DNA of 64,000 nt from Candidatus Latescibacterota bacterium (lineage in GTDB: Bacteria; Latescibacterota; UBA2968; UBA8231): contig CBDETK010000013.1 of the NCBI GenBank assembly GCA_965242865.1, positions 3,168,001 through 3,232,000 on the forward strand, read 5' to 3'. The translations under genes were made by a program, and so were the position numbers. Shown one piece after another: positions 1-64,000 of this stretch; positions within the stretch are counted from its first letter, which is position 1; each line of letters begins with the position of its first letter. Below the pieces are notes generated by a model, which saw nothing but the letters and a program-made list of their open reading frames with translations, did not search any database and had not been told where the DNA came from.

Positions 1-356
1 CCCATCCGATCTATCATTGCTTCTACGATGTGGAGAGTCTCCCCCGCGGGATGCGCGATATGCACTATGCAAACTATGCAACAGGAGCGGGAATGAGAAC
101 GCCGCCAACTCCGGACTATTTGGAGGGCATTGTCGTCGGGGATCAGTTGGTGGGCGTGTATTCGATGCGTGGCTACGCCGATTTCTGGGCGGGAATCGCC
201 GAGCAGGAAAAGGAAGTATTTGCTACGCTCAGTAATATTAGTCCGTTTCTGGCCAGTGCCGAGGAGCCGATGGTGTATAACTTGGGCGTCAATTTCTTGG
301 TGTATGCGCTGACACGCGAGGGGTCACTGACCCAACAATTAGTCGTTGCGGACTGA
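1..356 (+). CDS. DUF4159-like protein, 3' part (truncated by window edge), paralog 1
   Basis: HPIYHCFYDVESLPRG...YLEGI...LGVNFLVYALT, near-identical to the C-termini of ORFs at 20245, 24644 and 35833. Confidence 0.8.
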   Translation, partial: HPIYHCFYDVESLPRGMRDMHYANYATGAGMRTPPTPDYLEGIVVGDQLVGVYSMRGYADFWAGIAEQEKEVFATLSNISPFLASAEEPMVYNLGVNFLVYALTREGSLTQQLVVAD

Positions 357-389
357 GGGCTATCAGAACAAACTGTGTGGATCCTTTTT

Positions 390-563
390 CTCAACGGGCA
401 GCCGGTGCGCCGAGTGTGGGCGGGTTCGTTGGCAGCGGGCGAACACCGGCTGGCTTGGGATGGCCGGGACGCGCAGGGCCAACCCGTCGCCGCGGGCGTC
501 TATGTGTATCGGTTGCAGGTGGGCGACCAGACGCGCATCCGCAAGATGGTCAAAATCGAATAG
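390..563 (+). pseudogene. Orphan FlgD-Ig tail, remnant of a deleted peptide-FlgD gene
   Basis: The spacer ctatcagaacaaactgtgtggatccttttt, which precedes intact peptide genes at 21627 and 26041, runs directly into GQPVRRVWAGSLAAG...KMVKIE. Confidence 0.7.
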
Positions 564-572
564 GGTACGGAC

Positions 573-3065
573 ATGCTGGATAAATTGCGCCAACATATAG
601 CGACTGGCTTACAGAATCTGAGCGTCCGGCTGCAACGGGCCGGCACGATCAAGGGGCTGCCGCGCCACGAGTGCCCCGTCTTGATCTTTTTCCACGGCTA
701 CAGCTTGGCCCACACCATCCGGCCACTGGTCGTAGGACGAGCACTGCGAGCGTGCGGCTACCCCGTTGAGTTCGCGGGAGTGGGGCCTCACGCCGCTCGG
801 ATCGCCGCCGAAGGGTTTCAAGTGCATGAGGTAGAAACCATGCCGCAAAGCCGCATGGACGAGTACGTAGCCCGCAGCGACTACGCCTACTACAACGCAG
901 AGTGGATAGACCGCTGCGTACAAGCCGAACGCACCCTCCTCCGGCGGCTCTGCCCCGCCCTCGCGCTGGCCGACCTGCGGCCCACCTTGCCGCTTACCGC
1001 CTCTCTTGAAGGGGTGGATATAGCCCTGATAGAGGCAGCCTACAACCAACCGGACTACCCGTTTCCCATTCGCCTACCCACGTCCTTTTCCTTGGGCACC
1101 GAGCCATTCGACGAATACGCTCGCAACCACATCTCGACCTTCAAGCCACACCACACCCTCTACTTGGTGGCCGATGTGCCCCAGTTCCACCCACCGGGTG
1201 AACAGACCCCATCCCATTATTGCTATGTGGGGCCATTGATCGAATTCCCACCGCCCCGCCCTATCGCGGAACTGAGCGATTGGGACGATTCGTTGCCGCT
1301 GGTCTATTTCAACTGCGGCAGCACTGGGGGCCATCCCGGCTTTCTCGACGAGGTGCTGTGCCGCATGGCCCATAAACCCTACCGCGTCTTGGTGACCACC
1401 GCGGGCCGTTGGGCTGGACAGGCAGCGGCCCCCAATATCCGCGTCGCCGACTTCGTACCCGCAGCTTGGGTGTTGGCGCGGGCGGCCCTCTTCGTGGGTG
1501 TGGGCGGCATAGGCTCCATCTACCATGCCTTGCGCCAAGGCGTACCCGTGCTCGGCGCGCCCGAGCACTTGGACCAAGAGTACCACCTCAACCGAGTGCG
1601 CGACCTCGGCTTGGGGTCCAAGCTCAACTGGGACGAGTTTCTCCGGGTGAACCCCCTGTTGGAGGCCATCGACGATCTCTTGGCTCGTCGCGGCGAATTT
1701 GCCTCGCGTTGCCAAGCCTTTGCCGCCCACGTGGGGCAATGGGACGGAGGCGAGGCCGCAGCCGATGCAGTAGAAGCCTTTTTTGCGGACCAGCGTTCCG
1801 CCCACTCGATCGAGGCGGCCTACCAAATGCCCGAGCCCGAGTTTATCCACTACCTCAACCTGAGCACCCCGGCCAACCTCGGCGTCGCCGAGCTCCGCAC
1901 CTTGCTCCACCGCAACCTGAGTCGCGGTTTGCCGCATGTCCAACAGGGCGGTCAGATCGCCTTTGACCGGGCCGATTCTTGGAACTGGCTCTACGATCAC
2001 GAGCCTGCGTTCTTTGAAAGCGATTACCGCGCCCTCGAAGAGAAACGCCGCGATTTTTTCTCTCCTGCAAATGGCCACGTCGCGCAGCACCGAAATCGTC
2101 AACGCTACCGCCTCACCTATACCTATCGGCTCTACCCCGCGACCTTGCCGCCCGATGTAAGCACCCGGCTCTTTCTGCCCTATCCCATCCCTAGTCCTCA
2201 TCAAGAGGCTATTGAGTTGTGCGCCTGTGCGCCGGACGATCTGCGAACTTGCTTTGCGCCGCAGGCCGGTTTTTTCTACGGCTATCCCGTCCGGGTAAAG
2301 GAGGCCGCTGCAGCCGCGGTGGATTTTTCCTACACCTGTGAGTTGACCGTGCGGGGGCGCAACGGCGCAACGGCTCCGCTGTCGGCCAGCGAATCCCGCC
2401 GCTACAGCGCAATCGAGCCAACGTTGGCGCAAGAAGCGGTCGTCCAAAATTTCTTTGCCGCACTGGATTTGGACGAGGTGGAAGACCCGTTGGAAAAGGC
2501 GCGGCGCATCTACGACCGCTTGGCCACGGTCAAGCGCTTCAAAAAAACCAAAGAGCGATCGCAGGACTTGGCCTCTTGCATCCACGTGGTGTTGAACGAC
2601 AGCGGCGGCCATTGCATCACCCTGTCCAATGCCTTTATCGCCCTTTGTCGGTTACAAGGGGTCGCGGCGCGGGCGGTCACCGGCGCTCTAGCCGGCTACC
2701 CCGCTGGCGCGGGTCGTTTTGAGCTGGCGGCCTATAACGAAATTCTCTTTGGGCACACGTGGGCGGAGGTTTTCGCGCCGGGACGAGGTTGGGTGCCAGT
2801 GGAATTTCACGGTATTGTCATTGGCCCGCAGTCGGCCACTGAGGACAACGTCGCCGACGAGGCCCTGCGCCGTCATATCGCCGAAGTCGGCGGTCGCTAC
2901 GTCGATTTTTACTTTGGCCAGTTGGATTGCCACCGCGTGGTGTGTTCCAATTCAGTCAAGACCGTGCCGCAACTGTTGGCTTGGCGCGAGACCGCGTCCG
3001 GGCCGCAATCCCACGTGCCGGAGGGCGTACAATACGAGTGCCGGCTCGTCTGGGAGTGCATTTGA
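573..3065 (+). CDS. GT-B (GT1/MGT-like) glycosyltransferase fused to a transglutaminase-like domain
   Basis: N-terminus GYSLAH, YVGPL, VADFVP, GVGGIGS...GVP..G.PEHLDQEYH; C-terminus GHCITLSNAFIALCRLQGVAARAVTG...HTWAEVF...GWVPVE. Confidence 0.8.
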   Translation: MLDKLRQHIATGLQNLSVRLQRAGTIKGLPRHECPVLIFFHGYSLAHTIRPLVVGRALRACGYPVEFAGVGPHAARIAAEGFQVHEVETMPQSRMDEYVARSDYAYYNAEWIDRCVQAERTLLRRLCPALALADLRPTLPLTASLEGVDIALIEAAYNQPDYPFPIRLPTSFSLGTEPFDEYARNHISTFKPHHTLYLVADVPQFHPPGEQTPSHYCYVGPLIEFPPPRPIAELSDWDDSLPLVYFNCGSTGGHPGFLDEVLCRMAHKPYRVLVTTAGRWAGQAAAPNIRVADFVPAAWVLARAALFVGVGGIGSIYHALRQGVPVLGAPEHLDQEYHLNRVRDLGLGSKLNWDEFLRVNPLLEAIDDLLARRGEFASRCQAFAAHVGQWDGGEAAADAVEAFFADQRSAHSIEAAYQMPEPEFIHYLNLSTPANLGVAELRTLLHRNLSRGLPHVQQGGQIAFDRADSWNWLYDHEPAFFESDYRALEEKRRDFFSPANGHVAQHRNRQRYRLTYTYRLYPATLPPDVSTRLFLPYPIPSPHQEAIELCACAPDDLRTCFAPQAGFFYGYPVRVKEAAAAAVDFSYTCELTVRGRNGATAPLSASESRRYSAIEPTLAQEAVVQNFFAALDLDEVEDPLEKARRIYDRLATVKRFKKTKERSQDLASCIHVVLNDSGGHCITLSNAFIALCRLQGVAARAVTGALAGYPAGAGRFELAAYNEILFGHTWAEVFAPGRGWVPVEFHGIVIGPQSATEDNVADEALRRHIAEVGGRYVDFYFGQLDCHRVVCSNSVKTVPQLLAWRETASGPQSHVPEGVQYECRLVWECI

Positions 3066-3066
3066 G

Positions 3067-4131
3067 ATGGATATTTCCGTGGTCATTGCCACGCATAACC
3101 AGCAGGAACGGCTGCGGCTGGTATTGGCCGGATTGCGCGGCCAGACTGCGCCGGCTACGCGCTTTGAAGTGGTGGTGGTAGAAGATGGTTGTAGCGACAA
3201 AACGGCCGAGATGCTCGACGAAGTGGATCGTCAGATGGACTTAAAAATTGTTCGCCTGCGGCCCAACGAGGGACGTTGTATGGCGCGCAACCGGGGCGTA
3301 GAGGCCGCTGCCGGGGAATTTGTCGCCTTCTTGGACGGGGACGCCCTGCCGCATCCACAATGGCTCCAACGCCATGTCGAAGCACTAGAACAGGGCGGGC
3401 GGGAGTCTCTGTTGTGCGGTGCCGAATACAGTCTGCCCGATTTGGAGTACCTGCAAGACCCCCAACGGGGAACGCCGATGGAGGGCAAGACCCCGAGCGT
3501 AGTGCGCGAGTACCTCCGCGCCCATCAACAGGAGTTGATCCTGACCGAGGATATGGTCCTCAGAGCCTTTGACCGCGTCGAAGCGCGCGCCGTGCTCGGG
3601 GGGTATCCCTTTCCCGAACTCGAGATCATGCAGGAGCAGATCGCCGCGCTCTTTGTCCAGCATCCCGATTCCCCTATTGGTTGGATGGGCTTTTTCCCGC
3701 ACAACGGCGCGGTCGCTAAGGAGGCTTTTTTAGAGGTGGGTGGTTTTGATCCCGACATGGCCTTTAGCGAAGGGTGGGACTTGGCTTATCGGCTACAGCA
3801 GCGTGGGTGTCGGCCCCACTTTGTCCCCGAGGCCAAGACCTATCACCTCTATCACTACCACGACTTTTCTGACCCGCTCAAGGCGCACGAAGAAACGCTC
3901 GCCCCCCAACGGGCCATGCAGTACATGGAGCGGAAATACGGCGATCCCAAGTTGCTGCTATTCCACTTCTGGTACGCCAGTATCTGGCCGGATCCCCTCC
4001 TGCCCGAAGAGACGTTGCTAAGAGACTTGGTAGAATTTCACCATGCGTACGCGCACTGGCCCACTAGCCGACTGCGCGATCTGCGGATATTGTTAGACCA
4101 TCACCCGACATGGGCAAAACCGGCCGGCTAA
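3067..4131 (+). CDS. Glycosyltransferase family 2
   Basis: ISVVIATHN, VVVVEDGCSD, ARNRG, FLDGD, VGGFD; ATG at 3067 directly after the upstream stop. Confidence 0.88.
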   Translation: MDISVVIATHNQQERLRLVLAGLRGQTAPATRFEVVVVEDGCSDKTAEMLDEVDRQMDLKIVRLRPNEGRCMARNRGVEAAAGEFVAFLDGDALPHPQWLQRHVEALEQGGRESLLCGAEYSLPDLEYLQDPQRGTPMEGKTPSVVREYLRAHQQELILTEDMVLRAFDRVEARAVLGGYPFPELEIMQEQIAALFVQHPDSPIGWMGFFPHNGAVAKEAFLEVGGFDPDMAFSEGWDLAYRLQQRGCRPHFVPEAKTYHLYHYHDFSDPLKAHEETLAPQRAMQYMERKYGDPKLLLFHFWYASIWPDPLLPEETLLRDLVEFHHAYAHWPTSRLRDLRILLDHHPTWAKPAG

Positions 4132-4168
4132 CTTGAACGGGCGGAAGCCGCCTGTTTGGCCAAACCGT

Positions 4169-4234
4169 AAAAAGTCGTGCAAAACCTGTGTAAAAGTCGT
4201 GCAATCCGAACAACTTTTGCACGACTTTTGCACG
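4169..4234. promoter_or_regulatory. Putative activator-binding repeat array (AAAAGTCGTGC, direct and inverted)
   Basis: AAAAGTCGTGCAA (4192-4204) inverted to TTGCACGACTTTT (4217-4229), plus extra copies; about 130-200 bp upstream of a sigma-54 site; conserved at 17153. Confidence 0.6.
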
Positions 4235-4316
4235 GAAAATCGCCGATCAACTGGCGACGATGCCTTACGCCGGCCTCATAGAAAACTATTTTTAACTGTC
4301 CAAATCCTTGTTTTTC

Positions 4317-4347
4317 AATCCTTTAGGTAATCCTAAAGGATTTTTTT
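4317..4347 (+). terminator. Hairpin plus T-tract, overlapping an IHF-like site
   Basis: AATCCTTTAGG-TAAT-CCTAAAGGATT-TTTTT; TTTCAA-TCCT-TTA at 4313-4325 resembles WATCAA-N4-TTR. Confidence 0.55.
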
Positions 4348-4365
4348 GTCCCGGACCGGTCTCGT

Positions 4366-4381
4366 TGGCACGAAACTTGCA
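4366..4381 (+). promoter_or_regulatory. Sigma-54 -24/-12 promoter
   Basis: TGGCACGAAACTTGCA is a perfect TGGCAC-N5-TTGCA match. Confidence 0.88.
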
Positions 4382-4510
4382 ATAGTCATTACAAGACAAG
4401 TGAAGCTCATCTACCAGAAAGGAGGTGCATCCCGTGCTCGTAGGTTTTGCTCGTCAGCAACCGCACTGGTTTGCTGATCCTTTTTCCTATCACTCAAGGA
4501 GAATTGAGTT

Positions 4511-4846
4511 ATGAACTTTTTGACTTTGATCTTGCAGTCGGCGCTGATGGCTCCGCTGGTGGAGTTCGCCACGTCGACGAGCGGCCACGTTGAGCCGCGC
4601 GAGGGCTTGGCACTGGGCTGGCTGGGCAGCGTGGTGGCGGGGCTGGCGGTGGTATTCAGCACGGCCGAACGGACGCCGGCCGATTCCTGCTACGGAATAG
4701 CCGAAGACTCCCATGGATCGGTTTGTCTTCCCTACGCATGTGCGTTTGATCATGAAGGGCGGCCTAGGGGGTGGTACCAAGCAAACTACTATCACTCGTC
4801 GGTTACAGGCTGTCAACAAGACAGAGGATGGTCCTGCAATTGCTGA
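4511..4846 (+). CDS. Cys-rich secreted peptide 1 (constant leader, 6-Cys variable core)
   Basis: RBS AAGGAG; first gene after the sigma-54 promoter; leader nearly identical to that at 17496; hydrophobic stretch then TPA|DSC. Confidence 0.8.
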   Translation: MNFLTLILQSALMAPLVEFATSTSGHVEPREGLALGWLGSVVAGLAVVFSTAERTPADSCYGIAEDSHGSVCLPYACAFDHEGRPRGWYQANYYHSSVTGCQQDRGWSCNC

Positions 4847-4851
4847 GAGTA

Positions 4852-4893
4852 CAGCCGCTGTGGCACTTTAGGGCTTGAGTGCCACAGCGACTG
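4852..4893 (+). other. Stable stem-loop after the peptide gene
   Basis: GCTGTGGCACT...AGTGCCACAGC, no U-tract; homolog with compensatory changes at 17934. Confidence 0.65.
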
Positions 4894-4956
4894 CAATCTG
4901 ATAGGTGGAAATATTAGAGGGGCTATACACCCATCCAACGACTTTGGAGGCGAATT

Positions 4957-7086
4957 ATGCGCGGCTTGCTCTTTGTTATTGGGCTATTGACCGCTCCGCT
5001 TGGAGCCTTCGCTCTAACGTGGGATTTTGACGAGGACACCACGTGGGGCTGGACCGCTCGGGAGAGCATCTTAGGAGATGACTTTGGAAGCTCCAGTACT
5101 ACGGTGTATAGCGAGGTAGCCGATGGCGTCTGGCGCATTGCGCCCGTGCCGAACTCTCAACGACCAGCCATCAATTTGCGTTCGCCGCCAATTGGGGAAG
5201 ATTCTGCCTTGTTTGACCGGGTCACCCTACGGCTGCGCATCATTCATGATCGCCACACTGAGGGACGAATCCAGATGGCGTGGTTCAATGCCGAGTATAG
5301 ACGCCTCAAAAAGGAATCGGGTTCATCCTTTATAACAGAATTGATTGGTCGTTTTTTTCTGGTACGTACACAACGTTATCCCACTGAATGGGAAGACATC
5401 ACTGTCGATCTGCGTACTTTGGCAGCAGCCCTAAAACGAGAAATCACTTGGCAGGATACTCTCTTCGACTTCCAGTTAGAACTGGATTTAAACGAATTCT
5501 CCCAAGGTCCGGTCGATCATCCAGTCTTTTTAGAAGTGGACTGGATTCAACTGACGGGGACTGAGGAGTTGCTATTGGGAGAATTACAGCCTCGGGCGGT
5601 CTTCTTGGAGGTGGGATTGCTTGGCAGGTTGTTCGCTGAACTCGGCTTTTTTCCCCTTGGCGTGGGTATTGAGGATATACGCTCAGGTTATGGGCTTCCG
5701 CAAAGTGCGTTGGGCGATGTGGACGGCGATGGGGATGTGGACTTGGTAACGGACTGGACGCGCTCCGACGCCGGCCAGACCTCGGGCTGGATGGTAGCTT
5801 CTAACGATGGTTTGGGGCACTTGGTCCCATTCAGGGAGTACACATCCCCTCTTGGACTTATAAGCCAACTCCAAGGGGGTGATTTTAACGGGGATGGACT
5901 CCTCGATCTGGCCTTTGCTGACGGTCGGAACCTCGAACTGTGGCTCAACAAAGGCGAAGACCGCTTTGAAGTTACTCTACAACTGTCCGATGTCTTATTC
6001 AATGGCCTAGCCGATGGCGATGGAGACGGGGACGTGGACCTGTTGAGTGTGGAAGTAGGCGATTCGCAGTACAACGCGATCCTATGGCTCAATGACGGCA
6101 ATGCCGGGTTTGCCCTCAGCGATCGGTTTGCCCCTAACAGCGAGGAGAAGCTCTTTCCTTTTGCGCTCGCTGGACACTCGTTGGGCGAGGCCGTGCGCCT
6201 GTTATGGGTTCGGCCCTGTTACCAACCTCAAGGTACTTGGCAGCTAACCCAGCCGTGGGCGGCTAGCGCGGAACCGATGCTGTTTCTTGACCCAGTGGTC
6301 AACCCCTGTAACCTGCACTTGCTCGCCGATTTGGATGACGATGGAACAGCAGAATTAATCGGGGCTGCTGAACGCGATTTACAATTCGATCCTTTTTACA
6401 CTGGCACAACCTATCACGGTTTGGCCCTGTGGCGTCTGGACGAGTCGGGCGAGTTGGTACGCCACGTTCTGCTTGATTCAGAGGTGCTTTTACCGCATCG
6501 CGCCATTGCCCACGACCTCAACGGCGATGGCCTGTTGGACTTGGCTGTGGTTGATGGCAACTTGGCGACCGGACCGGCGCTGGTGGTGCTGACCGGCCAG
6601 CGCGATGGCTTGCCCGTCGTCGAAGGCCGCTATCGGCTGCCGGGCACGGGCGGTCCCATCCTCGCCGGCGACCTCAACGGCGATGGGGCCGCCGATCTGG
6701 TCGTTCTCGGACGAAGCATAGAAGGCGGTCCGGGCGGAGCTTTCGTCTTTCTCAACCAGAGTGCGCCAGCCACCGCCATCGCCGCCGAGACGCTGACTAC
6801 GCCCACGGCCTTTGCCCTCGGGGCCAACTATCCCAACCCATTCAACCCAGCCACGACCATCCCCTTGGCACTGCCGGCCGACGCTGGCGAGGTGGCCTTA
6901 ACTATCTACAATGTCTTGGGGCAGCCGGTGCGCCGCGTATGGGCAGGTTCGTTGGCCGCCGGCGAGCATCGACTGGCTTGGGATGGCCGGGACGCGCAGG
7001 GGCAGTCCGTCGCCGCGGGGGTCTATTGGTATCGGTTGCAGGTGGGCGATCAGACGCACACCCGCAAGATGATCAAAATCGAATAG
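4957..7086 (+). CDS. Secreted FG-GAP/VCBS-repeat protein with FlgD-Ig tail, paralog A
   Basis: Signal peptide AFA|LTWDFD; multiple GDxDGDGxxDL repeats; GANYPNPFNPATTI...WDGRD...GVYWYRL. Confidence 0.88.
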   Translation: MRGLLFVIGLLTAPLGAFALTWDFDEDTTWGWTARESILGDDFGSSSTTVYSEVADGVWRIAPVPNSQRPAINLRSPPIGEDSALFDRVTLRLRIIHDRHTEGRIQMAWFNAEYRRLKKESGSSFITELIGRFFLVRTQRYPTEWEDITVDLRTLAAALKREITWQDTLFDFQLELDLNEFSQGPVDHPVFLEVDWIQLTGTEELLLGELQPRAVFLEVGLLGRLFAELGFFPLGVGIEDIRSGYGLPQSALGDVDGDGDVDLVTDWTRSDAGQTSGWMVASNDGLGHLVPFREYTSPLGLISQLQGGDFNGDGLLDLAFADGRNLELWLNKGEDRFEVTLQLSDVLFNGLADGDGDGDVDLLSVEVGDSQYNAILWLNDGNAGFALSDRFAPNSEEKLFPFALAGHSLGEAVRLLWVRPCYQPQGTWQLTQPWAASAEPMLFLDPVVNPCNLHLLADLDDDGTAELIGAAERDLQFDPFYTGTTYHGLALWRLDESGELVRHVLLDSEVLLPHRAIAHDLNGDGLLDLAVVDGNLATGPALVVLTGQRDGLPVVEGRYRLPGTGGPILAGDLNGDGAADLVVLGRSIEGGPGGAFVFLNQSAPATAIAAETLTTPTAFALGANYPNPFNPATTIPLALPADAGEVALTIYNVLGQPVRRVWAGSLAAGEHRLAWDGRDAQGQSVAAGVYWYRLQVGDQTHTRKMIKIE

Positions 7087-7116
7087 ACGACCCGAAGCTA
7101 TCACTGGAGGTGACCT

Positions 7117-9267
7117 ATGCGCGGCTTGCTTTTTGCGATTGGCTTGTTGACGGCTCCGGTTGGAGCCTTGGCCTTAACGTGGGATTTCGACGACGGCACC
7201 ACGTGGGGCTGGACCGCCCAAGAGAGTACTCTCAGCCTCGCCGCCGTTGGCGGTAGTCTCACCACGGTATATAGCGAAGTCGAAAACGGCGTTTGGCGCA
7301 TTGCGCCCGTGCCGGGCGGGCGACAACCGGCCATCCTATTGCGCTCGCCACCGATTGGGGCAGACTCGGCTCTGTTCGACCGGGTCACCCTACGGCTTCG
7401 CATCGTCCACCATACCCCCACCGAGGGCGATCTCCTGATGTGGTGGTTCAACACCGAATACAAACGCCTCATTGATGCTGGCATCCGACTTCCAAAGGGG
7501 TTTAGGACGATCCGTTATCAAATCTATCCCACCGAATGGCAACACATCACCATAGACCTACGTGCCTTAGAAGCCGCGGCGGAGGCGAATCCAGAAGTCG
7601 AGATCACTTGGCAGGACACCCTCTTTGATTTTCAGCTAGACTTGAACTTAAACCACGACGCGCAGAGTTCGGCTGATCATCCGGCCTTTTTAGAAGTGGA
7701 CTGGATTCAACTGACTGGGGACGAAGAGTTGCTGCTGGGAGAATTGCACCCTCGGGCGATCGCCGTGGCGGCGGGACTGCCCGGTGCCCTGTTCGCCGCG
7801 CCCGGTTTTTTCCCCCTCGGCGAGGGCATCTTGATAACAGATCACCTACTCCCAAACAATGCTTTGGGGGATGTGGACGACGATGGGGATGTGGATATGG
7901 TGGCGACCTATGTGCGCCACTCTCTGGGTGGAGCAGTAGAAACGGGCTGGATGGTGGCGTCCAACGATGGACGGGGTGGTTTTGTCCCGACCCAAGAGGT
8001 TTCCCTCTCCAAGACAGGGGAGGGCTCTTACATACGACCCGTCGTTGAGGGAGGCGATTTCGATGGAGATGGACTCCTCGATCTGGTCGTTACAGTGGGT
8101 GCTTCCGTTGACCTGTTGCACAATCAGGGCAAGGACGGCTTTGAAACGGTGCTGCACCTGTCTGATTTTGCTTTCGTTGGCTTGGCCGATGGCGATGGCG
8201 ATGGCGATGTGGATCTGTTGGTTCATGAGCTTGACGACGAGTCGCCCCATATAGTGTTGTGGCGCAACGACGGTGCGGCCGGATTTGTCCGCGATGATCG
8301 GTTCGTCCTCGACACCGAGGAAAGACTGTTTCCTTGGCTCCTCTCCGGGCAGCCGTTGGACGAGGCCGTGCGCCTGTTGTGGACCCACTCCTGCTACCAG
8401 CCCCAAGGGACTTGGCAACTGACCCAGCCGTGGGCGACCCGTGCGGAGCCACCGCTGTTTTTTGACGCGGTGGTCAACCCCTGTGATATGCACTTGCTCG
8501 TTGATTTGGAGGGTGATGGAGCGATGGAGTTGATCGGGGCTTCCGAGCGAAATCTATACTTCGACCCTACGAATACTAACGCCACCCGTCACGGTTTGGC
8601 CCTGTGGCGGGTGGACGCTTCGGGCGGGGTGGAACGCCATATCCTGCTCGATTCGCAGGTACGCCTATCCGATGGGACTGGAGCTATTGCCAGCGACCTG
8701 ACCGGCGATGGCCTGTTGGATCTAGCTGTGGTCGATGGCAACTTGGCGACTGGGCCGGCGTTAGTGGTGCTGACCGGCCAGCGCGATGGGCTGCCCGTCG
8801 TCGAAGGCCGCTATCGGCTGCCGGGCACGGGCGGCCAAGTGCTCCCCGGCGACGTAAACGGCGATGGGGCAACCGATCTGGTGGTGCTGGGGCGGAATAT
8901 GGCAGGCGGTCCGGGCGGAGCCTTCGTCTTCCTCAACCAGCGCACATCGGCCACCGCTGTCGCCGCCGAGACGTCGACCACCCCCTCAGCCTTTGTCCTC
9001 GGTGCCAACTATCCCAACCCGTTCAATCCAGTCACGACCATCCCCTTGGCACTGCCCGCCGACGCTGGCGAGATAGCCTTAACCATCTACAATGTCTTGG
9101 GGCAGCCGGTGCGCCACGTATGGGCGGGTTCGTTGGCGGCGGGCGCACACCGGCTGGCTTGGGATGGTCGGGACGCGCAGGGGCGGCCCGTCGCTGCGGG
9201 GGTCTATTGGTATCGGTTGCAGGTGGGCGATCAGACGCACACCCGCAAGATGGTCAAGATCGAATAG
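7117..9267 (+). CDS. FG-GAP/FlgD protein, paralog B
   Basis: Same architecture; RBS GGAGG. Confidence 0.88.
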   Translation: MRGLLFAIGLLTAPVGALALTWDFDDGTTWGWTAQESTLSLAAVGGSLTTVYSEVENGVWRIAPVPGGRQPAILLRSPPIGADSALFDRVTLRLRIVHHTPTEGDLLMWWFNTEYKRLIDAGIRLPKGFRTIRYQIYPTEWQHITIDLRALEAAAEANPEVEITWQDTLFDFQLDLNLNHDAQSSADHPAFLEVDWIQLTGDEELLLGELHPRAIAVAAGLPGALFAAPGFFPLGEGILITDHLLPNNALGDVDDDGDVDMVATYVRHSLGGAVETGWMVASNDGRGGFVPTQEVSLSKTGEGSYIRPVVEGGDFDGDGLLDLVVTVGASVDLLHNQGKDGFETVLHLSDFAFVGLADGDGDGDVDLLVHELDDESPHIVLWRNDGAAGFVRDDRFVLDTEERLFPWLLSGQPLDEAVRLLWTHSCYQPQGTWQLTQPWATRAEPPLFFDAVVNPCDMHLLVDLEGDGAMELIGASERNLYFDPTNTNATRHGLALWRVDASGGVERHILLDSQVRLSDGTGAIASDLTGDGLLDLAVVDGNLATGPALVVLTGQRDGLPVVEGRYRLPGTGGQVLPGDVNGDGATDLVVLGRNMAGGPGGAFVFLNQRTSATAVAAETSTTPSAFVLGANYPNPFNPVTTIPLALPADAGEIALTIYNVLGQPVRHVWAGSLAAGAHRLAWDGRDAQGRPVAAGVYWYRLQVGDQTHTRKMVKIE

Positions 9268-9296
9268 ACGACCGCAGTTATCACTGGAGGTGCATG

Positions 9297-11420
9297 ATGC
9301 GCGGCTTGCTTGTTGCGATTGGCTTGTTGACCGCTCCGGTTGGAGCCTTGGCCTTAACGTGGGATTTCGACGACGGCACCACGTGGGGCTGGACCGCCCA
9401 AGAGAGTTCTCTCAGTACTGCCGCTGTTGAAATTAGTCTCACCACGGTGTATAGCGAAGTCGAAGACGGCGTTTGGCGCATTGCGCCCGTGCCGGACGCA
9501 CAACGACCAGCCCTTCTATTGCGCTCGCCGCCAATTGGGGAAGACTCCGCCCTCTTTGACCGGGTCACCCTACGGCTCCGCATCGTCCACGATCGCCCCA
9601 CCGAGGGCAATCTCCTGATGTGGTGGTTCAATTCCGAGTACAAACGCTTCATAGACGCTGGCATACCAGACCCCGAGGGATTTTCGATGGGACGGTTCCA
9701 AATCTATCCGACCGAATGGCAAGACATCACGATAGACCTACGCGCCTTAGAATCCGCTGCGGAAGCGAACCCAGAAGCCGAGATCACTTGGCAGGACACC
9801 CTCTTCGACTTCCAGTTAGATTTGGACTTAAACACCGACCCGCAGGGCTTGGCCGACCATCCTGAGTTTTTAGAAGTGGACTGGATTCAACTGACCGGGG
9901 TTGAAGAACGGCTGCTGGGGGAATTGCAACCCCGAAAGATCGCAGTGGAAGTTGGGTTGCCCGGCGCGTTACTCGCATCGCCCGACTTTTTCCCTCTCGG
10001 CGAGGGGGTAGAGATTGAGATGGGACCGCAAACGCTGGGCGATGTAGATGGCGATGGCGATGTGGACTTGGTGGCAGCTTGGAGCCGCTCCACAGGCAAC
10101 GTCGGCCCCGGGCACGGGGGCTGGACGGTGGCGTTCAACAACGGACAGGGGGAATTTGTCTCCACCCGAGAGATACAAGTAGGGCCGGCCACGCGCGCTC
10201 CCCGCATTCAAGGGGGGGATTTTGACGGAGATGGGCTCCTCGATCTGGTCGTTGGGGGGGCTTCCGTTGACCTGTTGCACAATCAGGGCAAGGACAGCTT
10301 TGAAACGGTGCTGCACCTGTTCGATGTCGTTCTCCGTGGCCTCGCCGATGCCGATGGCGATGGCGATGTGGACCTGTTGGTTCATGAGCTTGACGACGAG
10401 TCGCTCCATGTAGTGTTGTGGCGCAACGACGGTGCGGCCGGATTTGTCCGCAGTGCTCGGTTTGTCCTCGACACCGCGGAAAGACTTTTTCCTCGGCTCC
10501 TCGCCGGGCAACCGTTGGGCGAGGCCGTGCGCCTGTTGTGGACCCGCTCCTGCTCCCAGCCTCAAGGGACCTGGCAACTGACCCGGCCATGGGCGACCCG
10601 CGAGGAGCCGCCGCTGTTTTTCGAGGCCACGGTCAACCCCTGTGACTTGCACCTGCTCATTGACCTCAACGGAGCTGGAAGAGTGGAGTTAATCGGAGCT
10701 TCCGAGCGGAATCTGCAATTTGACCCTACTACTATTAACCCCACTCGCCACGGTTTGTCGCTATGGCGGTTGGACGCCTCGGGCGGGGTGGAACGCCACC
10801 CCCTGCTTGGTCCGCAGGTGCTCTTATCGCATCGCGCCATTGCCCACGACCTCAACGGCGATGGCCTGTTGGACTTGGCCTTGGTCGATGGCAACTTGGC
10901 GACCGGGCCGGCGTTAGTGGTGCTAGTCGGCCAGCGCGATGGCTTGCCCGTCGTCGAAGGCCGCTATCCGCTGCCGGGCACGGGCGGTCCCGTCCTCGCC
11001 GGCAATGTAAACGGCGATGGGGCCGCCGATCTGGTCGTTCTCGGACGAAGCGTGGCAGGCGGTCCGGGCGGAGCCTTCGTCTTTCTAAACCAGAGTGCGC
11101 CAGCCACCGCCATCGCCGCCGAGACGCTGACTACGCCCTCAGCCTTTGTCCTCGGTGCGAACTATCCCAACCCGTTCAATCCAGCCACGACCATCCCCTT
11201 GGCACTGCCGGCCGACGCTGGCGAGGTGGCCTTAACCATCTATAACGTCTTGGGGCAGCCGGTGCGCCACGTGTGGGCAGGTTCGTTGGCGGCGGGCGCA
11301 CACCAGCTGGCTTGGGATGGCCGGGACGCGCAGGGGCGGCCCGTCGCTGCGGGGGTCTATTGGTATCGGTTGCAGGTGGGCGATCAGACGCACACCCGCA
11401 AGATGGTCAAAATCGAATAG
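9297..11420 (+). CDS. FG-GAP/FlgD protein, paralog C
   Basis: Start reassigned from 8604 to MRGLL after GGAGG, by paralog alignment. Confidence 0.88.
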   Translation: MRGLLVAIGLLTAPVGALALTWDFDDGTTWGWTAQESSLSTAAVEISLTTVYSEVEDGVWRIAPVPDAQRPALLLRSPPIGEDSALFDRVTLRLRIVHDRPTEGNLLMWWFNSEYKRFIDAGIPDPEGFSMGRFQIYPTEWQDITIDLRALESAAEANPEAEITWQDTLFDFQLDLDLNTDPQGLADHPEFLEVDWIQLTGVEERLLGELQPRKIAVEVGLPGALLASPDFFPLGEGVEIEMGPQTLGDVDGDGDVDLVAAWSRSTGNVGPGHGGWTVAFNNGQGEFVSTREIQVGPATRAPRIQGGDFDGDGLLDLVVGGASVDLLHNQGKDSFETVLHLFDVVLRGLADADGDGDVDLLVHELDDESLHVVLWRNDGAAGFVRSARFVLDTAERLFPRLLAGQPLGEAVRLLWTRSCSQPQGTWQLTRPWATREEPPLFFEATVNPCDLHLLIDLNGAGRVELIGASERNLQFDPTTINPTRHGLSLWRLDASGGVERHPLLGPQVLLSHRAIAHDLNGDGLLDLALVDGNLATGPALVVLVGQRDGLPVVEGRYPLPGTGGPVLAGNVNGDGAADLVVLGRSVAGGPGGAFVFLNQSAPATAIAAETLTTPSAFVLGANYPNPFNPATTIPLALPADAGEVALTIYNVLGQPVRHVWAGSLAAGAHQLAWDGRDAQGRPVAAGVYWYRLQVGDQTHTRKMVKIE

Positions 11421-11442
11421 ACGACCGATTTGGAGGTGCATG

Positions 11443-13560
11443 ATGCGCGGCTTGCTTTTTGCGATTGGCTTGTTGACCGCTCCGGTTGGAGCCTTGGCCT
11501 TAACGTGGGATTTCGACGACGGCACCACGTGGGGCTGGACCGCCCAAGAGAGCGACTTCAGCAGTGGAACTTCAGCCAATGTCACCACAGTGTACAGCGA
11601 AGTCGAAGATGGCGTCTGGCGCATTAAGCCGGTGCCGAGCGGACAACGACCGGCCATTGCGTTGATCTCGCCGCTGATTGGGGAAGACTCGGCCCTGTTC
11701 GACTGGGTCACCCTCCGGCTCCGCATCATCCACCATACCCCGACCGAGGGGCGACTCACCATGGAATGGTTCAATGCCGAATACAAACGGTACAGACGCC
11801 TCAGTCCTGCGTCCCGATTCCTTGAATTGGCGTCTCAGTTTCATACAGGACATCCGCAATTATATCTCACGGAATGGCAAGACATCACCATAGATATACG
11901 GGACTTGGAAGCGGACCCGGAAGCAGAATTCACTTGGCAGGACACCCTTTTCGATTTTCAGATAAACTTGGACTTAAACACCGACCCGCAGGGCATGGCC
12001 GACTATCCTGAGTTTTTAGAAGTGGATTGGATTCAACTGACCGGGGCGGAAGAATTGCTGTTGGGGGAATTGCCGCCCCGGGCGGTCGTCGTGGAGGCGG
12101 GATTGCCCGGCACTCTGTTCGCGGCACCCGACTTTTTTTCGCTCGGCGAGGTCTCTGGGAGGCCAGCCAGATGGGCAGGATCATCCGGCGCGCTGGGCGA
12201 TGTGGATGGCGATGGCGATGTGGATTTAGTGGCGGTTTGGGATCGACTCACGGACGCCGACTTTCAAGTTGGCTGGCTAATAGCGTCCAACGATGGGTTG
12301 GGCGGCTTTGAGACCATCCAAGAGCAAGAGGCCACCGGTCAGTCCATCAATCTCCAAGGGAGCGACTTCGACGGGGATGGCCTCCTCGACTTGGTCCTTG
12401 ATGGAGGCTCGACCCTCGAACTGTGGCACAACCGGGGCGAGGATGGGTTTGAGACCACGCTGCGGCTATCCGGCGTCTGGTTTCTTGGCCTAGCGGATGG
12501 CGATGGCGATGGCGATATGGATGTGTTGGGTGCGGAACTGGACGACCAGACACCCCACGCGATGGTATGGCTCAACGATGGCCCCGACGGATTTGTCCGC
12601 AGCGATCGGTTCGATCTCGACAGCGAAGAGGAGCTCTTTGCGTACCTTCCCGCCGGGCAACCGTTCGGCGAGGCCGCGCACCTGTTGTGGAACCGCCCCT
12701 GCTACCTGCCTCAAGGGCCGTGGCAACGGACCCGGCCGTGGGCGACCAGCGAGGAGCCGCCGCTGTTTTTCGAAGCCGAGGTCAGCCCCTGTAATCTGCA
12801 CCTGCTCGCCGATGTGGATGGCGACGGGGAGGTGGATTTACTCAGCTCCCCTGATACAAGAGAGTTTTTCATCACCGCCACCACCTATCACGGTTTGGAC
12901 TTGTGGCGGTTGGACGCTTCGGGTGGGGTGTCCCGCCATCCCCTGCTCGGCTCGCAGGTACAGGTGTCGCATCGCGCCATTGCTCACGACCTCAACGGCG
13001 ATGGCCTGCTGGACTTGGCCGTGGTTGATGGCAATTTAGCTACCGGACCGGCGCTGGTGGTGCTGGTCGGCCAGCGCGATGGCCTGCCCGTCGTCGAAGG
13101 CCACTACCGGCTGCCGGGCACGGGCGGCCAAGTGCTCCCCGGCGATGTAAACGGCGATGGGGCTGTCGATCTGGTGGTGCTGGGACGGAATATGGCAGGC
13201 GGTCCGGGCGGAGCCTTCGTCTTTCTAAACCAGCATACGCCAGCCACCGCCATCGCCGCCGAGACCGCGATCATGCCCTCAGCCTTTGCCCTCGGTGCGA
13301 ACTATCCCAACCCGTTCAATCCAGCCACGACCATCCCCTTGGTGCTCCCCGTTGACGCCAGCGAGGTGGCCTTAACCATCTACAATGTCTTGGGGCAGCC
13401 CGTGCGCCGAGTATGGAACGGTTCGTTGGCCGCCGGCGCACACCGGCTAGCTTGGGATGGCCGGGACGCCGCGGGCAAGCCGGTCGCCGCCGGCGTCTAT
13501 TGGTATCGGTTGCAGGTGGACGATCAGACGCGCACCCGCAAGATGGTCAAAATCGAATAG
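11443..13560 (+). CDS. FG-GAP/FlgD protein, paralog D
   Basis: Start reassigned to MRGLL after GGAGG. Confidence 0.88.
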   Translation: MRGLLFAIGLLTAPVGALALTWDFDDGTTWGWTAQESDFSSGTSANVTTVYSEVEDGVWRIKPVPSGQRPAIALISPLIGEDSALFDWVTLRLRIIHHTPTEGRLTMEWFNAEYKRYRRLSPASRFLELASQFHTGHPQLYLTEWQDITIDIRDLEADPEAEFTWQDTLFDFQINLDLNTDPQGMADYPEFLEVDWIQLTGAEELLLGELPPRAVVVEAGLPGTLFAAPDFFSLGEVSGRPARWAGSSGALGDVDGDGDVDLVAVWDRLTDADFQVGWLIASNDGLGGFETIQEQEATGQSINLQGSDFDGDGLLDLVLDGGSTLELWHNRGEDGFETTLRLSGVWFLGLADGDGDGDMDVLGAELDDQTPHAMVWLNDGPDGFVRSDRFDLDSEEELFAYLPAGQPFGEAAHLLWNRPCYLPQGPWQRTRPWATSEEPPLFFEAEVSPCNLHLLADVDGDGEVDLLSSPDTREFFITATTYHGLDLWRLDASGGVSRHPLLGSQVQVSHRAIAHDLNGDGLLDLAVVDGNLATGPALVVLVGQRDGLPVVEGHYRLPGTGGQVLPGDVNGDGAVDLVVLGRNMAGGPGGAFVFLNQHTPATAIAAETAIMPSAFALGANYPNPFNPATTIPLVLPVDASEVALTIYNVLGQPVRRVWNGSLAAGAHRLAWDGRDAAGKPVAAGVYWYRLQVDDQTRTRKMVKIE

Positions 13561-13642
13561 ACGACCGATTTGACTGCGCGATCTACAGACCTTGTTGGAC
13601 CATCACCCGACATGGGCAAAACCGAACGGAGCGCAAATCATA

Positions 13643-14250
13643 ATGAGTCGCTTAAAAATAGAAGAGGGAAAGGTCCTCAAAGCACTGGCCCAAGCTGAGG
13701 TAAATGAGGATAAACAAGGAATGACAGCGGCCCATCTTCAATTAGGCCATCTACACAAGAGAGCCGGCCAACTTGAACGGGCAGAAGCCGCCTATCAGCG
13801 TGCCCGCGTCTTGGCCGAAAAGTCGGTGCTGCCCTAGAGGCCGATGCCTATAGCGGCTGGGGTCTGTTGTGTGAGGTGCAGGGCAACTTGGGGCGGGCGT
13901 GGGAACTGCTCATGTCATCTTATGAGATAAACAGGGCAGGCGAGGACCGAGCGCGCTTGGCGGACAATTACAGCAATCTGGGTTTTCTGGCGCAAATGCA
14001 GGGCGATTTTGCCGATGCCGAGCGCCTGTACGGCTATGCCTTGCACCTGCGCGAAGAACTGGCAGACAAGGCTGGACGGGCCGTGGGGGACAAATCTATC
14101 TCCAGACGGAGCGGCTCGACGAGGCCGAATCCATGTATCGGAAAGCCCTATCCGTACAGGAGCGGTTGGGACATAAGCGCAACCAAGCCAGCGCGGCCGG
14201 CCATCTGAGCATGATATATCAGCAGCACCAAGCGCACGAAAGCGCGAAAG
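13643..14250 (+). pseudogene. Fragmented tetratricopeptide-repeat gene
   Basis: TPR-like helices (LGHLH..AGQLERAEAAYQRA; YSNLGFLAQMQGDFADAERLY; MYRKALSVQERLG) spread over several frames. Confidence 0.7.
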
Positions 14251-14273
14251 AGATGGCGCAGAAAGGTTGCTAT

Positions 14274-16160
14274 ATGGTGGCTTCAGCGGTGAAACATGCC
14301 CTCCGATCCAGTGGATTGGTCGCGTATGTGGCTCTGTCGTTGCTGCATCCTTCGCATCTTAGAGCCTTCACTTGGGACTTTGCTCAAGAAGGCGATGCCC
14401 AAGGTTGGGTGGCTTGGGAAAGCGGGGCTTCGGGCGCGGTAATTAGAGTACCGCTGCATTCGGAAACAGCCGGCGGAGTATGGCGCGTTGCGCCCCGGGA
14501 CTTTGTGCCCGGTATCAGGCCGATAATCGAATTGATCTCCCCGCCGATTGGCCGCGATTCGGCCCTGTTCAACCGAGTGCGCGTCCGCCTGCGCGTACTG
14601 CATACACAGCCGCTCGAAAGTCAGATTACGCTCCTGTGGAAGAATCCCGCGAACAAGGATCACCTAGGATTCTTTATCAACGCGCCGCCGAGAACGGGGA
14701 TTGATCATACTACCTTGCTCAAGGGCCAACGCCATACCTACACTGTGGACTGGCAGGAGGTGACGATCGATAGTGTAGCATCCAAGACTTATGTACGAGA
14801 GGACAAGGTCTATCGGCGTCTATGGGAGGGTGAATTGCTCGAAATACGCCTTCGCCTGCCCTTGTTCAACTACTCAAAGGACGTGGAGGGACCGGGGGAG
14901 ATCCCCGAGGCGGTAGAAATCGATTGGATCGAGTTGACCCATGCGGAAAGGCCAGATTCAGAGGGCGCGCCGCCGAGGGGGGAAGAGCCGTACCCTGTCG
15001 GGACGCTCTTTGCTCTACCGATCTTTTATCCTTTAGACCAGCATGGATTGGACGTAGGGCAGCGCGGCCAGCCCGTAGCCGAATTGGGGGATCTGGATGG
15101 CGATGGCGACATGGACGTGGCGGCAGTATGGAAAGACTGGCAGCCCAGCACGAACTCCGACAGGGCCGGTTGGCTGTGCGCGTTCAATGAAGATGGTCGC
15201 TTTTCCCCCAAGGTCCGCATGGAACCATTCCCCACAATCGCTCCCATACCTAGGCTGGCCGGTGCTGATTTGCTCGGCGATGAGCGCATGGAACTCATCG
15301 TAGGCTCTGGTCGTTCACTCGACCTATTGGAGCATTCATCAGCTATCTGGTCGGTAGCGCGACATGTGGATGGGGCGATTCCCTTGGGTACAGGCGATGT
15401 CGATGGAGACGGAGACGAGGATATATGGCTGGCCGAGTTCTACTCCAAGCTCTCGGAGCGTGCCGTCATTTTGCTCAATGATGGGGAGGGGCGGTTCGAC
15501 AAACGAATGACTCTGGCCCCCGAATTGGCCGAGTTCGCTTGGTCGCCCATGCGGCTGATCGATCATATCCCGGGTGGCCGCAAGACGGGATTGCTTTGGG
15601 GCGGCCCCGATGTGGGCACTCCATACGACTATATGGCGACCTATCTGGACGATAATGGAGAAACCGTCCAAGAGTACCTCCGAGTGGATGCCGCGGCGGA
15701 TTTGATCTGTTACGCGGGCGATTTTGATCGGGATGGAGATACAGATATGGTCGCGGGTAGAGCGGTCACCTCTACGACGATAGGCTCTGTGCCCACAGTG
15801 CTCACCGGGCTAGACCTTTTGATCAATCGAGGCGATGGCGTCTTGGACAAGGTTGCATGGTATGAGAGGGGGCATGTACAACAGGATGTGGTGTTTTCCG
15901 ACCTCAATGAAGATGGTATCTTGGACGCAGTGTTTGTCGATCGCGATTTCCGCCAGCCGGCACTCGTCGTCAACATGGGAAGAAGGAACGGTGTGCCCCT
16001 GCGGGAAGGCCACTATCCGCTGCAAGGGTTGGGTGGAACAGTCGTGGATGGCGACATGGATGGCGACGGCGACCTAGACTTGGTCGTGCTGGAAAATGCC
16101 GTGCGCGGGGGGGGCAGTGGCATATACATCCTGTCCAACCAGACAAAAACAGACGACTGA
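14274..16160 (+). CDS. Divergent FG-GAP protein without FlgD tail, paralog K
   Basis: LRA|FTWDF...GW, SPPIGRDSALF..VRVRLR, VEIDWIEL, GDLDGDGDMD repeats; ends at LSNQ where the other paralogs continue into the tail. Confidence 0.8.
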   Translation: MVASAVKHALRSSGLVAYVALSLLHPSHLRAFTWDFAQEGDAQGWVAWESGASGAVIRVPLHSETAGGVWRVAPRDFVPGIRPIIELISPPIGRDSALFNRVRVRLRVLHTQPLESQITLLWKNPANKDHLGFFINAPPRTGIDHTTLLKGQRHTYTVDWQEVTIDSVASKTYVREDKVYRRLWEGELLEIRLRLPLFNYSKDVEGPGEIPEAVEIDWIELTHAERPDSEGAPPRGEEPYPVGTLFALPIFYPLDQHGLDVGQRGQPVAELGDLDGDGDMDVAAVWKDWQPSTNSDRAGWLCAFNEDGRFSPKVRMEPFPTIAPIPRLAGADLLGDERMELIVGSGRSLDLLEHSSAIWSVARHVDGAIPLGTGDVDGDGDEDIWLAEFYSKLSERAVILLNDGEGRFDKRMTLAPELAEFAWSPMRLIDHIPGGRKTGLLWGGPDVGTPYDYMATYLDDNGETVQEYLRVDAAADLICYAGDFDRDGDTDMVAGRAVTSTTIGSVPTVLTGLDLLINRGDGVLDKVAWYERGHVQQDVVFSDLNEDGILDAVFVDRDFRQPALVVNMGRRNGVPLREGHYPLQGLGGTVVDGDMDGDGDLDLVVLENAVRGGGSGIYILSNQTKTDD

Positions 16161-16241
16161 ATGGGTAGCCCTGCCAAAAAGAAAGGGGCATAAGATGATG
16201 AGTTGTGCCGTGGTACATAACTGAGGAGGGGACTGCGAGGC

Positions 16242-17137
16242 ATGGAAATCATTCCGTTAATTCCCGAACGCGACGTAGCGATACAGTGCGCACATGCCGC
16301 ACAAGATCGCGATATACGCACCCAAGGGAAGGCTTGTCTCCTTTCCACACAGCGTTGGGGAATAGGGCTTATTGGGCTGAAGAATGCGGCAACTTGGGGC
16401 AGTTGGCACTCCAGCAAAACAAACCGGACGAGGCTGAGGCTCACTTCCAACAGGGCTTGAAGGTTTGCACAAAACTCGGCGATCTGTCGGGCATTTCCGG
16501 CCACTATCAGGGCTTGGGGCTGGTCTATCTCGGACAGCAGCGTTTGGCCGAAGCCGAAACCGTCCTCAAAAAAGGCGTTGAGATCGAGGAGCGACTCCAG
16601 CACGACGAGGGGTTGGCTCATCATTACAGCGTTCTGGGGGCCGTATATAGCCAAGCGGGTCGATTTGATGAGGCGGCAGCAATGTACCGTCGGACGCTGG
16701 CGACCCAACAAAAATTAGGCAATAAACAGTTTGAGGCTCGCACCTTGGGCGGTCTGGGACAGGTGCTACGGGAGAAAGGCGACCTGCGAGAAGCCACGGC
16801 GTTCTTTCAACAGGCGAGGGCACTGTTTGACGCGATTGGAGACAACAGAGGCCAAGCGGTACAAGCGGCTATTTTGGGCGATATTTATATGGACGTTGAA
16901 AACTTTAATGCGGCTGAGGAGGCATATCGGCAGGCGTTGCAACTGTTCACGGAAGTATCAGACTTAGAGGCTGTAGCCGCCGTTAAAGTCAGCTTGGGGA
17001 GGGCCTATGCGTCGAATCAGGCCCCTTTTGATGCCTTACTTCAGTGGCGGCAAGCACTAGAACTATACCGCGAACTCCAACGCGGCGACAAGGTTGAGTT
17101 CGTAGAAGAACTGCTGAGGACGAGCGGCCGAATGTGA
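16242..17137 (+). CDS. TPR protein, probably frameshifted or internally deleted near the 5' end
   Basis: About 6 TPR units in frame 16205..17137; the RBS-preceded ATG at 16242 is in another frame. Confidence 0.65.
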
Positions 17138-17152
17138 AGCGGCTAATCTGTA

Positions 17153-17217
17153 AAAAGTCGTGCAAAAGTCGTGCAAAAGTCGTGCAATCCGAACAACTTT
17201 TGCACGACTTTTGCACG
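17153..17217. promoter_or_regulatory. 11-bp tandem/inverted repeat array, putative activator site, copy 2
   Basis: AAAAGTCGTGC x3 followed by inverted TTTTGCACGACTTTTGCACG. Confidence 0.6.
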
Positions 17218-17299
17218 GAAAATCGCCGATCAACTGGCACCGACGCCTTACGCTGGCCTCGTAGAAAATTATTTTTAGCTATCCAACACCTTGTTTTTC

Positions 17300-17330
17300 A
17301 ATCCTTTAGGATTACCTAAAGGATTTTTTT
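17300..17330 (+). terminator. Hairpin plus T-tract, copy 2
   Basis: AATCCTTTAGG-ATTA-CCTAAAGGATT-TTTTT. Confidence 0.55.
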
Positions 17331-17348
17331 GTGCCGGACCGGCCTCGT

Positions 17349-17364
17349 TGGCACGAAACTTGCA
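17349..17364 (+). promoter_or_regulatory. Sigma-54 -24/-12 promoter, copy 2
   Basis: TGGCACGAAACTTGCA. Confidence 0.88.
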
Positions 17365-17495
17365 ATAGTCATTACAAGACAAGCGAAGCTCATCTACCAG
17401 AAAGGAGGTGCATTCCGTGCTCGTAGGTATGATGCTCGTCAGCAACCGCACTGGTTTGCTGATCCTTTTTCCTATCACTCAAGGAGAGTTGAGTT

Positions 17496-17825
17496 ATGAA
17501 CTTTTTGACTTTGATCTTGCAGTCGGCGCTGATGGCTCCGCTGGTGGAGTTCGCCACGTCGACGAGCGGCCACGTTGAGCCGCGCGAGGGCTTGGCACTG
17601 GGCTGGCTGGGCAGCGTGGTGGCGGGGCTGGCGGTGGTATTCGGCACGGCCGAACGGACCCAGGCCGATTCCTGCTACGGAATCTCCGAGGGAAGCACGG
17701 GCTCTTACACAACGGGTCGTCCGTGCGAGTGGAGAGACCATAAACCCTCGGCTTATTGGAGGGAATATTATTACCACGAACCTCGTGATCAGGGCTGTAC
17801 CTATCTGTATGCTGTATGCGTATAG
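17496..17825 (+). CDS. Cys-rich secreted peptide 2 (4-Cys core)
   Basis: Leader nearly identical to that at 4511; core DSCYGISEGSTGS...PCEW...YYYH...GCTYLYAVCV. Confidence 0.8.
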   Translation: MNFLTLILQSALMAPLVEFATSTSGHVEPREGLALGWLGSVVAGLAVVFGTAERTQADSCYGISEGSTGSYTTGRPCEWRDHKPSAYWREYYYHEPRDQGCTYLYAVCV

Positions 17826-17933
17826 CCCGGCCGCTCAGTGCTCCGTCGCTGGATTCCCGGCTGTATCTATCAGCGTTTTACATGCGGCTAGGTGAGGTCC
17901 TGTGACGTTGCCCGGCCGTTGCAGAAACGACGC

Positions 17934-17970
17934 GCCCCTGTGGTACTTTCGGGCCGAGTACCACAGGGGC
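17934..17970 (+). other. Stem-loop after peptide 2
   Basis: GCCCCTGTGGTACT...AGTACCACAGGGGC. Confidence 0.65.
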
Positions 17971-18020
17971 AGGCGGCCAGAACACCCTAAAACACATCTA
18001 TCACGCTCTGGAGGTTCGTT

Positions 18021-20144
18021 ATGCACGGCTTGCTGGTTGCGATTGGATTGGTGGTGGTTCCGCTTAAAGCCTTTGCTTTAACGTGGGATTTTGACGACGG
18101 CACGACTTGGGGATGGACCGCCCAAGAGAGTGCCTACGGCTCTGACTATGGCACCACCACGGTGTTCAGCGAAGTCGAAGATGGCGTCTGGCGCATTGCG
18201 CCGGTGCCGCACGGGAAAAGACCAGCCATTCGCTTGCTCTCGCCGCTGATTGGGGAAGACTCTGACCTGTTCGACTGGGTCACCTTACGGCTACGCATCA
18301 TCCACAATTACCCCACCGAGGGGGTCCTTGAAATGTCGTGGTCTAATGTCGAGTACAGACGCCTCAAGGAGGAAGACTCCATCATAGGGTTGGGGTTTTT
18401 TATGAGCCGGCCTCAAGTTTATTCCACCGAATGGGAAAACATCACCATAGATATACGGGGCTTGGAAGCGGCCCCAGCAGAAGAGATCAATTGGGAGATC
18501 ATTTGGCAGGACACCCTCTTCCACTTTTTCCTAGACCTAGACTTATTGCAACTACACGACATACAAGAATCCAGCTTAAGCCCGGCCGATCGTCCGACCT
18601 TTGTCGAAGTTGATTGGATTCAACTGACGGGGGCCGAAGAGTTGCTGCTGGGGGAATTGCAGCCCCGGGAGGTCGCCGTGGAGGCCGGGTTGCTTGGGAC
18701 GTTGTTCGCGGAACCGCGTTTTTCGGTGCTGGGCCAAAATATCGGTAGCCCAACATCGCACGGTACTTTGGGCGATGTGGACGGCGATGGGGATGCCGAT
18801 CTAGTCGTGAAATGGGATACAATGGAGAGCACGGGCTGGACTATAGCGACCAGCGATGGCTTGGGGGGCTTGGTTTCCACCCCAGAGGTCCGCCTCCCAA
18901 CCGGGCATCCGACAATTGCGGGGGGCGATTTTGACGGGGATGGTCTTCTCGATCTGGCCTTTAGCGACGGTCGAACCATCGAATTGTGGCTCAACCGGGG
19001 CGAAGATGGATTTGAAACCATCCTACAGCTACCCGACAGTCACCTCATCGGTCTAGCCGATGGCGATGGCGATGGCGATGTGGACCTGTTGGTATTAGAG
19101 GAGTACGACGACCTATGGTCTAACGTGACTATGTGGATCAACGACAGCGCGGGTGGGTTTGTCCACAGCAATCGGTTCGTCCTCGACACCGAAGAAGAGC
19201 TCGATCCTTCCCTGCTGGCAGGGCAACCGGTGGGCGAGGCCGTGCGCCTGTTGTGGAACCGGCCCTGCTGGAAGCCGGTGGGGCCTTGGCGGCTGACCCA
19301 GCCATGGGCGGCGAACGAGGAGCCACCGCTGTTTTTTGAGACCGGCGAGGTCAAATCCTGCGACATGTACCTGCTGGCCGATCTGGATGGGGATGGAGCG
19401 GTGGAGTTGGTTGGAACGCCTGAGCGGAACCTGGCCCTAGGCTTTTCTAACGGCAACACCCATCACGGTTTGGCCCTGTGGCACGTGGACATCGCGGGCG
19501 GGTTGGAACGCCATATCCTGCTCGGTCCGCAGGTGATCGTGCCGTATTCGTGGCCTAGGAGTGGGGTCATTGCCAGCGACCTGACCGGCGATGGCCTGCT
19601 GGACATAGCCGTGATCAATATCAACCTAGCGGGTCCGGCACTGATCGTCTTGGTCGGCCAGCGCGATGGCCTGCCCGTCGTCGAAGGACACTATCCCCTG
19701 CCCAGCATCGGCCGCAGCCTAGTCGCGGGCGATGTCAACGGCGATGGGGCGGCCGATCTGGTCGTGCTGGGACGGAGTCAGCGCGGCGAGGGCGGAGCCT
19801 CCGTCTTCCTCAACCAAGGCGTTCCCGCCACCGCCATCGCCGCCGAGACAACGACTACCCCCTCAGCCTTTGTCCTTGGTGCCAACTATCCCAACCCGTT
19901 CAACCCGGCCACGACTATTCCCGTGTCGGTGTCGGCGGGTGCGGGCGAGGTAGATTTAACCATCTACAATGTCTTGGGGCAGCCGGTGCGCCGCGTGTGG
20001 AACGGTTCGTTGGCCGCCGGCGCCCACCGGCTGGCTTGGGATGGCCGGGACGCGCAAGGACAGCCGGTCGCCGCGGGCGTCTATTGGTATCGGTTGCAGG
20101 TGGACGACCAGACGCACACCCGCAAAATGGTCAAACTTGAATAG
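18021..20144 (+). CDS. FG-GAP/FlgD protein, paralog E
   Basis: Same architecture; closest to paralog F. Confidence 0.88.
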   Translation: MHGLLVAIGLVVVPLKAFALTWDFDDGTTWGWTAQESAYGSDYGTTTVFSEVEDGVWRIAPVPHGKRPAIRLLSPLIGEDSDLFDWVTLRLRIIHNYPTEGVLEMSWSNVEYRRLKEEDSIIGLGFFMSRPQVYSTEWENITIDIRGLEAAPAEEINWEIIWQDTLFHFFLDLDLLQLHDIQESSLSPADRPTFVEVDWIQLTGAEELLLGELQPREVAVEAGLLGTLFAEPRFSVLGQNIGSPTSHGTLGDVDGDGDADLVVKWDTMESTGWTIATSDGLGGLVSTPEVRLPTGHPTIAGGDFDGDGLLDLAFSDGRTIELWLNRGEDGFETILQLPDSHLIGLADGDGDGDVDLLVLEEYDDLWSNVTMWINDSAGGFVHSNRFVLDTEEELDPSLLAGQPVGEAVRLLWNRPCWKPVGPWRLTQPWAANEEPPLFFETGEVKSCDMYLLADLDGDGAVELVGTPERNLALGFSNGNTHHGLALWHVDIAGGLERHILLGPQVIVPYSWPRSGVIASDLTGDGLLDIAVININLAGPALIVLVGQRDGLPVVEGHYPLPSIGRSLVAGDVNGDGAADLVVLGRSQRGEGGASVFLNQGVPATAIAAETTTTPSAFVLGANYPNPFNPATTIPVSVSAGAGEVDLTIYNVLGQPVRRVWNGSLAAGAHRLAWDGRDAQGQPVAAGVYWYRLQVDDQTHTRKMVKLE

Positions 20145-20244
20145 GGAGCGGACGTGCTGGAGACGTTGCGCCAACCCATAGCGGCTGACTGGCAGCGTTC
20201 CATGGACTGGTTAGGCCCTGTCGAGAAGCGAAGGACATAAGACG

Positions 20245-21567
20245 ATGAGACGACCGTGGAAAGCACCGCTCCGCAAAAACAGAACCCTGCAAAGCTGCTT
20301 GGCGGTGTCGCTGGCCTTGCATCTGCTGGTGATCTTCGGCATCACGCACCGCGAACAGGTTGCTCAGTTTCCTGTCCTACAGCCGATCATGGTGGAGTTC
20401 ACCAAACGCCCGCCGCCGCAGCGCACTCTCACCCGCCGCCAACGGCCCCGCCAACGGCCCTTAGTGCGCCGCCCCGCCCTGCAAGCCGCCCCGGTCGTTG
20501 CGGTGCGACCCGCCCCCACGGCGACACGGCCCCTGCCGATGTTCAAGCCATCGGCACTTAGGCTGCCGATGGCAGCATTGCCCGATCGACTGGTGCTACC
20601 CGTGCCGGACTTCCCCGCTCGGCACATTGGTCCGCAAATGCAGGCTGGGGCATTGGAAGGAACGCGACAGGGGACCGACGAGATTGACTTGGCCTTAGAA
20701 CTGATGGATGTGCAGGCCATGGACACCGGCCAGCACCGGGCGATGGTGGTCGTCGATCCAAAAGACCGGCGTCAACTCAAGGGATTCCTCTATATGTCCA
20801 ATGTGTATAGCTCCTCCATTGAACGGGCTGAGCGAGAAACATCACGCCGACTTTTGCAGACGCGCCAAATGGTGGAAAACCGGATGCTGCAAGGGTTGGC
20901 CGACAAAATGGTCGCCAGTACGCAGGTTCACGCCGAAGTGCTCGACGCGGTGGCACTAGACGACCCCCAGCTACTGCAGGTGCCCTTCGTCCTCCTGACG
21001 GTGAGTGATCATTTTGAGTTCACCGAGGCGGAGACAGCTAATCTCGGAGCGTACTTGACTTCGGGTGGCTTCCTGTTTGCGGATATTGTCAGCCCATTGC
21101 AGCGCGAATACAGCGACGACGAATTGGATATTCCCGCGGTGCGTTCCCTCATTCGCACCAGCTTTCAGGCGGCGGGTTATCAAGAATGGAAGGACTGGCA
21201 ATTTGGACGCCTAGCGATGACCCATCCGATCTACCATTGCTTCTACGATGTAGAGAGTCTCCCCCGCGGGATGCGCGATATGCACTATACCGGCGGAGTG
21301 CGGCGGCCTCCGCGGACTCCGGACTATTTGGAGGGCATCATAGTCGGGGATCAGTTGGTGGGCGTGTATTCGATGCGCGGGTACGCCGATTTCTGGGCGG
21401 GAATCGCCAAGGAGGAAACGGAGATATTTGATCCTGTTCTTTTTGGCGATAGTCCGTTTCTGGCCAGTGCCGAGGAGCCGATGGTGTATAACTTAGGCGT
21501 CAATTTCTTGGTGTATGCGTTGACACGCGAGGGATCACTGACCCGACAATTAGTCGCTGCGGACTGA
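20245..21567 (+). CDS. Membrane-anchored DUF4159-like protein, paralog 2
   Basis: N-terminal TM SLALHLLVIFG, Pro/Arg-rich linker, PFVLLT...EAETANLGAYLTSGGFLFAD...HPIYHCFYD. Confidence 0.8.
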   Translation: MRRPWKAPLRKNRTLQSCLAVSLALHLLVIFGITHREQVAQFPVLQPIMVEFTKRPPPQRTLTRRQRPRQRPLVRRPALQAAPVVAVRPAPTATRPLPMFKPSALRLPMAALPDRLVLPVPDFPARHIGPQMQAGALEGTRQGTDEIDLALELMDVQAMDTGQHRAMVVVDPKDRRQLKGFLYMSNVYSSSIERAERETSRRLLQTRQMVENRMLQGLADKMVASTQVHAEVLDAVALDDPQLLQVPFVLLTVSDHFEFTEAETANLGAYLTSGGFLFADIVSPLQREYSDDELDIPAVRSLIRTSFQAAGYQEWKDWQFGRLAMTHPIYHCFYDVESLPRGMRDMHYTGGVRRPPRTPDYLEGIIVGDQLVGVYSMRGYADFWAGIAKEETEIFDPVLFGDSPFLASAEEPMVYNLGVNFLVYALTREGSLTRQLVAAD

Positions 21568-21626
21568 GAGCTATCAGAACAAACTGTGTGGATCCTTTTT
21601 ATTACTCTTTAAGTGAGGAATGAGTT

Positions 21627-22325
21627 ATGCAGTCTTTAACGTTTGTCTTTAAGGCCCTCGCCACGTCAGCGAGCGAGCACATAGAGCCACGTCAGGGGTT
21701 GGTGCTGATGGTGCTGAGGTGGCTGGGTAGCGTGGTGGCGGGGCTGGCGATGGTGTTCGGCACGGCCGCCCGGACGCCGGCCGATCCCTGCTTTGGGATC
21801 GCAGAGGGAAGCAGCGGATCGCACACAACGCCGTATCCATGCGAGTGGCAAGACCACAAATCCGCCGAGTATTTCCACTATTCTGAGACGCCGGCCGACA
21901 GCTCTCGGTCTGAGACGCCGGCCGATAGCTCTCGGCAGGATCATTATTTACACCATCGTGGAAATCCGGGATGTGTTTATCTGGGTTCTACCTGTGGCTC
22001 AAGTGCGGCCACCGCCATCGAGGCCGAGGCGGCGACTACACCTTCCACTTTTGCCCTCGGTGCCAACTACCCCAATCCATTCAATCCGGCCACGACCATC
22101 CCCTTGGTGCTACCCGCCGGAGCTGAGGAGGTGGACTTAACCATCTACAACGTCTTGGGGCAGCCGGTGCGCCGAGTGTGGGCGGGTTCGTTGGCGGCGG
22201 GCGAGCATCGGCTGGCTTGGGATGGCCGGGACGCGCAGGGGCAGCCCGTCGCCGCGGGCGTCTATTGGTATCGGTTGCAGGTGGACGACCAGACGCGCAT
22301 TCGCAAGATGGTCAAAATTGAGTAG
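21627..22325 (+). CDS. Cys-rich peptide 3 fused to FlgD-Ig tail
   Basis: Leader WLGSVVAGLA.VFGTA, core DPCFGIAEGSSGS...PCEW...GCVYLGSTC, then GANYPNPFN tail. Confidence 0.8.
   Translation: MQSLTFVFKALATSASEHIEPRQGLVLMVLRWLGSVVAGLAMVFGTAARTPADPCFGIAEGSSGSHTTPYPCEWQDHKSAEYFHYSETPADSSRSETPADSSRQDHYLHHRGNPGCVYLGSTCGSSAATAIEAEAATTPSTFALGANYPNPFNPATTIPLVLPAGAEEVDLTIYNVLGQPVRRVWAGSLAAGEHRLAWDGRDAQGQPVAAGVYWYRLQVDDQTRIRKMVKIE
21882..21935 (+). repeat. 27-bp tandem repeat encoding SETPADSSR x2
   Basis: tctgagacgccggccga(c/t)agctctcgg twice. Confidence 0.85.
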
Positions 22326-22410
22326 GGCGAAGGCTCTTGAGCCATGCACTCAAAGAAAGGGACATAAGACGATGAGACGACCCGAAGCTATCACGCTCTG
22401 GAGGTGCATT

Positions 22411-24543
22411 ATGCGCGGCTTGCTCGTTGCGATTGGATTGTTGGTGGTTCCGCTTAAAGCCTTCGCTTTAACGTGGGATTTTGACGACGGCACGACTTGG
22501 GGATGGACCGCCCAAGAGAGCCCTTTAGGCTCTGACCGTAGTACCACCACGGTGTATAGCGAAGTCGAAGATGACGTCTGGCGCATTGCACCGGTGCCGA
22601 ACGGGCTAAAACCAGCCATTCGCTTGTTATCGCCGCTGATTGGGGAAGACTCTGACCTGTTTGACTGGGTCACCTTACGGCTACGCATCATCCACGATCA
22701 CCCCACCGAGGGGAACTTCCTGATGACGTGGTCCAATACCGAGTACAGAAGCTTCACGAAGGAAGCACTTCGCGAAAAAAAAATCGCGTTGAGGTTTTAT
22801 ACGGGCCGTTCTCAACTTTACCTCACCGAATGGCAAAACATCACCGTAGATATACGGGCCTTGGAAGCCGGTGCGGAAACGGACCCAGAAGCAGAGATTA
22901 CTTGGCAAGACACCCTCTTCCACTTCCACTTCGACCTAGACTTATTGCACATAGACGACGTATATGTATATGACTTAAAACCGGAGGATCGTCCGGCTTT
23001 TGTCGAAGTCGATTGGATTCAACTGACGGGGGCCGAAGAGCTGCTACTGGGGGAACTACAGCCCCGGGCGAACACCGTGGAGGCCGGGTTGCCCGGGACG
23101 TTGTTCGCAAAACCGCGGTTTTCGGTGCTGGGCCAAAATATCGGTGTCCCCATATCGCATGGTACTTTGGGCGATGTGGATGGCGATGGGGATGCCGATC
23201 TGGTCGTGGGCTGGAAAGTGTGGGATACGGGCTGGACTATAGCAACCAGCGATGGCTTGGGGGGCTTGGTTCCCACCCAAGAGGTCCGCCTCCCAAAGGC
23301 GATTGTTCCGGTTATCGTGGGGGGCGATTTCAACGGCGATGGGCTGCTCGATCTGGCCCTTGATACCGGTCGAACCATCGAATTGTGGCTCAACCGGGGC
23401 GAGAATGAATTTGAGACCATCCTACAGCTATCCGGCGGCTATCTCATCGGTCTAGCCGATGGCGACGGCGATGGCGATGGGGACCTGTTGGTGGTAGAGG
23501 ACCTCGACGACCGCTGGTCTAACGTGACTATGTGGATCAATGATGGCGCGGCCGGGTTTGCCCACAGCGACCAGTTCGTCCTCGACACCGAAGAAGAGCT
23601 CGGGGTTTCCCTGCTGGCAGGGCAACCGGCGGGCGAGGCCGTGCGCCTGTTGTGGAGCCGACCCTGCTGGAAGCCGGTGGAGCGGTGGCGCCTGACCCAG
23701 CCATGGGCGGCCAGCCAGCCGCCACCGCTGTTTTTTGAGACCGGGCAGACCAATCCCTGCGACATGTACCTGCTGACCGATCTGGATGAGGATGGAGCGG
23801 TGGAGTTGATCGGGACGCCCGAACGGAATCTGTACTTAGGCTTTTCTGTGGGCAACACCTACCACGGTTTGGCTGTGTGGCGGGTGGACGCCGCGGGCGG
23901 GGTGGAACGCCACACCCTGCTCGGTCCGCAGGTGATGGTGCCGTTTGCGTTTGCGGGTGGGGTTATTGCCCGCGACCTGACTGGCGATGGCCTGTTGGAC
24001 TTGGCTGTGATCGACATCAACATAGCGACGGGTCCGGCGCTGATCGTCTTGGTTGGCCAGCGCGATGGCCTGCCCATCGTCGAAGGGCGCTATCCCCTGC
24101 CGGGCATCGGCCACAAGGTACTAGCGGGCGATGTCAACGGCGATGGGACGACCGATCTGGTCGTGCTGGGACGGAGTCAGCGCGGCGAGGGCGGAGCCTC
24201 CGTCTTCCTCAACCAAGGCGTTCCCGCCACCGCCATCGCCGCCGGGACAACGACCACCCCCTCAGCCTTTGTCCTTGGTGCCAACTATCCCAACCCGTTC
24301 AACCCGGCCACGACTATTCCCGTGTCGGTGTCGGCGGGTGCGGGCGAGGTAGATTTAACCATCTACAATGTCTTGGGGCAGCCGGTGCGCCGAGTGTGGG
24401 CGGGTTCGTTGGCGGCGGGTGCCCACCGGCTGGCTTGGGATGGCCGGGACGCGCAAGGACAGCCGGTCGCCGCGGGCGTCTATTGGTATCGGTTGCAGGT
24501 GGACGACCAGAGGCACACCCGCAAAATGGTCAAAATTGAATAG
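22411..24543 (+). CDS. FG-GAP/FlgD protein, paralog F
   Basis: Start reassigned to ATG 22411 after GGAGG. Confidence 0.88.
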   Translation: MRGLLVAIGLLVVPLKAFALTWDFDDGTTWGWTAQESPLGSDRSTTTVYSEVEDDVWRIAPVPNGLKPAIRLLSPLIGEDSDLFDWVTLRLRIIHDHPTEGNFLMTWSNTEYRSFTKEALREKKIALRFYTGRSQLYLTEWQNITVDIRALEAGAETDPEAEITWQDTLFHFHFDLDLLHIDDVYVYDLKPEDRPAFVEVDWIQLTGAEELLLGELQPRANTVEAGLPGTLFAKPRFSVLGQNIGVPISHGTLGDVDGDGDADLVVGWKVWDTGWTIATSDGLGGLVPTQEVRLPKAIVPVIVGGDFNGDGLLDLALDTGRTIELWLNRGENEFETILQLSGGYLIGLADGDGDGDGDLLVVEDLDDRWSNVTMWINDGAAGFAHSDQFVLDTEEELGVSLLAGQPAGEAVRLLWSRPCWKPVERWRLTQPWAASQPPPLFFETGQTNPCDMYLLTDLDEDGAVELIGTPERNLYLGFSVGNTYHGLAVWRVDAAGGVERHTLLGPQVMVPFAFAGGVIARDLTGDGLLDLAVIDINIATGPALIVLVGQRDGLPIVEGRYPLPGIGHKVLAGDVNGDGTTDLVVLGRSQRGEGGASVFLNQGVPATAIAAGTTTTPSAFVLGANYPNPFNPATTIPVSVSAGAGEVDLTIYNVLGQPVRRVWAGSLAAGAHRLAWDGRDAQGQPVAAGVYWYRLQVDDQRHTRKMVKIE

Positions 24544-24643
24544 GGAGCGGACGTGCTGGAGACGTTGCGTCAACCCATAGCGGCTGACTGGCAGCGTTCC
24601 ATGGACTGGTTAGGCCCTGTCGAGAAGCGAAGGACATAAGACG

Positions 24644-25981
24644 ATGAGACGACCGTGGAAAGCACCGCTCCGCAAAAACAGAACCCTGCAAAGCTGCTTG
24701 GCGGTGTCGCTGGCCTTGCATCTGCTGGTGATCTTCGGCATCACGCACCGCGAACAGGTTGCTCAGTTTCCCGTCCTGCAGCCGATCATGGTGGAGTTTA
24801 TCAAACGCCCGCCGCCGCAGCGCACCCTTACCCGCCGCCAACGGCCCCGCCAACGGCCCTTAGTGCGCCGCCCCGCCCTGCAAGCCGCCCCGGTCGTTGC
24901 GGTGCGCCCGGCTCCCACGGCGACACGGCCCCTGCCGATGTTCAAGCCATCGGCACTTAGGCTGCCGATGGCAGCATTGCCCGATCGACTGGTGCTACCC
25001 GTGCCGGACTTCCCCGCTCGGCACATTGGTCCGCAAATGCAGGCTGGGGCATTGGAAGGAACGCGGCAGGGGACCGACGAGATTGACTTGGCCTTAGAAC
25101 TGATGGATGTGCAGGCCATGGACACCGGCCAGCACCGGGCGATGGTGGTCGTCGATCCAAAAGACCGGCGTCAACTCAAGGGATTCCTCTATATATCTGG
25201 CATCTACAGCCCCTCCATTGAACAAGCTGACAATGAACATCCCGGATACAGACCAGCGAACTGGTGGCACCGGATGCCGCGCCGATTGATGGAACGGCAG
25301 ATGTTGCAAGGATTGGCCGATGAGATGACCGCCAAGACACAAGTTCAGGTTGAAGTGCGCGACGCGGTCCGGCTCGACGATCCCCAGCTTTTGCAAATCC
25401 CCTTCGTGCTGTTGACCATTGATACCTTCTTTGAGTTTACGGACAGCGAGGCGGCCAACCTCGGGGCGTATTTAACTTCGGGTGGCTTCTTGTCTTTGGA
25501 TATTGGGAGCTTTTTGCAGGACAATTACAGCGACGACGAATTGGATATTCCGGCGGCGCGTTCTCTCATTCGCGCCAGCTTTCAAGCGGTGGGTCATCAA
25601 GAATGGAAGGATTGGCAGTTCAAGCGCCTAGAGATAACGCATCCGATCTATCATTGCTTCTACGATATAAACAGCCTGCCGCGTGGGATGCGCGATATGC
25701 ACTTTCTAAACTTAGAAGCTCCACCACCAACTCCGGACTATTTAGAGGGTATCGTAGTAGGGGAGCAGTTAGTGGGGGTGTACTCGATGCGTGGCTACGC
25801 CGATTTCTGGGCGGGAATCGCTAGGCAGGAGCTAGACCACGCTTTGGAGTATAGCTCACCCAGCAACTGGTTTCTGGCCAGTGCCGAGGAGCCGATGGTG
25901 TATAACTTGGGCGTCAATTTCTTGGTGTATGCGTTGACACGCGAGGGGTCACTGACCCAACAATTAGTCGCTGCGGACTGA
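24644..25981 (+). CDS. DUF4159-like protein, paralog 3
   Basis: N-terminal ~180 aa nearly identical to 20245; central part divergent. Confidence 0.8.
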   Translation: MRRPWKAPLRKNRTLQSCLAVSLALHLLVIFGITHREQVAQFPVLQPIMVEFIKRPPPQRTLTRRQRPRQRPLVRRPALQAAPVVAVRPAPTATRPLPMFKPSALRLPMAALPDRLVLPVPDFPARHIGPQMQAGALEGTRQGTDEIDLALELMDVQAMDTGQHRAMVVVDPKDRRQLKGFLYISGIYSPSIEQADNEHPGYRPANWWHRMPRRLMERQMLQGLADEMTAKTQVQVEVRDAVRLDDPQLLQIPFVLLTIDTFFEFTDSEAANLGAYLTSGGFLSLDIGSFLQDNYSDDELDIPAARSLIRASFQAVGHQEWKDWQFKRLEITHPIYHCFYDINSLPRGMRDMHFLNLEAPPPTPDYLEGIVVGEQLVGVYSMRGYADFWAGIARQELDHALEYSSPSNWFLASAEEPMVYNLGVNFLVYALTREGSLTQQLVAAD

Positions 25982-26040
25982 GAGCTATCAGAACAAACTG
26001 TGTGGGTCCTTTTTCTTAACTCTTTAAGGAGAAATGAATT

Positions 26041-26913
26041 ATGCAGTCTTTAACGTTTGTTTTTAAGGCCCTCGCCACGTCGGTGAGCGAACACGTAGAG
26101 CCGCGTCAGGGCTTGGCTCTCGGCTGGCTGGGCAGCGTGGTGGCGGGGCTAGCGGTGGTGTTCGGCACGGCTAGCCAGACCCAGGCCGATCCCTGCTTTG
26201 GAATCGCGGGGGAAAGCCATGGATCGCACAAAACGATGCGTCCATGCGAGTGGAAAGACCATGAACCCGCCGAGTACTGGTGGGAGCATTACTTCCACTA
26301 TTCTAGAACGCCGGCCGATAGCTCTGGGCAAAGTCCGGGATGTGTTTATCTGACTTCTACCTGTGGCCCAAGTGCGGCCCCCGTCATCGTGGCCGAGACG
26401 CCGACCGATACCTGTTTTGGGATCGCAGAGGGAAGCAGCGGATCACACACAACGCCGTATCCATGCGAGTGGAAAGACAATAAACCCGCCGAGTACTGGT
26501 GGGATCATTATTTTCACTCTTCTGAGACGCTGGCCGATAGCTCTGGGCAAAGTCCGGGATGTGTTTATCTGACTTCTACCTGTGGCCTAAGTGCAGCCAC
26601 CGCCATTGAGGTCGAGACGCCGACTACCCCTTCCACTTTTGTCCTCGGTGCCAACTATCCCAACCCGTTCAATCCGGCCACGACCATCCCCCTTACCCTG
26701 CCCGCCAGTGCCGAGGCGGTGGACGTAACCATCTACAATGTCTTGGGGCAGCCCGTGCGCCGAGTATGGAACGGTTCGTTGGCCGCCGGCGCACACCGGC
26801 TAGCTTGGGATGGCCGGGACGCCGCGGGCAAGCCGGTCGCCGCGGGGGTCTATTGGTATCGGTTGCAGGTGGACGATCAGACGCACACCCGCAAGATGGT
26901 CAAAATCGAATAG
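26041..26913 (+). CDS. Cys-rich peptide 4 with two tandem cores fused to FlgD-Ig tail
   Basis: Core repeated with a 219-nt period (Asp codons at 26188 and 26407). Confidence 0.8.
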   Translation: MQSLTFVFKALATSVSEHVEPRQGLALGWLGSVVAGLAVVFGTASQTQADPCFGIAGESHGSHKTMRPCEWKDHEPAEYWWEHYFHYSRTPADSSGQSPGCVYLTSTCGPSAAPVIVAETPTDTCFGIAEGSSGSHTTPYPCEWKDNKPAEYWWDHYFHSSETLADSSGQSPGCVYLTSTCGLSAATAIEVETPTTPSTFVLGANYPNPFNPATTIPLTLPASAEAVDVTIYNVLGQPVRRVWNGSLAAGAHRLAWDGRDAAGKPVAAGVYWYRLQVDDQTHTRKMVKIE

Positions 26914-26935
26914 ACGACCGATTTGGAGGTGCATG

Positions 26936-29086
26936 ATGCGCGGCTTGCTTTTTGCGATTGGATTGTTGACCGCTCCGGTTGGAGCCTTGGCCTTAACGTG
27001 GGATTTCGACGACGGCACCACGTGGGGCTGGACCGCCCAAGAGAGCTTCTTGGGTGCTGACGACAGGAACCCCACTACGGTGTACAGTGAAGTCGAAGAC
27101 GACATCTGGCGCATTGCGCCGGTGCCGGACGGACAACGACCGGCCATTACGTTGTACTCACCGCCGATTGGGGGAGACTCGGCCCTGTTCGACTCCGTCA
27201 CCCTACGGCTCCGCATTATCCATGATCGCCCCACCGAGGGGAATGTCCTGATGTCGTGGTTCAATTCCGAGTACAAAAGACTCAAGGAGGAATCGGGCTA
27301 CCGCGGAATAGACATAGACAGCATGTCGAAGTTTTCTACGGGACGTAATCAAATCTATCCCACCCAATGGCAAGACATCACGATAGATATACGCGCCCTA
27401 GAAGCCGCGGCGGAAGCCGACCCAGAAGCCGAGATCGTCTGGCAGGACACCCTCTTCAACTTCCAGATTGAACTGGACTTAAACACCGACCCGCAGGGCT
27501 TGGCCGATCATCCGGCCTTTGTCGAAGTAGATTGGATTCGACTGACGGGGATTGAAGAGTTGCTCTTGGGAGAATTGCCGCCCCGGAGCATCGCCACACC
27601 GACAGGGTCGCCCGGTGCGTTATTCGCCGCGCCCCGCTTTTTCCCTCTCGGCGAAGGCGTCAAAGTATCCCCCCAACTCTCGCAAAATGCTTTGGGGGAT
27701 GTGGATGGCGACGGGGATGTAGATATGGTGGTGGTCTATGGGCGCAGCTCTGCGGACGGAGGAGTAGAAGCGGGCTGGATGGTGGCGTCCAACGACGGGC
27801 GGGGTGGTTTTGTCCCCACCCAAGCGGTCTCCCTCTTCAAGGGCAAGGGCTCTTACCTACAACCCGTCCTCAAGGGCGGCGATTTCGACGGGGATGGACT
27901 CCTCGATCTGGCCGTTACAAGGGGGACTTCCGTTGAACTCTTGCACAATCAGGGCAAGGACGGCTTTGAAACGGTGCTGCACCTATCTGATTTCTCTTTC
28001 GTTGGCTTAGCCGATGGCGATGGCGATGGCGACGTGGACCTGTTGGGAGTGGAAGATGGCGATACTTGGTCCAACATGATTATGTGGTTCAATGATGGCG
28101 ACGCTGGGTTTGTCCGCCGTGATCGGTTCAACCTCGACACCGAGGAGGAACTTTTTGCTCGGCTCCTCCCAAGGCAACCGTTGGGCGAGGCCGTGCGCCT
28201 GTTATGGGTCCGACCCTGCTACCTGCCTCAAGGGGCTTTGCAACTGACCCAGCCGTGGGCGCCCCACGAGCCGCCGCCGCTGTTTTTTGAGACCGCGGTC
28301 AACCCCTGTTACCAACTGCACTTGCTCGCCGATCTGGATGGCGATGGAGCGGGGGAGTTCGTCGGACCGCCCGATAGGGACCTACCATTCGACTCTCGCG
28401 ACATCACCACCTACCACGGTTTGGCCCTGTGGCAGCTAGACGCCTCGGGCGGGGTGGAACGCCACACCCTGCTTGGTCCGCAGGTGCTCTTACCGCATCG
28501 CGCCATTGCCCACGACCTCAATGGCGATGGCCTGTTGGACTTGGCTGTGGTCGATGGCAATTTAGCTACTGGACCGGCGTTAGTGGTGCTGACTGGCCAG
28601 CGCGATGGCTTGCCCATCGTTGAAGGCCGCTATCCGCTGCCGGGCACGGGCGGCCCCGTCCTCGCCGGCAATGTAAACGGCGATGGGGCCGCCGATCTGG
28701 TCGTTCTCGGACGAAGCGTGGCAGGCGGTCCGGGCGGAGCTTTCGTCTTTCTCAACCAGCATACGCCAGCCACCGCCATCGCTGCCGAGACCACGACCAC
28801 CCCCTCAGCCTTTGTCCTCGGGGCCAACTACCCCAACCCGTTCAATCCGGCCACGACCATCCCCCTTACCCTGCCCGCCAGTGCCGAGGCGGTGGACGTA
28901 ACCATCTACAATGTCTTGGGGCAGCCCGTGCGCCACGTATGGGCGGGTTCGTTGGCGGCGGGCGCACACCGGCTGGCTTGGGATGGCCGGGACGCACAGG
29001 GGCAGTCCGTCGCCGCGGGGGTCTATTGGTATCGGTTGCAGGTGGACGATCAGACGCACACCCGCAAGATGGTCAAAATCGAATAG
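26936..29086 (+). CDS. FG-GAP/FlgD protein, paralog G
   Basis: Start reassigned to MRGLL. Confidence 0.88.
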   Translation: MRGLLFAIGLLTAPVGALALTWDFDDGTTWGWTAQESFLGADDRNPTTVYSEVEDDIWRIAPVPDGQRPAITLYSPPIGGDSALFDSVTLRLRIIHDRPTEGNVLMSWFNSEYKRLKEESGYRGIDIDSMSKFSTGRNQIYPTQWQDITIDIRALEAAAEADPEAEIVWQDTLFNFQIELDLNTDPQGLADHPAFVEVDWIRLTGIEELLLGELPPRSIATPTGSPGALFAAPRFFPLGEGVKVSPQLSQNALGDVDGDGDVDMVVVYGRSSADGGVEAGWMVASNDGRGGFVPTQAVSLFKGKGSYLQPVLKGGDFDGDGLLDLAVTRGTSVELLHNQGKDGFETVLHLSDFSFVGLADGDGDGDVDLLGVEDGDTWSNMIMWFNDGDAGFVRRDRFNLDTEEELFARLLPRQPLGEAVRLLWVRPCYLPQGALQLTQPWAPHEPPPLFFETAVNPCYQLHLLADLDGDGAGEFVGPPDRDLPFDSRDITTYHGLALWQLDASGGVERHTLLGPQVLLPHRAIAHDLNGDGLLDLAVVDGNLATGPALVVLTGQRDGLPIVEGRYPLPGTGGPVLAGNVNGDGAADLVVLGRSVAGGPGGAFVFLNQHTPATAIAAETTTTPSAFVLGANYPNPFNPATTIPLTLPASAEAVDVTIYNVLGQPVRHVWAGSLAAGAHRLAWDGRDAQGQSVAAGVYWYRLQVDDQTHTRKMVKIE

Positions 29087-29115
29087 ACGACCGCAGTTAT
29101 CACTGGAGGAGACCT

Positions 29116-31239
29116 ATGCGCGGCTTGCTTTTTGCGATTGGCTTATTGACGGCTCCGCTTGGAGCCTTGGCCCTAACGTGGGATTTTGACGAGGGCACCA
29201 CGTGGGGCTGGACCGCCCAAGAGGCGGGTTTCTACAGCACTAGGGGAACGGCTGATGCCACCACGGTGTACAGCGAAGTCGAAGACGGCGTCTGGCGTAT
29301 TGCGCCCGTGCCGGGGGCTCAAAAACCGACCCTTCAGTTGCGCTCACCGCCGATTGGCGAAGACTCGGCCCTGTTCGACTATGTCACCCTCCGGCTCCGC
29401 ATCATCCACCATACCCCGACCGCGGGAACTCTCTTGATGCGATGGTTCAATTCCGAGTACACAAGACTCCTCGGTCTGTACCAACACGAAGACGAAGACG
29501 AAGACGAAGTGGTGCCGTTTTCAACGAGCCGTTTTCAACTCTATCCCACTCAATGGGAAGACATCACCATAGATATACGCGCCTTAGAAGCGAACCCAGA
29601 AATCGCGATCGTCTGGCAGGACACCCTTTTTGAATTCCATTTTGACTTGGACCTACACACCGCCGCACAGGGACCGGCCGATCATCCGGCCTTTGTCGAA
29701 GTAGATTGGATTCAACTGACCGGGGCTGAAGAGTTACTGCTAGGGGAATTGTCGCCCCGGGCCATCGTCGTGGAGGCGGGCGTACCCGGGGCGTTGTTCG
29801 CCGAACCGGCCTTTTTCCCCCTCGTTGAGGGCATCACAGGCAAAACAGTGGGCCTTGGACAATCGGCGGGTACTTTGGGGGATGTGGATGGCGATGGCGA
29901 TGTGGATCTAGTAGCGGTTTGGAATCGCTTGACCGCCACCGGAAGCGACCATGGTTGGCTCATAGCCTCCAACGATGGCTTCGGCGGCTTTGCTCCCACC
30001 CAAGAGGAGGCCGCAAGTGCCTACCTCAGTCTCCAAGGAAGCGACTTCGATGGGGATGGGCTGTTAGACTTGGTCTTTGATGGAGAACGGATAGTCGAAC
30101 TGTGGCACAACCGGGGCGAGGATGGCTTTGAGAGCACGTTGCGGCTGTCCGGCGTTGAGTTCATCGGCTTAGCCGATGGCGAGGGCGATGGCGATGTGGA
30201 CCTGTTGGTTCTTGAGCTTGACGACGAATCGCCCCACGTGGTGTTGTGGCTCAACGATGGCGACGCCGGATTTGTCCGCAGCGATCGGTTTGATCTCGAC
30301 AGCGAAGAGGAGCTCCTTCCGTACCCGACCTCCGAGCAAGTGCCGGGCGAGGCCGTTCATCTGTTGTGGAACCGCCCCTGCTACCTGCCTCAAGGGCCGT
30401 GGCAACGGACCCGGCCGTGGGCGACCAGCGAGGAGCCGCCGCTGTTTTTCGAGACCGAGGTCAACCCCTGTACTCTACAACTGCTCGCCGATGTGGATGG
30501 CGATGGAGAAGTGGATTTACTCAGCGTCTCTGTGATAAGAGAGTTCTTCTTCACCGCCACCACCTATCACGGTTTGGACTTGTGGCGGTTGGACGCTTCG
30601 GGCGGGGTGTCTCGCCACCCCCTGCTCGGCTCGCAGGTACAGGTGTCGCATCGCGCCATTGCCCACGACCTCAACGGCGATGGCCTGTTGGACTTGGCCT
30701 TGGTTGATGGCAACTTAGCCACCGGACCGGCGCTGGTGGTGCTGGTCGGCCAGCGCGATGGGCTGCCCGTCGTCGAAGGCCGCTACCGGCTGCCGGGCAC
30801 GGGCGGCCAAGTGCTCCCCGGCGACGTAAACGGCGATGGGGCCGCCGATCTGGTCGTTCTCGGACGAAGCGTGGCAGGCGGTCCGGGCGGAGCCTTCGTC
30901 TTCCTCAACCAGCATACGCCAGCCACCGCCATCGCCGCCGAGACCACGACCACCCCCTCAGCCTTTGTCCTCGGGGCCAACTACCCCAACCCGTTCAATC
31001 CGGCCACGACCATCCCCTTGGCACTGCCCGCCGACGCCAGCGAGGTGGCCTTAACTATCTACAATGTCTTGGGGCAGCCGGTGCGCCGCGTATGGGCAGG
31101 TTCGTTGGCAGCGGGCGCACACCGGCTGGCTTGGGATGGCCGGGACGCGCAGGGGCAGCCCGTCGCCGCGGGGGTCTATTGGTATCGGTTGCAGGTGGAC
31201 GATCAGACGCACACCCGCAAGATGATCAAAATCGAATAG
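29116..31239 (+). CDS. FG-GAP/FlgD protein, paralog H
   Basis: Start reassigned to ATG 29116 after GGAGG. Confidence 0.88.
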   Translation: MRGLLFAIGLLTAPLGALALTWDFDEGTTWGWTAQEAGFYSTRGTADATTVYSEVEDGVWRIAPVPGAQKPTLQLRSPPIGEDSALFDYVTLRLRIIHHTPTAGTLLMRWFNSEYTRLLGLYQHEDEDEDEVVPFSTSRFQLYPTQWEDITIDIRALEANPEIAIVWQDTLFEFHFDLDLHTAAQGPADHPAFVEVDWIQLTGAEELLLGELSPRAIVVEAGVPGALFAEPAFFPLVEGITGKTVGLGQSAGTLGDVDGDGDVDLVAVWNRLTATGSDHGWLIASNDGFGGFAPTQEEAASAYLSLQGSDFDGDGLLDLVFDGERIVELWHNRGEDGFESTLRLSGVEFIGLADGEGDGDVDLLVLELDDESPHVVLWLNDGDAGFVRSDRFDLDSEEELLPYPTSEQVPGEAVHLLWNRPCYLPQGPWQRTRPWATSEEPPLFFETEVNPCTLQLLADVDGDGEVDLLSVSVIREFFFTATTYHGLDLWRLDASGGVSRHPLLGSQVQVSHRAIAHDLNGDGLLDLALVDGNLATGPALVVLVGQRDGLPVVEGRYRLPGTGGQVLPGDVNGDGAADLVVLGRSVAGGPGGAFVFLNQHTPATAIAAETTTTPSAFVLGANYPNPFNPATTIPLALPADASEVALTIYNVLGQPVRRVWAGSLAAGAHRLAWDGRDAQGQPVAAGVYWYRLQVDDQTHTRKMIKIE

Positions 31240-31268
31240 ACGACCAAAGTTATCACTGGAGGCAAACT

Positions 31269-33428
31269 ATGCGCGGCTTGTTTTTTGCGATTGGCTTATT
31301 GACCGCTCCGGTTGGAGCCTTGGCCTTAACGTGGGATTTTGACGAGGGCACCACGTGGGGCTGGACCGCCCAAGAGAGCTACTTAGGCGATGACGACAGA
31401 GATCCCACCACGGTGTACAGCGAAGTCGAAGACGGCGTCTGGCGCATTGCGCCGGTGCCGGACGGACAACGACCGGCCATTACGTTGTACTCGCCGCCGA
31501 TTGGGGAAGACTCGGCCCTATTCGACTATGTCACCCTCCGGCTCCGCATCCTCCATGATAGCCCCACCGGGGGGAATCTCTTTATGGACTGGTTCAATGC
31601 CGAGTACAAAAGACTCCGGGAGGAAAGAAGACTCAAACAGGCAGCGGGCCAACGCATACCAAGCTACGGGTCGAAGTTTTCGATGGGCCGTTATCAAATC
31701 TATCCCACCCAATGGGAAGACATCACGATAGATATACGCGCCTTAGAAGCCGCTGCGGAAGCGAATCCAGAAGTCGCGATCGTCTGGCAGGACACCCTTT
31801 TTGAGTTTTATTTTGACTTGGCTCTAAACACCGCCGCGCAGGGGCCGGCCGATCATCCGTCCTTTGTCGAAGTAGATTGGATTCAACTGACCGGGGTCGA
31901 AGAGTTGCTCTTGGGGGAATTGCCGCCCCGGAGGATCGCCGCGCCGGCTGGGTCGCCCGGCGCGTTGTTCGCCGCGCCCAACTTCTCCCCCCTCGGCGAA
32001 GGCGTCCAAGACTCCCGACTCTCGGAAAATGCTTTGGGGGATGTGGATGGCGATGGGGATGTGGATATGGTGGTGGCCTATGTGCGCGGCTCTACGAGAG
32101 TAGAAACGGGCTGGATGGTGGCGTCCAACGACGGGCGGGGTGGTTTTGTCCCCACCCAAGAGGTCGCTCTCTTCAAGGGCAAGGGCTCTTACCCCTACCC
32201 CCACTTTGAGGGCGTCGATTTTGATGGGGATGGACTCCTCGATCTGGTCGTTTCAGGGAGGGATTCCGTTGACCTGTTGTACAATCAGGGCAAGGACGGT
32301 TTTGAAACGGCCCTACAACTGTTTGTACCTGATTTCCTTTTCGTTGGCTTGGCCGATGGTGATGGTGATGGCGATGTGGACCTATTGGGAGTGGAAAGCG
32401 GCGACACTCGGCCTAACGTGACGATGTGGTTCAACGATGGCGACGCCGGGTTTGTCCGCCGTGATCGGTTCAGCCTCGACACCGAGGAGGACCTTTTTCC
32501 TCGGATACTCCCAGGGCAGCCGCCGGGCGAGGCCGTGCGCCTGTTGTGGACCCGACCCTGCTACCTGCCCCAAGGAGCTTTGCAACTGACCCAACCATGG
32601 GCGGCTAGCGAGGAGCCGCCGCTGTTTTTCGAGACCACGGTCGACCCCTGTGACCAACTGCACTTGCTCGCTGATCTGGATGGCGATGGAGCGGTAGAAT
32701 TCGTCGGACCGCCCGATCAGGATCTACAATTCGACTCTCGCGACATCACCACCTACCACGGTTTGGCCCTGTGGCGTCTGGACGAGTCGGGCGAGTTGGT
32801 ACGCCACGTTCTGCTTGATTCAGAGGTGCTTTTACCGCATCGCGCCATTGCCCACGACCTGACCGGCGATGGCCTGTTGGACTTGGCCGTGGTCGATGGC
32901 AATTTAGCTACCGGACCGGCGCTGGTGGTGCTGGTCGGCCAGCGCGATGGGCTGCCCGTCGTCGAAGGCCGCTACCGGCTGCCGGGCACGGGCGGCCAAG
33001 TGCTCCCCGGCGATGTAAACGGCGATGGGGCAACCGATCTGGTGGTGCTGGGGCGGAATATGGCAGGCGGTCCCGTCGGAGCCTTCGTCTTCCTCAACCA
33101 GCATACGCCAGCCACCGCGGTCACTATTGAGACCGCGACTGTCCCCTCAGCCTTTGTCCTCGGCGCCAACTATCCCAACCCGTTCAATCCGGCCACGACC
33201 ATCCCCCTTACCCTGCCCGCCAGTGCCGAGGCGGTGGACGTAACCATCTACAATGTCTTGGGGCAGCCCGTGCGCCGAGTATGGAACGGTTCGTTGGCCG
33301 CCGGCGCACACCGGCTAGCTTGGGATGGCCGGGACGCCGCGGGCAAGCCGGTCGCCGCGGGGGTCTATTGGTATCGGTTGCAGGTGGACGATCAGACGCA
33401 CACCCGCAAGATGGTCAAAATCGAATAG
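31269..33428 (+). CDS. FG-GAP/FlgD protein, paralog I
   Basis: Start reassigned to ATG 31269 after GGAGG. Confidence 0.88.
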   Translation: MRGLFFAIGLLTAPVGALALTWDFDEGTTWGWTAQESYLGDDDRDPTTVYSEVEDGVWRIAPVPDGQRPAITLYSPPIGEDSALFDYVTLRLRILHDSPTGGNLFMDWFNAEYKRLREERRLKQAAGQRIPSYGSKFSMGRYQIYPTQWEDITIDIRALEAAAEANPEVAIVWQDTLFEFYFDLALNTAAQGPADHPSFVEVDWIQLTGVEELLLGELPPRRIAAPAGSPGALFAAPNFSPLGEGVQDSRLSENALGDVDGDGDVDMVVAYVRGSTRVETGWMVASNDGRGGFVPTQEVALFKGKGSYPYPHFEGVDFDGDGLLDLVVSGRDSVDLLYNQGKDGFETALQLFVPDFLFVGLADGDGDGDVDLLGVESGDTRPNVTMWFNDGDAGFVRRDRFSLDTEEDLFPRILPGQPPGEAVRLLWTRPCYLPQGALQLTQPWAASEEPPLFFETTVDPCDQLHLLADLDGDGAVEFVGPPDQDLQFDSRDITTYHGLALWRLDESGELVRHVLLDSEVLLPHRAIAHDLTGDGLLDLAVVDGNLATGPALVVLVGQRDGLPVVEGRYRLPGTGGQVLPGDVNGDGATDLVVLGRNMAGGPVGAFVFLNQHTPATAVTIETATVPSAFVLGANYPNPFNPATTIPLTLPASAEAVDVTIYNVLGQPVRRVWNGSLAAGAHRLAWDGRDAAGKPVAAGVYWYRLQVDDQTHTRKMVKIE

Positions 33429-33450
33429 ACGACCGATTTGGAGGTGCATG

Positions 33451-35565
33451 ATGCGCGGCTTGCTTTTTGCGATTGGATTGTTGACCGCTCCGGTTGGAGC
33501 CTTGGCCTTAACGTGGGATTTCGACGAGGACACCACGTGGGGCTGGACCGCCCAAGAGGCGGGTTCCTATAGCACTAGGGGAACGGAGGATGTCACTACG
33601 GTACACAGCGAAGTGGAAGATGGCGTTTGGCGTCTTGCGCCCGTGCCGGAGGCTCGAAAACCCACCCTTCAGTTGCGCTCGCCGCCGATTGAGGAAGACT
33701 CCGCCCTGTTCGACTCCGTTACCCTCCGGTTACGCATCATCCACCATACCCCCACTGAGGGCAATCTCGTGATGCGATGGTTCAATGCTGAGTACACAAG
33801 ACGCCTCGGGCTGAACCGACGCGAAGGAGATACTCAGTTTCGGATGAGCCGTTATCAACTCTATCCCACTCAATGGGAAGCCATCACCGTAGATATACGC
33901 GCCTTAGAAGCCGCAGCCGTAGCCGACCCAGCCGCCGCGATCGTCTGGCAGGACACCCTTTTTGAATTCCATTTTGACTTGGATCTAAACACCGGCGCAC
34001 AGGGGCCGGCCGATCATCCGTCCTTTGTCGAAGTAGATTGGATTCAGCTAACGGGGGTTGAAGAGTTACTGCTGGGGGAGTTGCCGCCCCGGGCCATCGT
34101 CGTGGAGGCGGGCGTACCCGGCGCGTTGTTCGGCGAACCGGCCTTTTTTCCCCTCGTTGAGGGCATCACAGGCAAAACAGTGATCCTTGGAGAATCGGCG
34201 GGTACTTTGGGGGATGTGGATGGCGATGGCGATGTGGACCTCGTGGCGATGTGGAACCGCCGCACCGCCACCGGAAGTGCCCATGGCTGGGTAATAGCCG
34301 CCAACGATGGCTTCGGCGGCTTTGTCCCCACTCAAGAGGAGACCACAAGCCCAGACCTCGGTCTCCAAGGGAGCGACTTCGATGGGGATGGGCTGTTCGA
34401 CTTGGTCTTTAGTGGCGACCGGATCGTCGAACTGTGGCATAACGAAGGGGAAGATGGGTTTGCGAGCACGTTGCAGCTATCCGGCGTCAAGTTACTTGTC
34501 CTCGCCGATGGCGAGGGCGATGGCGATGTGGACCTGTTGGTTCATGAGCCTGACGACTTATCGTCCCACGTGATTTTGTGGATCAACGACGGCGACGCCG
34601 GCTTCGTCCGCCGGGAGCGGTTCGATCTCGACAGCGAAGAGAGACTCTATCCGTACCCGCGCTCCAAGCAACCGCCGGGCGAGGCCGTGCGCCTGTTGTG
34701 GAACCGCCCCTGCTACTTACCCGTAGGGCCTTGGCGCCTGACCCGGCCGTGGGCGGCTAGTGCGGAGGAGCCGCTGTTTTTTGAGACCGCGCTCAACCCC
34801 TGTACGCTGGACCTAATCGCTGATCTGGATGGCGATGGGGCGGTGGAGTTCGTCGGTTCCCTTGAACTGCGCCGGTTCCTCGGCCTCATCTACCACGGCT
34901 TGGCCGTGTGGCGGGTGGACGCTTCGGGTGGGGTGTCCCGCCATCCCCTGCTCGGTCCGCAGATGATTGCGTCGCATCGCTCCATTGCCCACGACCTCAA
35001 CGGCGATGGCCTGTTGGACTTGGCTGTGGTCGATGGCAACTTGGCGACTGGACCGGCGTTAGTGGTGCTGACCGGCCAGCGCGATGGGCTGCCCGTCGTC
35101 GAAGGCCGCTATCGGCTGCCGGGCACGGGCGGTCAAGTCCTCCCAGGCGACGTAAACGGCGATGGGGCTGTCGATCTGGTGGTGCTGGGGCGGAATATGG
35201 AAGGCGGTCCGGGCGGAGCCTTCGTCTTTCTAAACCAGCATACGCCAGCCACCACGGTCACTACTGAGACCGCGACTGTCCCCTCAGCCTTTGTCCTCGG
35301 GGCCAACTATCCCAACCCGTTCAATCCAGCCACGACCATCCCCTTGGTGCTGCCTGCCCAAGCCGGCGAGGTGGCCTTAACCATCTACAACGTCTTGGGG
35401 CAGCCGGTGCGCCACGTATGGGCGGGTTCGTTGGCCGCCGGCGAACACCGACTGGCTTGGGATGGCCGGGACGCGCAGGGACAGCCGGTCGCCGCGGGGG
35501 TCTATTGGTATCGGTTGCAGGTGGGCGATCAGACGCACACCCGCAAGATGATCAAAATCGAATAG
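33451..35565 (+). CDS. FG-GAP/FlgD protein, paralog J
   Basis: Start reassigned to MRGLL. Confidence 0.88.
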   Translation: MRGLLFAIGLLTAPVGALALTWDFDEDTTWGWTAQEAGSYSTRGTEDVTTVHSEVEDGVWRLAPVPEARKPTLQLRSPPIEEDSALFDSVTLRLRIIHHTPTEGNLVMRWFNAEYTRRLGLNRREGDTQFRMSRYQLYPTQWEAITVDIRALEAAAVADPAAAIVWQDTLFEFHFDLDLNTGAQGPADHPSFVEVDWIQLTGVEELLLGELPPRAIVVEAGVPGALFGEPAFFPLVEGITGKTVILGESAGTLGDVDGDGDVDLVAMWNRRTATGSAHGWVIAANDGFGGFVPTQEETTSPDLGLQGSDFDGDGLFDLVFSGDRIVELWHNEGEDGFASTLQLSGVKLLVLADGEGDGDVDLLVHEPDDLSSHVILWINDGDAGFVRRERFDLDSEERLYPYPRSKQPPGEAVRLLWNRPCYLPVGPWRLTRPWAASAEEPLFFETALNPCTLDLIADLDGDGAVEFVGSLELRRFLGLIYHGLAVWRVDASGGVSRHPLLGPQMIASHRSIAHDLNGDGLLDLAVVDGNLATGPALVVLTGQRDGLPVVEGRYRLPGTGGQVLPGDVNGDGAVDLVVLGRNMEGGPGGAFVFLNQHTPATTVTTETATVPSAFVLGANYPNPFNPATTIPLVLPAQAGEVALTIYNVLGQPVRHVWAGSLAAGEHRLAWDGRDAQGQPVAAGVYWYRLQVGDQTHTRKMIKIE

Positions 35566-35571
35566 ACGCAC

Positions 35572-35800
35572 GATTTGACTGCGCGATCTACAGACCTTGT
35601 ATTGCTGCATAGAGCACTGGCCATAGACGAACCGCTCGGTCGGCTCGAAGGACTGGGCCTTGAATACGACACCTTGGGACAAATCTATCTCCAGACGGAG
35701 CGGCTCGACTAGACTTGGTCGTGCTGGAAAATGCCGTGCGCGGGGGGGGGCAGTGGCATATACATCCTGTCCAACCAGACAAAAACAGACGACTGAATGG
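35572..35800 (+). pseudogene. Deletion scar made of pieces of the 13.57-16.16 kb region
   Basis: Segments match ~13567-13594, ~14087-14119 (TPR) and ~16075-16164 (end of paralog K). Confidence 0.75.
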
Positions 35801-35832
35801 ATAGCCTTGCGAAAAGAAAGGGGAATAAGACG

Positions 35833-37137
35833 ATGAGACGACCGTGGAAAGTACCGCTCCGCAAAAACAGACCCCTGCAAAGCTGCTTGGCGGTGTCGCT
35901 GGCCTTGCATCTGCTGGTGATCTTCGGCATCACGCACCGCGAGCAGGTTGCTCAGTTTCCCGTCCTACAGCCGATCATGGTGGAGTTCACCAAACGCCCA
36001 CCGCCGCAGCGCACCCTCACCCGCCGGCAACGGCCCCGCCAACGGCCCTTAGTGCGCCGCCCCGCCCTGCAAGCCGCCCCGGTCGCCGCGGTGCGCCCGG
36101 CTCCCTCGGCGACGCGCCCCCTGCCGATGTTCAAGACGTCGGCACTTAGGCTACCGATGGCAGCATTGCCGGATCGACTGGTGCTACCCGTGCCGGATTT
36201 CCCCGCTCGGCACATTGGTCCGCAAACGCAGGCTGGGGCATTGGAAGGGACGCGACAGGGGGCCGACGAGATCGACTTGGCCTTAGAACTGATGGATGTG
36301 CAGGCCATGGACACCGGCCAGCACCGGGCGATGGTGGTCGTCGATCCAAAAGACCGGCGTCAACTCAAGGGATTCCTCTACATGTCCAATGTATATAGCC
36401 CTTCCATTGAACGGGCTGAGCGAGAAACATCACGCCGACTTTGGGAAACGCGCCAAATGCAAGAAAACCGGATGCTGCAAGGGTTGGCCGACAAAATGGT
36501 CGCCAGTACGCAGGTTCACGCCGAAGTGCTCGACGCGGTGGCACTGGACGACCCCCAACTATTGCAGGTGCCCTTCGTCCTCCTGACGGCAAGTGGGTCC
36601 TTTGAGTTCACCGAGGCGGAGACAGCTAATCTCGGAGCGTACCTGACTTCGGGCGGCTTTCTGTTTGCGGAGATTGTCAGCGAATTGCGCCCCAACTACA
36701 GCGACACCGAGTTGGACATTCCCGCGGTGCGCTCCCTCATTCGCGCCAGCTTGCAGGCGGCGGGTTATCAAGAGTGGAAGGACTGGCAATTTAGACGCCT
36801 AGAGCTAACCCATCCGATCTATCATTGCTTCTACGATGTGGAGAGTCTCCCCCGCGGGATGCGCGACATGCACTATGCAATAGGAGTGCCGCTCACGCCG
36901 GACTATTTGGAGGGCATCGTCGTCGGGGATCAGTTGGTGGGCGTGTATTCGATGCGCGGATACGCGGATTTCTGGTCGGGGCTGGCCGAGCAGGAATCGG
37001 AGACTTTTGATGTGATCAACAGTCCGTTTTTGGCCAGTGCCGAGGAGCCGCTGGTGTATAACTTGGGCGTCAATTTCTTGGTGTATGCGTTGACGCGAGA
37101 AGGCTCATTGGCCCAACAATTAGTCGATGCAGACTAA
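35833..37137 (+). CDS. DUF4159-like protein, paralog 4
   Basis: MRRPWK start, homologous to 20245 and 24644. Confidence 0.8.
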   Translation: MRRPWKVPLRKNRPLQSCLAVSLALHLLVIFGITHREQVAQFPVLQPIMVEFTKRPPPQRTLTRRQRPRQRPLVRRPALQAAPVAAVRPAPSATRPLPMFKTSALRLPMAALPDRLVLPVPDFPARHIGPQTQAGALEGTRQGADEIDLALELMDVQAMDTGQHRAMVVVDPKDRRQLKGFLYMSNVYSPSIERAERETSRRLWETRQMQENRMLQGLADKMVASTQVHAEVLDAVALDDPQLLQVPFVLLTASGSFEFTEAETANLGAYLTSGGFLFAEIVSELRPNYSDTELDIPAVRSLIRASLQAAGYQEWKDWQFRRLELTHPIYHCFYDVESLPRGMRDMHYAIGVPLTPDYLEGIVVGDQLVGVYSMRGYADFWSGLAEQESETFDVINSPFLASAEEPLVYNLGVNFLVYALTREGSLAQQLVDAD

Positions 37138-37175
37138 TATGGAATGTTCATCGGCCCTGTTTTTGCCTATGAATA

Positions 37176-37549
37176 GTCATTCCCGCAAAAGCGGGAATCC
37201 AGTCTTGAATGATGCAGGCTTGCTATAGTAAGCACTTGACCTATTGGAGTATTCTTGCCGAAAGGAGGTTTCGTTATGCTCATGATGACATTACCTGAAG
37301 CCGAAAAGCGACACATTTTGGCAGCTCTCCAAGTCACCAAATTCGCACGAGGTGCGACATCTCTCTGCTGGTTGTCCCTTGCGTCTAAACGATACCGGCT
37401 GGATTCCCGCTTGCGCGGGAATGACGCTTCGTAAGTAAAAAAGACGGTCCCGATCAACATTCTATGCTTTCGAGTCATTTAGGACTTATTCGCTTGATCC
37501 TTCCCGCGAACGAACGTCATCCCGCGCCCTGACACGGAGCGGGAATCCA
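37176..37549. repeat. REP-like palindromes of the GTCATTCCCGC-N4-GCGGGAATCCA type
   Basis: 37176-37202, inverted copy 37399-37425, degenerate copy 37516-37549. Confidence 0.75.
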
Positions 37550-37848
37550 TGGAAGCAATGACCAAACAACCCGTCGTGTACATAATGGCGAGCAAGCGCA
37601 ACGGAACACTTTATACAGGAGTAACCGGCGACTTGCCCGCTCGCGTGTGGCAACATAAAAACAACGCCACAGAGGGATTTACTAAAAAATACAGCGTACA
37701 TACATTGGTTTATGTTGAACCACACGAAGATATGCTGTCAGCGATTAAACGGGAAAAACAAATAAAGAAATGGCGCCGTCAATGGAAACTGGAACTCATA
37801 GAACGGCAGAATCCTACTTGGCGTGATTTATATGAAGACCTTGTCTGA
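37549..37848 (+). CDS. Small GIY-YIG nuclease family protein
   Basis: VYIMASKRNGTLYTGVT.DL..RVWQH...AIKREKQIKKWRRQWKLELIE..NP.WRDL. Confidence 0.92.
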   Translation: MEAMTKQPVVYIMASKRNGTLYTGVTGDLPARVWQHKNNATEGFTKKYSVHTLVYVEPHEDMLSAIKREKQIKKWRRQWKLELIERQNPTWRDLYEDLV

Positions 37849-37881
37849 AATGCGGCCCGAAGCTCGTTATCCCTTAAATAA

Positions 37882-39087
37882 ATGAACCGCCTCCTGCTCA
37901 TCGCCCTGTGCTGTGTGCCCCTGTGCTCCTGCGTCGAAAGCCTCGTCAATCCGGGCGTTCAGCCTCTATCTGCGGCCAGTCCCCAAATAATGGTCCACTA
38001 CATGCCTTGGTACGCGGCGAAACCTGTCAGCGGCGAGTGGGGCTGGCACTGGACGATGAATCACTTTGATCCCAACACAATCGCCGACGAGGGCCGCCGC
38101 GAAATCGCCTCTCATTACTACCCATTGATCGGGCCGTACGATTCAAACGACCCTCACGTCTTGGAATGTCACGTTCTGCTTATGAAGTTCGCGGGTATTG
38201 ACGGCGCGATCATCGACTGGTACGGCATCCAAGACCACCGCGATTACGCCGCTATTCACCGCAACACAAACCACCTAATCGCATACATCAAAAAGGCCGG
38301 CTTGAGCTTTGCAATATGTTACGAAGACCAATCGATAAAGCACCTCGTCAACGATGGGGTGCTCCGCGCAAGCCAAGCTCTTAGCCACGGCAAGGATGTC
38401 TTGCGCTGGATGCAGGACCACTGGTTTGTCGCCGACGAATACGCCACGAGCGCAGGCCGCCCCCTGCTCTTCGTATTCGGCCCGCAGTATTTCAAGGGGG
38501 CGGCGTGGAAGGAGCTGTTTTCGGGCTTGCCGCAGCCTCCGTCTTTCTACACCCTGAACTCGCTCCAGGAAGGTGCCGACGGGGTGTTCGGCTGGCCGCC
38601 AGTACACGACGGCCGCGTCGTGCCGCCGGCCGCTTGGCGCGCGTACCTAAACCAGCTCTACGAAAAGGGCGGCGTGGGCACGGCGTTTCCCAAGTTCCAC
38701 GACATCTATGCGGAGGCTGGGGTGCGCGAAAGCTACGGGTATCTCGACGACCAAGGGGGCGCGGTTTTTGGCGAGACGCTAGCCCGCGCTGGGGAGGGCG
38801 CGTCCCTGATCCAGATCGTCACTTGGAACGATTACGGCGAGGGCACCATAATCGAGCCGACCGCAGAGTTTGGCTATCGCTATCTCGAAGCGATACAGAG
38901 CTACCGCAACCAGCAAGCCGGAACGACTTTTCCGTACCGCGCAGACGATCTGCGGCTGCCCATCGCGCTGTACCAGCTTCGCCAGCAAGCAGGGGCCGAC
39001 GGGCGGGCGGACAGCGCAGCGGTGCTTCTGTTCGCGTCTGAGCCTGAGGCTGCAAGCAGCATACTGCGGCGGGACGCCATTGACTAG
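37882..39087 (+). CDS. Glycoside hydrolase family 99/71-like lipoprotein
   Basis: MVHYMPWY, IASHYYPLIGPYDS.D, AGIDG.IIDWY, QIVTWNDYGEGT.IEP; lipobox-like LCSC. Confidence 0.8.
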   Translation: MNRLLLIALCCVPLCSCVESLVNPGVQPLSAASPQIMVHYMPWYAAKPVSGEWGWHWTMNHFDPNTIADEGRREIASHYYPLIGPYDSNDPHVLECHVLLMKFAGIDGAIIDWYGIQDHRDYAAIHRNTNHLIAYIKKAGLSFAICYEDQSIKHLVNDGVLRASQALSHGKDVLRWMQDHWFVADEYATSAGRPLLFVFGPQYFKGAAWKELFSGLPQPPSFYTLNSLQEGADGVFGWPPVHDGRVVPPAAWRAYLNQLYEKGGVGTAFPKFHDIYAEAGVRESYGYLDDQGGAVFGETLARAGEGASLIQIVTWNDYGEGTIIEPTAEFGYRYLEAIQSYRNQQAGTTFPYRADDLRLPIALYQLRQQAGADGRADSAAVLLFASEPEAASSILRRDAID

Positions 39088-39108
39088 AGCGAACCGCGGG
39101 GATACCCT

Positions 39109-40116
39109 TTGACGACCCTTCACCTGGAGCATGTCATGGCCCTAACCCCTGCCGAACGCCAGCAATTCCACGACCTCGGCTACGTAGTCAAAGAAGACCT
39201 CTACGCTCAAGCCGATCTGCAACCCCTCAAAGACGGCCTCACCGCCGTCATAGATCAGACGTGTACCGCTTTGCGAGAAGAAGGGCTGCTCGGCGCGGAA
39301 ACCTTGGCGGCCGACCCCTTTGAAACCCGCCTCGGTGCCCTCTTCAAAGCCAATGTCGCAGTCGGCGAGCGCGTGACGCAAGCGATTATGGGGCGCGGCG
39401 GCGGCGGCTTCAAAGAACAGGCCATTCTCGACTTTTTGCGCCACCCGCCGCTCGTGTCCTGCATCGAAAGCCTCGTCGGCCCCGACATCATTGGCTCGTC
39501 CGTGTATCGCATCCGCCCCAAGGCCCCGGGCTACGCACGCGGGGCCGTGCCGTGGCACCAAGACTCCGGGTATTTCATGCCCCACTGCGACGGGAGCTTG
39601 ATCGTGACCTGCTGGATTCCCCTCGTCGATGCCACCGTTGAAAACGGCTGCCTATACGTCATCCCCAAGGCGCACCGCAGCGGGGTCTATCGCCACTACA
39701 CCGGCGGGCAAGGTGGGTATCTCGAAATCGCTGGCGAAGACTTGCCGACACCCGCACCAGTCGCCTGCCCAATGCGCGCCGGCTCGGTGCTCTTTATGAC
39801 CAATCTCACCCCACACGCCTCCTTTGAGAACAACACCGACGTCGTCCGCTGGAGCGTCGATCTGCGCTACCAAGACGCCGAGGTTCCCAACAACACTGAC
39901 GAAGACCCCAAGGACTTCGACCCAGAACGAGAACGCGACCCGGTCACCATGGCCTGCTTGCCTACGGAAGGGGATTTTGTCATCAAAGACGCGCAAAACC
40001 CAGCGCGCGAAGTCACCGACATCGCCGAATTCAAGGAAATCCGCACCCGCTACGAACAAACCCCCGTCCACAAGCCCGGCCGCGGCTGGACTCCTTTTGC
40101 CGATCGTCAAGTCTGA
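39109..40116 (+). CDS. Phytanoyl-CoA dioxygenase (PhyH) family Fe/2OG enzyme
   Basis: VPWHQDSGY, TCWIPLVDAT.ENGCL, TPHAS..N..DVVRWSVDLRY. Confidence 0.88.
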   Translation: MTTLHLEHVMALTPAERQQFHDLGYVVKEDLYAQADLQPLKDGLTAVIDQTCTALREEGLLGAETLAADPFETRLGALFKANVAVGERVTQAIMGRGGGGFKEQAILDFLRHPPLVSCIESLVGPDIIGSSVYRIRPKAPGYARGAVPWHQDSGYFMPHCDGSLIVTCWIPLVDATVENGCLYVIPKAHRSGVYRHYTGGQGGYLEIAGEDLPTPAPVACPMRAGSVLFMTNLTPHASFENNTDVVRWSVDLRYQDAEVPNNTDEDPKDFDPERERDPVTMACLPTEGDFVIKDAQNPAREVTDIAEFKEIRTRYEQTPVHKPGRGWTPFADRQV

Positions 40117-40151
40117 GAAGCTGTCCTTACTACACGCCGCCAACCTTTCAA

Positions 40152-40178
40152 GGATCGAGGGCGGGACGCCCTCGATCC
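40152..40178. terminator. 12-bp perfect hairpin between convergent genes (terminator or REP)
   Basis: GGATCGAGGGCG-GGA-CGCCCTCGATCC. Confidence 0.55.
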
Positions 40179-40230
40179 CGGCCACAGCGGAAACAACAGA
40201 AAAGGCGGACGCAAAGTAAGTGTCGCGTAC

Positions 40231-40623
40231 TTAGGAAGCTATATGGCTTCTTCGATGACCAAGTTCGCGCTCAAGTTGGCTCGGCTGAGTTTGCACATCG
40301 CAAGCGAGCCTGCCGGCGTATGCCCACAAGTTTTTGCTTTCCAAGAAGCGGACGCTCTGGACGCAATCGCCCACTGGAGTAAATTGGCTGCCGGCTTCGC
40401 TGTTGCCCCATCCGCCAAAATCGAACCGGAGACAGTGGAAGCCGGCATCTGCCAGTTGGCGTGCGCCGTACACGTACATGCTATGGTCTCCGAACAGATG
40501 ATCGGGTTCGCCGGGGACGAATAGTACGCCGTGCCGCAGGTCATGCCTAGGGCTAGGCTGATGCAGTACGCCAAAGAGTTGGCTGTTTTCTCCTCGATAG
40601 ACAACGGGTCGCTCGTTGGTCAT
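40231..40623 (-). pseudogene. Truncated copy of the alpha/beta hydrolase at 50012-50854
   Basis: First ~95 codons nearly identical, then diverges before the nucleophile motif. Confidence 0.8.
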
Positions 40624-40664
40624 GGGTTGTCCCTTTGCTGAGAACGCACTTCGACGGAGTGGGA

Positions 40665-41122
40665 TTACTTGACGAAAACGAGCACACCCCAATACGCCGA
40701 ATAATGCACATACTTGGTGCTGATAACGGCCCCGTCCCCGTCGGGGAAGGGCGACCACGTACTGAGCACCCCAGAATCCTCCTCGTCCCCGTGGTCAAAC
40801 CGCATGAAGTTGGCTTTCCACTTATCCCCTACCTTCGGAGGAATGGAACGGTCCCCTAATAGATCTAGCTCGTCGGCTTGGACGCTGTCCGAGGGGCCTT
40901 CTTCTTCCGCATCTCCGTATCCATCGCGGACCAATGCGTTCAACGCGGCTTGGCTCATACTGCGCCAAGGAAAGAGAAATTCCACTGTCCATGCTTCGTC
41001 TCGATCGGTTCGATCCTCCAAGTTGCCCAATACGACCACCGCACTTTCAGCACCGGAATCCCAGTTGGAAAAAGGGCGACCGGCAGCCGCCGTGCTAGGA
41101 TGCTAAAACGAATCGCATTCAT
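40665..41122 (-). pseudogene. Remnant of a CBM9-like (carbohydrate-binding family 9-like) gene
   Basis: WDSGAESAVVVLGNLEDRTDRDEAWTVEFLFPW...PKVGDKWKANFMRFD; the AGGAGG-preceded ATG at 41122 is out of frame. Confidence 0.55.
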
Positions 41123-41171
41123 GTCCCACCTCCTTGGGATTAAGGCTTGGTTTGAGCTCGTCAGAGCCGCT

Positions 41172-43643
41172 CTACTCGCTCTGCAAGCCTTTGGTGATCG
41201 GCTCTCGCATCAGGGCCACTGTGTGCAACAACACTCCCGCACCGGCTGTGGCTGCCGCGGCCAAACTGCCCAGCGCGAGGAACAGCCAGTCGTCGTCTGT
41301 CCGCTGTGCGAACTGGTTCAGCCACTCTTCGACGCCGAGGTACGCCACGGGGCCGATCAGCAGGCATCCTGCCAGCACCAGCCACAGCAGCCGCCGTGCC
41401 AACAGACCCGCCACATGCCGACTCTCGGCGCCCAACGTGCGCATGAAGGCGATATTGCGCCGCTGATGAGACACCGTAATCGCCGTCAGGCCGTAGGCGC
41501 CCAGCGCGGCAATGAGCACGGCCAAGAAAGCTGACCCGCCGACGACCCATAGCCAGATCCGGTCCTCTCGGTAGTACGCGGCCAAGAAGTCTTCGAGCCT
41601 TGACAGATGCAGCATTTCGTCGGGGGCTATCGCTTTCCACGTGCGCTCGATGTGCTCCAAGGCCGCGTTGCCGGCCTTGGGGTCGAGGCGGATGAAGAAC
41701 AAGGCATGATCTGTTACGTTGGAGTCGAGTAAGAGCACTCCCGGTTCGACACTGCTTTTCAACGAATAGAAGCGATAGTCGCTCAACATCCCTACGACGC
41801 GCCCATTGGGCACGCGACGACCTAAGCGTTTCGTAAACTGCACGACTTGGCCGATGGGCTGATCCCAACCGGCTCGGGCGACAAAGGTCTCATTGACCAG
41901 AATGCCCGCTTGGTCCGGTCCCAAGTCTGCGCCCTGTACGAGTTGGAGGCCGAGCGTCTCGACAAAGCTCGAGTCCACTCGTAGGCACTCCGCCCGAATC
42001 TTGCGATCTTCACCGGGCAATATCGTCTCTTGCAGCCACGGCGTTCCCTTCTCTAGGAAATGATCCTTACTCATAGCCACCGACTTGATTCCACTATGGG
42101 CGAGCAGCCCCTCCTTGAGCCGATGTCGGAACGTCCTGTCAATGGCCTCCCGTAACGCATTCGTGTTGAGTACCAGCACATCATCAGGGACTAAGCCCAG
42201 ATCGAATGCCTGCAGGTGGTGTAGTTGCCGAACCATCACCAAGCTCGTACCCGCCAGCCCAGCACAGGCGGCGAACTGCATCACCACTAACGCACCGCCT
42301 AGTGCAGACCGACTGCTGAGTAGGCTGGTGCGACCCACCGCCTCGCTTGGGTTGATCCGGGCGAGGATTAGGCCGGGATAGGCGGCGGCCAAAAGGCTGG
42401 TGAGTACCAGCAGGACCAGTCCGCTAACGATAAAGGGGGGAGCAAGGTAGTCGAGACGCAGGTCTTGACCCAACACCGCATTGAACGCGGGCAACAGTGC
42501 CTCGCCGAGAACCAAGCCAATTACTAGCGACACGCCACACACCACCACCGTCTCGACCCAGAATTGCACCGGCAGTTGACCACGGGTCGCCCCCAAGACG
42601 ACGCGCACCCCAACTTCTAGCCCGCGCGTACTCGCCCGCGCCGTGGCGAGGTTGACGTAGTTGACCACGGCGACAGCCAGCAGCAGCACGGCAATGGCCA
42701 AGACGATATAGGTGGCCAGCGGGTCACGCGGCGGGGCGATGCCGTCGTATCCGTTCCCCTGCGTCACATCGGTGTCCGTGTGTAGAGCCGACAGGGGTTG
42801 CAACGCCACGCTAAGCTCCGCCTTGAGAGGGGCCAGCTTTTTGCTGTAATCGGATGAGTTCTCAATATACAACTGCCGCATCAACGCTTTGGCCTGCTTC
42901 AGATCGTCCCCGTTGGCGTCCTGCCGTAGTTGGACGAATAGGACGCTTCCCCGGTCCCAGAAGTCATCAATCCAGCGCCACAGGCGCTCGGAGTTGTGAA
43001 AGGGCAACAGGATATTCAACTGAATCGACGAGTTCGCCGGCGGCGGGGCGACCACGGCTTGGATGGTGTATTCCTTGCGCTCGGATTGGGGCCACCCCAC
43101 ATCGATCCGTATTACCTGCCCCACCGCCGGCTCGTCGCCGAAGTAGCGGCGGGCGAACTCGCGGCTGACCACGACGCCATCTTTTGCCTGCAGAGCCGTC
43201 CGCGAATCGCCCGCGTCGAGGGGGAAAGAGAACACCTCAAAGAAATTCTCATCGACCAGTAAAAACGGCTCGTCGTTCCATCTATCGCCTATCCGCACAC
43301 GGATGCGCCGACCTTCCAACGACGGTCTGTGACCAGAAGCCAACCGGACCGTTTCTTCAACTTGGGGCACGGCGTTCTGAATAGCCTCGGCCATGGCGAC
43401 CGGGGTGTGATCCCCGAACTTCGCACGGTCATAGCCCGGGATTGTAATATCGAACACCACTCGATATAAGTGCGCCCCGTTCTCGTGGAAGCTATCGTAG
43501 TTCCACTCGTGCGATACCAGCGCGTGAGCTAAGACGCAGAAGCCAAACGCCAGTGATAGACTGCACACTTCAATGAAGCTCAGCAGCTTGTGCCGTCGCA
43601 GAACGCGCACGGCGACCTGTAAGTAATTACCGATCATGTTCAT
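41172..43643 (-). CDS. MacB/FtsX-like ABC transporter permease 1
   Basis: NYLQVAVRVLRRHK..SFI, YDSFH, NYVNL.TARA..R..EVGVR..LGA, two FtsX domains; start reassigned from 43739. Confidence 0.88.
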   Translation of the reverse strand: MNMIGNYLQVAVRVLRRHKLLSFIEVCSLSLAFGFCVLAHALVSHEWNYDSFHENGAHLYRVVFDITIPGYDRAKFGDHTPVAMAEAIQNAVPQVEETVRLASGHRPSLEGRRIRVRIGDRWNDEPFLLVDENFFEVFSFPLDAGDSRTALQAKDGVVVSREFARRYFGDEPAVGQVIRIDVGWPQSERKEYTIQAVVAPPPANSSIQLNILLPFHNSERLWRWIDDFWDRGSVLFVQLRQDANGDDLKQAKALMRQLYIENSSDYSKKLAPLKAELSVALQPLSALHTDTDVTQGNGYDGIAPPRDPLATYIVLAIAVLLLAVAVVNYVNLATARASTRGLEVGVRVVLGATRGQLPVQFWVETVVVCGVSLVIGLVLGEALLPAFNAVLGQDLRLDYLAPPFIVSGLVLLVLTSLLAAAYPGLILARINPSEAVGRTSLLSSRSALGGALVVMQFAACAGLAGTSLVMVRQLHHLQAFDLGLVPDDVLVLNTNALREAIDRTFRHRLKEGLLAHSGIKSVAMSKDHFLEKGTPWLQETILPGEDRKIRAECLRVDSSFVETLGLQLVQGADLGPDQAGILVNETFVARAGWDQPIGQVVQFTKRLGRRVPNGRVVGMLSDYRFYSLKSSVEPGVLLLDSNVTDHALFFIRLDPKAGNAALEHIERTWKAIAPDEMLHLSRLEDFLAAYYREDRIWLWVVGGSAFLAVLIAALGAYGLTAITVSHQRRNIAFMRTLGAESRHVAGLLARRLLWLVLAGCLLIGPVAYLGVEEWLNQFAQRTDDDWLFLALGSLAAAATAGAGVLLHTVALMREPITKGLQSE

Positions 43644-43784
43644 GGTTCCTGCTCCTGTCGTGTATCTACTTTCCTTATTAGCATCAAGGTATTCATGCCA
43701 AGGAGACGAAGGGCTTAGTGGGTTGGATATGTGAAGCATGTTCCTTTCGGCCTTCGTTTGTCATGGCCTTCTACCCAAAAGAAA

Positions 43785-43904
43785 AGCAAAATGTATGCCA
43801 TACTATCTAACTTTTTGAAAGACAACAAGATGTGTCGAATTGTCCTCCTGAGCACTCCATTGGCAGTGTCCGCTGGTGATACAGGGGTGTCCGCTGGTGA
43901 TACA
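43785..43904 (-). promoter_or_regulatory. Sigma-54 promoter, IHF-like site and tandem UAS
   Basis: Minus strand TGGCATACATTTTGC; TTTCAA-AAAG-TTA; TGTCCGCTGGTGATACA at 43867 and 43888. Confidence 0.8.
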
Positions 43905-43944
43905 CTCGCGGTGCAACCAGCACTCCCGTCGGCTTCTATCATTT

Positions 43945-44100
43945 GCTCTGCAAGCCTTTGGTGATCGGCTCGCGCATCAGGGCCACTGTGTGCAACAACA
44001 CTCCCGCACCGGCTGTGGCTGCCACGGCCAAACTGTCCAGCACGAGGAACAGCCAGCCCTCGTCGATCCGCTGCGAGAAATAGATCAGCCACTCTTCGAC
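43945..44100 (-). pseudogene. 3' fragment of a third MacB-like permease
   Basis: Matches the permease 3' end at ~41179-41333. Confidence 0.75.
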
Positions 44101-44281
44101 AGTACGCGACCCTTACTTTGAGTCCGTCTTTTCTGCTGTTGCCGCTACGTCCGGGATCGAGGGCAAGAGGCTCGCGATTCTTGGAAGGCTGGAAGGCTGG
44201 GAGGGGAGTTGGTGTAGTAAGCAGCATACTAAAAACGAAATACGCTGAATTACGGCGTGGCTGGCCTAGCATTACTATCCG

Positions 44282-45592
44282 CTAGCGTACAATGGGAGAG
44301 GCCCCTAGAATCCCGGCCCATCCTTCGTCCTGTAACTCTACAGCGTGTTCCATGCCTTGGATTATATTGTCCTCAATGGAGCAATACGTCCAAGCCCCAT
44401 AACGACCGATGCTGCTGATGCCAAAGTGCCCCAACTCGCTCCTCTGTCTAGCGGCTTCTCGTTGCGCCAAAGGAGTTATGTGGACGTACGCCGGTGCCAT
44501 GATCACCGAATGCCAGTCCACCAATTTGTGCCCTCGGATTATGCCGCATCCCTCCAATTCAACTAGCACCCGGTCTAGCGTCCTTCTCACTACTGACTCA
44601 TCAACGCGGGCTGCCATAGGCAGTCCTACTTCCACGTAGAGGCTCATCTCGTCGGAGGCGAAAAGGTTGTCGTAGAAACCAACCCGATAGAAGGAAAGAT
44701 CGACTTGCGGGAAATACACCCAATGAACGCCCTCCCAGCTCTTGCGGTCGAAGCCTAAGTTGAAAACTAGCACCTTGCTACAGGTATAAGCATCTGGACC
44801 GTAGTCCCAATCGCATACATCGAGGAACCGAGGTAGTGGAATCGTGTTGACCAACCTGTCGTAGGCCCACGTTCTCTTATTGGTCACTACGGTTTTCTTG
44901 GATATATCGACCGCTAAAACCTGTTCGTTGACGCAGATATTTTCGGCGGGGATATCCTGCGCTAGGGCTTTCACATACTCAAAAGCCCCACCTGCTGGGT
45001 AGGCGAACTCAGCATTGTAACTGGTGTCCTCGCCATGGCCCCGGAAATTCTGGACGATCTCTTCCACCCTGACATGTGGAAAGAATCTCCCCAGCGCCTC
45101 GGGGGCCAAGCGGTCTAGATCCACCGAATAAACCTTCTCGTTGTACGGGATTAGGAACTTTTCCGCAATCGAGTGTCCGTAATGGGCGATGAGCATGTCC
45201 TTGAAGGTGTGTACAACGCGATTTTCGCGAAACAACAGATCGTATAGACACGCTAGGAAATCCGCTTTTTTAAGCTGGTGTATATTCTGTTGGAACGGAT
45301 AATCCACCAATTGACCGTCGTAATATATATAGCACCGCTTGGCCCCTTTGTAGATGCGTTGCGGCTCCATGCGCGAAAAGAGGTATTGCTCAATTTCCTG
45401 CCTCTGAAAATGAAAAAAGTGGCCGGAGTAGTCCCAAGTATAGCCATTGCGCCTAATCGTTTTGCAGTATCCCCCTATTTCCGGCTCCCTCTCGATAATT
45501 GCGTACGCATCATCGGGAAGCCAATTCGCCACCGCTAGTCCAGTAATGCCGCCGCCAATTATCACATATTCTCTTTCCTCTGTATCGCGCAT
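44282..45592 (-). CDS. FAD-dependent oxidoreductase (protoporphyrinogen oxidase/UDP-galactopyranose mutase-like)
   Basis: IIGGGITGL, E....GGYC.T....GYTWDYSGHFFH, PYNEK, GRYGAW.Y. Confidence 0.8.
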   Translation of the reverse strand: MRDTEEREYVIIGGGITGLAVANWLPDDAYAIIEREPEIGGYCKTIRRNGYTWDYSGHFFHFQRQEIEQYLFSRMEPQRIYKGAKRCYIYYDGQLVDYPFQQNIHQLKKADFLACLYDLLFRENRVVHTFKDMLIAHYGHSIAEKFLIPYNEKVYSVDLDRLAPEALGRFFPHVRVEEIVQNFRGHGEDTSYNAEFAYPAGGAFEYVKALAQDIPAENICVNEQVLAVDISKKTVVTNKRTWAYDRLVNTIPLPRFLDVCDWDYGPDAYTCSKVLVFNLGFDRKSWEGVHWVYFPQVDLSFYRVGFYDNLFASDEMSLYVEVGLPMAARVDESVVRRTLDRVLVELEGCGIIRGHKLVDWHSVIMAPAYVHITPLAQREAARQRSELGHFGISSIGRYGAWTYCSIEDNIIQGMEHAVELQDEGWAGILGASPIVR

Positions 45593-45607
45593 AACAGTAT
45601 CTCCGTA

Positions 45608-46420
45608 CTAAAAGGAGGCGTCCCGGACCACCGAGGCGATTCGACGAATGGCGACGTTCTGACGCGGACCGGTCCTTGCTACTGGGCGGTTCCAGTACGG
45701 CGGACAGGAGAGACGCCATTGATCTCCAGCGCGGCCTTTATCGCGCCCAGTATAGACGTAAGCTACTGAGGCGAGAACCTCGTCCGCGTTATTCCCACCG
45801 TGTTTTTCCAACTCTTGGAGTAACTGAGATTTCACTCTGTGCCCCAGCATGTCTATTTCGGATTCGGTCTCTATCTCTTTGGCTAAATCCACTGTCTGTT
45901 GCCATGCACATCCTTGGCGGATCATCCCGACTATCTTGCGTTTGCGGTCCAAGGTCTTGAGATACTGGCCTATGGAATCAACCGGATCTATCACCCAGAC
46001 CATCTTGACGAGCGGGCTTTCCTCGGCGAGCCAGATCCCCATATTCGCCCCCAGTCTGCAACCGACTATGGTCAAGCGCGAGGTATCAATATGGCCGCAG
46101 TCCCGCAGCAGGAAATTGAGGCCAACCTGATAATCCCGGCGCAGCTCATTGAGATTTGAAGACGCTATTTCGCCGCCTGTATTCCCGTGTCCCTGCGGTT
46201 CTACTCGGACGACGGACATCCCCAACTGCGCCATGGCCCGGCACAAATCAACCGACCAAGTGTAGCTGGCATAGAATTCGGTCAGCAAGGGATGCAGGTA
46301 GAGTACCGGCCGGCTCTGGCCATGGAGAGTACTTTTGGGCTGGTAGTGCGCGTAGTACAACCGCCCATCGAGTACGCCGTGCATCTCTCGACATTTCTCG
46401 CCCAACTCAACCGGCTGCAT
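45608..46420 (-). CDS. Alpha/beta hydrolase, exosortase-A-system hydrolase-2-like
   Basis: GHGNTGG, elbow motif GCRLG; start reassigned to MQPVEL after GGAGG. Confidence 0.65.
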   Translation of the reverse strand: MQPVELGEKCREMHGVLDGRLYYAHYQPKSTLHGQSRPVLYLHPLLTEFYASYTWSVDLCRAMAQLGMSVVRVEPQGHGNTGGEIASSNLNELRRDYQVGLNFLLRDCGHIDTSRLTIVGCRLGANMGIWLAEESPLVKMVWVIDPVDSIGQYLKTLDRKRKIVGMIRQGCAWQQTVDLAKEIETESEIDMLGHRVKSQLLQELEKHGGNNADEVLASVAYVYTGRDKGRAGDQWRLSCPPYWNRPVARTGPRQNVAIRRIASVVRDASF

Positions 46421-47543
46421 TGCAAGCCTCCCAGTACACTTCCTTGTATCTCTCGCACATTGCATTGAAGTTCCAACGGGCGACCCCTTTGCGTGCTCGC
46501 TCTCCCATCTGTTTGAGCTGTCCGCGGTCATTGAGTAAGTGAACGACTGCCGCCGCTCCTCCTTCGGTATCGCCCCGCCCAATCAGAACGCCAGCCTTTG
46601 TCTCTTCGATGATCTCGATGCAGCCATCGACGCGAGTACATACTACGGGGACGCCCGCCGCCATGGCTTCCAAGACCACAAGGCCCAATCCCTCGTGTGC
46701 CGACATCAGTACAAACACATCCATCGCCGCCATGATAGCGGGCACATCGCGCCGCCAACCTAGTAGGCGGATGCTTTCTTCCAAGCCGTCGCGGTCTATT
46801 TGGCGTTGAATTTCCTGTCGCAACTCTCCGTCGCCGACCACTACTGCCGTCATATTGGGGATCGCATTCCGCACCTGCTTACACACTTCCACAAAATCCC
46901 CGACCCGTTTGCCGGGCTTCATACAACTCACAGTACCGATCACGACACCGTCGCCCCGCAGACCAAGCGCGGCTCTGGCCTGACTACGAGTCGGTAGCTT
47001 GGCGAACTGGAGAGCGTCGAATCCCCCGGAAATCACCCTCACCCTTCCATCCGGTGCGAGACCGTGCTCCATGCAGGTCTTTTTTAACCTTTCCGAAACC
47101 ACGACTTGGACCGCCGACAGCTTGGCGGCCAACCGCTCGCAGGTCAGATAGACCTTTTCGACCGGACTCATCGCCGAGACGTCGCAACCTATACCGTGGA
47201 CCGTATGGATGCACGGAATGTGTAGCAATCGCGCCGCCACCCGGCCGATCAACCCAGCCTTTGGCGTATGGGTGTGGACAATGTCCGGTTTGAACCGACT
47301 GAGCAGGCTCATTATCCGAACCAACGCTCGGAGATCTTTGAAAGGTGTTATTTCCCGGCGGAGCGTCGCTACCGTGATTACTTCTACCCCTCGTGCTCCC
47401 CGGAGATCTTGCAGCAGCAGTCCGCGCTCATTGGTTATGACGCAGACTTGCCAATTGGACTGCGCCAACCGGCTGGCCAACTCAATGACTATACGCTGCG
47501 CCCCGCCAAGCTGTAGTTCGGTTATTATCAACGCTATTTTCAC
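46407..47543 (-). CDS. Glycosyltransferase family 4
   Basis: GGAQR, PDIVHTHTPKAG, HTVHG, EGLGLVVLEAMAAGVPVV. Confidence 0.92.
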   Translation of the reverse strand: MKIALIITELQLGGAQRIVIELASRLAQSNWQVCVITNERGLLLQDLRGARGVEVITVATLRREITPFKDLRALVRIMSLLSRFKPDIVHTHTPKAGLIGRVAARLLHIPCIHTVHGIGCDVSAMSPVEKVYLTCERLAAKLSAVQVVVSERLKKTCMEHGLAPDGRVRVISGGFDALQFAKLPTRSQARAALGLRGDGVVIGTVSCMKPGKRVGDFVEVCKQVRNAIPNMTAVVVGDGELRQEIQRQIDRDGLEESIRLLGWRRDVPAIMAAMDVFVLMSAHEGLGLVVLEAMAAGVPVVCTRVDGCIEIIEETKAGVLIGRGDTEGGAAAVVHLLNDRGQLKQMGERARKGVARWNFNAMCERYKEVYWEACNAAG

Positions 47544-47564
47544 GATTTCTCTCCTCGCACTGGC

Positions 47565-48569
47565 CTAGCTATGGGGACGGGGCAACTTGGCTAGTCGGTC
47601 GCCTAGGACAACCATCAACCCCACCAAGCTGCCAACGCATATCCACGTGTAGCTTTGGGCTTGGCCAAAGACGAGTACGGCCAAGATGCCCAGCAGACCT
47701 GTACTTACGACAGCGGCCAACACCAATTGAACGCCGGTAAGGCCGACGGCCCCCAACCGATGCGCCAGATGGTCGCGGCTCCCCTGTAGGATCGGTATTC
47801 CGCGACGCCACCTGCACAGCGAAACGAGCAGCACATCTAGGACGGGCACGGCCAAGACGAGACCGGCTGCCGCCCAGTCTTCTATGCGCTTAGTCCCCAC
47901 GCCCAACTTGATGCACAGGACGCCCAGCAGGAAACCGAGTAAAAGGCTCCCGCCATCCCCCAAAAACATTCGAGCCCGAGGAAAGTTGAAAAACAGAAAC
48001 GCAACCGTGGCACCGACGATCGCGATGCTAGTCAGCGCAACGGGTGCGTCGCCCGCATAAAACCCGAGCACAGCGATAACCGCGGCAGCGGTGGCGGCAA
48101 CCGCGGCGGCTAGACCATTGGCTACGTCGAGGATATTAAACGCATTGGTCAACAGCACGAGCCATGCTGAGGCGGCCACCACCCACAACCAGTCAGCGCC
48201 GATCAACGCATAGGCCACCAGCGGGCAGACGAGGAGTTGGACTGACAACTTGAACCGAGCCGACAGTCCGATCTTGTCGTCGATAGTCCCCAGCACCAGC
48301 AAGACTAAGGCCCCAACCGCAACTCCTTGGCCCAACAGGTCAACGGGATGCTGACCAATGAACGCCAAGGCCAAGACGCTGGCCAAGCACAAGGCTAGCC
48401 CTCCCAGATACGCGACGGGTTCGGCGTGCCGCTTGAGTTTGCCATTGGGCTGGTCAACTATGCCTAGCGTTCGGGCCACAAAAATCGCCACCGGCGACAA
48501 GGCCACGCCCAAGGAAAACGAAACGGCTGTCAGCATTAGTAAGGGCCAAGTGTCCCCGTCAAGTTCCAT
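47565..48569 (-). CDS. MraY/WecA-family polyprenyl-phosphate sugar-1-phosphate transferase
   Basis: YLGGLA, GTIDD, NAFNILD.ANGL, FNFPRARMFLGDGGS, DHLAHRL. Confidence 0.88.
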   Translation of the reverse strand: MELDGDTWPLLMLTAVSFSLGVALSPVAIFVARTLGIVDQPNGKLKRHAEPVAYLGGLALCLASVLALAFIGQHPVDLLGQGVAVGALVLLVLGTIDDKIGLSARFKLSVQLLVCPLVAYALIGADWLWVVAASAWLVLLTNAFNILDVANGLAAAVAATAAAVIAVLGFYAGDAPVALTSIAIVGATVAFLFFNFPRARMFLGDGGSLLLGFLLGVLCIKLGVGTKRIEDWAAAGLVLAVPVLDVLLVSLCRWRRGIPILQGSRDHLAHRLGAVGLTGVQLVLAAVVSTGLLGILAVLVFGQAQSYTWICVGSLVGLMVVLGDRLAKLPRPHS

Positions 48570-48603
48570 TGTAGCACCTCTTTTCCCGACCCCCGACGAT
48601 CAG

Positions 48604-49182
48604 CTAACGGAAGTCGATATATCCCACGCCGATATAGTAGATTAAGGCCGCGGTTTCATACGCGAGTTGCCAAGCTAACTTGAACGGGTTTTCTGTAGAA
48701 TTGCCAAAACCAAGTACTGGGGCTAATCGCCACGATGCCTGTTGCACCGCAATCCCCTTCGATGAAAAGGTCGCCGCCGTGCGCAACAGATGCAGTGGGT
48801 ACGTGACGAGGATCGCCTCTTGCCAGTCTTGGTTGCGGAAAACTCGCTCTATGGTTCTGGCCTCGCCGTACGTCCCGCCCGGGTGCGAAGCCGAGACCGA
48901 AACCGTGCTGTTGGGGGGTATGCCCGCCGCCGCCGCCGCCCGCAATGGGGCGAACACCACTACTTTGGGAGCCATCCCCTGCTCGTAAAGTTCGGCGGCG
49001 CAATCCAACGCCCGAGCGACCTCTCTGCTCGGTCCACTCGGCACAACTATAGCGTCGGCTCGACCGCCGATGTGCGGTACGTAAAAGGCGCGATGCACAA
49101 TCCAAGCGGCGAGTGCCAGCATAATGCCCAAGCTGACCGCCAATAAGCCCACAGCCGCTTTTGTAGAGTAATTGTATCCCAT
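48604..49182 (-). CDS. YdcF/DUF218-like protein
   Basis: TM, ADAIVV, A.ELY..G, TYGEA, ILVT...HL.R, YE. Confidence 0.7.
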   Translation of the reverse strand: MGYNYSTKAAVGLLAVSLGIMLALAAWIVHRAFYVPHIGGRADAIVVPSGPSREVARALDCAAELYEQGMAPKVVVFAPLRAAAAAGIPPNSTVSVSASHPGGTYGEARTIERVFRNQDWQEAILVTYPLHLLRTAATFSSKGIAVQQASWRLAPVLGFGNSTENPFKLAWQLAYETAALIYYIGVGYIDFR

Positions 49183-49212
49183 CGCGGATATCCTCCTCTT
49201 CTATCCACTTTC

Positions 49213-50019
49213 TTACTTCAGCTTTCTGACGGCCCGTACCAACTGCGGGCAACTCCCTGCCAGTTTTTCGGACAACCGCATACGACGCACCCAAGCCGAC
49301 GACACCCAATTGTGCCGCCGGTCCCCTCGGCCTCCCAACTTCGCAACCACGCCTTGAGAATCGTCGTGGTCGTATAGCTCTCGCCGCTTGAGGAAATACG
49401 GATCCGACCGATGCGTATTGGTCCCCGCGACCGTGCTGCATGCTCCAGCATAACCGCACTCGATCACTACGCGCCGTACGCGGGCTGTTGCCAGCCCTCG
49501 CGGGTATGCGAAATACCGCACCGCTTTGCCGAGTCGATCCTCAATCCTGCGCTTTGAATCGCTTACTTCGCGGTAAATCCCGTCGAGGCTGAGCCGGGTA
49601 AGCATGGCGTGGGTCGCGCTGTGCGAACCAATTTCGACTCCCGCTGCGGACAGGGCCGCAATGTCTCGCCATCCGAGTAACTCCCTTCCTTCCAGCCGGC
49701 ACCCGACGAGATCGCTGACCACAAAGACGGTTGCTTTGAATCCGAAACGCTCCAACAGGGGCATGGCCTCGGTCAACACGCTCGCATAGCCATCGTCGAA
49801 AGTGATGGCAATTTCCCGATCAACCGAGTGGTTCCCCCAGCCGTAAAGCCTCTTCACCGACCTCTCAAGCGCAGTGGTGACATAGCCTAAGTTGCGAATG
49901 GCCTCAAGGTGCTCTGCGAACCTCCTCGGGGACACGCTCAACGGACCGTCCCCGGCCTCTATCGCATGGTAGGTCAGGATGGGGAGGGCACTGCGTCTTT
50001 GCGTTTTTTCTTTAGACAT
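49213..50019 (-). CDS. Polysaccharide deacetylase
   Basis: ILTYH, ITFDDGY, EIGSHSATH, FAYPRG. Confidence 0.92.
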   Translation of the reverse strand: MSKEKTQRRSALPILTYHAIEAGDGPLSVSPRRFAEHLEAIRNLGYVTTALERSVKRLYGWGNHSVDREIAITFDDGYASVLTEAMPLLERFGFKATVFVVSDLVGCRLEGRELLGWRDIAALSAAGVEIGSHSATHAMLTRLSLDGIYREVSDSKRRIEDRLGKAVRYFAYPRGLATARVRRVVIECGYAGACSTVAGTNTHRSDPYFLKRRELYDHDDSQGVVAKLGGRGDRRHNWVSSAWVRRMRLSEKLAGSCPQLVRAVRKLK

Positions 50020-50854
50020 AGCAATGCTCCGGTTGTGCTCGTCTGACCACCGGGCTGGGCGCAGAAAGCCAATCCACCGTCATCTGGACGACTTCCTTTA
50101 CTTTATCGTGCGAACGGTAGGAGTGGTCGCTATCCTCGACCGTTCTCGCCTCGAATGATATGCCGCCGATACTGCGGCACAACGCCTCATAGTCGCGGGC
50201 GCAGTCGCGGCTAGAGGGGTCGCCAGAGGGATAGATGCCGAGTGCGTGGACGGTTGCGCGGAAGCGGTCTTTGGGCACGAGGTTTTCGATGGGTATATGG
50301 TCAAGACTTTCTTCTTCAGAGGCGTCCACCCCTCTCGGACGGGCGAATTGGTTCTTGGCCTCGGCGTATAAACCCCAGAACTCCACGACCGCGGCTTTCA
50401 GGTATTTGGCGGACCGGCGGATGTCCATGGAGCGCTTATCGGCTAGTTCGGTGGGACTCCACATCACTAACCTTTGCCAGTTCACCGCCGCCTTTGCGAG
50501 ACAATAGAGCACCACCCAAGCACCAAAGCATTGGGCCACGCACGAGACCGCCTCAATGTCCGCTTCGCTTTCCAAGAAGCGTACGCTCTGGACGCAATCG
50601 CCCACTGGAGTGAATTGGCTGCCGGCTTCGCTGTTGCCCCGTCCGCCAAAATCGAACCGGAGACAGTGGAAGCCGGCATCTGCCAGTTGGCGTGCGCCGT
50701 ACACGTACATGCTATGGTCTCCGAACAGATGATCGGGTTCGCCGGGGACGAATAGTACGCCGTGCCGCAGGTCATGCCTAGGGCTAGGCTGATGCAGTAC
50801 GCCAAGGAGTTGGCTGTTTTCTCCTCGATAGACAACGGGTCGCTCGTTGGTCAT
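50012..50854 (-). CDS. Alpha/beta hydrolase, exosortase-A-system hydrolase-1-like
   Basis: GVLHQP, LRFDFGGRGNSE, Cys at the elbow (AQCFG), C-terminal DH. Confidence 0.7.
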   Translation of the reverse strand: MTNERPVVYRGENSQLLGVLHQPSPRHDLRHGVLFVPGEPDHLFGDHSMYVYGARQLADAGFHCLRFDFGGRGNSEAGSQFTPVGDCVQSVRFLESEADIEAVSCVAQCFGAWVVLYCLAKAAVNWQRLVMWSPTELADKRSMDIRRSAKYLKAAVVEFWGLYAEAKNQFARPRGVDASEEESLDHIPIENLVPKDRFRATVHALGIYPSGDPSSRDCARDYEALCRSIGGISFEARTVEDSDHSYRSHDKVKEVVQMTVDWLSAPSPVVRRAQPEHCYV

Positions 50855-51044
50855 GGGTTGCCCCTTTGCTGAGAACGATTATCGATCATTCTCATGGTGC
50901 TTGTTCCTTCCTACCTTGCATTTGCTTGTCGTCTGGTATCGCTTTTACTATGCCAAGGAGACGAGGGGCTTCGTTGGCTTGAGAGAGCCTAGCAATACGG
51001 CTACGGATAAGTGGACCTATCCTAGGTTCACCTATGGGACACTG

Positions 51045-51221
51045 CTAGTCGGGATCGCAACATTTATCTGTCGAGTAAACGCAGGTCTCCGTTCTCCGGA
51101 ACAGCGTTTCCTGTATCCACATGCTGGTGTAGTTGGACCGCTGCTCTGGCTTGCACTCGACGTGATACCCGAAAACGACCTTGCGGTTGTGCGCCCGGTT
51201 TCGCTTCGTCAGCTTTTTCAT
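51045..51221 (-). CDS. 58-aa putative RiPP precursor, copy 1 (absent from the ORF track)
   Basis: Manual translation MKKLTKRNRAHNRKVVFGYHVECKPEQRSNYTSMWIQETLFRRTETCVYSTDKCCDPD; RBS AAGGAGGTG; sigma-54 promoter upstream. Confidence 0.78.
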   Translation of the reverse strand: MKKLTKRNRAHNRKVVFGYHVECKPEQRSNYTSMWIQETLFRRTETCVYSTDKCCDPD

Positions 51222-51368
51222 ACTTCACCTCCTTCCTCAGGCCCCTCGGTCTCCTTGGCGTGATGCCCAACAGGTGGTCTCATTGCCCGCCTCCTTTCTG
51301 ACCCTGTTGGATATGTGAAGCATGTTCCTTTCGGCTTTCGTTTGTCATGGCCTTCTACCCAAAAGAAA

Positions 51369-51488
51369 AGCAAAATGTGTGCCATACTATCTAACTTGTT
51401 GAAAGACAACAAGATGTGTCGAATCGTCCTCTTGGGCACTCCATTGGCACTGTCCGCTGGTGATACAGGGGTGTCCGCTGGTGATACA
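51369..51488 (-). promoter_or_regulatory. Sigma-54 promoter, IHF-like site and tandem UAS
   Basis: TGGCACACATTTTGC; TTTCAA-CAAG-TTA; UAS boxes at 51451 and 51472. Confidence 0.82.
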
Positions 51489-51535
51489 CTCGCGATACCG
51501 ACCTGACGAAAACCAGCGTCCTCCGTCGGCCTCTC

Positions 51536-54022
51536 TCACTCGCTCTGCAAGCCTTTGGTGATCGGCTCCCGCATTAGGGCCACTGTGTGCAACAACACCC
51601 CCACACCGGCAGTGACCGCCGCGGCCAAACTGCCCAACCCCAAGAACAGCCAGTCATCGTCGATCCGTTGCGCGAACTGGTTCAGCCACTCTTCGACGCC
51701 CAAGTGCGCCAAAGGCCCGATTAGCAGGCATCCCGCCAACACCAACCACAGCAGTCGCCGCGCCAACAGGCTGGCCACATGATGCCCCTGAGCTCCCAAC
51801 GTCCGCATGAAGGCGATATTGCGCCGCTGATGGGACACCGTAATCGCCGTCAGGCCGTATGCCCCCAGCGCGGCGATCAGCACGGCCAACAGGGCCGCCC
51901 CCCCGACGACCCATAGCCAGATCCGGTCGTCTTGGTAATAAGCGACCAAGAAGTCTTCGAGCCTTGACAGATGCAGTACTTCGTCTGGGGCTACAGCTTT
52001 CCACGTACGCTCGATATGATCAAGAGCCTCGTTGCCTGCCTTGGGGTCGAGGCGTACGAAGAGCAACTCGTGCTGATTTACAGAGGAGTTGAGCAAGAGC
52101 ACCCCCGGCTCTTCAGAGTTGTTTTTTAGCGAATAAAAGTAATAGTCGCTCAGTACGCCTACGACGCGGCCTTGTCCATTGGGCATCTGACGGGCTAGGC
52201 GTTTCTCAAACTGCACGACTTGGCCGATGGGCTGATCCCAACCGGCTCGGGCGACGAAGGTCTCATTAACCAGAATGCCCGCTTGGTCCGGGCCCAAGTC
52301 TGTGCCCTGAACGAGTTGGAGGCCGAGCGTCTCGACAAAATGCCGATCCACGCCTAGACAACGCGCCTCAATAGTGCGGTCCTCACTGGGCAACATCGTC
52401 TTTTTTATCCACGGTGCCCCGCCCAATTCTTTCTCTAAAAAATGATCCTTACTCGTAGCCACCGACTTGATCCCACTATGGGCGAGCAGTCGCTCCTTGA
52501 GTAACTGCCGGTGTCTGCTATGGATGTCCTGGGACAACTCCCTTATTCTGAGCACCAGCACGTCGGCGGACACAAAGCCCAGATCGAATACCTGCAAGTG
52601 GTGCAGTTGCCGAACCATAACCAAACTCGTGCCCGCCAGCCCAGCACAGGCAGCGAACTGCATCACCACTAACGCACTGCCCAACGTAGATCGGCGGCTG
52701 AGCAAACGGGTGCTACGTACGGCCTCGCTGGGATTGGTCCGCGCAAGGATTAGGCCGGGATAGGCGGCGGCTAGTAGGCTGGTCAGCACCAACAGGACCA
52801 GCCCGCCAACGATGAAGGGGGGGGCAAGGTAATCGAGACGCAGGTCCTGACCCAACACCGCGTTGAACGCCGGCAACAGGGCTTCGCTGAGGCCCAAGCC
52901 GATTACTAGCGACACACCACACACCATCACCGTCTCGATCCAGAACTGCACCGGCAGTTGTCGACGGGTGGCTCCCAAGGCGACGCGCACCCCAACTTCT
53001 AGCCCGCGTGTACTCGCCCGAGCCGTAGCCAAGTTGACGTAGTTGACCACGGCTACGGCTAGCAGGAGCACGGCGATCGCCAAGACGATATAGGTCTCCA
53101 ATGGGTCGTGCGGCGAGGCGATACTTTCGTATCCTTTCCACTGCGTCACATCGGGGTCCGTGTGTATGGCCGACAGGGGTTGCAATTCCACTCTAAAATT
53201 CACCCCACGATCTACCTCTTGGCTGAAATCGGATGCGTTTTCAAGTACTAACTGCCGCATCAGTTCTTCTGCTTGCTTCAAATCGCCATCGTTGGCGTTC
53301 TCTTGAAACCTGACGAATAGGACGCTTCCCCAGTCCCAGAAGTCATCAAGCCAGCCCCATAGATACTCGGAGTTGTGAAAGGGCAACAGGATATTCAACT
53401 GAATCGACGAGTTCGCCGGCGGCGGGGCGACCACGGCTTGGATGGTGTATTCCTTGCGTTCGGATTGGGGCCACCCCACATCGATCCGTATTACCTGCCC
53501 CACCGCTGGCTCGTCTCCGAAGTAGCGGCGGGCGAACTCGCGGCTGACCACGACGCCGTCTTTTGCCTGCAGAGCCGTCCGCGGATCGCCCGCGTCGAGG
53601 GGGAAAGAGAACACCTCAAAGAAATTCTCATCGACCAGCAGAAACGGCTCGTCGTTCCACCTATCGCCTATCCGCACACGGATGCGCCGACTTTCCAGTG
53701 ACGCCCCGCGACTGGAAACTAACCGGACCGTTTCTTCAACTTGGGGCACGGCGTTCTGGATCGCCTCGGCCATGGCGACCGGAGTGTGATCCCCCATCTT
53801 CCTATTACCATATACTGGGCTTTTGGCACTGAACACCACTCGATAGAGGTGCCCCCCTTTCTCATGGAAGCTATCGTAGCTCCACTCGTGCGACACCAAC
53901 GCGTGGGCTAGAATGCAGGCACCAAAAGCCAGCGACAAACCGCACACCTCAATGAAGCTCAACAGCTTGTGCCGTCGCAGGATGCGCACGGCGGTCCGTA
54001 AGTAATTACCGATCATTCTCAT
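51536..54022 (-). CDS. MacB/FtsX-like ABC transporter permease 2
   Basis: Paralog of 41172-43643. Confidence 0.88.
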   Translation of the reverse strand: MRMIGNYLRTAVRILRRHKLLSFIEVCGLSLAFGACILAHALVSHEWSYDSFHEKGGHLYRVVFSAKSPVYGNRKMGDHTPVAMAEAIQNAVPQVEETVRLVSSRGASLESRRIRVRIGDRWNDEPFLLVDENFFEVFSFPLDAGDPRTALQAKDGVVVSREFARRYFGDEPAVGQVIRIDVGWPQSERKEYTIQAVVAPPPANSSIQLNILLPFHNSEYLWGWLDDFWDWGSVLFVRFQENANDGDLKQAEELMRQLVLENASDFSQEVDRGVNFRVELQPLSAIHTDPDVTQWKGYESIASPHDPLETYIVLAIAVLLLAVAVVNYVNLATARASTRGLEVGVRVALGATRRQLPVQFWIETVMVCGVSLVIGLGLSEALLPAFNAVLGQDLRLDYLAPPFIVGGLVLLVLTSLLAAAYPGLILARTNPSEAVRSTRLLSRRSTLGSALVVMQFAACAGLAGTSLVMVRQLHHLQVFDLGFVSADVLVLRIRELSQDIHSRHRQLLKERLLAHSGIKSVATSKDHFLEKELGGAPWIKKTMLPSEDRTIEARCLGVDRHFVETLGLQLVQGTDLGPDQAGILVNETFVARAGWDQPIGQVVQFEKRLARQMPNGQGRVVGVLSDYYFYSLKNNSEEPGVLLLNSSVNQHELLFVRLDPKAGNEALDHIERTWKAVAPDEVLHLSRLEDFLVAYYQDDRIWLWVVGGAALLAVLIAALGAYGLTAITVSHQRRNIAFMRTLGAQGHHVASLLARRLLWLVLAGCLLIGPLAHLGVEEWLNQFAQRIDDDWLFLGLGSLAAAVTAGVGVLLHTVALMREPITKGLQSE

Positions 54023-54171
54023 GGTGCTTGTTCCTTCCTACCTTGCATTTGCTTGTCGTCTGGTATCGCTTTTACTATGCCAAGGAGACGAGGGGCTTCG
54101 TTGGCTTGAGAGAGCCTAGCAATACGGCTACGGATAAGTGGACCTATCCTAGGTTCACCTATGGGACACTG

Positions 54172-54348
54172 CTAGTCGGGATCGCAACATTTATCTGTCG
54201 AGTAAACGCAGGTCTCCGTTCTCCGGAACAGCGTTTCCTGTATCCACATGCTGGTGTAGTTGGACCGCTGCTCTGGCTTGCACTCGACGTGATACCCGAA
54301 AACGACCTTGCGGTTGTGCGCCCGGTTTCGCTTCGTCAGCTTTTTCAT
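54172..54348 (-). CDS. 58-aa putative RiPP precursor, copy 2
   Basis: Identical to 51045-51221. Confidence 0.78.
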   Translation of the reverse strand: MKKLTKRNRAHNRKVVFGYHVECKPEQRSNYTSMWIQETLFRRTETCVYSTDKCCDPD

Positions 54349-54495
54349 ACTTCACCTCCTTCCTCAGGCCCCTCGGTCTCCTTGGCGTGATGCCCAACAG
54401 GTGGTCTCATTGCCCGCCTCCTTTCTGACCCTGTTGGATATGTGAAGCATGTTCCTTTCGGCTTTCGTTTGTCATGGCCTTCTACCCAAAAGAAA

Positions 54496-54615
54496 AGCAA
54501 AATGTGTGCCATACTATCTAACTTGTTGAAAGACAACAAGATGTGTCGAATCGTCCTCTTGGGCACTCCATTGGCACTGTCCGCTGGTGATACAGGGGTG
54601 TCCGCTGGTGATACA
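54496..54615 (-). promoter_or_regulatory. Sigma-54 promoter and tandem UAS
   Basis: Identical to 51369-51488. Confidence 0.82.
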
Positions 54616-54726
54616 CTCGCGATACCGACCTGATGAAAACCAGCACACCCTAATACCCCATCACGGCGTATCCATACGTAGCCGCCTCTGCGCTCCGAGA
54701 TGCGTTTTAATAGCGATTTCATGGCA

Positions 54727-55011
54727 CTATACCGAGACAGCCCGTCTGGATACGAATTCTGCTAGGGCTCGCAAACTACTCAGCACTTCGGGATTGAGGT
54801 CGTCGTCGTCAAACTCAAAGCCGAATCGTTCTTCTATTTCTTGCACATAAGTCAGAATTTCAACGGAATCCATTCCAAGGTTGCCGTCGAGAAGGGCTTC
54901 GTCCAAATCAATCAGATTCGGATCTATATCCACCTCCGTCACCTCCAAGAGTAGCACCTGTAACTCGTATAGGAGGCGTTCCATTCGACTATCGCCAGAT
55001 TGGCTCTCCAT
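54727..55011 (-). CDS. Acyl carrier protein
   Basis: Acidic, LGMDSVE phosphopantetheine motif, IEERFGFEF; RBS AGGAGG. Confidence 0.88.
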   Translation of the reverse strand: MESQSGDSRMERLLYELQVLLLEVTEVDIDPNLIDLDEALLDGNLGMDSVEILTYVQEIEERFGFEFDDDDLNPEVLSSLRALAEFVSRRAVSV

Positions 55012-55114
55012 TGTTTGTTTCCTCCTAGTTAGTATAGCCGCGCCTCGGCCTTAGAAGCCGTCTGAATCTCCCTCTGGAGTCGTGTTGAGCACGGTAAGGA
55101 CAGCAGACCGCTTC

Positions 55115-56887
55115 TTATCCCACAGCCGCCGCGAAGTGCCTACGACCCTGTATCTCTTCTGTCCCATCCAACGCAAAAAGCTGCTGAAAATGCTTTCCCT
55201 TTCTCTTCATTTCTGCTGGAGTCCCCTCTTCTACAATTCTTCCGTTCTCAATGCAGAAGACCCAGTCCATTCTTTCTATGACTTCTACATTGTGGCTCAC
55301 TACTATGGTGAACATGTTTTTTCGAGTTTCCAGCAGTTCCAAAACCGATTCTTCCATCTGTCCATCCACCATTGAAGTGCCCTCGTCTATGACTAAAATA
55401 TCGGGATCAGACATTAGTGCTCTCGCTATGCACACCCTCTGCCGTTGTCCGCCCGACAGCCGCGCCCCATTATCACCAATTGTCGCACCGCTAGCCTTCT
55501 CTGTGACGAGTTCAGGTATCCTAAGAGAGTGCAGTATCCTATCTGCATCGGCGACCTCCTCCTGCTTTCCATAAAGCACGTTATCCAACACAGGCCGATT
55601 GAAAAGCAGTGTTTCCTGCGGCACCATGCCGATATTCAGATCCTTCAACTTTATGCTGTCTTTGCCAAATGCACTATGGACGGCTATCTCTCCATCCATG
55701 GGGTCCAAAAGCCCGCACACCATATTGACCAACGTAGTCTTTCCGCTCCCGTTCTCGCCCACAAGCGCGTAGCGCATGCCTCTTTTGAGGTCGAGGTCAA
55801 TGTCGTGCAGAACCAACCCTCCGTGATAGCCTGCTGAGACTTTTCTCATTGTTATCCGCGAGCATTCGGGCCGATTTCGTCTTTCTCCAGCTAGTTCGAT
55901 AGTGTCTTTTAGATGCAGGTTTTCCAGTTCCTCAATCCGCCTCAACGAGACGCTGCCCTCTACCAAGGTCGTATATACTCCCCCTAACTTCCTGACAGGT
56001 TCCACGAGCCAGTTGATGTACTGGCCAAACGCGACGAGAGCCCCAACGGTCATATCCTCCTCTAGTACATCGTGGGCACCGACGAGTAGAACCAAGATCG
56101 GCCCTAAGCCGAGGAAAAACGAGGAACAGGAATGTCTGGTCGCGCCGAAAACCGTGCGCTTTACTTCGAGATCGCCGAGAGCACCTACTTCTTTCTTAAT
56201 ATCCTTGGTAGTATTGGCCCCTTGGGCAAAGGCTTGCACCACCTTCAAGTTCTGGTAAGTCTCCACGAAACGGGCCGTGAGGCGACTTTTGCATTCAGTG
56301 GACATCTGGGTGTACTCTAAGAGCTTGGCTTGAGTAAATTTTGCTATCACCAGAAAAAAGGGGAGTCCAATCACGCAAATAAAGAGCAGCTTCAGATTCA
56401 TCCATCCCAGAATGCCCACAATAATCACCAATCGCAACCCATTTTTCACTACATTTAACAGCGTTTGGGTCAAGACCTTCTGCACATTACCGCAATCTGT
56501 CATCGCCCGATACGAAAGGTCAGCGGCGTTAAAATTGCGTAGATTGAAGTACGGGATCTCTATTATTTTTGCCGCGAGTTCCCCACGTAACTTCAGCATG
56601 ATGTTTCTGCCTATATGAGCACTCAACAGGCGTGAGAGTACGGACAGCACTAACCGCACAATCATCAGACCGAACATGCCGAATACGATCCAGATCAATA
56701 GCTCGCCATTGCGCTCTAGGAGCACCTTATCGATAAGCGTCTTGGTCAGTAGAGGCAAAGCGAGCACAGCCGCTATAGAGATGCAACTGAGGATCAGGGC
56801 CAAGAGCTGGAGCCGCCATTCCCAGCTTATGTACTTGACGTACGGAGTTAGCACACTGAGCAAGTTCGCATTTCTCTTAAACATCAC
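55115..56887 (-). CDS. ABC exporter, fused TMD-NBD (no C39 peptidase domain)
   Basis: TM domain, GENGSGKT, LSGGQRQR, ILVIDEGTS. Confidence 0.92.
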   Translation of the reverse strand: MMFKRNANLLSVLTPYVKYISWEWRLQLLALILSCISIAAVLALPLLTKTLIDKVLLERNGELLIWIVFGMFGLMIVRLVLSVLSRLLSAHIGRNIMLKLRGELAAKIIEIPYFNLRNFNAADLSYRAMTDCGNVQKVLTQTLLNVVKNGLRLVIIVGILGWMNLKLLFICVIGLPFFLVIAKFTQAKLLEYTQMSTECKSRLTARFVETYQNLKVVQAFAQGANTTKDIKKEVGALGDLEVKRTVFGATRHSCSSFFLGLGPILVLLVGAHDVLEEDMTVGALVAFGQYINWLVEPVRKLGGVYTTLVEGSVSLRRIEELENLHLKDTIELAGERRNRPECSRITMRKVSAGYHGGLVLHDIDLDLKRGMRYALVGENGSGKTTLVNMVCGLLDPMDGEIAVHSAFGKDSIKLKDLNIGMVPQETLLFNRPVLDNVLYGKQEEVADADRILHSLRIPELVTEKASGATIGDNGARLSGGQRQRVCIARALMSDPDILVIDEGTSMVDGQMEESVLELLETRKNMFTIVVSHNVEVIERMDWVFCIENGRIVEEGTPAEMKRKGKHFQQLFALDGTEEIQGRRHFAAAVG

Positions 56888-58008
56888 AGTGTAGTCCCGT
56901 GTGGTTCTTCTTTCATCAATCGCAGGCTATTAACGTGCGAGTTGCTGTAGTCAGGCTTGTTCTGCCGCAGGGCAGGACACGCTATCAGCGAAATGCAGCA
57001 GTCCCTAAGTGCCTCTAAATCCAACTCGCGATTCTCTCGGTAGTGTCTGAGGCCATTTTGCAGATGAGGTATAAGGCTTAATGGGATAGTATCGACAAAC
57101 TCGAAAAGATCTAATTCAAATTTGCCGCGCTTGCTGACCTCAAAGTTGTATGTCTTGTACGTAAAAAGCTCAAACAATATCCCGCACAACGCATAATGGT
57201 CTGTTTCCTGCGTGAATTGCTCAAACCGCAAAACCTGCTCAACGGGAGCATAGGCGGGACTGTACTTCCCCATTTTGTACTCTTTGCCCGCCGGGTGAGG
57301 CTCTCCAGCCGTTACTGTCGTCTCGAAATCGACGAGCGTTACCCCTAATTCGCTCAGGCCGACAGAGAACGGATCCCGAGGACACACCATGATATTTCCG
57401 GGGTTAAGATCGAGAAAGACCTTACCTTTAGCGTGTAACAAGCGAAGGGCCTCCGTCAGCTTAGCTGCTACCCACAATTTCATATCGAGGGTCAGTTCTT
57501 GCGGATACTGGTCTCTGCTAGGTATCGGATAGTACTTATGCAGCGACTTGCCTTCAACGAGTTCGTACACGTAATACAGGATTTTGTAGCGCGTTGGGAC
57601 TATGCCTTTGCAATAGTACTTAACCGCCAGTCCCTTCTCGATGGGCTTCGCGAAACTTTCGTGCTCCAACTCTTGGGCAACGTTAAACTCATTGTCGTAA
57701 AATGCCCTTTCGGCCAACCAAGTCCGAGAACCTACTCTGTCCTCACCCTCTGTCTTTACGTCGCCTAGGAGACCGATATCTTGGCTAGGCAGGACGTACT
57801 TTATGAATACCTGTTTTCCGGTCAGAGTGTCTCGGGCTGCGAGGATATTATGACGTCTTGTGGAAAGTCGTTCGGGAGAGAGCCTGTATTTTCCCAGCCG
57901 GTGAATTGGACGTCTCCTCGCTGGCACGACTTTCGGCTCGAGTACGCAGATAGGCATGCTGCGGAAAATCCACTTTGCAAACTGGCGAATGTGCCTGTTG
58001 ATTTCCAT
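56884..58008 (-). CDS. Stand-alone Ser/Thr-type kinase
   Basis: VFIK, YELVEG, LHAKGKVFLDLNPGNIMV, LVDFE, YAPVE, D.YALC; start after AAGGAGG. Confidence 0.8.
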   Translation of the reverse strand: MEINRHIRQFAKWIFRSMPICVLEPKVVPARRRPIHRLGKYRLSPERLSTRRHNILAARDTLTGKQVFIKYVLPSQDIGLLGDVKTEGEDRVGSRTWLAERAFYDNEFNVAQELEHESFAKPIEKGLAVKYYCKGIVPTRYKILYYVYELVEGKSLHKYYPIPSRDQYPQELTLDMKLWVAAKLTEALRLLHAKGKVFLDLNPGNIMVCPRDPFSVGLSELGVTLVDFETTVTAGEPHPAGKEYKMGKYSPAYAPVEQVLRFEQFTQETDHYALCGILFELFTYKTYNFEVSKRGKFELDLFEFVDTIPLSLIPHLQNGLRHYRENRELDLEALRDCCISLIACPALRQNKPDYSNSHVNSLRLMKEEPHGTTL

Positions 58009-58056
58009 GTTAGCCTCCTTTATGTAGCAATCGCGGTAAGTTCTTGCTCGCACCCA

Positions 58057-58695
58057 TTAGCGGGACGCATCAGCGACCACTCCTTTCGTTGCACAACTGG
58101 CCAAGAACCGGCGACGGCTTTCCTCTATATCGTCGGCAAATTGCTCGACCATAAAATCGCCGATGCGCCCCGAACTATCGACGCAGAGCATGACACCGTG
58201 TATTTCTCTCGATCCGAGCAGTTGTAGCAACGGTTCTGGCACATGCTCCTTTTCTATTGTGACAGGCTTTCTTTTGGGAGCGTACGAGGCACTTATCTCC
58301 AGCACCTTTATCAGGCTCTCCTCCCCTTCAAACGCGCCGATGTAGAGCGGCTCGTTTCCAATCTCCAGATTGCTTTGTCCCTCGTACCAGTACCCAAACA
58401 TATCGACGTAACAGGCACCGCACTTTGCCTTGTCGTCGAATAGCATAATTATATCGCCATCTCGCCGAATAAAATCTCCCAAGCGGACTATCTCTACCCC
58501 CTGCCGAGTAGGCAACTCGTCCAAGGCGAGTCCCAGTACCCGATCTCCCGCGACTTCCAAGGCAACTTCCCTCTTTAACTCCTCGATCTCGTGCCGGCGC
58601 TCGTCCCGGCCTTGGTTCTTGCCAACCAAGAAAGACACCCCTATGGCTAGGGCCGCCAGCAGCACAACGGCCAACCGTCTGATGTGTGTCATCAT
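58057..58695 (-). CDS. Membrane-anchored CxxC (thioredoxin-like?) protein
   Basis: N-terminal TM, IIMLFD..AKCGAC, MLCVDSSGRI. Confidence 0.55.
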   Translation of the reverse strand: MMTHIRRLAVVLLAALAIGVSFLVGKNQGRDERRHEIEELKREVALEVAGDRVLGLALDELPTRQGVEIVRLGDFIRRDGDIIMLFDDKAKCGACYVDMFGYWYEGQSNLEIGNEPLYIGAFEGEESLIKVLEISASYAPKRKPVTIEKEHVPEPLLQLLGSREIHGVMLCVDSSGRIGDFMVEQFADDIEESRRRFLASCATKGVVADASR

Positions 58696-58745
58696 TCGCT
58701 CCTTGTTGTTGGAGTTGATATTGCTCGCAGTCTCAGACCGCACTA

Positions 58746-59813
58746 TTAGGCATCCAAAACCGCGATCCTGTACACCTTTACCACTGGATCGGCTAAGTTG
58801 CCGGAATCGTCGATATAGGCTTCCTGCCGCATATAGAGCAGGCCCTCGTCAGCAGTGCCCACTAACCAGCCATAATCGGAACCAATACGGCCGACTCGTC
58901 TGAACTGGTCGTCATATACCAGATAGTAGCCGAACTCTTCGCCTTCCTCCCTCATCTCCTCAGTCTCGGGAGCCACGACGAGTACGATGTACAGACCTAC
59001 CTCCTGCAAGTAGTACAGGTCTAAGAGATGGGCTGCATTCGACCACTCTTCGACGAAACGCGGGTCACGCTTGGAATCTACCTCGCTGAACAGGTCATTG
59101 GAGACCTGCCGCTCATCTACCAAGTACTTGCCGATGAGCTGCCCCTTGTTGATGTCGTACACCCGCAGGGCATTGTCCAAATTCGTCGTCGCTACCAAGC
59201 TGTCGCCTTTCAGGACCATCCCTTTGTTTTCGTACTTCCGCAGCAGCGACATATTGCCAATAGCAAGCAGCCCGTGCTCGCCATCCTCCGTCGGTCCCAC
59301 TCTGAACAGAAAGTGGCCCCTCGATACCAGTTTGGCGTACCTGCCCGCACCGTTGTACTCCATCTTCTCCACGTACGACCGAGGCCGCTTCTCCACATAC
59401 TTTTTGTCCTTGTCAAACTCGTATGCGTATCGGCTATCCAGCACGATGAGACCACCGCTCGGAGTCCATATAAGGTACTTCGGTTTGGTGAAGTTGCGGC
59501 CCTCTCCTTCCAAATGGCGGTACTCATCAATGACGAGACCGTCCGCCGTTACCTCGACCACGTTGCCGCTCTTTTTGTCCGCAACGACCAGCGTTCCATT
59601 CCCATTGGGCAACACGTGAGTAGCACTGACCAGTTTTTTCCCGTCCTCGGCCCGCAGAACGAGAGTTCCTTCTTCCCGCAGGTCCATTTTGAACGGCGAA
59701 GACCCCGCCTGTTGCACAGGGCAATCTGCCTCTGGATCAACGCCGCATCCCAAAATCGCGGGCAAGGCGAAAAACGCGGAGTTCAAAACCCCTATAATGG
59801 CTGCCTTTACCAT
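58746..59813 (-). CDS. Beta-propeller (6-bladed/NHL-like) lipoprotein
   Basis: Lipobox ILGC; G.LVVAD, GEG..F..P, G.LIVLD, YLVYD blade motifs; start after GGAGG. Confidence 0.7.
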   Translation of the reverse strand: MVKAAIIGVLNSAFFALPAILGCGVDPEADCPVQQAGSSPFKMDLREEGTLVLRAEDGKKLVSATHVLPNGNGTLVVADKKSGNVVEVTADGLVIDEYRHLEGEGRNFTKPKYLIWTPSGGLIVLDSRYAYEFDKDKKYVEKRPRSYVEKMEYNGAGRYAKLVSRGHFLFRVGPTEDGEHGLLAIGNMSLLRKYENKGMVLKGDSLVATTNLDNALRVYDINKGQLIGKYLVDERQVSNDLFSEVDSKRDPRFVEEWSNAAHLLDLYYLQEVGLYIVLVVAPETEEMREEGEEFGYYLVYDDQFRRVGRIGSDYGWLVGTADEGLLYMRQEAYIDDSGNLADPVVKVYRIAVLDA

Positions 59814-59815
59814 GG

Positions 59816-61759
59816 CTATTCCTCCTGACGGTTGCTGTCGAAGTAATCTTCGACGAGATTGACCACCCGATTCACCCCTGCGGGAAAACTGATACACACT
59901 GCGGGTAGGCCGGTTGCATCGTTCAACCTGCTTTCCATAGCATCCACTTGCGCTTTGTCCAGCACTCGCTCCTTTGTGATGAGCCGACCGATCCCCTCCA
60001 AGATCTGCCGCTGCCGTGCGATGAACGCCAACGCTATGGTATCGGCCTTGCCCAGCCCTCTGAGGACTGCTAGACAATCCTCAATGTGATCCAACTCGTC
60101 GAACTCGTTGACCAGCAGTACGTAGGCATCGGGTGCGGTGCCGAACATGGTCGCTATCGCGGGCAGCGAATACAGACTGTGCTTCACCGCCAGAGACGGC
60201 AGGGACACCCCGGATTGCGCCCCGACCAAGACGATGTCAGGTGTGGATTGGGCGATGCCTACCATGGCGCTCTGCAAAAGGGTCACATGACTCTCCATGG
60301 GAATATCCACGCTGACCAGCCCCTCGTATCCGTTGGGGAAAGTGTAGTCAGCACCCAACAATTCCCCTTGGTGTTCTGTCGCTAGCCAACTCGTCGCGTA
60401 CCCCCTACTCTTGAGTTCTTTCCTTATCAAAAGCTGGGCCGTGACTTTCCCCTGGTCCTGCGAGGTGCCAAAAATTCCCAAGACAGGGCAGGTGATCGGT
60501 TCGTCTGGAGCAAAGGCACGGACCAAGGCGCGATAGACCTCTGTATCCACTATCGGCGCTGCCAAGCGCAACCCGCGCTTCTCGAACAACTCAGCATAGG
60601 GCACTTCGTAGAGCAAACACGCACGAGACAAGCTGTAAACGTTGCATCCCTTGGCTAGACAGACCTCCAGCGCTTCCCGCAACAGATCTCTCCGCTTGGC
60701 CTCACTATAGGCGTCCAAATGGCCTATGATCAGCGTATCAACGCCGTCTAACGCCTCTTCTAAGACCAATCGGACCGATGCACCGACAGGTTCCGCGCCA
60801 ATTGCCTCGCCTGCGTCCAATCCTTTTAGCTTGGACGGGGGGATGTCCACCACGCTAGCAATTTCAAACGACAACTGATCGGCGAAGCGGACCAACGACC
60901 TCATTTCCTTGTTGAAAGGATATACGGCTGCCCGCCCGATCCACCCGATGTCGGGTTTTATCGACTCCTTCCCCCAGGTAACCGCACCGCTGATCCACGT
61001 TGGCCCCGCTTCATTCCCGCTCTGGTGAACCATCGGCGGGGCGGTCTCGGCAGAAAAGCGGTGGAATTGATCCTCAATGCGACCTCCCTGTACACGTCGC
61101 CGCTGCTCTAGGAGTAAGGCGATGCCCGACACCCTTGCAGCCGCAAAGCTCGAAGCGGCTATTAGTGCTTTTTGCCCTTCCTTCCAGACGACTCGTTGCC
61201 TGTCACCCCGTGCAATGAATTGGACAGCAGCGTCTGAATCGTAGAAATAGCCGTACTTGCCACGAACCCGGCCGCCATTGACGCCGTACACGCAATCAAA
61301 CTTGGCCGGCGACGAGAGCAGGGCGGGATCGCGGTTCGCACTGACCAGCAATATGCCAGCATCACTCAAGTCTCGGCAGGCCGCATACAGTTCGTCCTCC
61401 CAATCGCGCTCCAGCGTCCCCAAGCTCAGATTGACCGCATCAGCCCCAAGCTCCTTGCACTGGCCTAGGGCTTGGAGAATGACTTCGGGATATGCTCGTA
61501 ACTCCTCCCCGAAGACTTTGATGCTGCTAATCGTCGCCGCGGGTGCAACACGCGCAATCAGGTCCATACAAGCGGTCCCGTGGCCGATTTCGTCCATGCC
61601 TTCCTGCGGCCCCCCTTTGCTCCCCGTCAAGTCAATGACCGCCCCCAACGCGATGTCCTCCAGAGATTTGCCTAGACCGCTGTCTATGACCGCTACGTGC
61701 ATTCCGCTGCCGTGAGACGACTCCAACTCGTGTGCGTGATGCTGACTCAATGCAGGCAT
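59816..61759 (-). CDS. S8 subtilase fused to a DUF1611/TIGR04066-like P-loop domain
   Basis: VAVIDSG, HGTAC, VNLSLG, SSFAAARVSG; then AVYPFNKE...GLDAG and PVLGIFGTSQDQGK. Confidence 0.78.
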   Translation of the reverse strand: MPALSQHHAHELESSHGSGMHVAVIDSGLGKSLEDIALGAVIDLTGSKGGPQEGMDEIGHGTACMDLIARVAPAATISSIKVFGEELRAYPEVILQALGQCKELGADAVNLSLGTLERDWEDELYAACRDLSDAGILLVSANRDPALLSSPAKFDCVYGVNGGRVRGKYGYFYDSDAAVQFIARGDRQRVVWKEGQKALIAASSFAAARVSGIALLLEQRRRVQGGRIEDQFHRFSAETAPPMVHQSGNEAGPTWISGAVTWGKESIKPDIGWIGRAAVYPFNKEMRSLVRFADQLSFEIASVVDIPPSKLKGLDAGEAIGAEPVGASVRLVLEEALDGVDTLIIGHLDAYSEAKRRDLLREALEVCLAKGCNVYSLSRACLLYEVPYAELFEKRGLRLAAPIVDTEVYRALVRAFAPDEPITCPVLGIFGTSQDQGKVTAQLLIRKELKSRGYATSWLATEHQGELLGADYTFPNGYEGLVSVDIPMESHVTLLQSAMVGIAQSTPDIVLVGAQSGVSLPSLAVKHSLYSLPAIATMFGTAPDAYVLLVNEFDELDHIEDCLAVLRGLGKADTIALAFIARQRQILEGIGRLITKERVLDKAQVDAMESRLNDATGLPAVCISFPAGVNRVVNLVEDYFDSNRQEE

Positions 61760-61802
61760 AGCTACTTGCGTCCTTGGCTTGTGGTGGCCTTATCTCCTAT
61801 AT

Positions 61803-61923
61803 AGCAAGATGTATGCCATGTTCTATATACTATTGAAAAACAAGGAGATGCGTTGAATCGGCCTCTGGACCGACCTAAGGGCGAGTGTCCGCTGGTGATA
61901 CAGGGGTGTCCGCTGGTGATACA
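61803..61923 (-). promoter_or_regulatory. Sigma-54 promoter and tandem UAS
   Basis: Minus strand TGGCATACATCTTGC; TGTCCGCTGGTGATACA at 61886 and 61907. Confidence 0.85.
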
Positions 61924-62035
61924 CTTTAGCTCACAGGCAGGACGATGCGTAGCGTCCGCGATTGACTTGGGGGGATGGACTCGTTATATGTCTCAGATAT
62001 GAACTACAAACGCTTGGAACTTGGGAGCGGCGACC

Positions 62036-63408
<1,373 letters not shown>

Positions 63409-63412
<4 letters not shown>

Positions 63413-63684
63413 ACCTGCTCGTGGGCTTCTTTATACGCTTTCAGAATCGCACTGATCCGCGTCTGACAGCCTTCGCCTTGGCGCCGGAACCATTCCAGTA
63501 CATCCTTGTCCAGACGCAGGGTAATCTGCGCCTTGCCCGGCACCGGCTTCAAGCCCTTTTGCACGAGGGCCTGAGCGAACATTTCGGGAGACAGAGGCCG
63601 AACATCGGAGTAATCAATGGCCTCATCCTCCATCGCGTCTAGCCGCTTGAGTGTGCGCTTGATAGATTCTTTGTTCTCGCTCAT
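63409..63684 (-). CDS. BrnA-family antitoxin (DUF4415-like)
   Basis: IDYSD..PL, K.QITLRLDKDVLEWFR.QGEG.QTRI..IL..Y. Confidence 0.82.
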
Positions 63685-63870
63685 TGGCTTTCCTCATCGA
63701 GATGTTGCCCCTCGGCCTCCGATTCACAAATGCCCAAAAAGCCAAAGGCAATCGCCGCAGTGCCCGCCGCCGCGCCAAGAGCAAAAGCACCAACGCCTAT
63801 CGCGCCCACGCCCTCGACCGCGCCGGCCTCGACCACGCCCGCGCCCCACGCTATACCAGCCAGCCGCCGC

Positions 63871-63948
63871 GGCAATTTGCTATCTGTTAATGCCGCCCAC
63901 TAAAGAAAGTTCTGAGAAGAAGGAAGAACCAACAGATAGCAAATTGCC
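63871..63948. mobile_element. 78-bp MITE-like element or IS remnant
   Basis: Perfect 18-bp inverted repeat GGCAATTTGCTATCTGTT / AACAGATAGCAAATTGCC. Confidence 0.5.
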
Positions 63949-64000
63949 AAACCACGCCGATATTGACGTGCTGGCCGAACTCAAAAAGCATTGGGCCGCC

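Follow-up and report, generated by a model that had tools for sequence, protein, structure and literature searches.

A small open reading frame (ORF) for 58 amino acids, carried in two identical copies, is probably translated into the precursor of a cysteine-rich RiPP/bacteriocin-type peptide that would be cleaved from its leader, exported, and matured by enzymes encoded next to it. The ORF lies in a 64,000-nucleotide stretch of DNA from an uncultured marine bacterium of the Latescibacterota (the window; C13:3168001-3232000). By sequence comparison, the cluster is a new system of the CLI_3235/TIGR04066 kind that bears a kinase and is free of radical SAM, and its chemistry is putative. Features are listed in Table 1.

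Table 1. Features of the peptide cluster and its regulon, in window coordinates
Feature	Position	Strand	Basis or remark
ADOP permease 2	41172..43643	-	Nucleotide sequence 84% identical to permease 1; probably starts with the ATG at 43643
Fourth enhancer pair (43867-43904) and sigma-54 promoter TGGCATACATTTTGC (43786-43800)	43786..43904	-	Ahead of ADOP permease 2
Genes after precursor B	44282..50854	-	Profile matches, synteny with sister genomes
Precursor copy B	51045-51221	-	58 aa; ORF named in the earlier note; identical to copy A
Enhancer pair (51451-51488) and sigma-54 promoter (51370-51384), precursor B	51370..51488	-	Motif counts
ADOP permease 1, duplicated MacB/FtsX-type	51536..54022	-	Profile matches
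Precursor copy A	54172-54348	-	58 aa; 19-residue basic leader ending VVFGY, 39-residue core
Enhancer pair (54578-54615) and sigma-54 promoter (54497-54511), precursor A	54497..54615	-	Motif counts
Acyl carrier protein (ACP), phosphopantetheine serine (LGMDSVE)	54727..55011	-	PP-binding 2.1e-8; TIGR04069 E 0.033
Half-size ABC exporter (transmembrane domain and ATPase), no C39 peptidase domain	55115..56887	-	Profile matches
Stand-alone Hanks-type protein kinase, 374 aa	56884..58008	-	Pfam/profile matches
CxxC protein (CGAC motif), N-terminal membrane anchor	58057..58695	-	Sequence, hhalign
Lipoprotein (lipobox ILGC), probable NHL/DUF5128-like beta-propeller, periplasmic	58746..59813	-	Sequence, hhalign
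S8 and DUF1611 P-loop fusion	59816-61759	-	Profile matches, conserved residues, predicted fold
Enhancer (TGTCCGCTGGTGATACA twice, 61886-61923) and sigma-54 promoter TGGCATACATCTTGC (61804-61818), maturation operon	61804..61923	-	
Response-regulator-type sigma-54 activator (REC, AAA+, HTH_8)	62021..63412	+	Pfam matches; divergent from maturation operon

The precursor ORF and its regulation

The 58-residue peptide given in an earlier note on this DNA was the exact translation of copy B. The note had placed the ORF downstream of the ACP gene and its neighbors; this is directly so for the copy at 54172, while the cited copy at 51045 lies beyond an ADOP permease gene. Both copies are inside a 640-bp repeat (50878-51517 and 54005-54644, 99.7% identity) that flanks the permease 1 gene. 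Since they are identical, they provide no added coding evidence on their own.

Homologues of the peptide (E <= 6e-8) were found in 4 of the 61 genomes searched, the window's own genome included, with two copies in G000, one in G005, four in G003, and two in G008. The 19-residue leader was near-invariant in the homologues of three sister genomes, with many synonymous codon changes. When eight gene copies were compared, 9 of the 19 leader codons showed synonymous variation only, and the variable sites at codon positions 1, 2, and 3 numbered 5, 3, and 10. The cores varied in sequence and in length (peptides of 50-58 aa) with the frame kept, and C23, T46-C47, and C54-C55 of the copy A core were constant, the four cysteines being the fixed part of otherwise variable cores. 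A conserved leader followed by a variable core with four fixed cysteines is the pattern of a precursor peptide, and its occurrence in several copies further supports the view that the small ORF behaves as one. The ribosome-binding site (RBS) was also conserved ahead of the homologous genes, and three further members, all with the same leader, emerged when 1.84 billion representative proteins were searched with a profile. Compared with G003, the precursor was 53-63% identical and the cluster proteins 76-91%, showing that the enzymes have changed more slowly than the precursor. Of the 40,405 ORFs of 35-110 aa that begin with ATG in this genome, the two precursor copies alone fitted the expression ^M[KR].L.K.{10,14}[AG]Y, which was composed after the sequences had been seen.

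The ideal RBS and the dedicated sigma-54 promoter described in the earlier note were both found, and at both copies: a strong RBS (GGAAGGAGGTGAAGT) precedes the ATG and TGGCACACATTTTGC, with 0 mismatches to TGGCAC-N5-TTGC, lies upstream. With up to one mismatch allowed, this consensus had 15 matches in the window, compared to 5.5 on average and at most 11 in 100 shuffles. Two copies of TGTCCGCTGGTGATACA at a spacing of 21 bp, forming a tandem TGT-N11-ACA enhancer, were located ~70-120 nt upstream of each promoter. The window contains eight exact copies of TGTCCGCTGGTGATACA versus 0.14 expected at up to three mismatches. The same enhancer and promoter precede the precursors, the S8-DUF1611 operon, and ADOP permease 2, which delimits a regulon with four promoters between about 41172 and 63412; the span of 51045-61759 given previously was too short for this co-regulated unit. 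No precursor ORF follows the fourth enhancer and promoter. The arrangement ahead of the maturation operon was conserved in orthologous loci, L036 among them. The sigma-54 activator (Sigma54_activat 2.2e-66, Response_reg 8.1e-23, HTH_8 3.2e-15) is presumed to bind the paired enhancer sites. Besides the second precursor copy, the earlier note had missed both ADOP permeases, the bEBP regulon with its four promoters, and the S8-DUF1611 family at large.

The maturation operon and its relatives

The fusion protein has no signal peptide and consists of a short QhpE-like S8 serine protease (residues ~1-235) and a complete DUF1611/TIGR04066-like P-loop protein (~276-647), with matches to QhpE (7.4e-26), TIGR04066 (2.1e-17), Peptidase_S8 (2.2e-7), and DUF1611_C (1.8e-11). 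The S8 triad and the P-loop were conserved in 76 fusion sequences; H60, S204, and the P-loop residues G431, T432, Q436, G437, and K438 were invariant, and D26 and N110 were at least 90% conserved. The AF2 model (pLDDT 86.6) gave Foldseek matches to 2g0t and 2obn, which are DUF1611 proteins, and to subtilisins. At the sequence level the C-terminal half is homologous to TIGR04066, and its predicted fold is that of DUF1611. We propose that the fusion acts as the leader peptidase and in a nucleotide-dependent step. Literature searches turned up no role for DUF1611 in any peptide system.

An S8 triad and a DUF1611 P-loop in one ORF, with ACP and ABC exporter genes nearby, mark an unnamed S8-DUF1611 fusion family, for which 288 related stretches were found in genome_contigs. 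Of the 78 loci kept, 66 had an ACP gene after the fusion gene and 56 had a gene for an ABC exporter. In the fusion gene tree, the window fell within a clade of 14 rows (SH-like support 96). Ten of these count as leader rows, namely the window, eight loci with the leader motif, and the ortholog L036, on a contig that stops short of the expected precursor site. The entire cluster was syntenic in G003 and G005.

In a sister clade of seven loci, a strong RBS came first, then a leader of the form MKxLTKP...IYGY and a variable core with cysteines. The gene order there was fusion, CxxC redoxin, precursor, propeller, ADOP permease (in 5/7), and ABC exporter, and at one locus (L059) the precursor-propeller-ADOP unit was present twice. 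A radical SAM enzyme was found in two of the seven loci. This clade adds rhodanese and MauE/DoxX redox proteins (MauE family match 2.6e-25).

These relatives helped to assign two window proteins. The lipoprotein had no direct Pfam match, and hhalign paired it with the sister-clade propeller family (79%, E 1.6e-5), which itself matches Pfam DUF5128 (7.8e-9). The CxxC protein was paired with a sister-clade 240-aa family (85%, E 6.2e-6), 16 members of which included 12 with AhpC-TSA and 11 with Redoxin matches in Pfam, and it is probably a periplasmic thioredoxin-fold (TlpA/redoxin-like) thiol-disulfide oxidoreductase. The ABC exporter matched ABC_membrane (2.3e-27), ABC_tran (3.8e-31), and, from profile position 156 on, the NHLP bacteriocin exporter (1.3e-68). 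The kinase matched Pkinase (9.4e-10), and on inspection K85, D215, N220, and D242 were present (residues numbered as in the 389-aa ORF). Among 5.8 billion proteins, no more than 14 close relatives turned up at 80% identity or above, and the kinase could be regulatory or unrelated.

The two permeases matched TIGR03434 over their full length (E 4e-66 and 9.5e-67), with two MacB_PCD/FtsX units per protein, at 223.7 and 225.7 bits against a cut-off of 622. Permease 1 also matched MacB_PCD (1.2e-27), FtsX (5.7e-21), and DarB (2.1e-18). No ATPase partner for the permeases was found in the locus. Permease 1 is probably co-transcribed with precursor A, as there is no terminator-like site between them, and a role as immunity or export partner is proposed.

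Proposed pathway and comparison with known systems

In the pathway that we propose, the response-regulator-type activator would bind the tandem TGT-N11-ACA sites and turn on the four promoters, which serve the maturation operon, precursor A with permease 1, precursor B with its downstream genes, and permease 2. The QhpE-like S8 domain would cut the basic leader off in the cytoplasm after V-F-G-Y, a site whose hydrophobic P4 and aromatic P1 suit subtilisin-type enzymes. The DUF1611/TIGR04066 domain and the ACP would perform a nucleotide-dependent step, possibly acyl transfer, and the lineage-specific kinase may phosphorylate the Ser/Thr-rich core. The ABC exporter would carry the peptide over the inner membrane. 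The membrane-anchored CxxC protein would make or shuffle disulfides among the four invariant cysteines, and the propeller lipoprotein would also act in the periplasm. The ADOP (MacB-type) permeases, duplicated with the precursor, may provide self-protection or onward export. The processing core is homologous to the clostridial CLI_3235/TIGR04066 system, minus its radical SAM maturase.

The CLI_3235 system belongs to the Bacillota, whereas the loci closest to the window are titled Latescibacterota, in line with the different phylum that the earlier note had suggested. The system is exemplified by the published SacP23 cluster of Paenibacillus polymyxa (PMC10731318), and a further cluster of this type is described from Roseburia (PMC4573289). 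In the clusters described in these two reports, genes for an S8 peptidase, a small carrier protein, and an ABC exporter accompany one for a TIGR04066/DUF1611-type protein; the window precursor likewise has S8 peptidase, ACP, and ABC exporter genes alongside, as the earlier note had it. The CLI_3235 leader pattern given there was genuine, since two TIGR04065 members begin MKQLVKRTNANYETLEAY and MRKLGKKIGVAKNTVQAY and continue into a Cys-rich core. These two precursors adjoin TIGR04068 and stand-alone TIGR04066 genes. Both systems have a short precursor with a leader running from M[KR]xLxK to [AG]Y, then a Cys-bearing core.

Profile scores place the window outside the named families. The peptide had no TIGR04065 match at E <= 0.1, and no match was found at E <= 10 anywhere in the genome; the cut-off is 26 bits, and as a positive control matches above it were obtained in 2 of 301 Bacillota genomes. 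Homology of the fusion protein to TIGR04066 was clear (63.2 bits, profile positions 2-237 of 361) but fell below the 200-bit cut-off, compared to 359-391 bits in true CLI_3235 loci and 124.7 and 123.7 bits for two other fusion genes in this genome. The ACP reached 14.6 bits with TIGR04069 against a cut-off of 70 and is a generic PP-binding carrier protein with its serine. Because the TIGR04066 and TIGR04069 scores are far under the cut-offs, formal CLI_3235 membership fails.

The lack of a radical SAM gene stated in the earlier note held, as all 20 PF04055 matches of the genome lay outside the window. The nearest were ~163 kb away on either side, and the best genome match to the CLI_3235-system enzyme (86 bits) was ~485 kb from the window. 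In contrast, the true loci have TIGR04068 directly between the precursor and TIGR04066. The window carries S8 and DUF1611 in one fused gene, whereas the CLI_3235 clusters have them as separate genes, as described for SacP23 (PMC10731318). The window also adds the kinase, the periplasmic CxxC redoxin, the propeller lipoprotein, the ADOP permeases, and sigma-54 control.

Likenesses to other systems were partial. A PapB-like radical SAM/SPASM enzyme, as in the ranthipeptides (freyrasin, PapA/PapB), is encoded upstream of the fusion gene in 8 of the 78 related loci, and one representative scored 5.5e-62 with the PapB family and 8.9e-52 with TIGR04068. The window has no PapB-like enzyme, and no radical SAM/SPASM maturase of the ranthipeptide/sactipeptide kind is encoded with its precursor. 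The PapB motif, given as Cys-X3-Asp in a review (PMC8172795), was not conserved in the cores, CCDPD being confined to the window and G005. QhpE, the leader peptidase for the quinohemoprotein amine dehydrogenase small subunit, was the named family that the S8 domain matched best, at 90.8 against a cut-off of 165, and two other fusion genes in this genome matched it at up to 7.2e-43. Unlike the QhpE system, the window has no dehydrogenase subunits and no QhpD, and the substrate would be a free 58-aa peptide with several variable copies. The MauE family protein and redoxin-like CxxC protein of the sister clade resemble the MauE/MauD-type helpers of methylamine dehydrogenase.

Alternative readings

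The peptide could instead be a secreted bacteriocin or an auto-inducing signal, with feedback via the sigma-54 two-component activator, that undergoes only leader removal and disulfide formation, the kinase, DUF1611-ACP, and glycan genes having envelope tasks in the same regulon. We consider this rather unlikely. The four invariant cysteines and the periplasmic redoxin-like protein are consistent with it, as are the rhodanese and MauE/DoxX proteins of the sister clade, and one enhancer type governs precursor and processing genes, as expected for an auto-induction loop. The genes after precursor B encode an alpha/beta hydrolase, a polysaccharide deacetylase, a DUF218 protein, a WecA-like sugar-phosphate transferase, a GT4 glycosyltransferase, a second hydrolase, and an FAD oxidoreductase, in an order syntenic in the sister genomes. 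It is uncertain that they are part of the peptide pathway, and since the glycan and hydrolase genes share the precursor B promoter, the regulon may have a role in the envelope. The kinase is restricted to the window's lineage, but its gene is inside the maturation operon, between the CxxC and exporter genes. In addition, the fusion of the protease to DUF1611 and the ACP gene that follows it in most related loci argue that DUF1611, ACP, and protease belong to one pathway.

A lanthipeptide-like product, for which the kinase would phosphorylate Ser/Thr, the phosphate would be eliminated, and Cys would add to the dehydro residues in a split form of class III/IV chemistry, is improbable. The best named matches of the kinase were the LanL (4e-13) and LanKC (2.2e-9) kinase domains, and the core is Ser/Thr-rich (NYT[ST][ST], invariant T46-C47) with four invariant cysteines. 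However, these matches of 36-49 bits (LanL 48.6) compare with cut-offs of 575-650 (LanL 650), and generic defence-system kinases match equally well. Class III/IV synthetases combine lyase, kinase, and cyclase, whereas the window kinase stands alone, and profile searches of the cluster proteins found no phospho-lyase or LanC-like cyclase domain in any of them.

We give very little credence to the ORF being an upstream regulatory ORF, an attenuation leader peptide for the ADOP permease gene with no product. Copy A does lie between a promoter and the permease 1 gene with no terminator between, and precursor-ADOP pairs recur at other loci, but the gene after copy B encodes a hydrolase, one G003 copy is upstream of the fusion gene, and permease 2 has the same promoter without any ORF. 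An invariant Cys pattern in a hypervariable core and a conserved GY-ending leader are not attenuator features, and RNA downstream of the ORF folded no better than shuffled sequences (z -0.03).

Equally remote is the idea of an anti-phage defence system or of a chance ORF in a duplicated promoter region: PADLOC models matched the kinase (mad6 2.3e-14, MkoA 2.5e-14, PD-T4-6) and the S8 domain (subtilase, 4.3e-8) and the ORF is within the 640-bp repeat, but the PADLOC matches were domain-level only, with none for the propeller, CxxC protein, ACP, precursor, or ADOP permease, and selection at the protein level together with in-frame length variation rules out a chance ORF.

Repeats with a probable precursor gene, and the four-promoter regulon

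Translation of the minus-strand ORF proposed as a hidden precursor in the earlier note (precursor B) gave exactly the 58 residues quoted there, and an identical second ORF (precursor A) was found. Each ORF lies in one copy of a 640-bp repeat, and the two copies are 99.7% identical. The repeat contains, in order, two TGTCCGCTGGTGATACA sites (TGT-N11-ACA) with 21 bp spacing, a perfect sigma-54 promoter TGGCACACATTTTGC, a 5' leader of ~140 nt, the RBS GGAAGGAGGTGA, the 58-aa precursor ORF, and the initial 13 nt of a gene for an ADOP permease, which is of the MacB/FtsX type.

The 17-mer TGTCCGCTGGTGATACA occurs 8 times in the window compared to an expected 0.14 (up to 3 mismatches). The eight sites form four pairs, each 70-120 nt upstream of a minus-strand sigma-54-type promoter. 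A sigma-54 activator of the response-regulator type is divergent from the operon of the S8-DUF1611 fusion (an S8 protease joined to a DUF1611/TIGR04066-like P-loop protein). These four enhancer/promoter sets thus define the unit as a four-promoter regulon of about 22 kb. The extent of 10.7 kb given in the earlier note was thus too small. Enhancer and promoter are also present in the orthologous loci of three sister genomes (G003, G005, and G008) and in the related locus L036. The layout is listed in the table.

Features of the peptide regulon and its duplicated segments, in descending order of coordinates
Feature	Coordinates	Strand	Remarks
Sigma-54 activator, response-regulator type	62021-63412		divergent from fusion operon
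Promoter 1	61804-61923	-	precedes fusion operon
S8-DUF1611 fusion	59816-61759	-	maturation operon gene 1; QhpE 7.4e-26, TIGR04066 2.1e-17, DUF1611_C 1.8e-11
Lipoprotein	58746-59813	-	gene 2
Membrane-anchored CxxC protein	58057-58695	-	gene 3
Protein kinase	56884-58008	-	gene 4; Pkinase 9.4e-10, LanL kinase domain 4e-13
ABC exporter without peptidase domain	55115-56887	-	gene 5
ACP	54727-55011	-	gene 6
640-bp repeat, copy A	54005-54644
Promoter 2		-	precedes precursor A
Precursor A	54172-54348	-
ADOP1	51536-54022
640-bp repeat, copy B	50878-51517
Promoter 3		-	precedes precursor B
Precursor B	51045-51221	-
Two alpha/beta hydrolases, deacetylase, DUF218 protein, WecA-like transferase, GT4 glycosyltransferase, FAD oxidoreductase			beyond precursor B
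Remnant of permease 3' end	43945-44100
Promoter 4	43786-43904	-	beyond hydrolase/glycan block; precedes ADOP2
ADOP2			second ADOP permease
Copy of hydrolase gene's 5' part	40333-40646

Self-comparison of the window shows past segmental duplication: ADOP2 shares 84% nucleotide identity with ADOP1, and pieces of a permease gene and of a hydrolase gene lie outside their full-length copies. A 185-aa ORF at 43715-44272 (-) is probably no gene, as it is made up of the permease remnant and the repeated enhancer/promoter region.

Contigs of four sequencing runs were compared over 50500-55200, and no piece among those listed covers the entire stretch; these runs may be the assembly's own source and would then not be independent of it. 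In three of them (X1, X2, and X4), a joint at 50877/51538 omits 660 bases, the entire repeat copy B, with a fit of only 26-30 letters on the shorter side. X1 also contains a 484-nt contig that fits both repeat copies, at a depth of 417 compared to 173-198 in its neighbours. A variant that lacks copy B, arranged as in G005, may co-exist. Another possible explanation is that the joint is an artefact of the repeat.

In G005, a single-contig genome, the orthologous cluster (L030/L031, G005:C1:4872000-4905000) is syntenic and several of its genes are in pieces: the ABC exporter is split into three ORFs, and the ADOP permease, kinase, and activator into two each. This may reflect cluster decay or indel errors of the assembly. 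Just past the window end, a stretch of the window's own genome (L119, G000:C13:3231400-3241000) encodes a PAS histidine kinase (L119:4232-5566), which could be the sensor for the sigma-54 activator, in addition to a type I restriction-modification methylase and two proteins with ankyrin repeats (464 and 145 aa).

Conservation of the putative precursor peptide

Clear precursor matches were found in four of the 61 genomes searched, all from one genus: the window's own genome (two copies), G005 (one), G003 (four), and G008 (two). The remaining matches at E up to 1 were at chance level. A profile search of 1.84 billion representative proteins returned three further members and nothing else, and among the ORFs of 78 related loci the precursor profile (alignment A1) matched the G003 contig only. 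Judged by sequence, the precursor family is real but narrow.

In the alignment, the leader is almost invariant (MKKLTKRNR.HNRK..FGY), and the core varies in sequence and length with C23, T46-C47, and C54-C55 kept. Synonymous-only variation was seen in 9 of the 19 leader codons, and the variable leader sites fall at codon positions 1/2/3 in the numbers 5/3/10. All homologues stay in frame despite lengths of 50 to 58 aa. In the comparison with G003, identity is 76-91% for the cluster proteins and 53-63% for the precursors. This conservation pattern is that of a putative precursor peptide or bacteriocin and of neither a chance ORF nor an attenuator.

The first of the main rivals is a bacteriocin or auto-inducer peptide with disulfides as its sole modification. 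A second main rival is a split, lanthipeptide-like route. The checks on the kinase yielded an unusable AF2 model from the single sequence (pLDDT 31.5), only 14 close orthologues in a word-based search, too shallow for a useful alignment, and only generic stand-alone kinase clusters in the ESM Atlas. The precursor could instead be an upstream regulatory ORF, but its conservation is unlike that of an attenuator. No intrinsic terminator was found 3' of the ORF, which would suit this rival, and the predicted folding of the 166-nt spacer RNA is no stronger than that of shuffled sequences (z -0.03), which speaks against it. A defence system, the last main rival, has matches in PADLOC, but at domain level only. 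When the fusion (alignment A2) and the precursor (alignment A1) were modelled as a complex, the score was 0.25, below the mark of 0.32, and weighs neither way.

Small ORFs of similar design were found beside genes for relatives of the fusion. In a quick FastTree phylogeny with long branches, the window fusion shares a long branch with L036 and L037 inside a clade of 14 rows (SH-like support 96) that also includes L039-L044, L046, and L059. Seven of these loci (L039, L040, L041, L042, L044, L046, and L059) contain a small ORF with the leader MK[TAIF]L[TS]KP...IYGY, a variable Cys-bearing core after it, and AAAGGAGGTGAT upstream of the start; relaxing the leader search gave no match in L038, L043, or L045. 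Their genes run from the fusion through the CxxC protein, precursor, propeller lipoprotein, ADOP permease (five of seven), and ABC exporter to rhodanese and MauE in the seven loci with leaders. Two precursors are present in L046 and in L059, and the latter locus repeats the precursor-propeller-ADOP unit. By profile comparison, the window CxxC protein resembles the redoxin family of these loci (85%, E 6.2e-6), 12 of whose 16 members match AhpC-TSA, and the window lipoprotein resembles their propeller family (79%, E 1.6e-5). A radical SAM enzyme occurs in this clade only in L044 and L059, and the kinase is confined to the window's own lineage.

The sister-clade loci (L039-L046 and L059) also carry sugar-nucleotide and glycan genes, namely UDP-glucose dehydrogenase-type enzymes, DUF354, a GT4 glycosyltransferase, and a Bac_transf enzyme. 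The WecA, GT4, and deacetylase genes beside the window cluster parallel these. That such genes recur hints that the peptide system may be connected with a lipid-linked glycan.

The fusion family and the clostridial CLI_3235 system

About 40 relatives of the fusion were found in a collection of 5.8 billion proteins and 288 related stretches in genome_contigs. By their titles, the 78 kept loci are mostly from Latescibacterota, with others from Gemmatimonadota, Bacteroidota, Ignavibacteriota, Poribacteria, KSB1, and Bacillota. Across 76 aligned fusions, H60, S204, and the P-loop residues G431, T432, Q436, G437, and K438 are invariant, and D26 and N110 are at least 90% conserved. In the AF2 model (pLDDT 86.6), the first half matches subtilisins and the second half both solved DUF1611 proteins, 2g0t and 2obn.

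Neighbours were counted from naive ORFs of at least 70 aa in single-linkage groups (E below 1e-10, coverage at least 60%), up to 10 kb per side and with loci cut by contig ends included. Of the 78 loci, 66 have an ACP, whose gene usually comes immediately after that of the fusion. The other conserved neighbours are an ABC exporter (56 loci), an HlyD-type protein (40), a 344-aa protein (22), a 240-aa CxxC protein (20), a DUF5128-like propeller (17), a rhodanese (17), a BtrH-like acyltransferase (12), and a PapB-like radical SAM/SPASM enzyme (eight). The fusion-plus-ACP module thus pairs with different tailoring enzymes. Conserved small ORFs of 77-94 aa in other loci were dropped, since they look like out-of-frame translations.

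The window's genome has two further S8-DUF1611 clusters, L006 (G000:C13:3583000-3602000) and L007 (G000:C13:2907000-2926000), whose fusions share 36% identity with that of the window and 60% with each other. L006 encodes an ABC exporter and a ResA-like thioredoxin as well as an SBP-like protein of the peptide-binding kind and a histidine kinase with a sigma-54 activator. In L007, an ACP and a 354-aa protein occur together with a phosphatase, a GT4 glycosyltransferase, CPBP proteases, and a TPR protein. No peptide bearing a leader of the window type was found in either.

According to passages in PMC10731318 and PMC4573289, published clusters of the clostridial CLI_3235 system comprise a precursor, an ABC transporter, TIGR04068 (a radical SAM enzyme), TIGR04066, TIGR04069 (ACP-related), and a subtilase. 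Two true members were obtained from 301 Bacillota genomes. Their precursors start MKQLVKRTNANYETLEAY and MRKLGKKIGVAKNTVQAY, continue into Cys-rich cores, and are directly followed by TIGR04068 (615 and 567 bits) and a stand-alone TIGR04066 (359 and 391 bits). The earlier note had likened the window cluster to this system, and the likeness held for the leader design and the processing proteins (protease, DUF1611 protein, carrier protein, and exporter). However, the window proteins fell short of every HMM membership threshold, and TIGR04065, the precursor family, gave only chance-level matches in five genomes holding related loci. The leader expression used on the window's genome was written post hoc, with the sequences already seen. 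The window also differs in having no radical SAM enzyme, as the earlier note had observed: none of the genome's 20 PF04055 matches lies inside the window, and no TIGR04068-type enzyme is near it. Given the failed thresholds and this absence, the cluster seems to work like a relative of CLI_3235 and does not belong to it.

A proposed pathway and other features of the window

Sequence elements, homologies, conservation, and synteny were observed directly, and from them we infer every step of the following pathway. The sigma-54 activator would switch on the four promoters. The cytoplasmic S8 domain would then cleave after VFGY. Subtilisins prefer a hydrophobic P4 and an aromatic P1, which this site fits, and leaders of the sister clade and CLI_3235 end in I-Y-G-Y, L-E-A-Y, and V-Q-A-Y. 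The DUF1611 domain and ACP would perform one further step. Acyl transfer is our favoured speculation, since DgcN N-acetyltransferase (the NCBIfam name of one DUF1611 family) matches a related fusion of the window's genome (1.6e-8) and BtrH-like acyltransferases accompany related loci. The kinase could perhaps phosphorylate the Ser/Thr-rich core. The ABC exporter would export the peptide, the redoxin-like protein would handle its four cysteines, and the ADOP permeases would provide immunity or onward export.

A broader joint reading is possible, though we consider it rather doubtful. S8-DUF1611 with ACP would be the core of a large superfamily of ribosomal peptide pathways, with 288 or more loci found chiefly in Latescibacterota, Gemmatimonadota, and Bacteroidota. 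Its tailoring enzyme would be swappable: a radical SAM/SPASM enzyme, a BtrH-like acyltransferase, rhodanese or MauE, or, in the window, the kinase. New DUF1611-ACP chemistry would be coupled to leader removal, for example by acylation of the newly exposed N-terminus. So-called orphan ADOP permeases would be dedicated immunity or export partners of the peptides, and precursor-permease cassettes would duplicate and diversify jointly.

If the proposed pathway is true, it supplies TIGR04066/DUF1611 and the carrier protein with a substrate that can be tested and a compact set of genes. In the non-subscription literature searched, these proteins appear only as names in cluster tables with no activity or function described, and no description of this cluster type was found. 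It would also mean that a CLI_3235-type processing core can work with no radical SAM enzyme, alongside a protein kinase. The ADOP permeases, a large family on which almost no literature was found, would gain a candidate physiological partner. Finally, a multi-copy, rapidly diversifying peptide system would be under sigma-54 control in an uncultured candidate phylum; record titles suggest that some of the closest loci are from host-associated bins.

Elsewhere in the window, a tandem array at 4957-35565 (+) comprises ten or more paralogues, each about 2.15 kb long (71-85% nucleotide identity; proteins of 707-778 aa). A scan of one member showed FG-GAP repeats together with a FlgD-Ig domain and, at the C-terminus, a sorting domain of the T9SS type. 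Scattered among these genes are three DUF4159-like ones, each encoding about 440 aa (20245-21567, 24644-25981, and 35797-37137). A 549-bp repeat (4158-4704 and 17141-17689, 94% identical) lies just upstream of an FG-GAP array block in each copy and contains TGGCACGAAACTTGC, a perfect sigma-54 promoter, at 4366 and 17349, with upstream sites unlike the TGT-N11-ACA pair of the peptide regulon.
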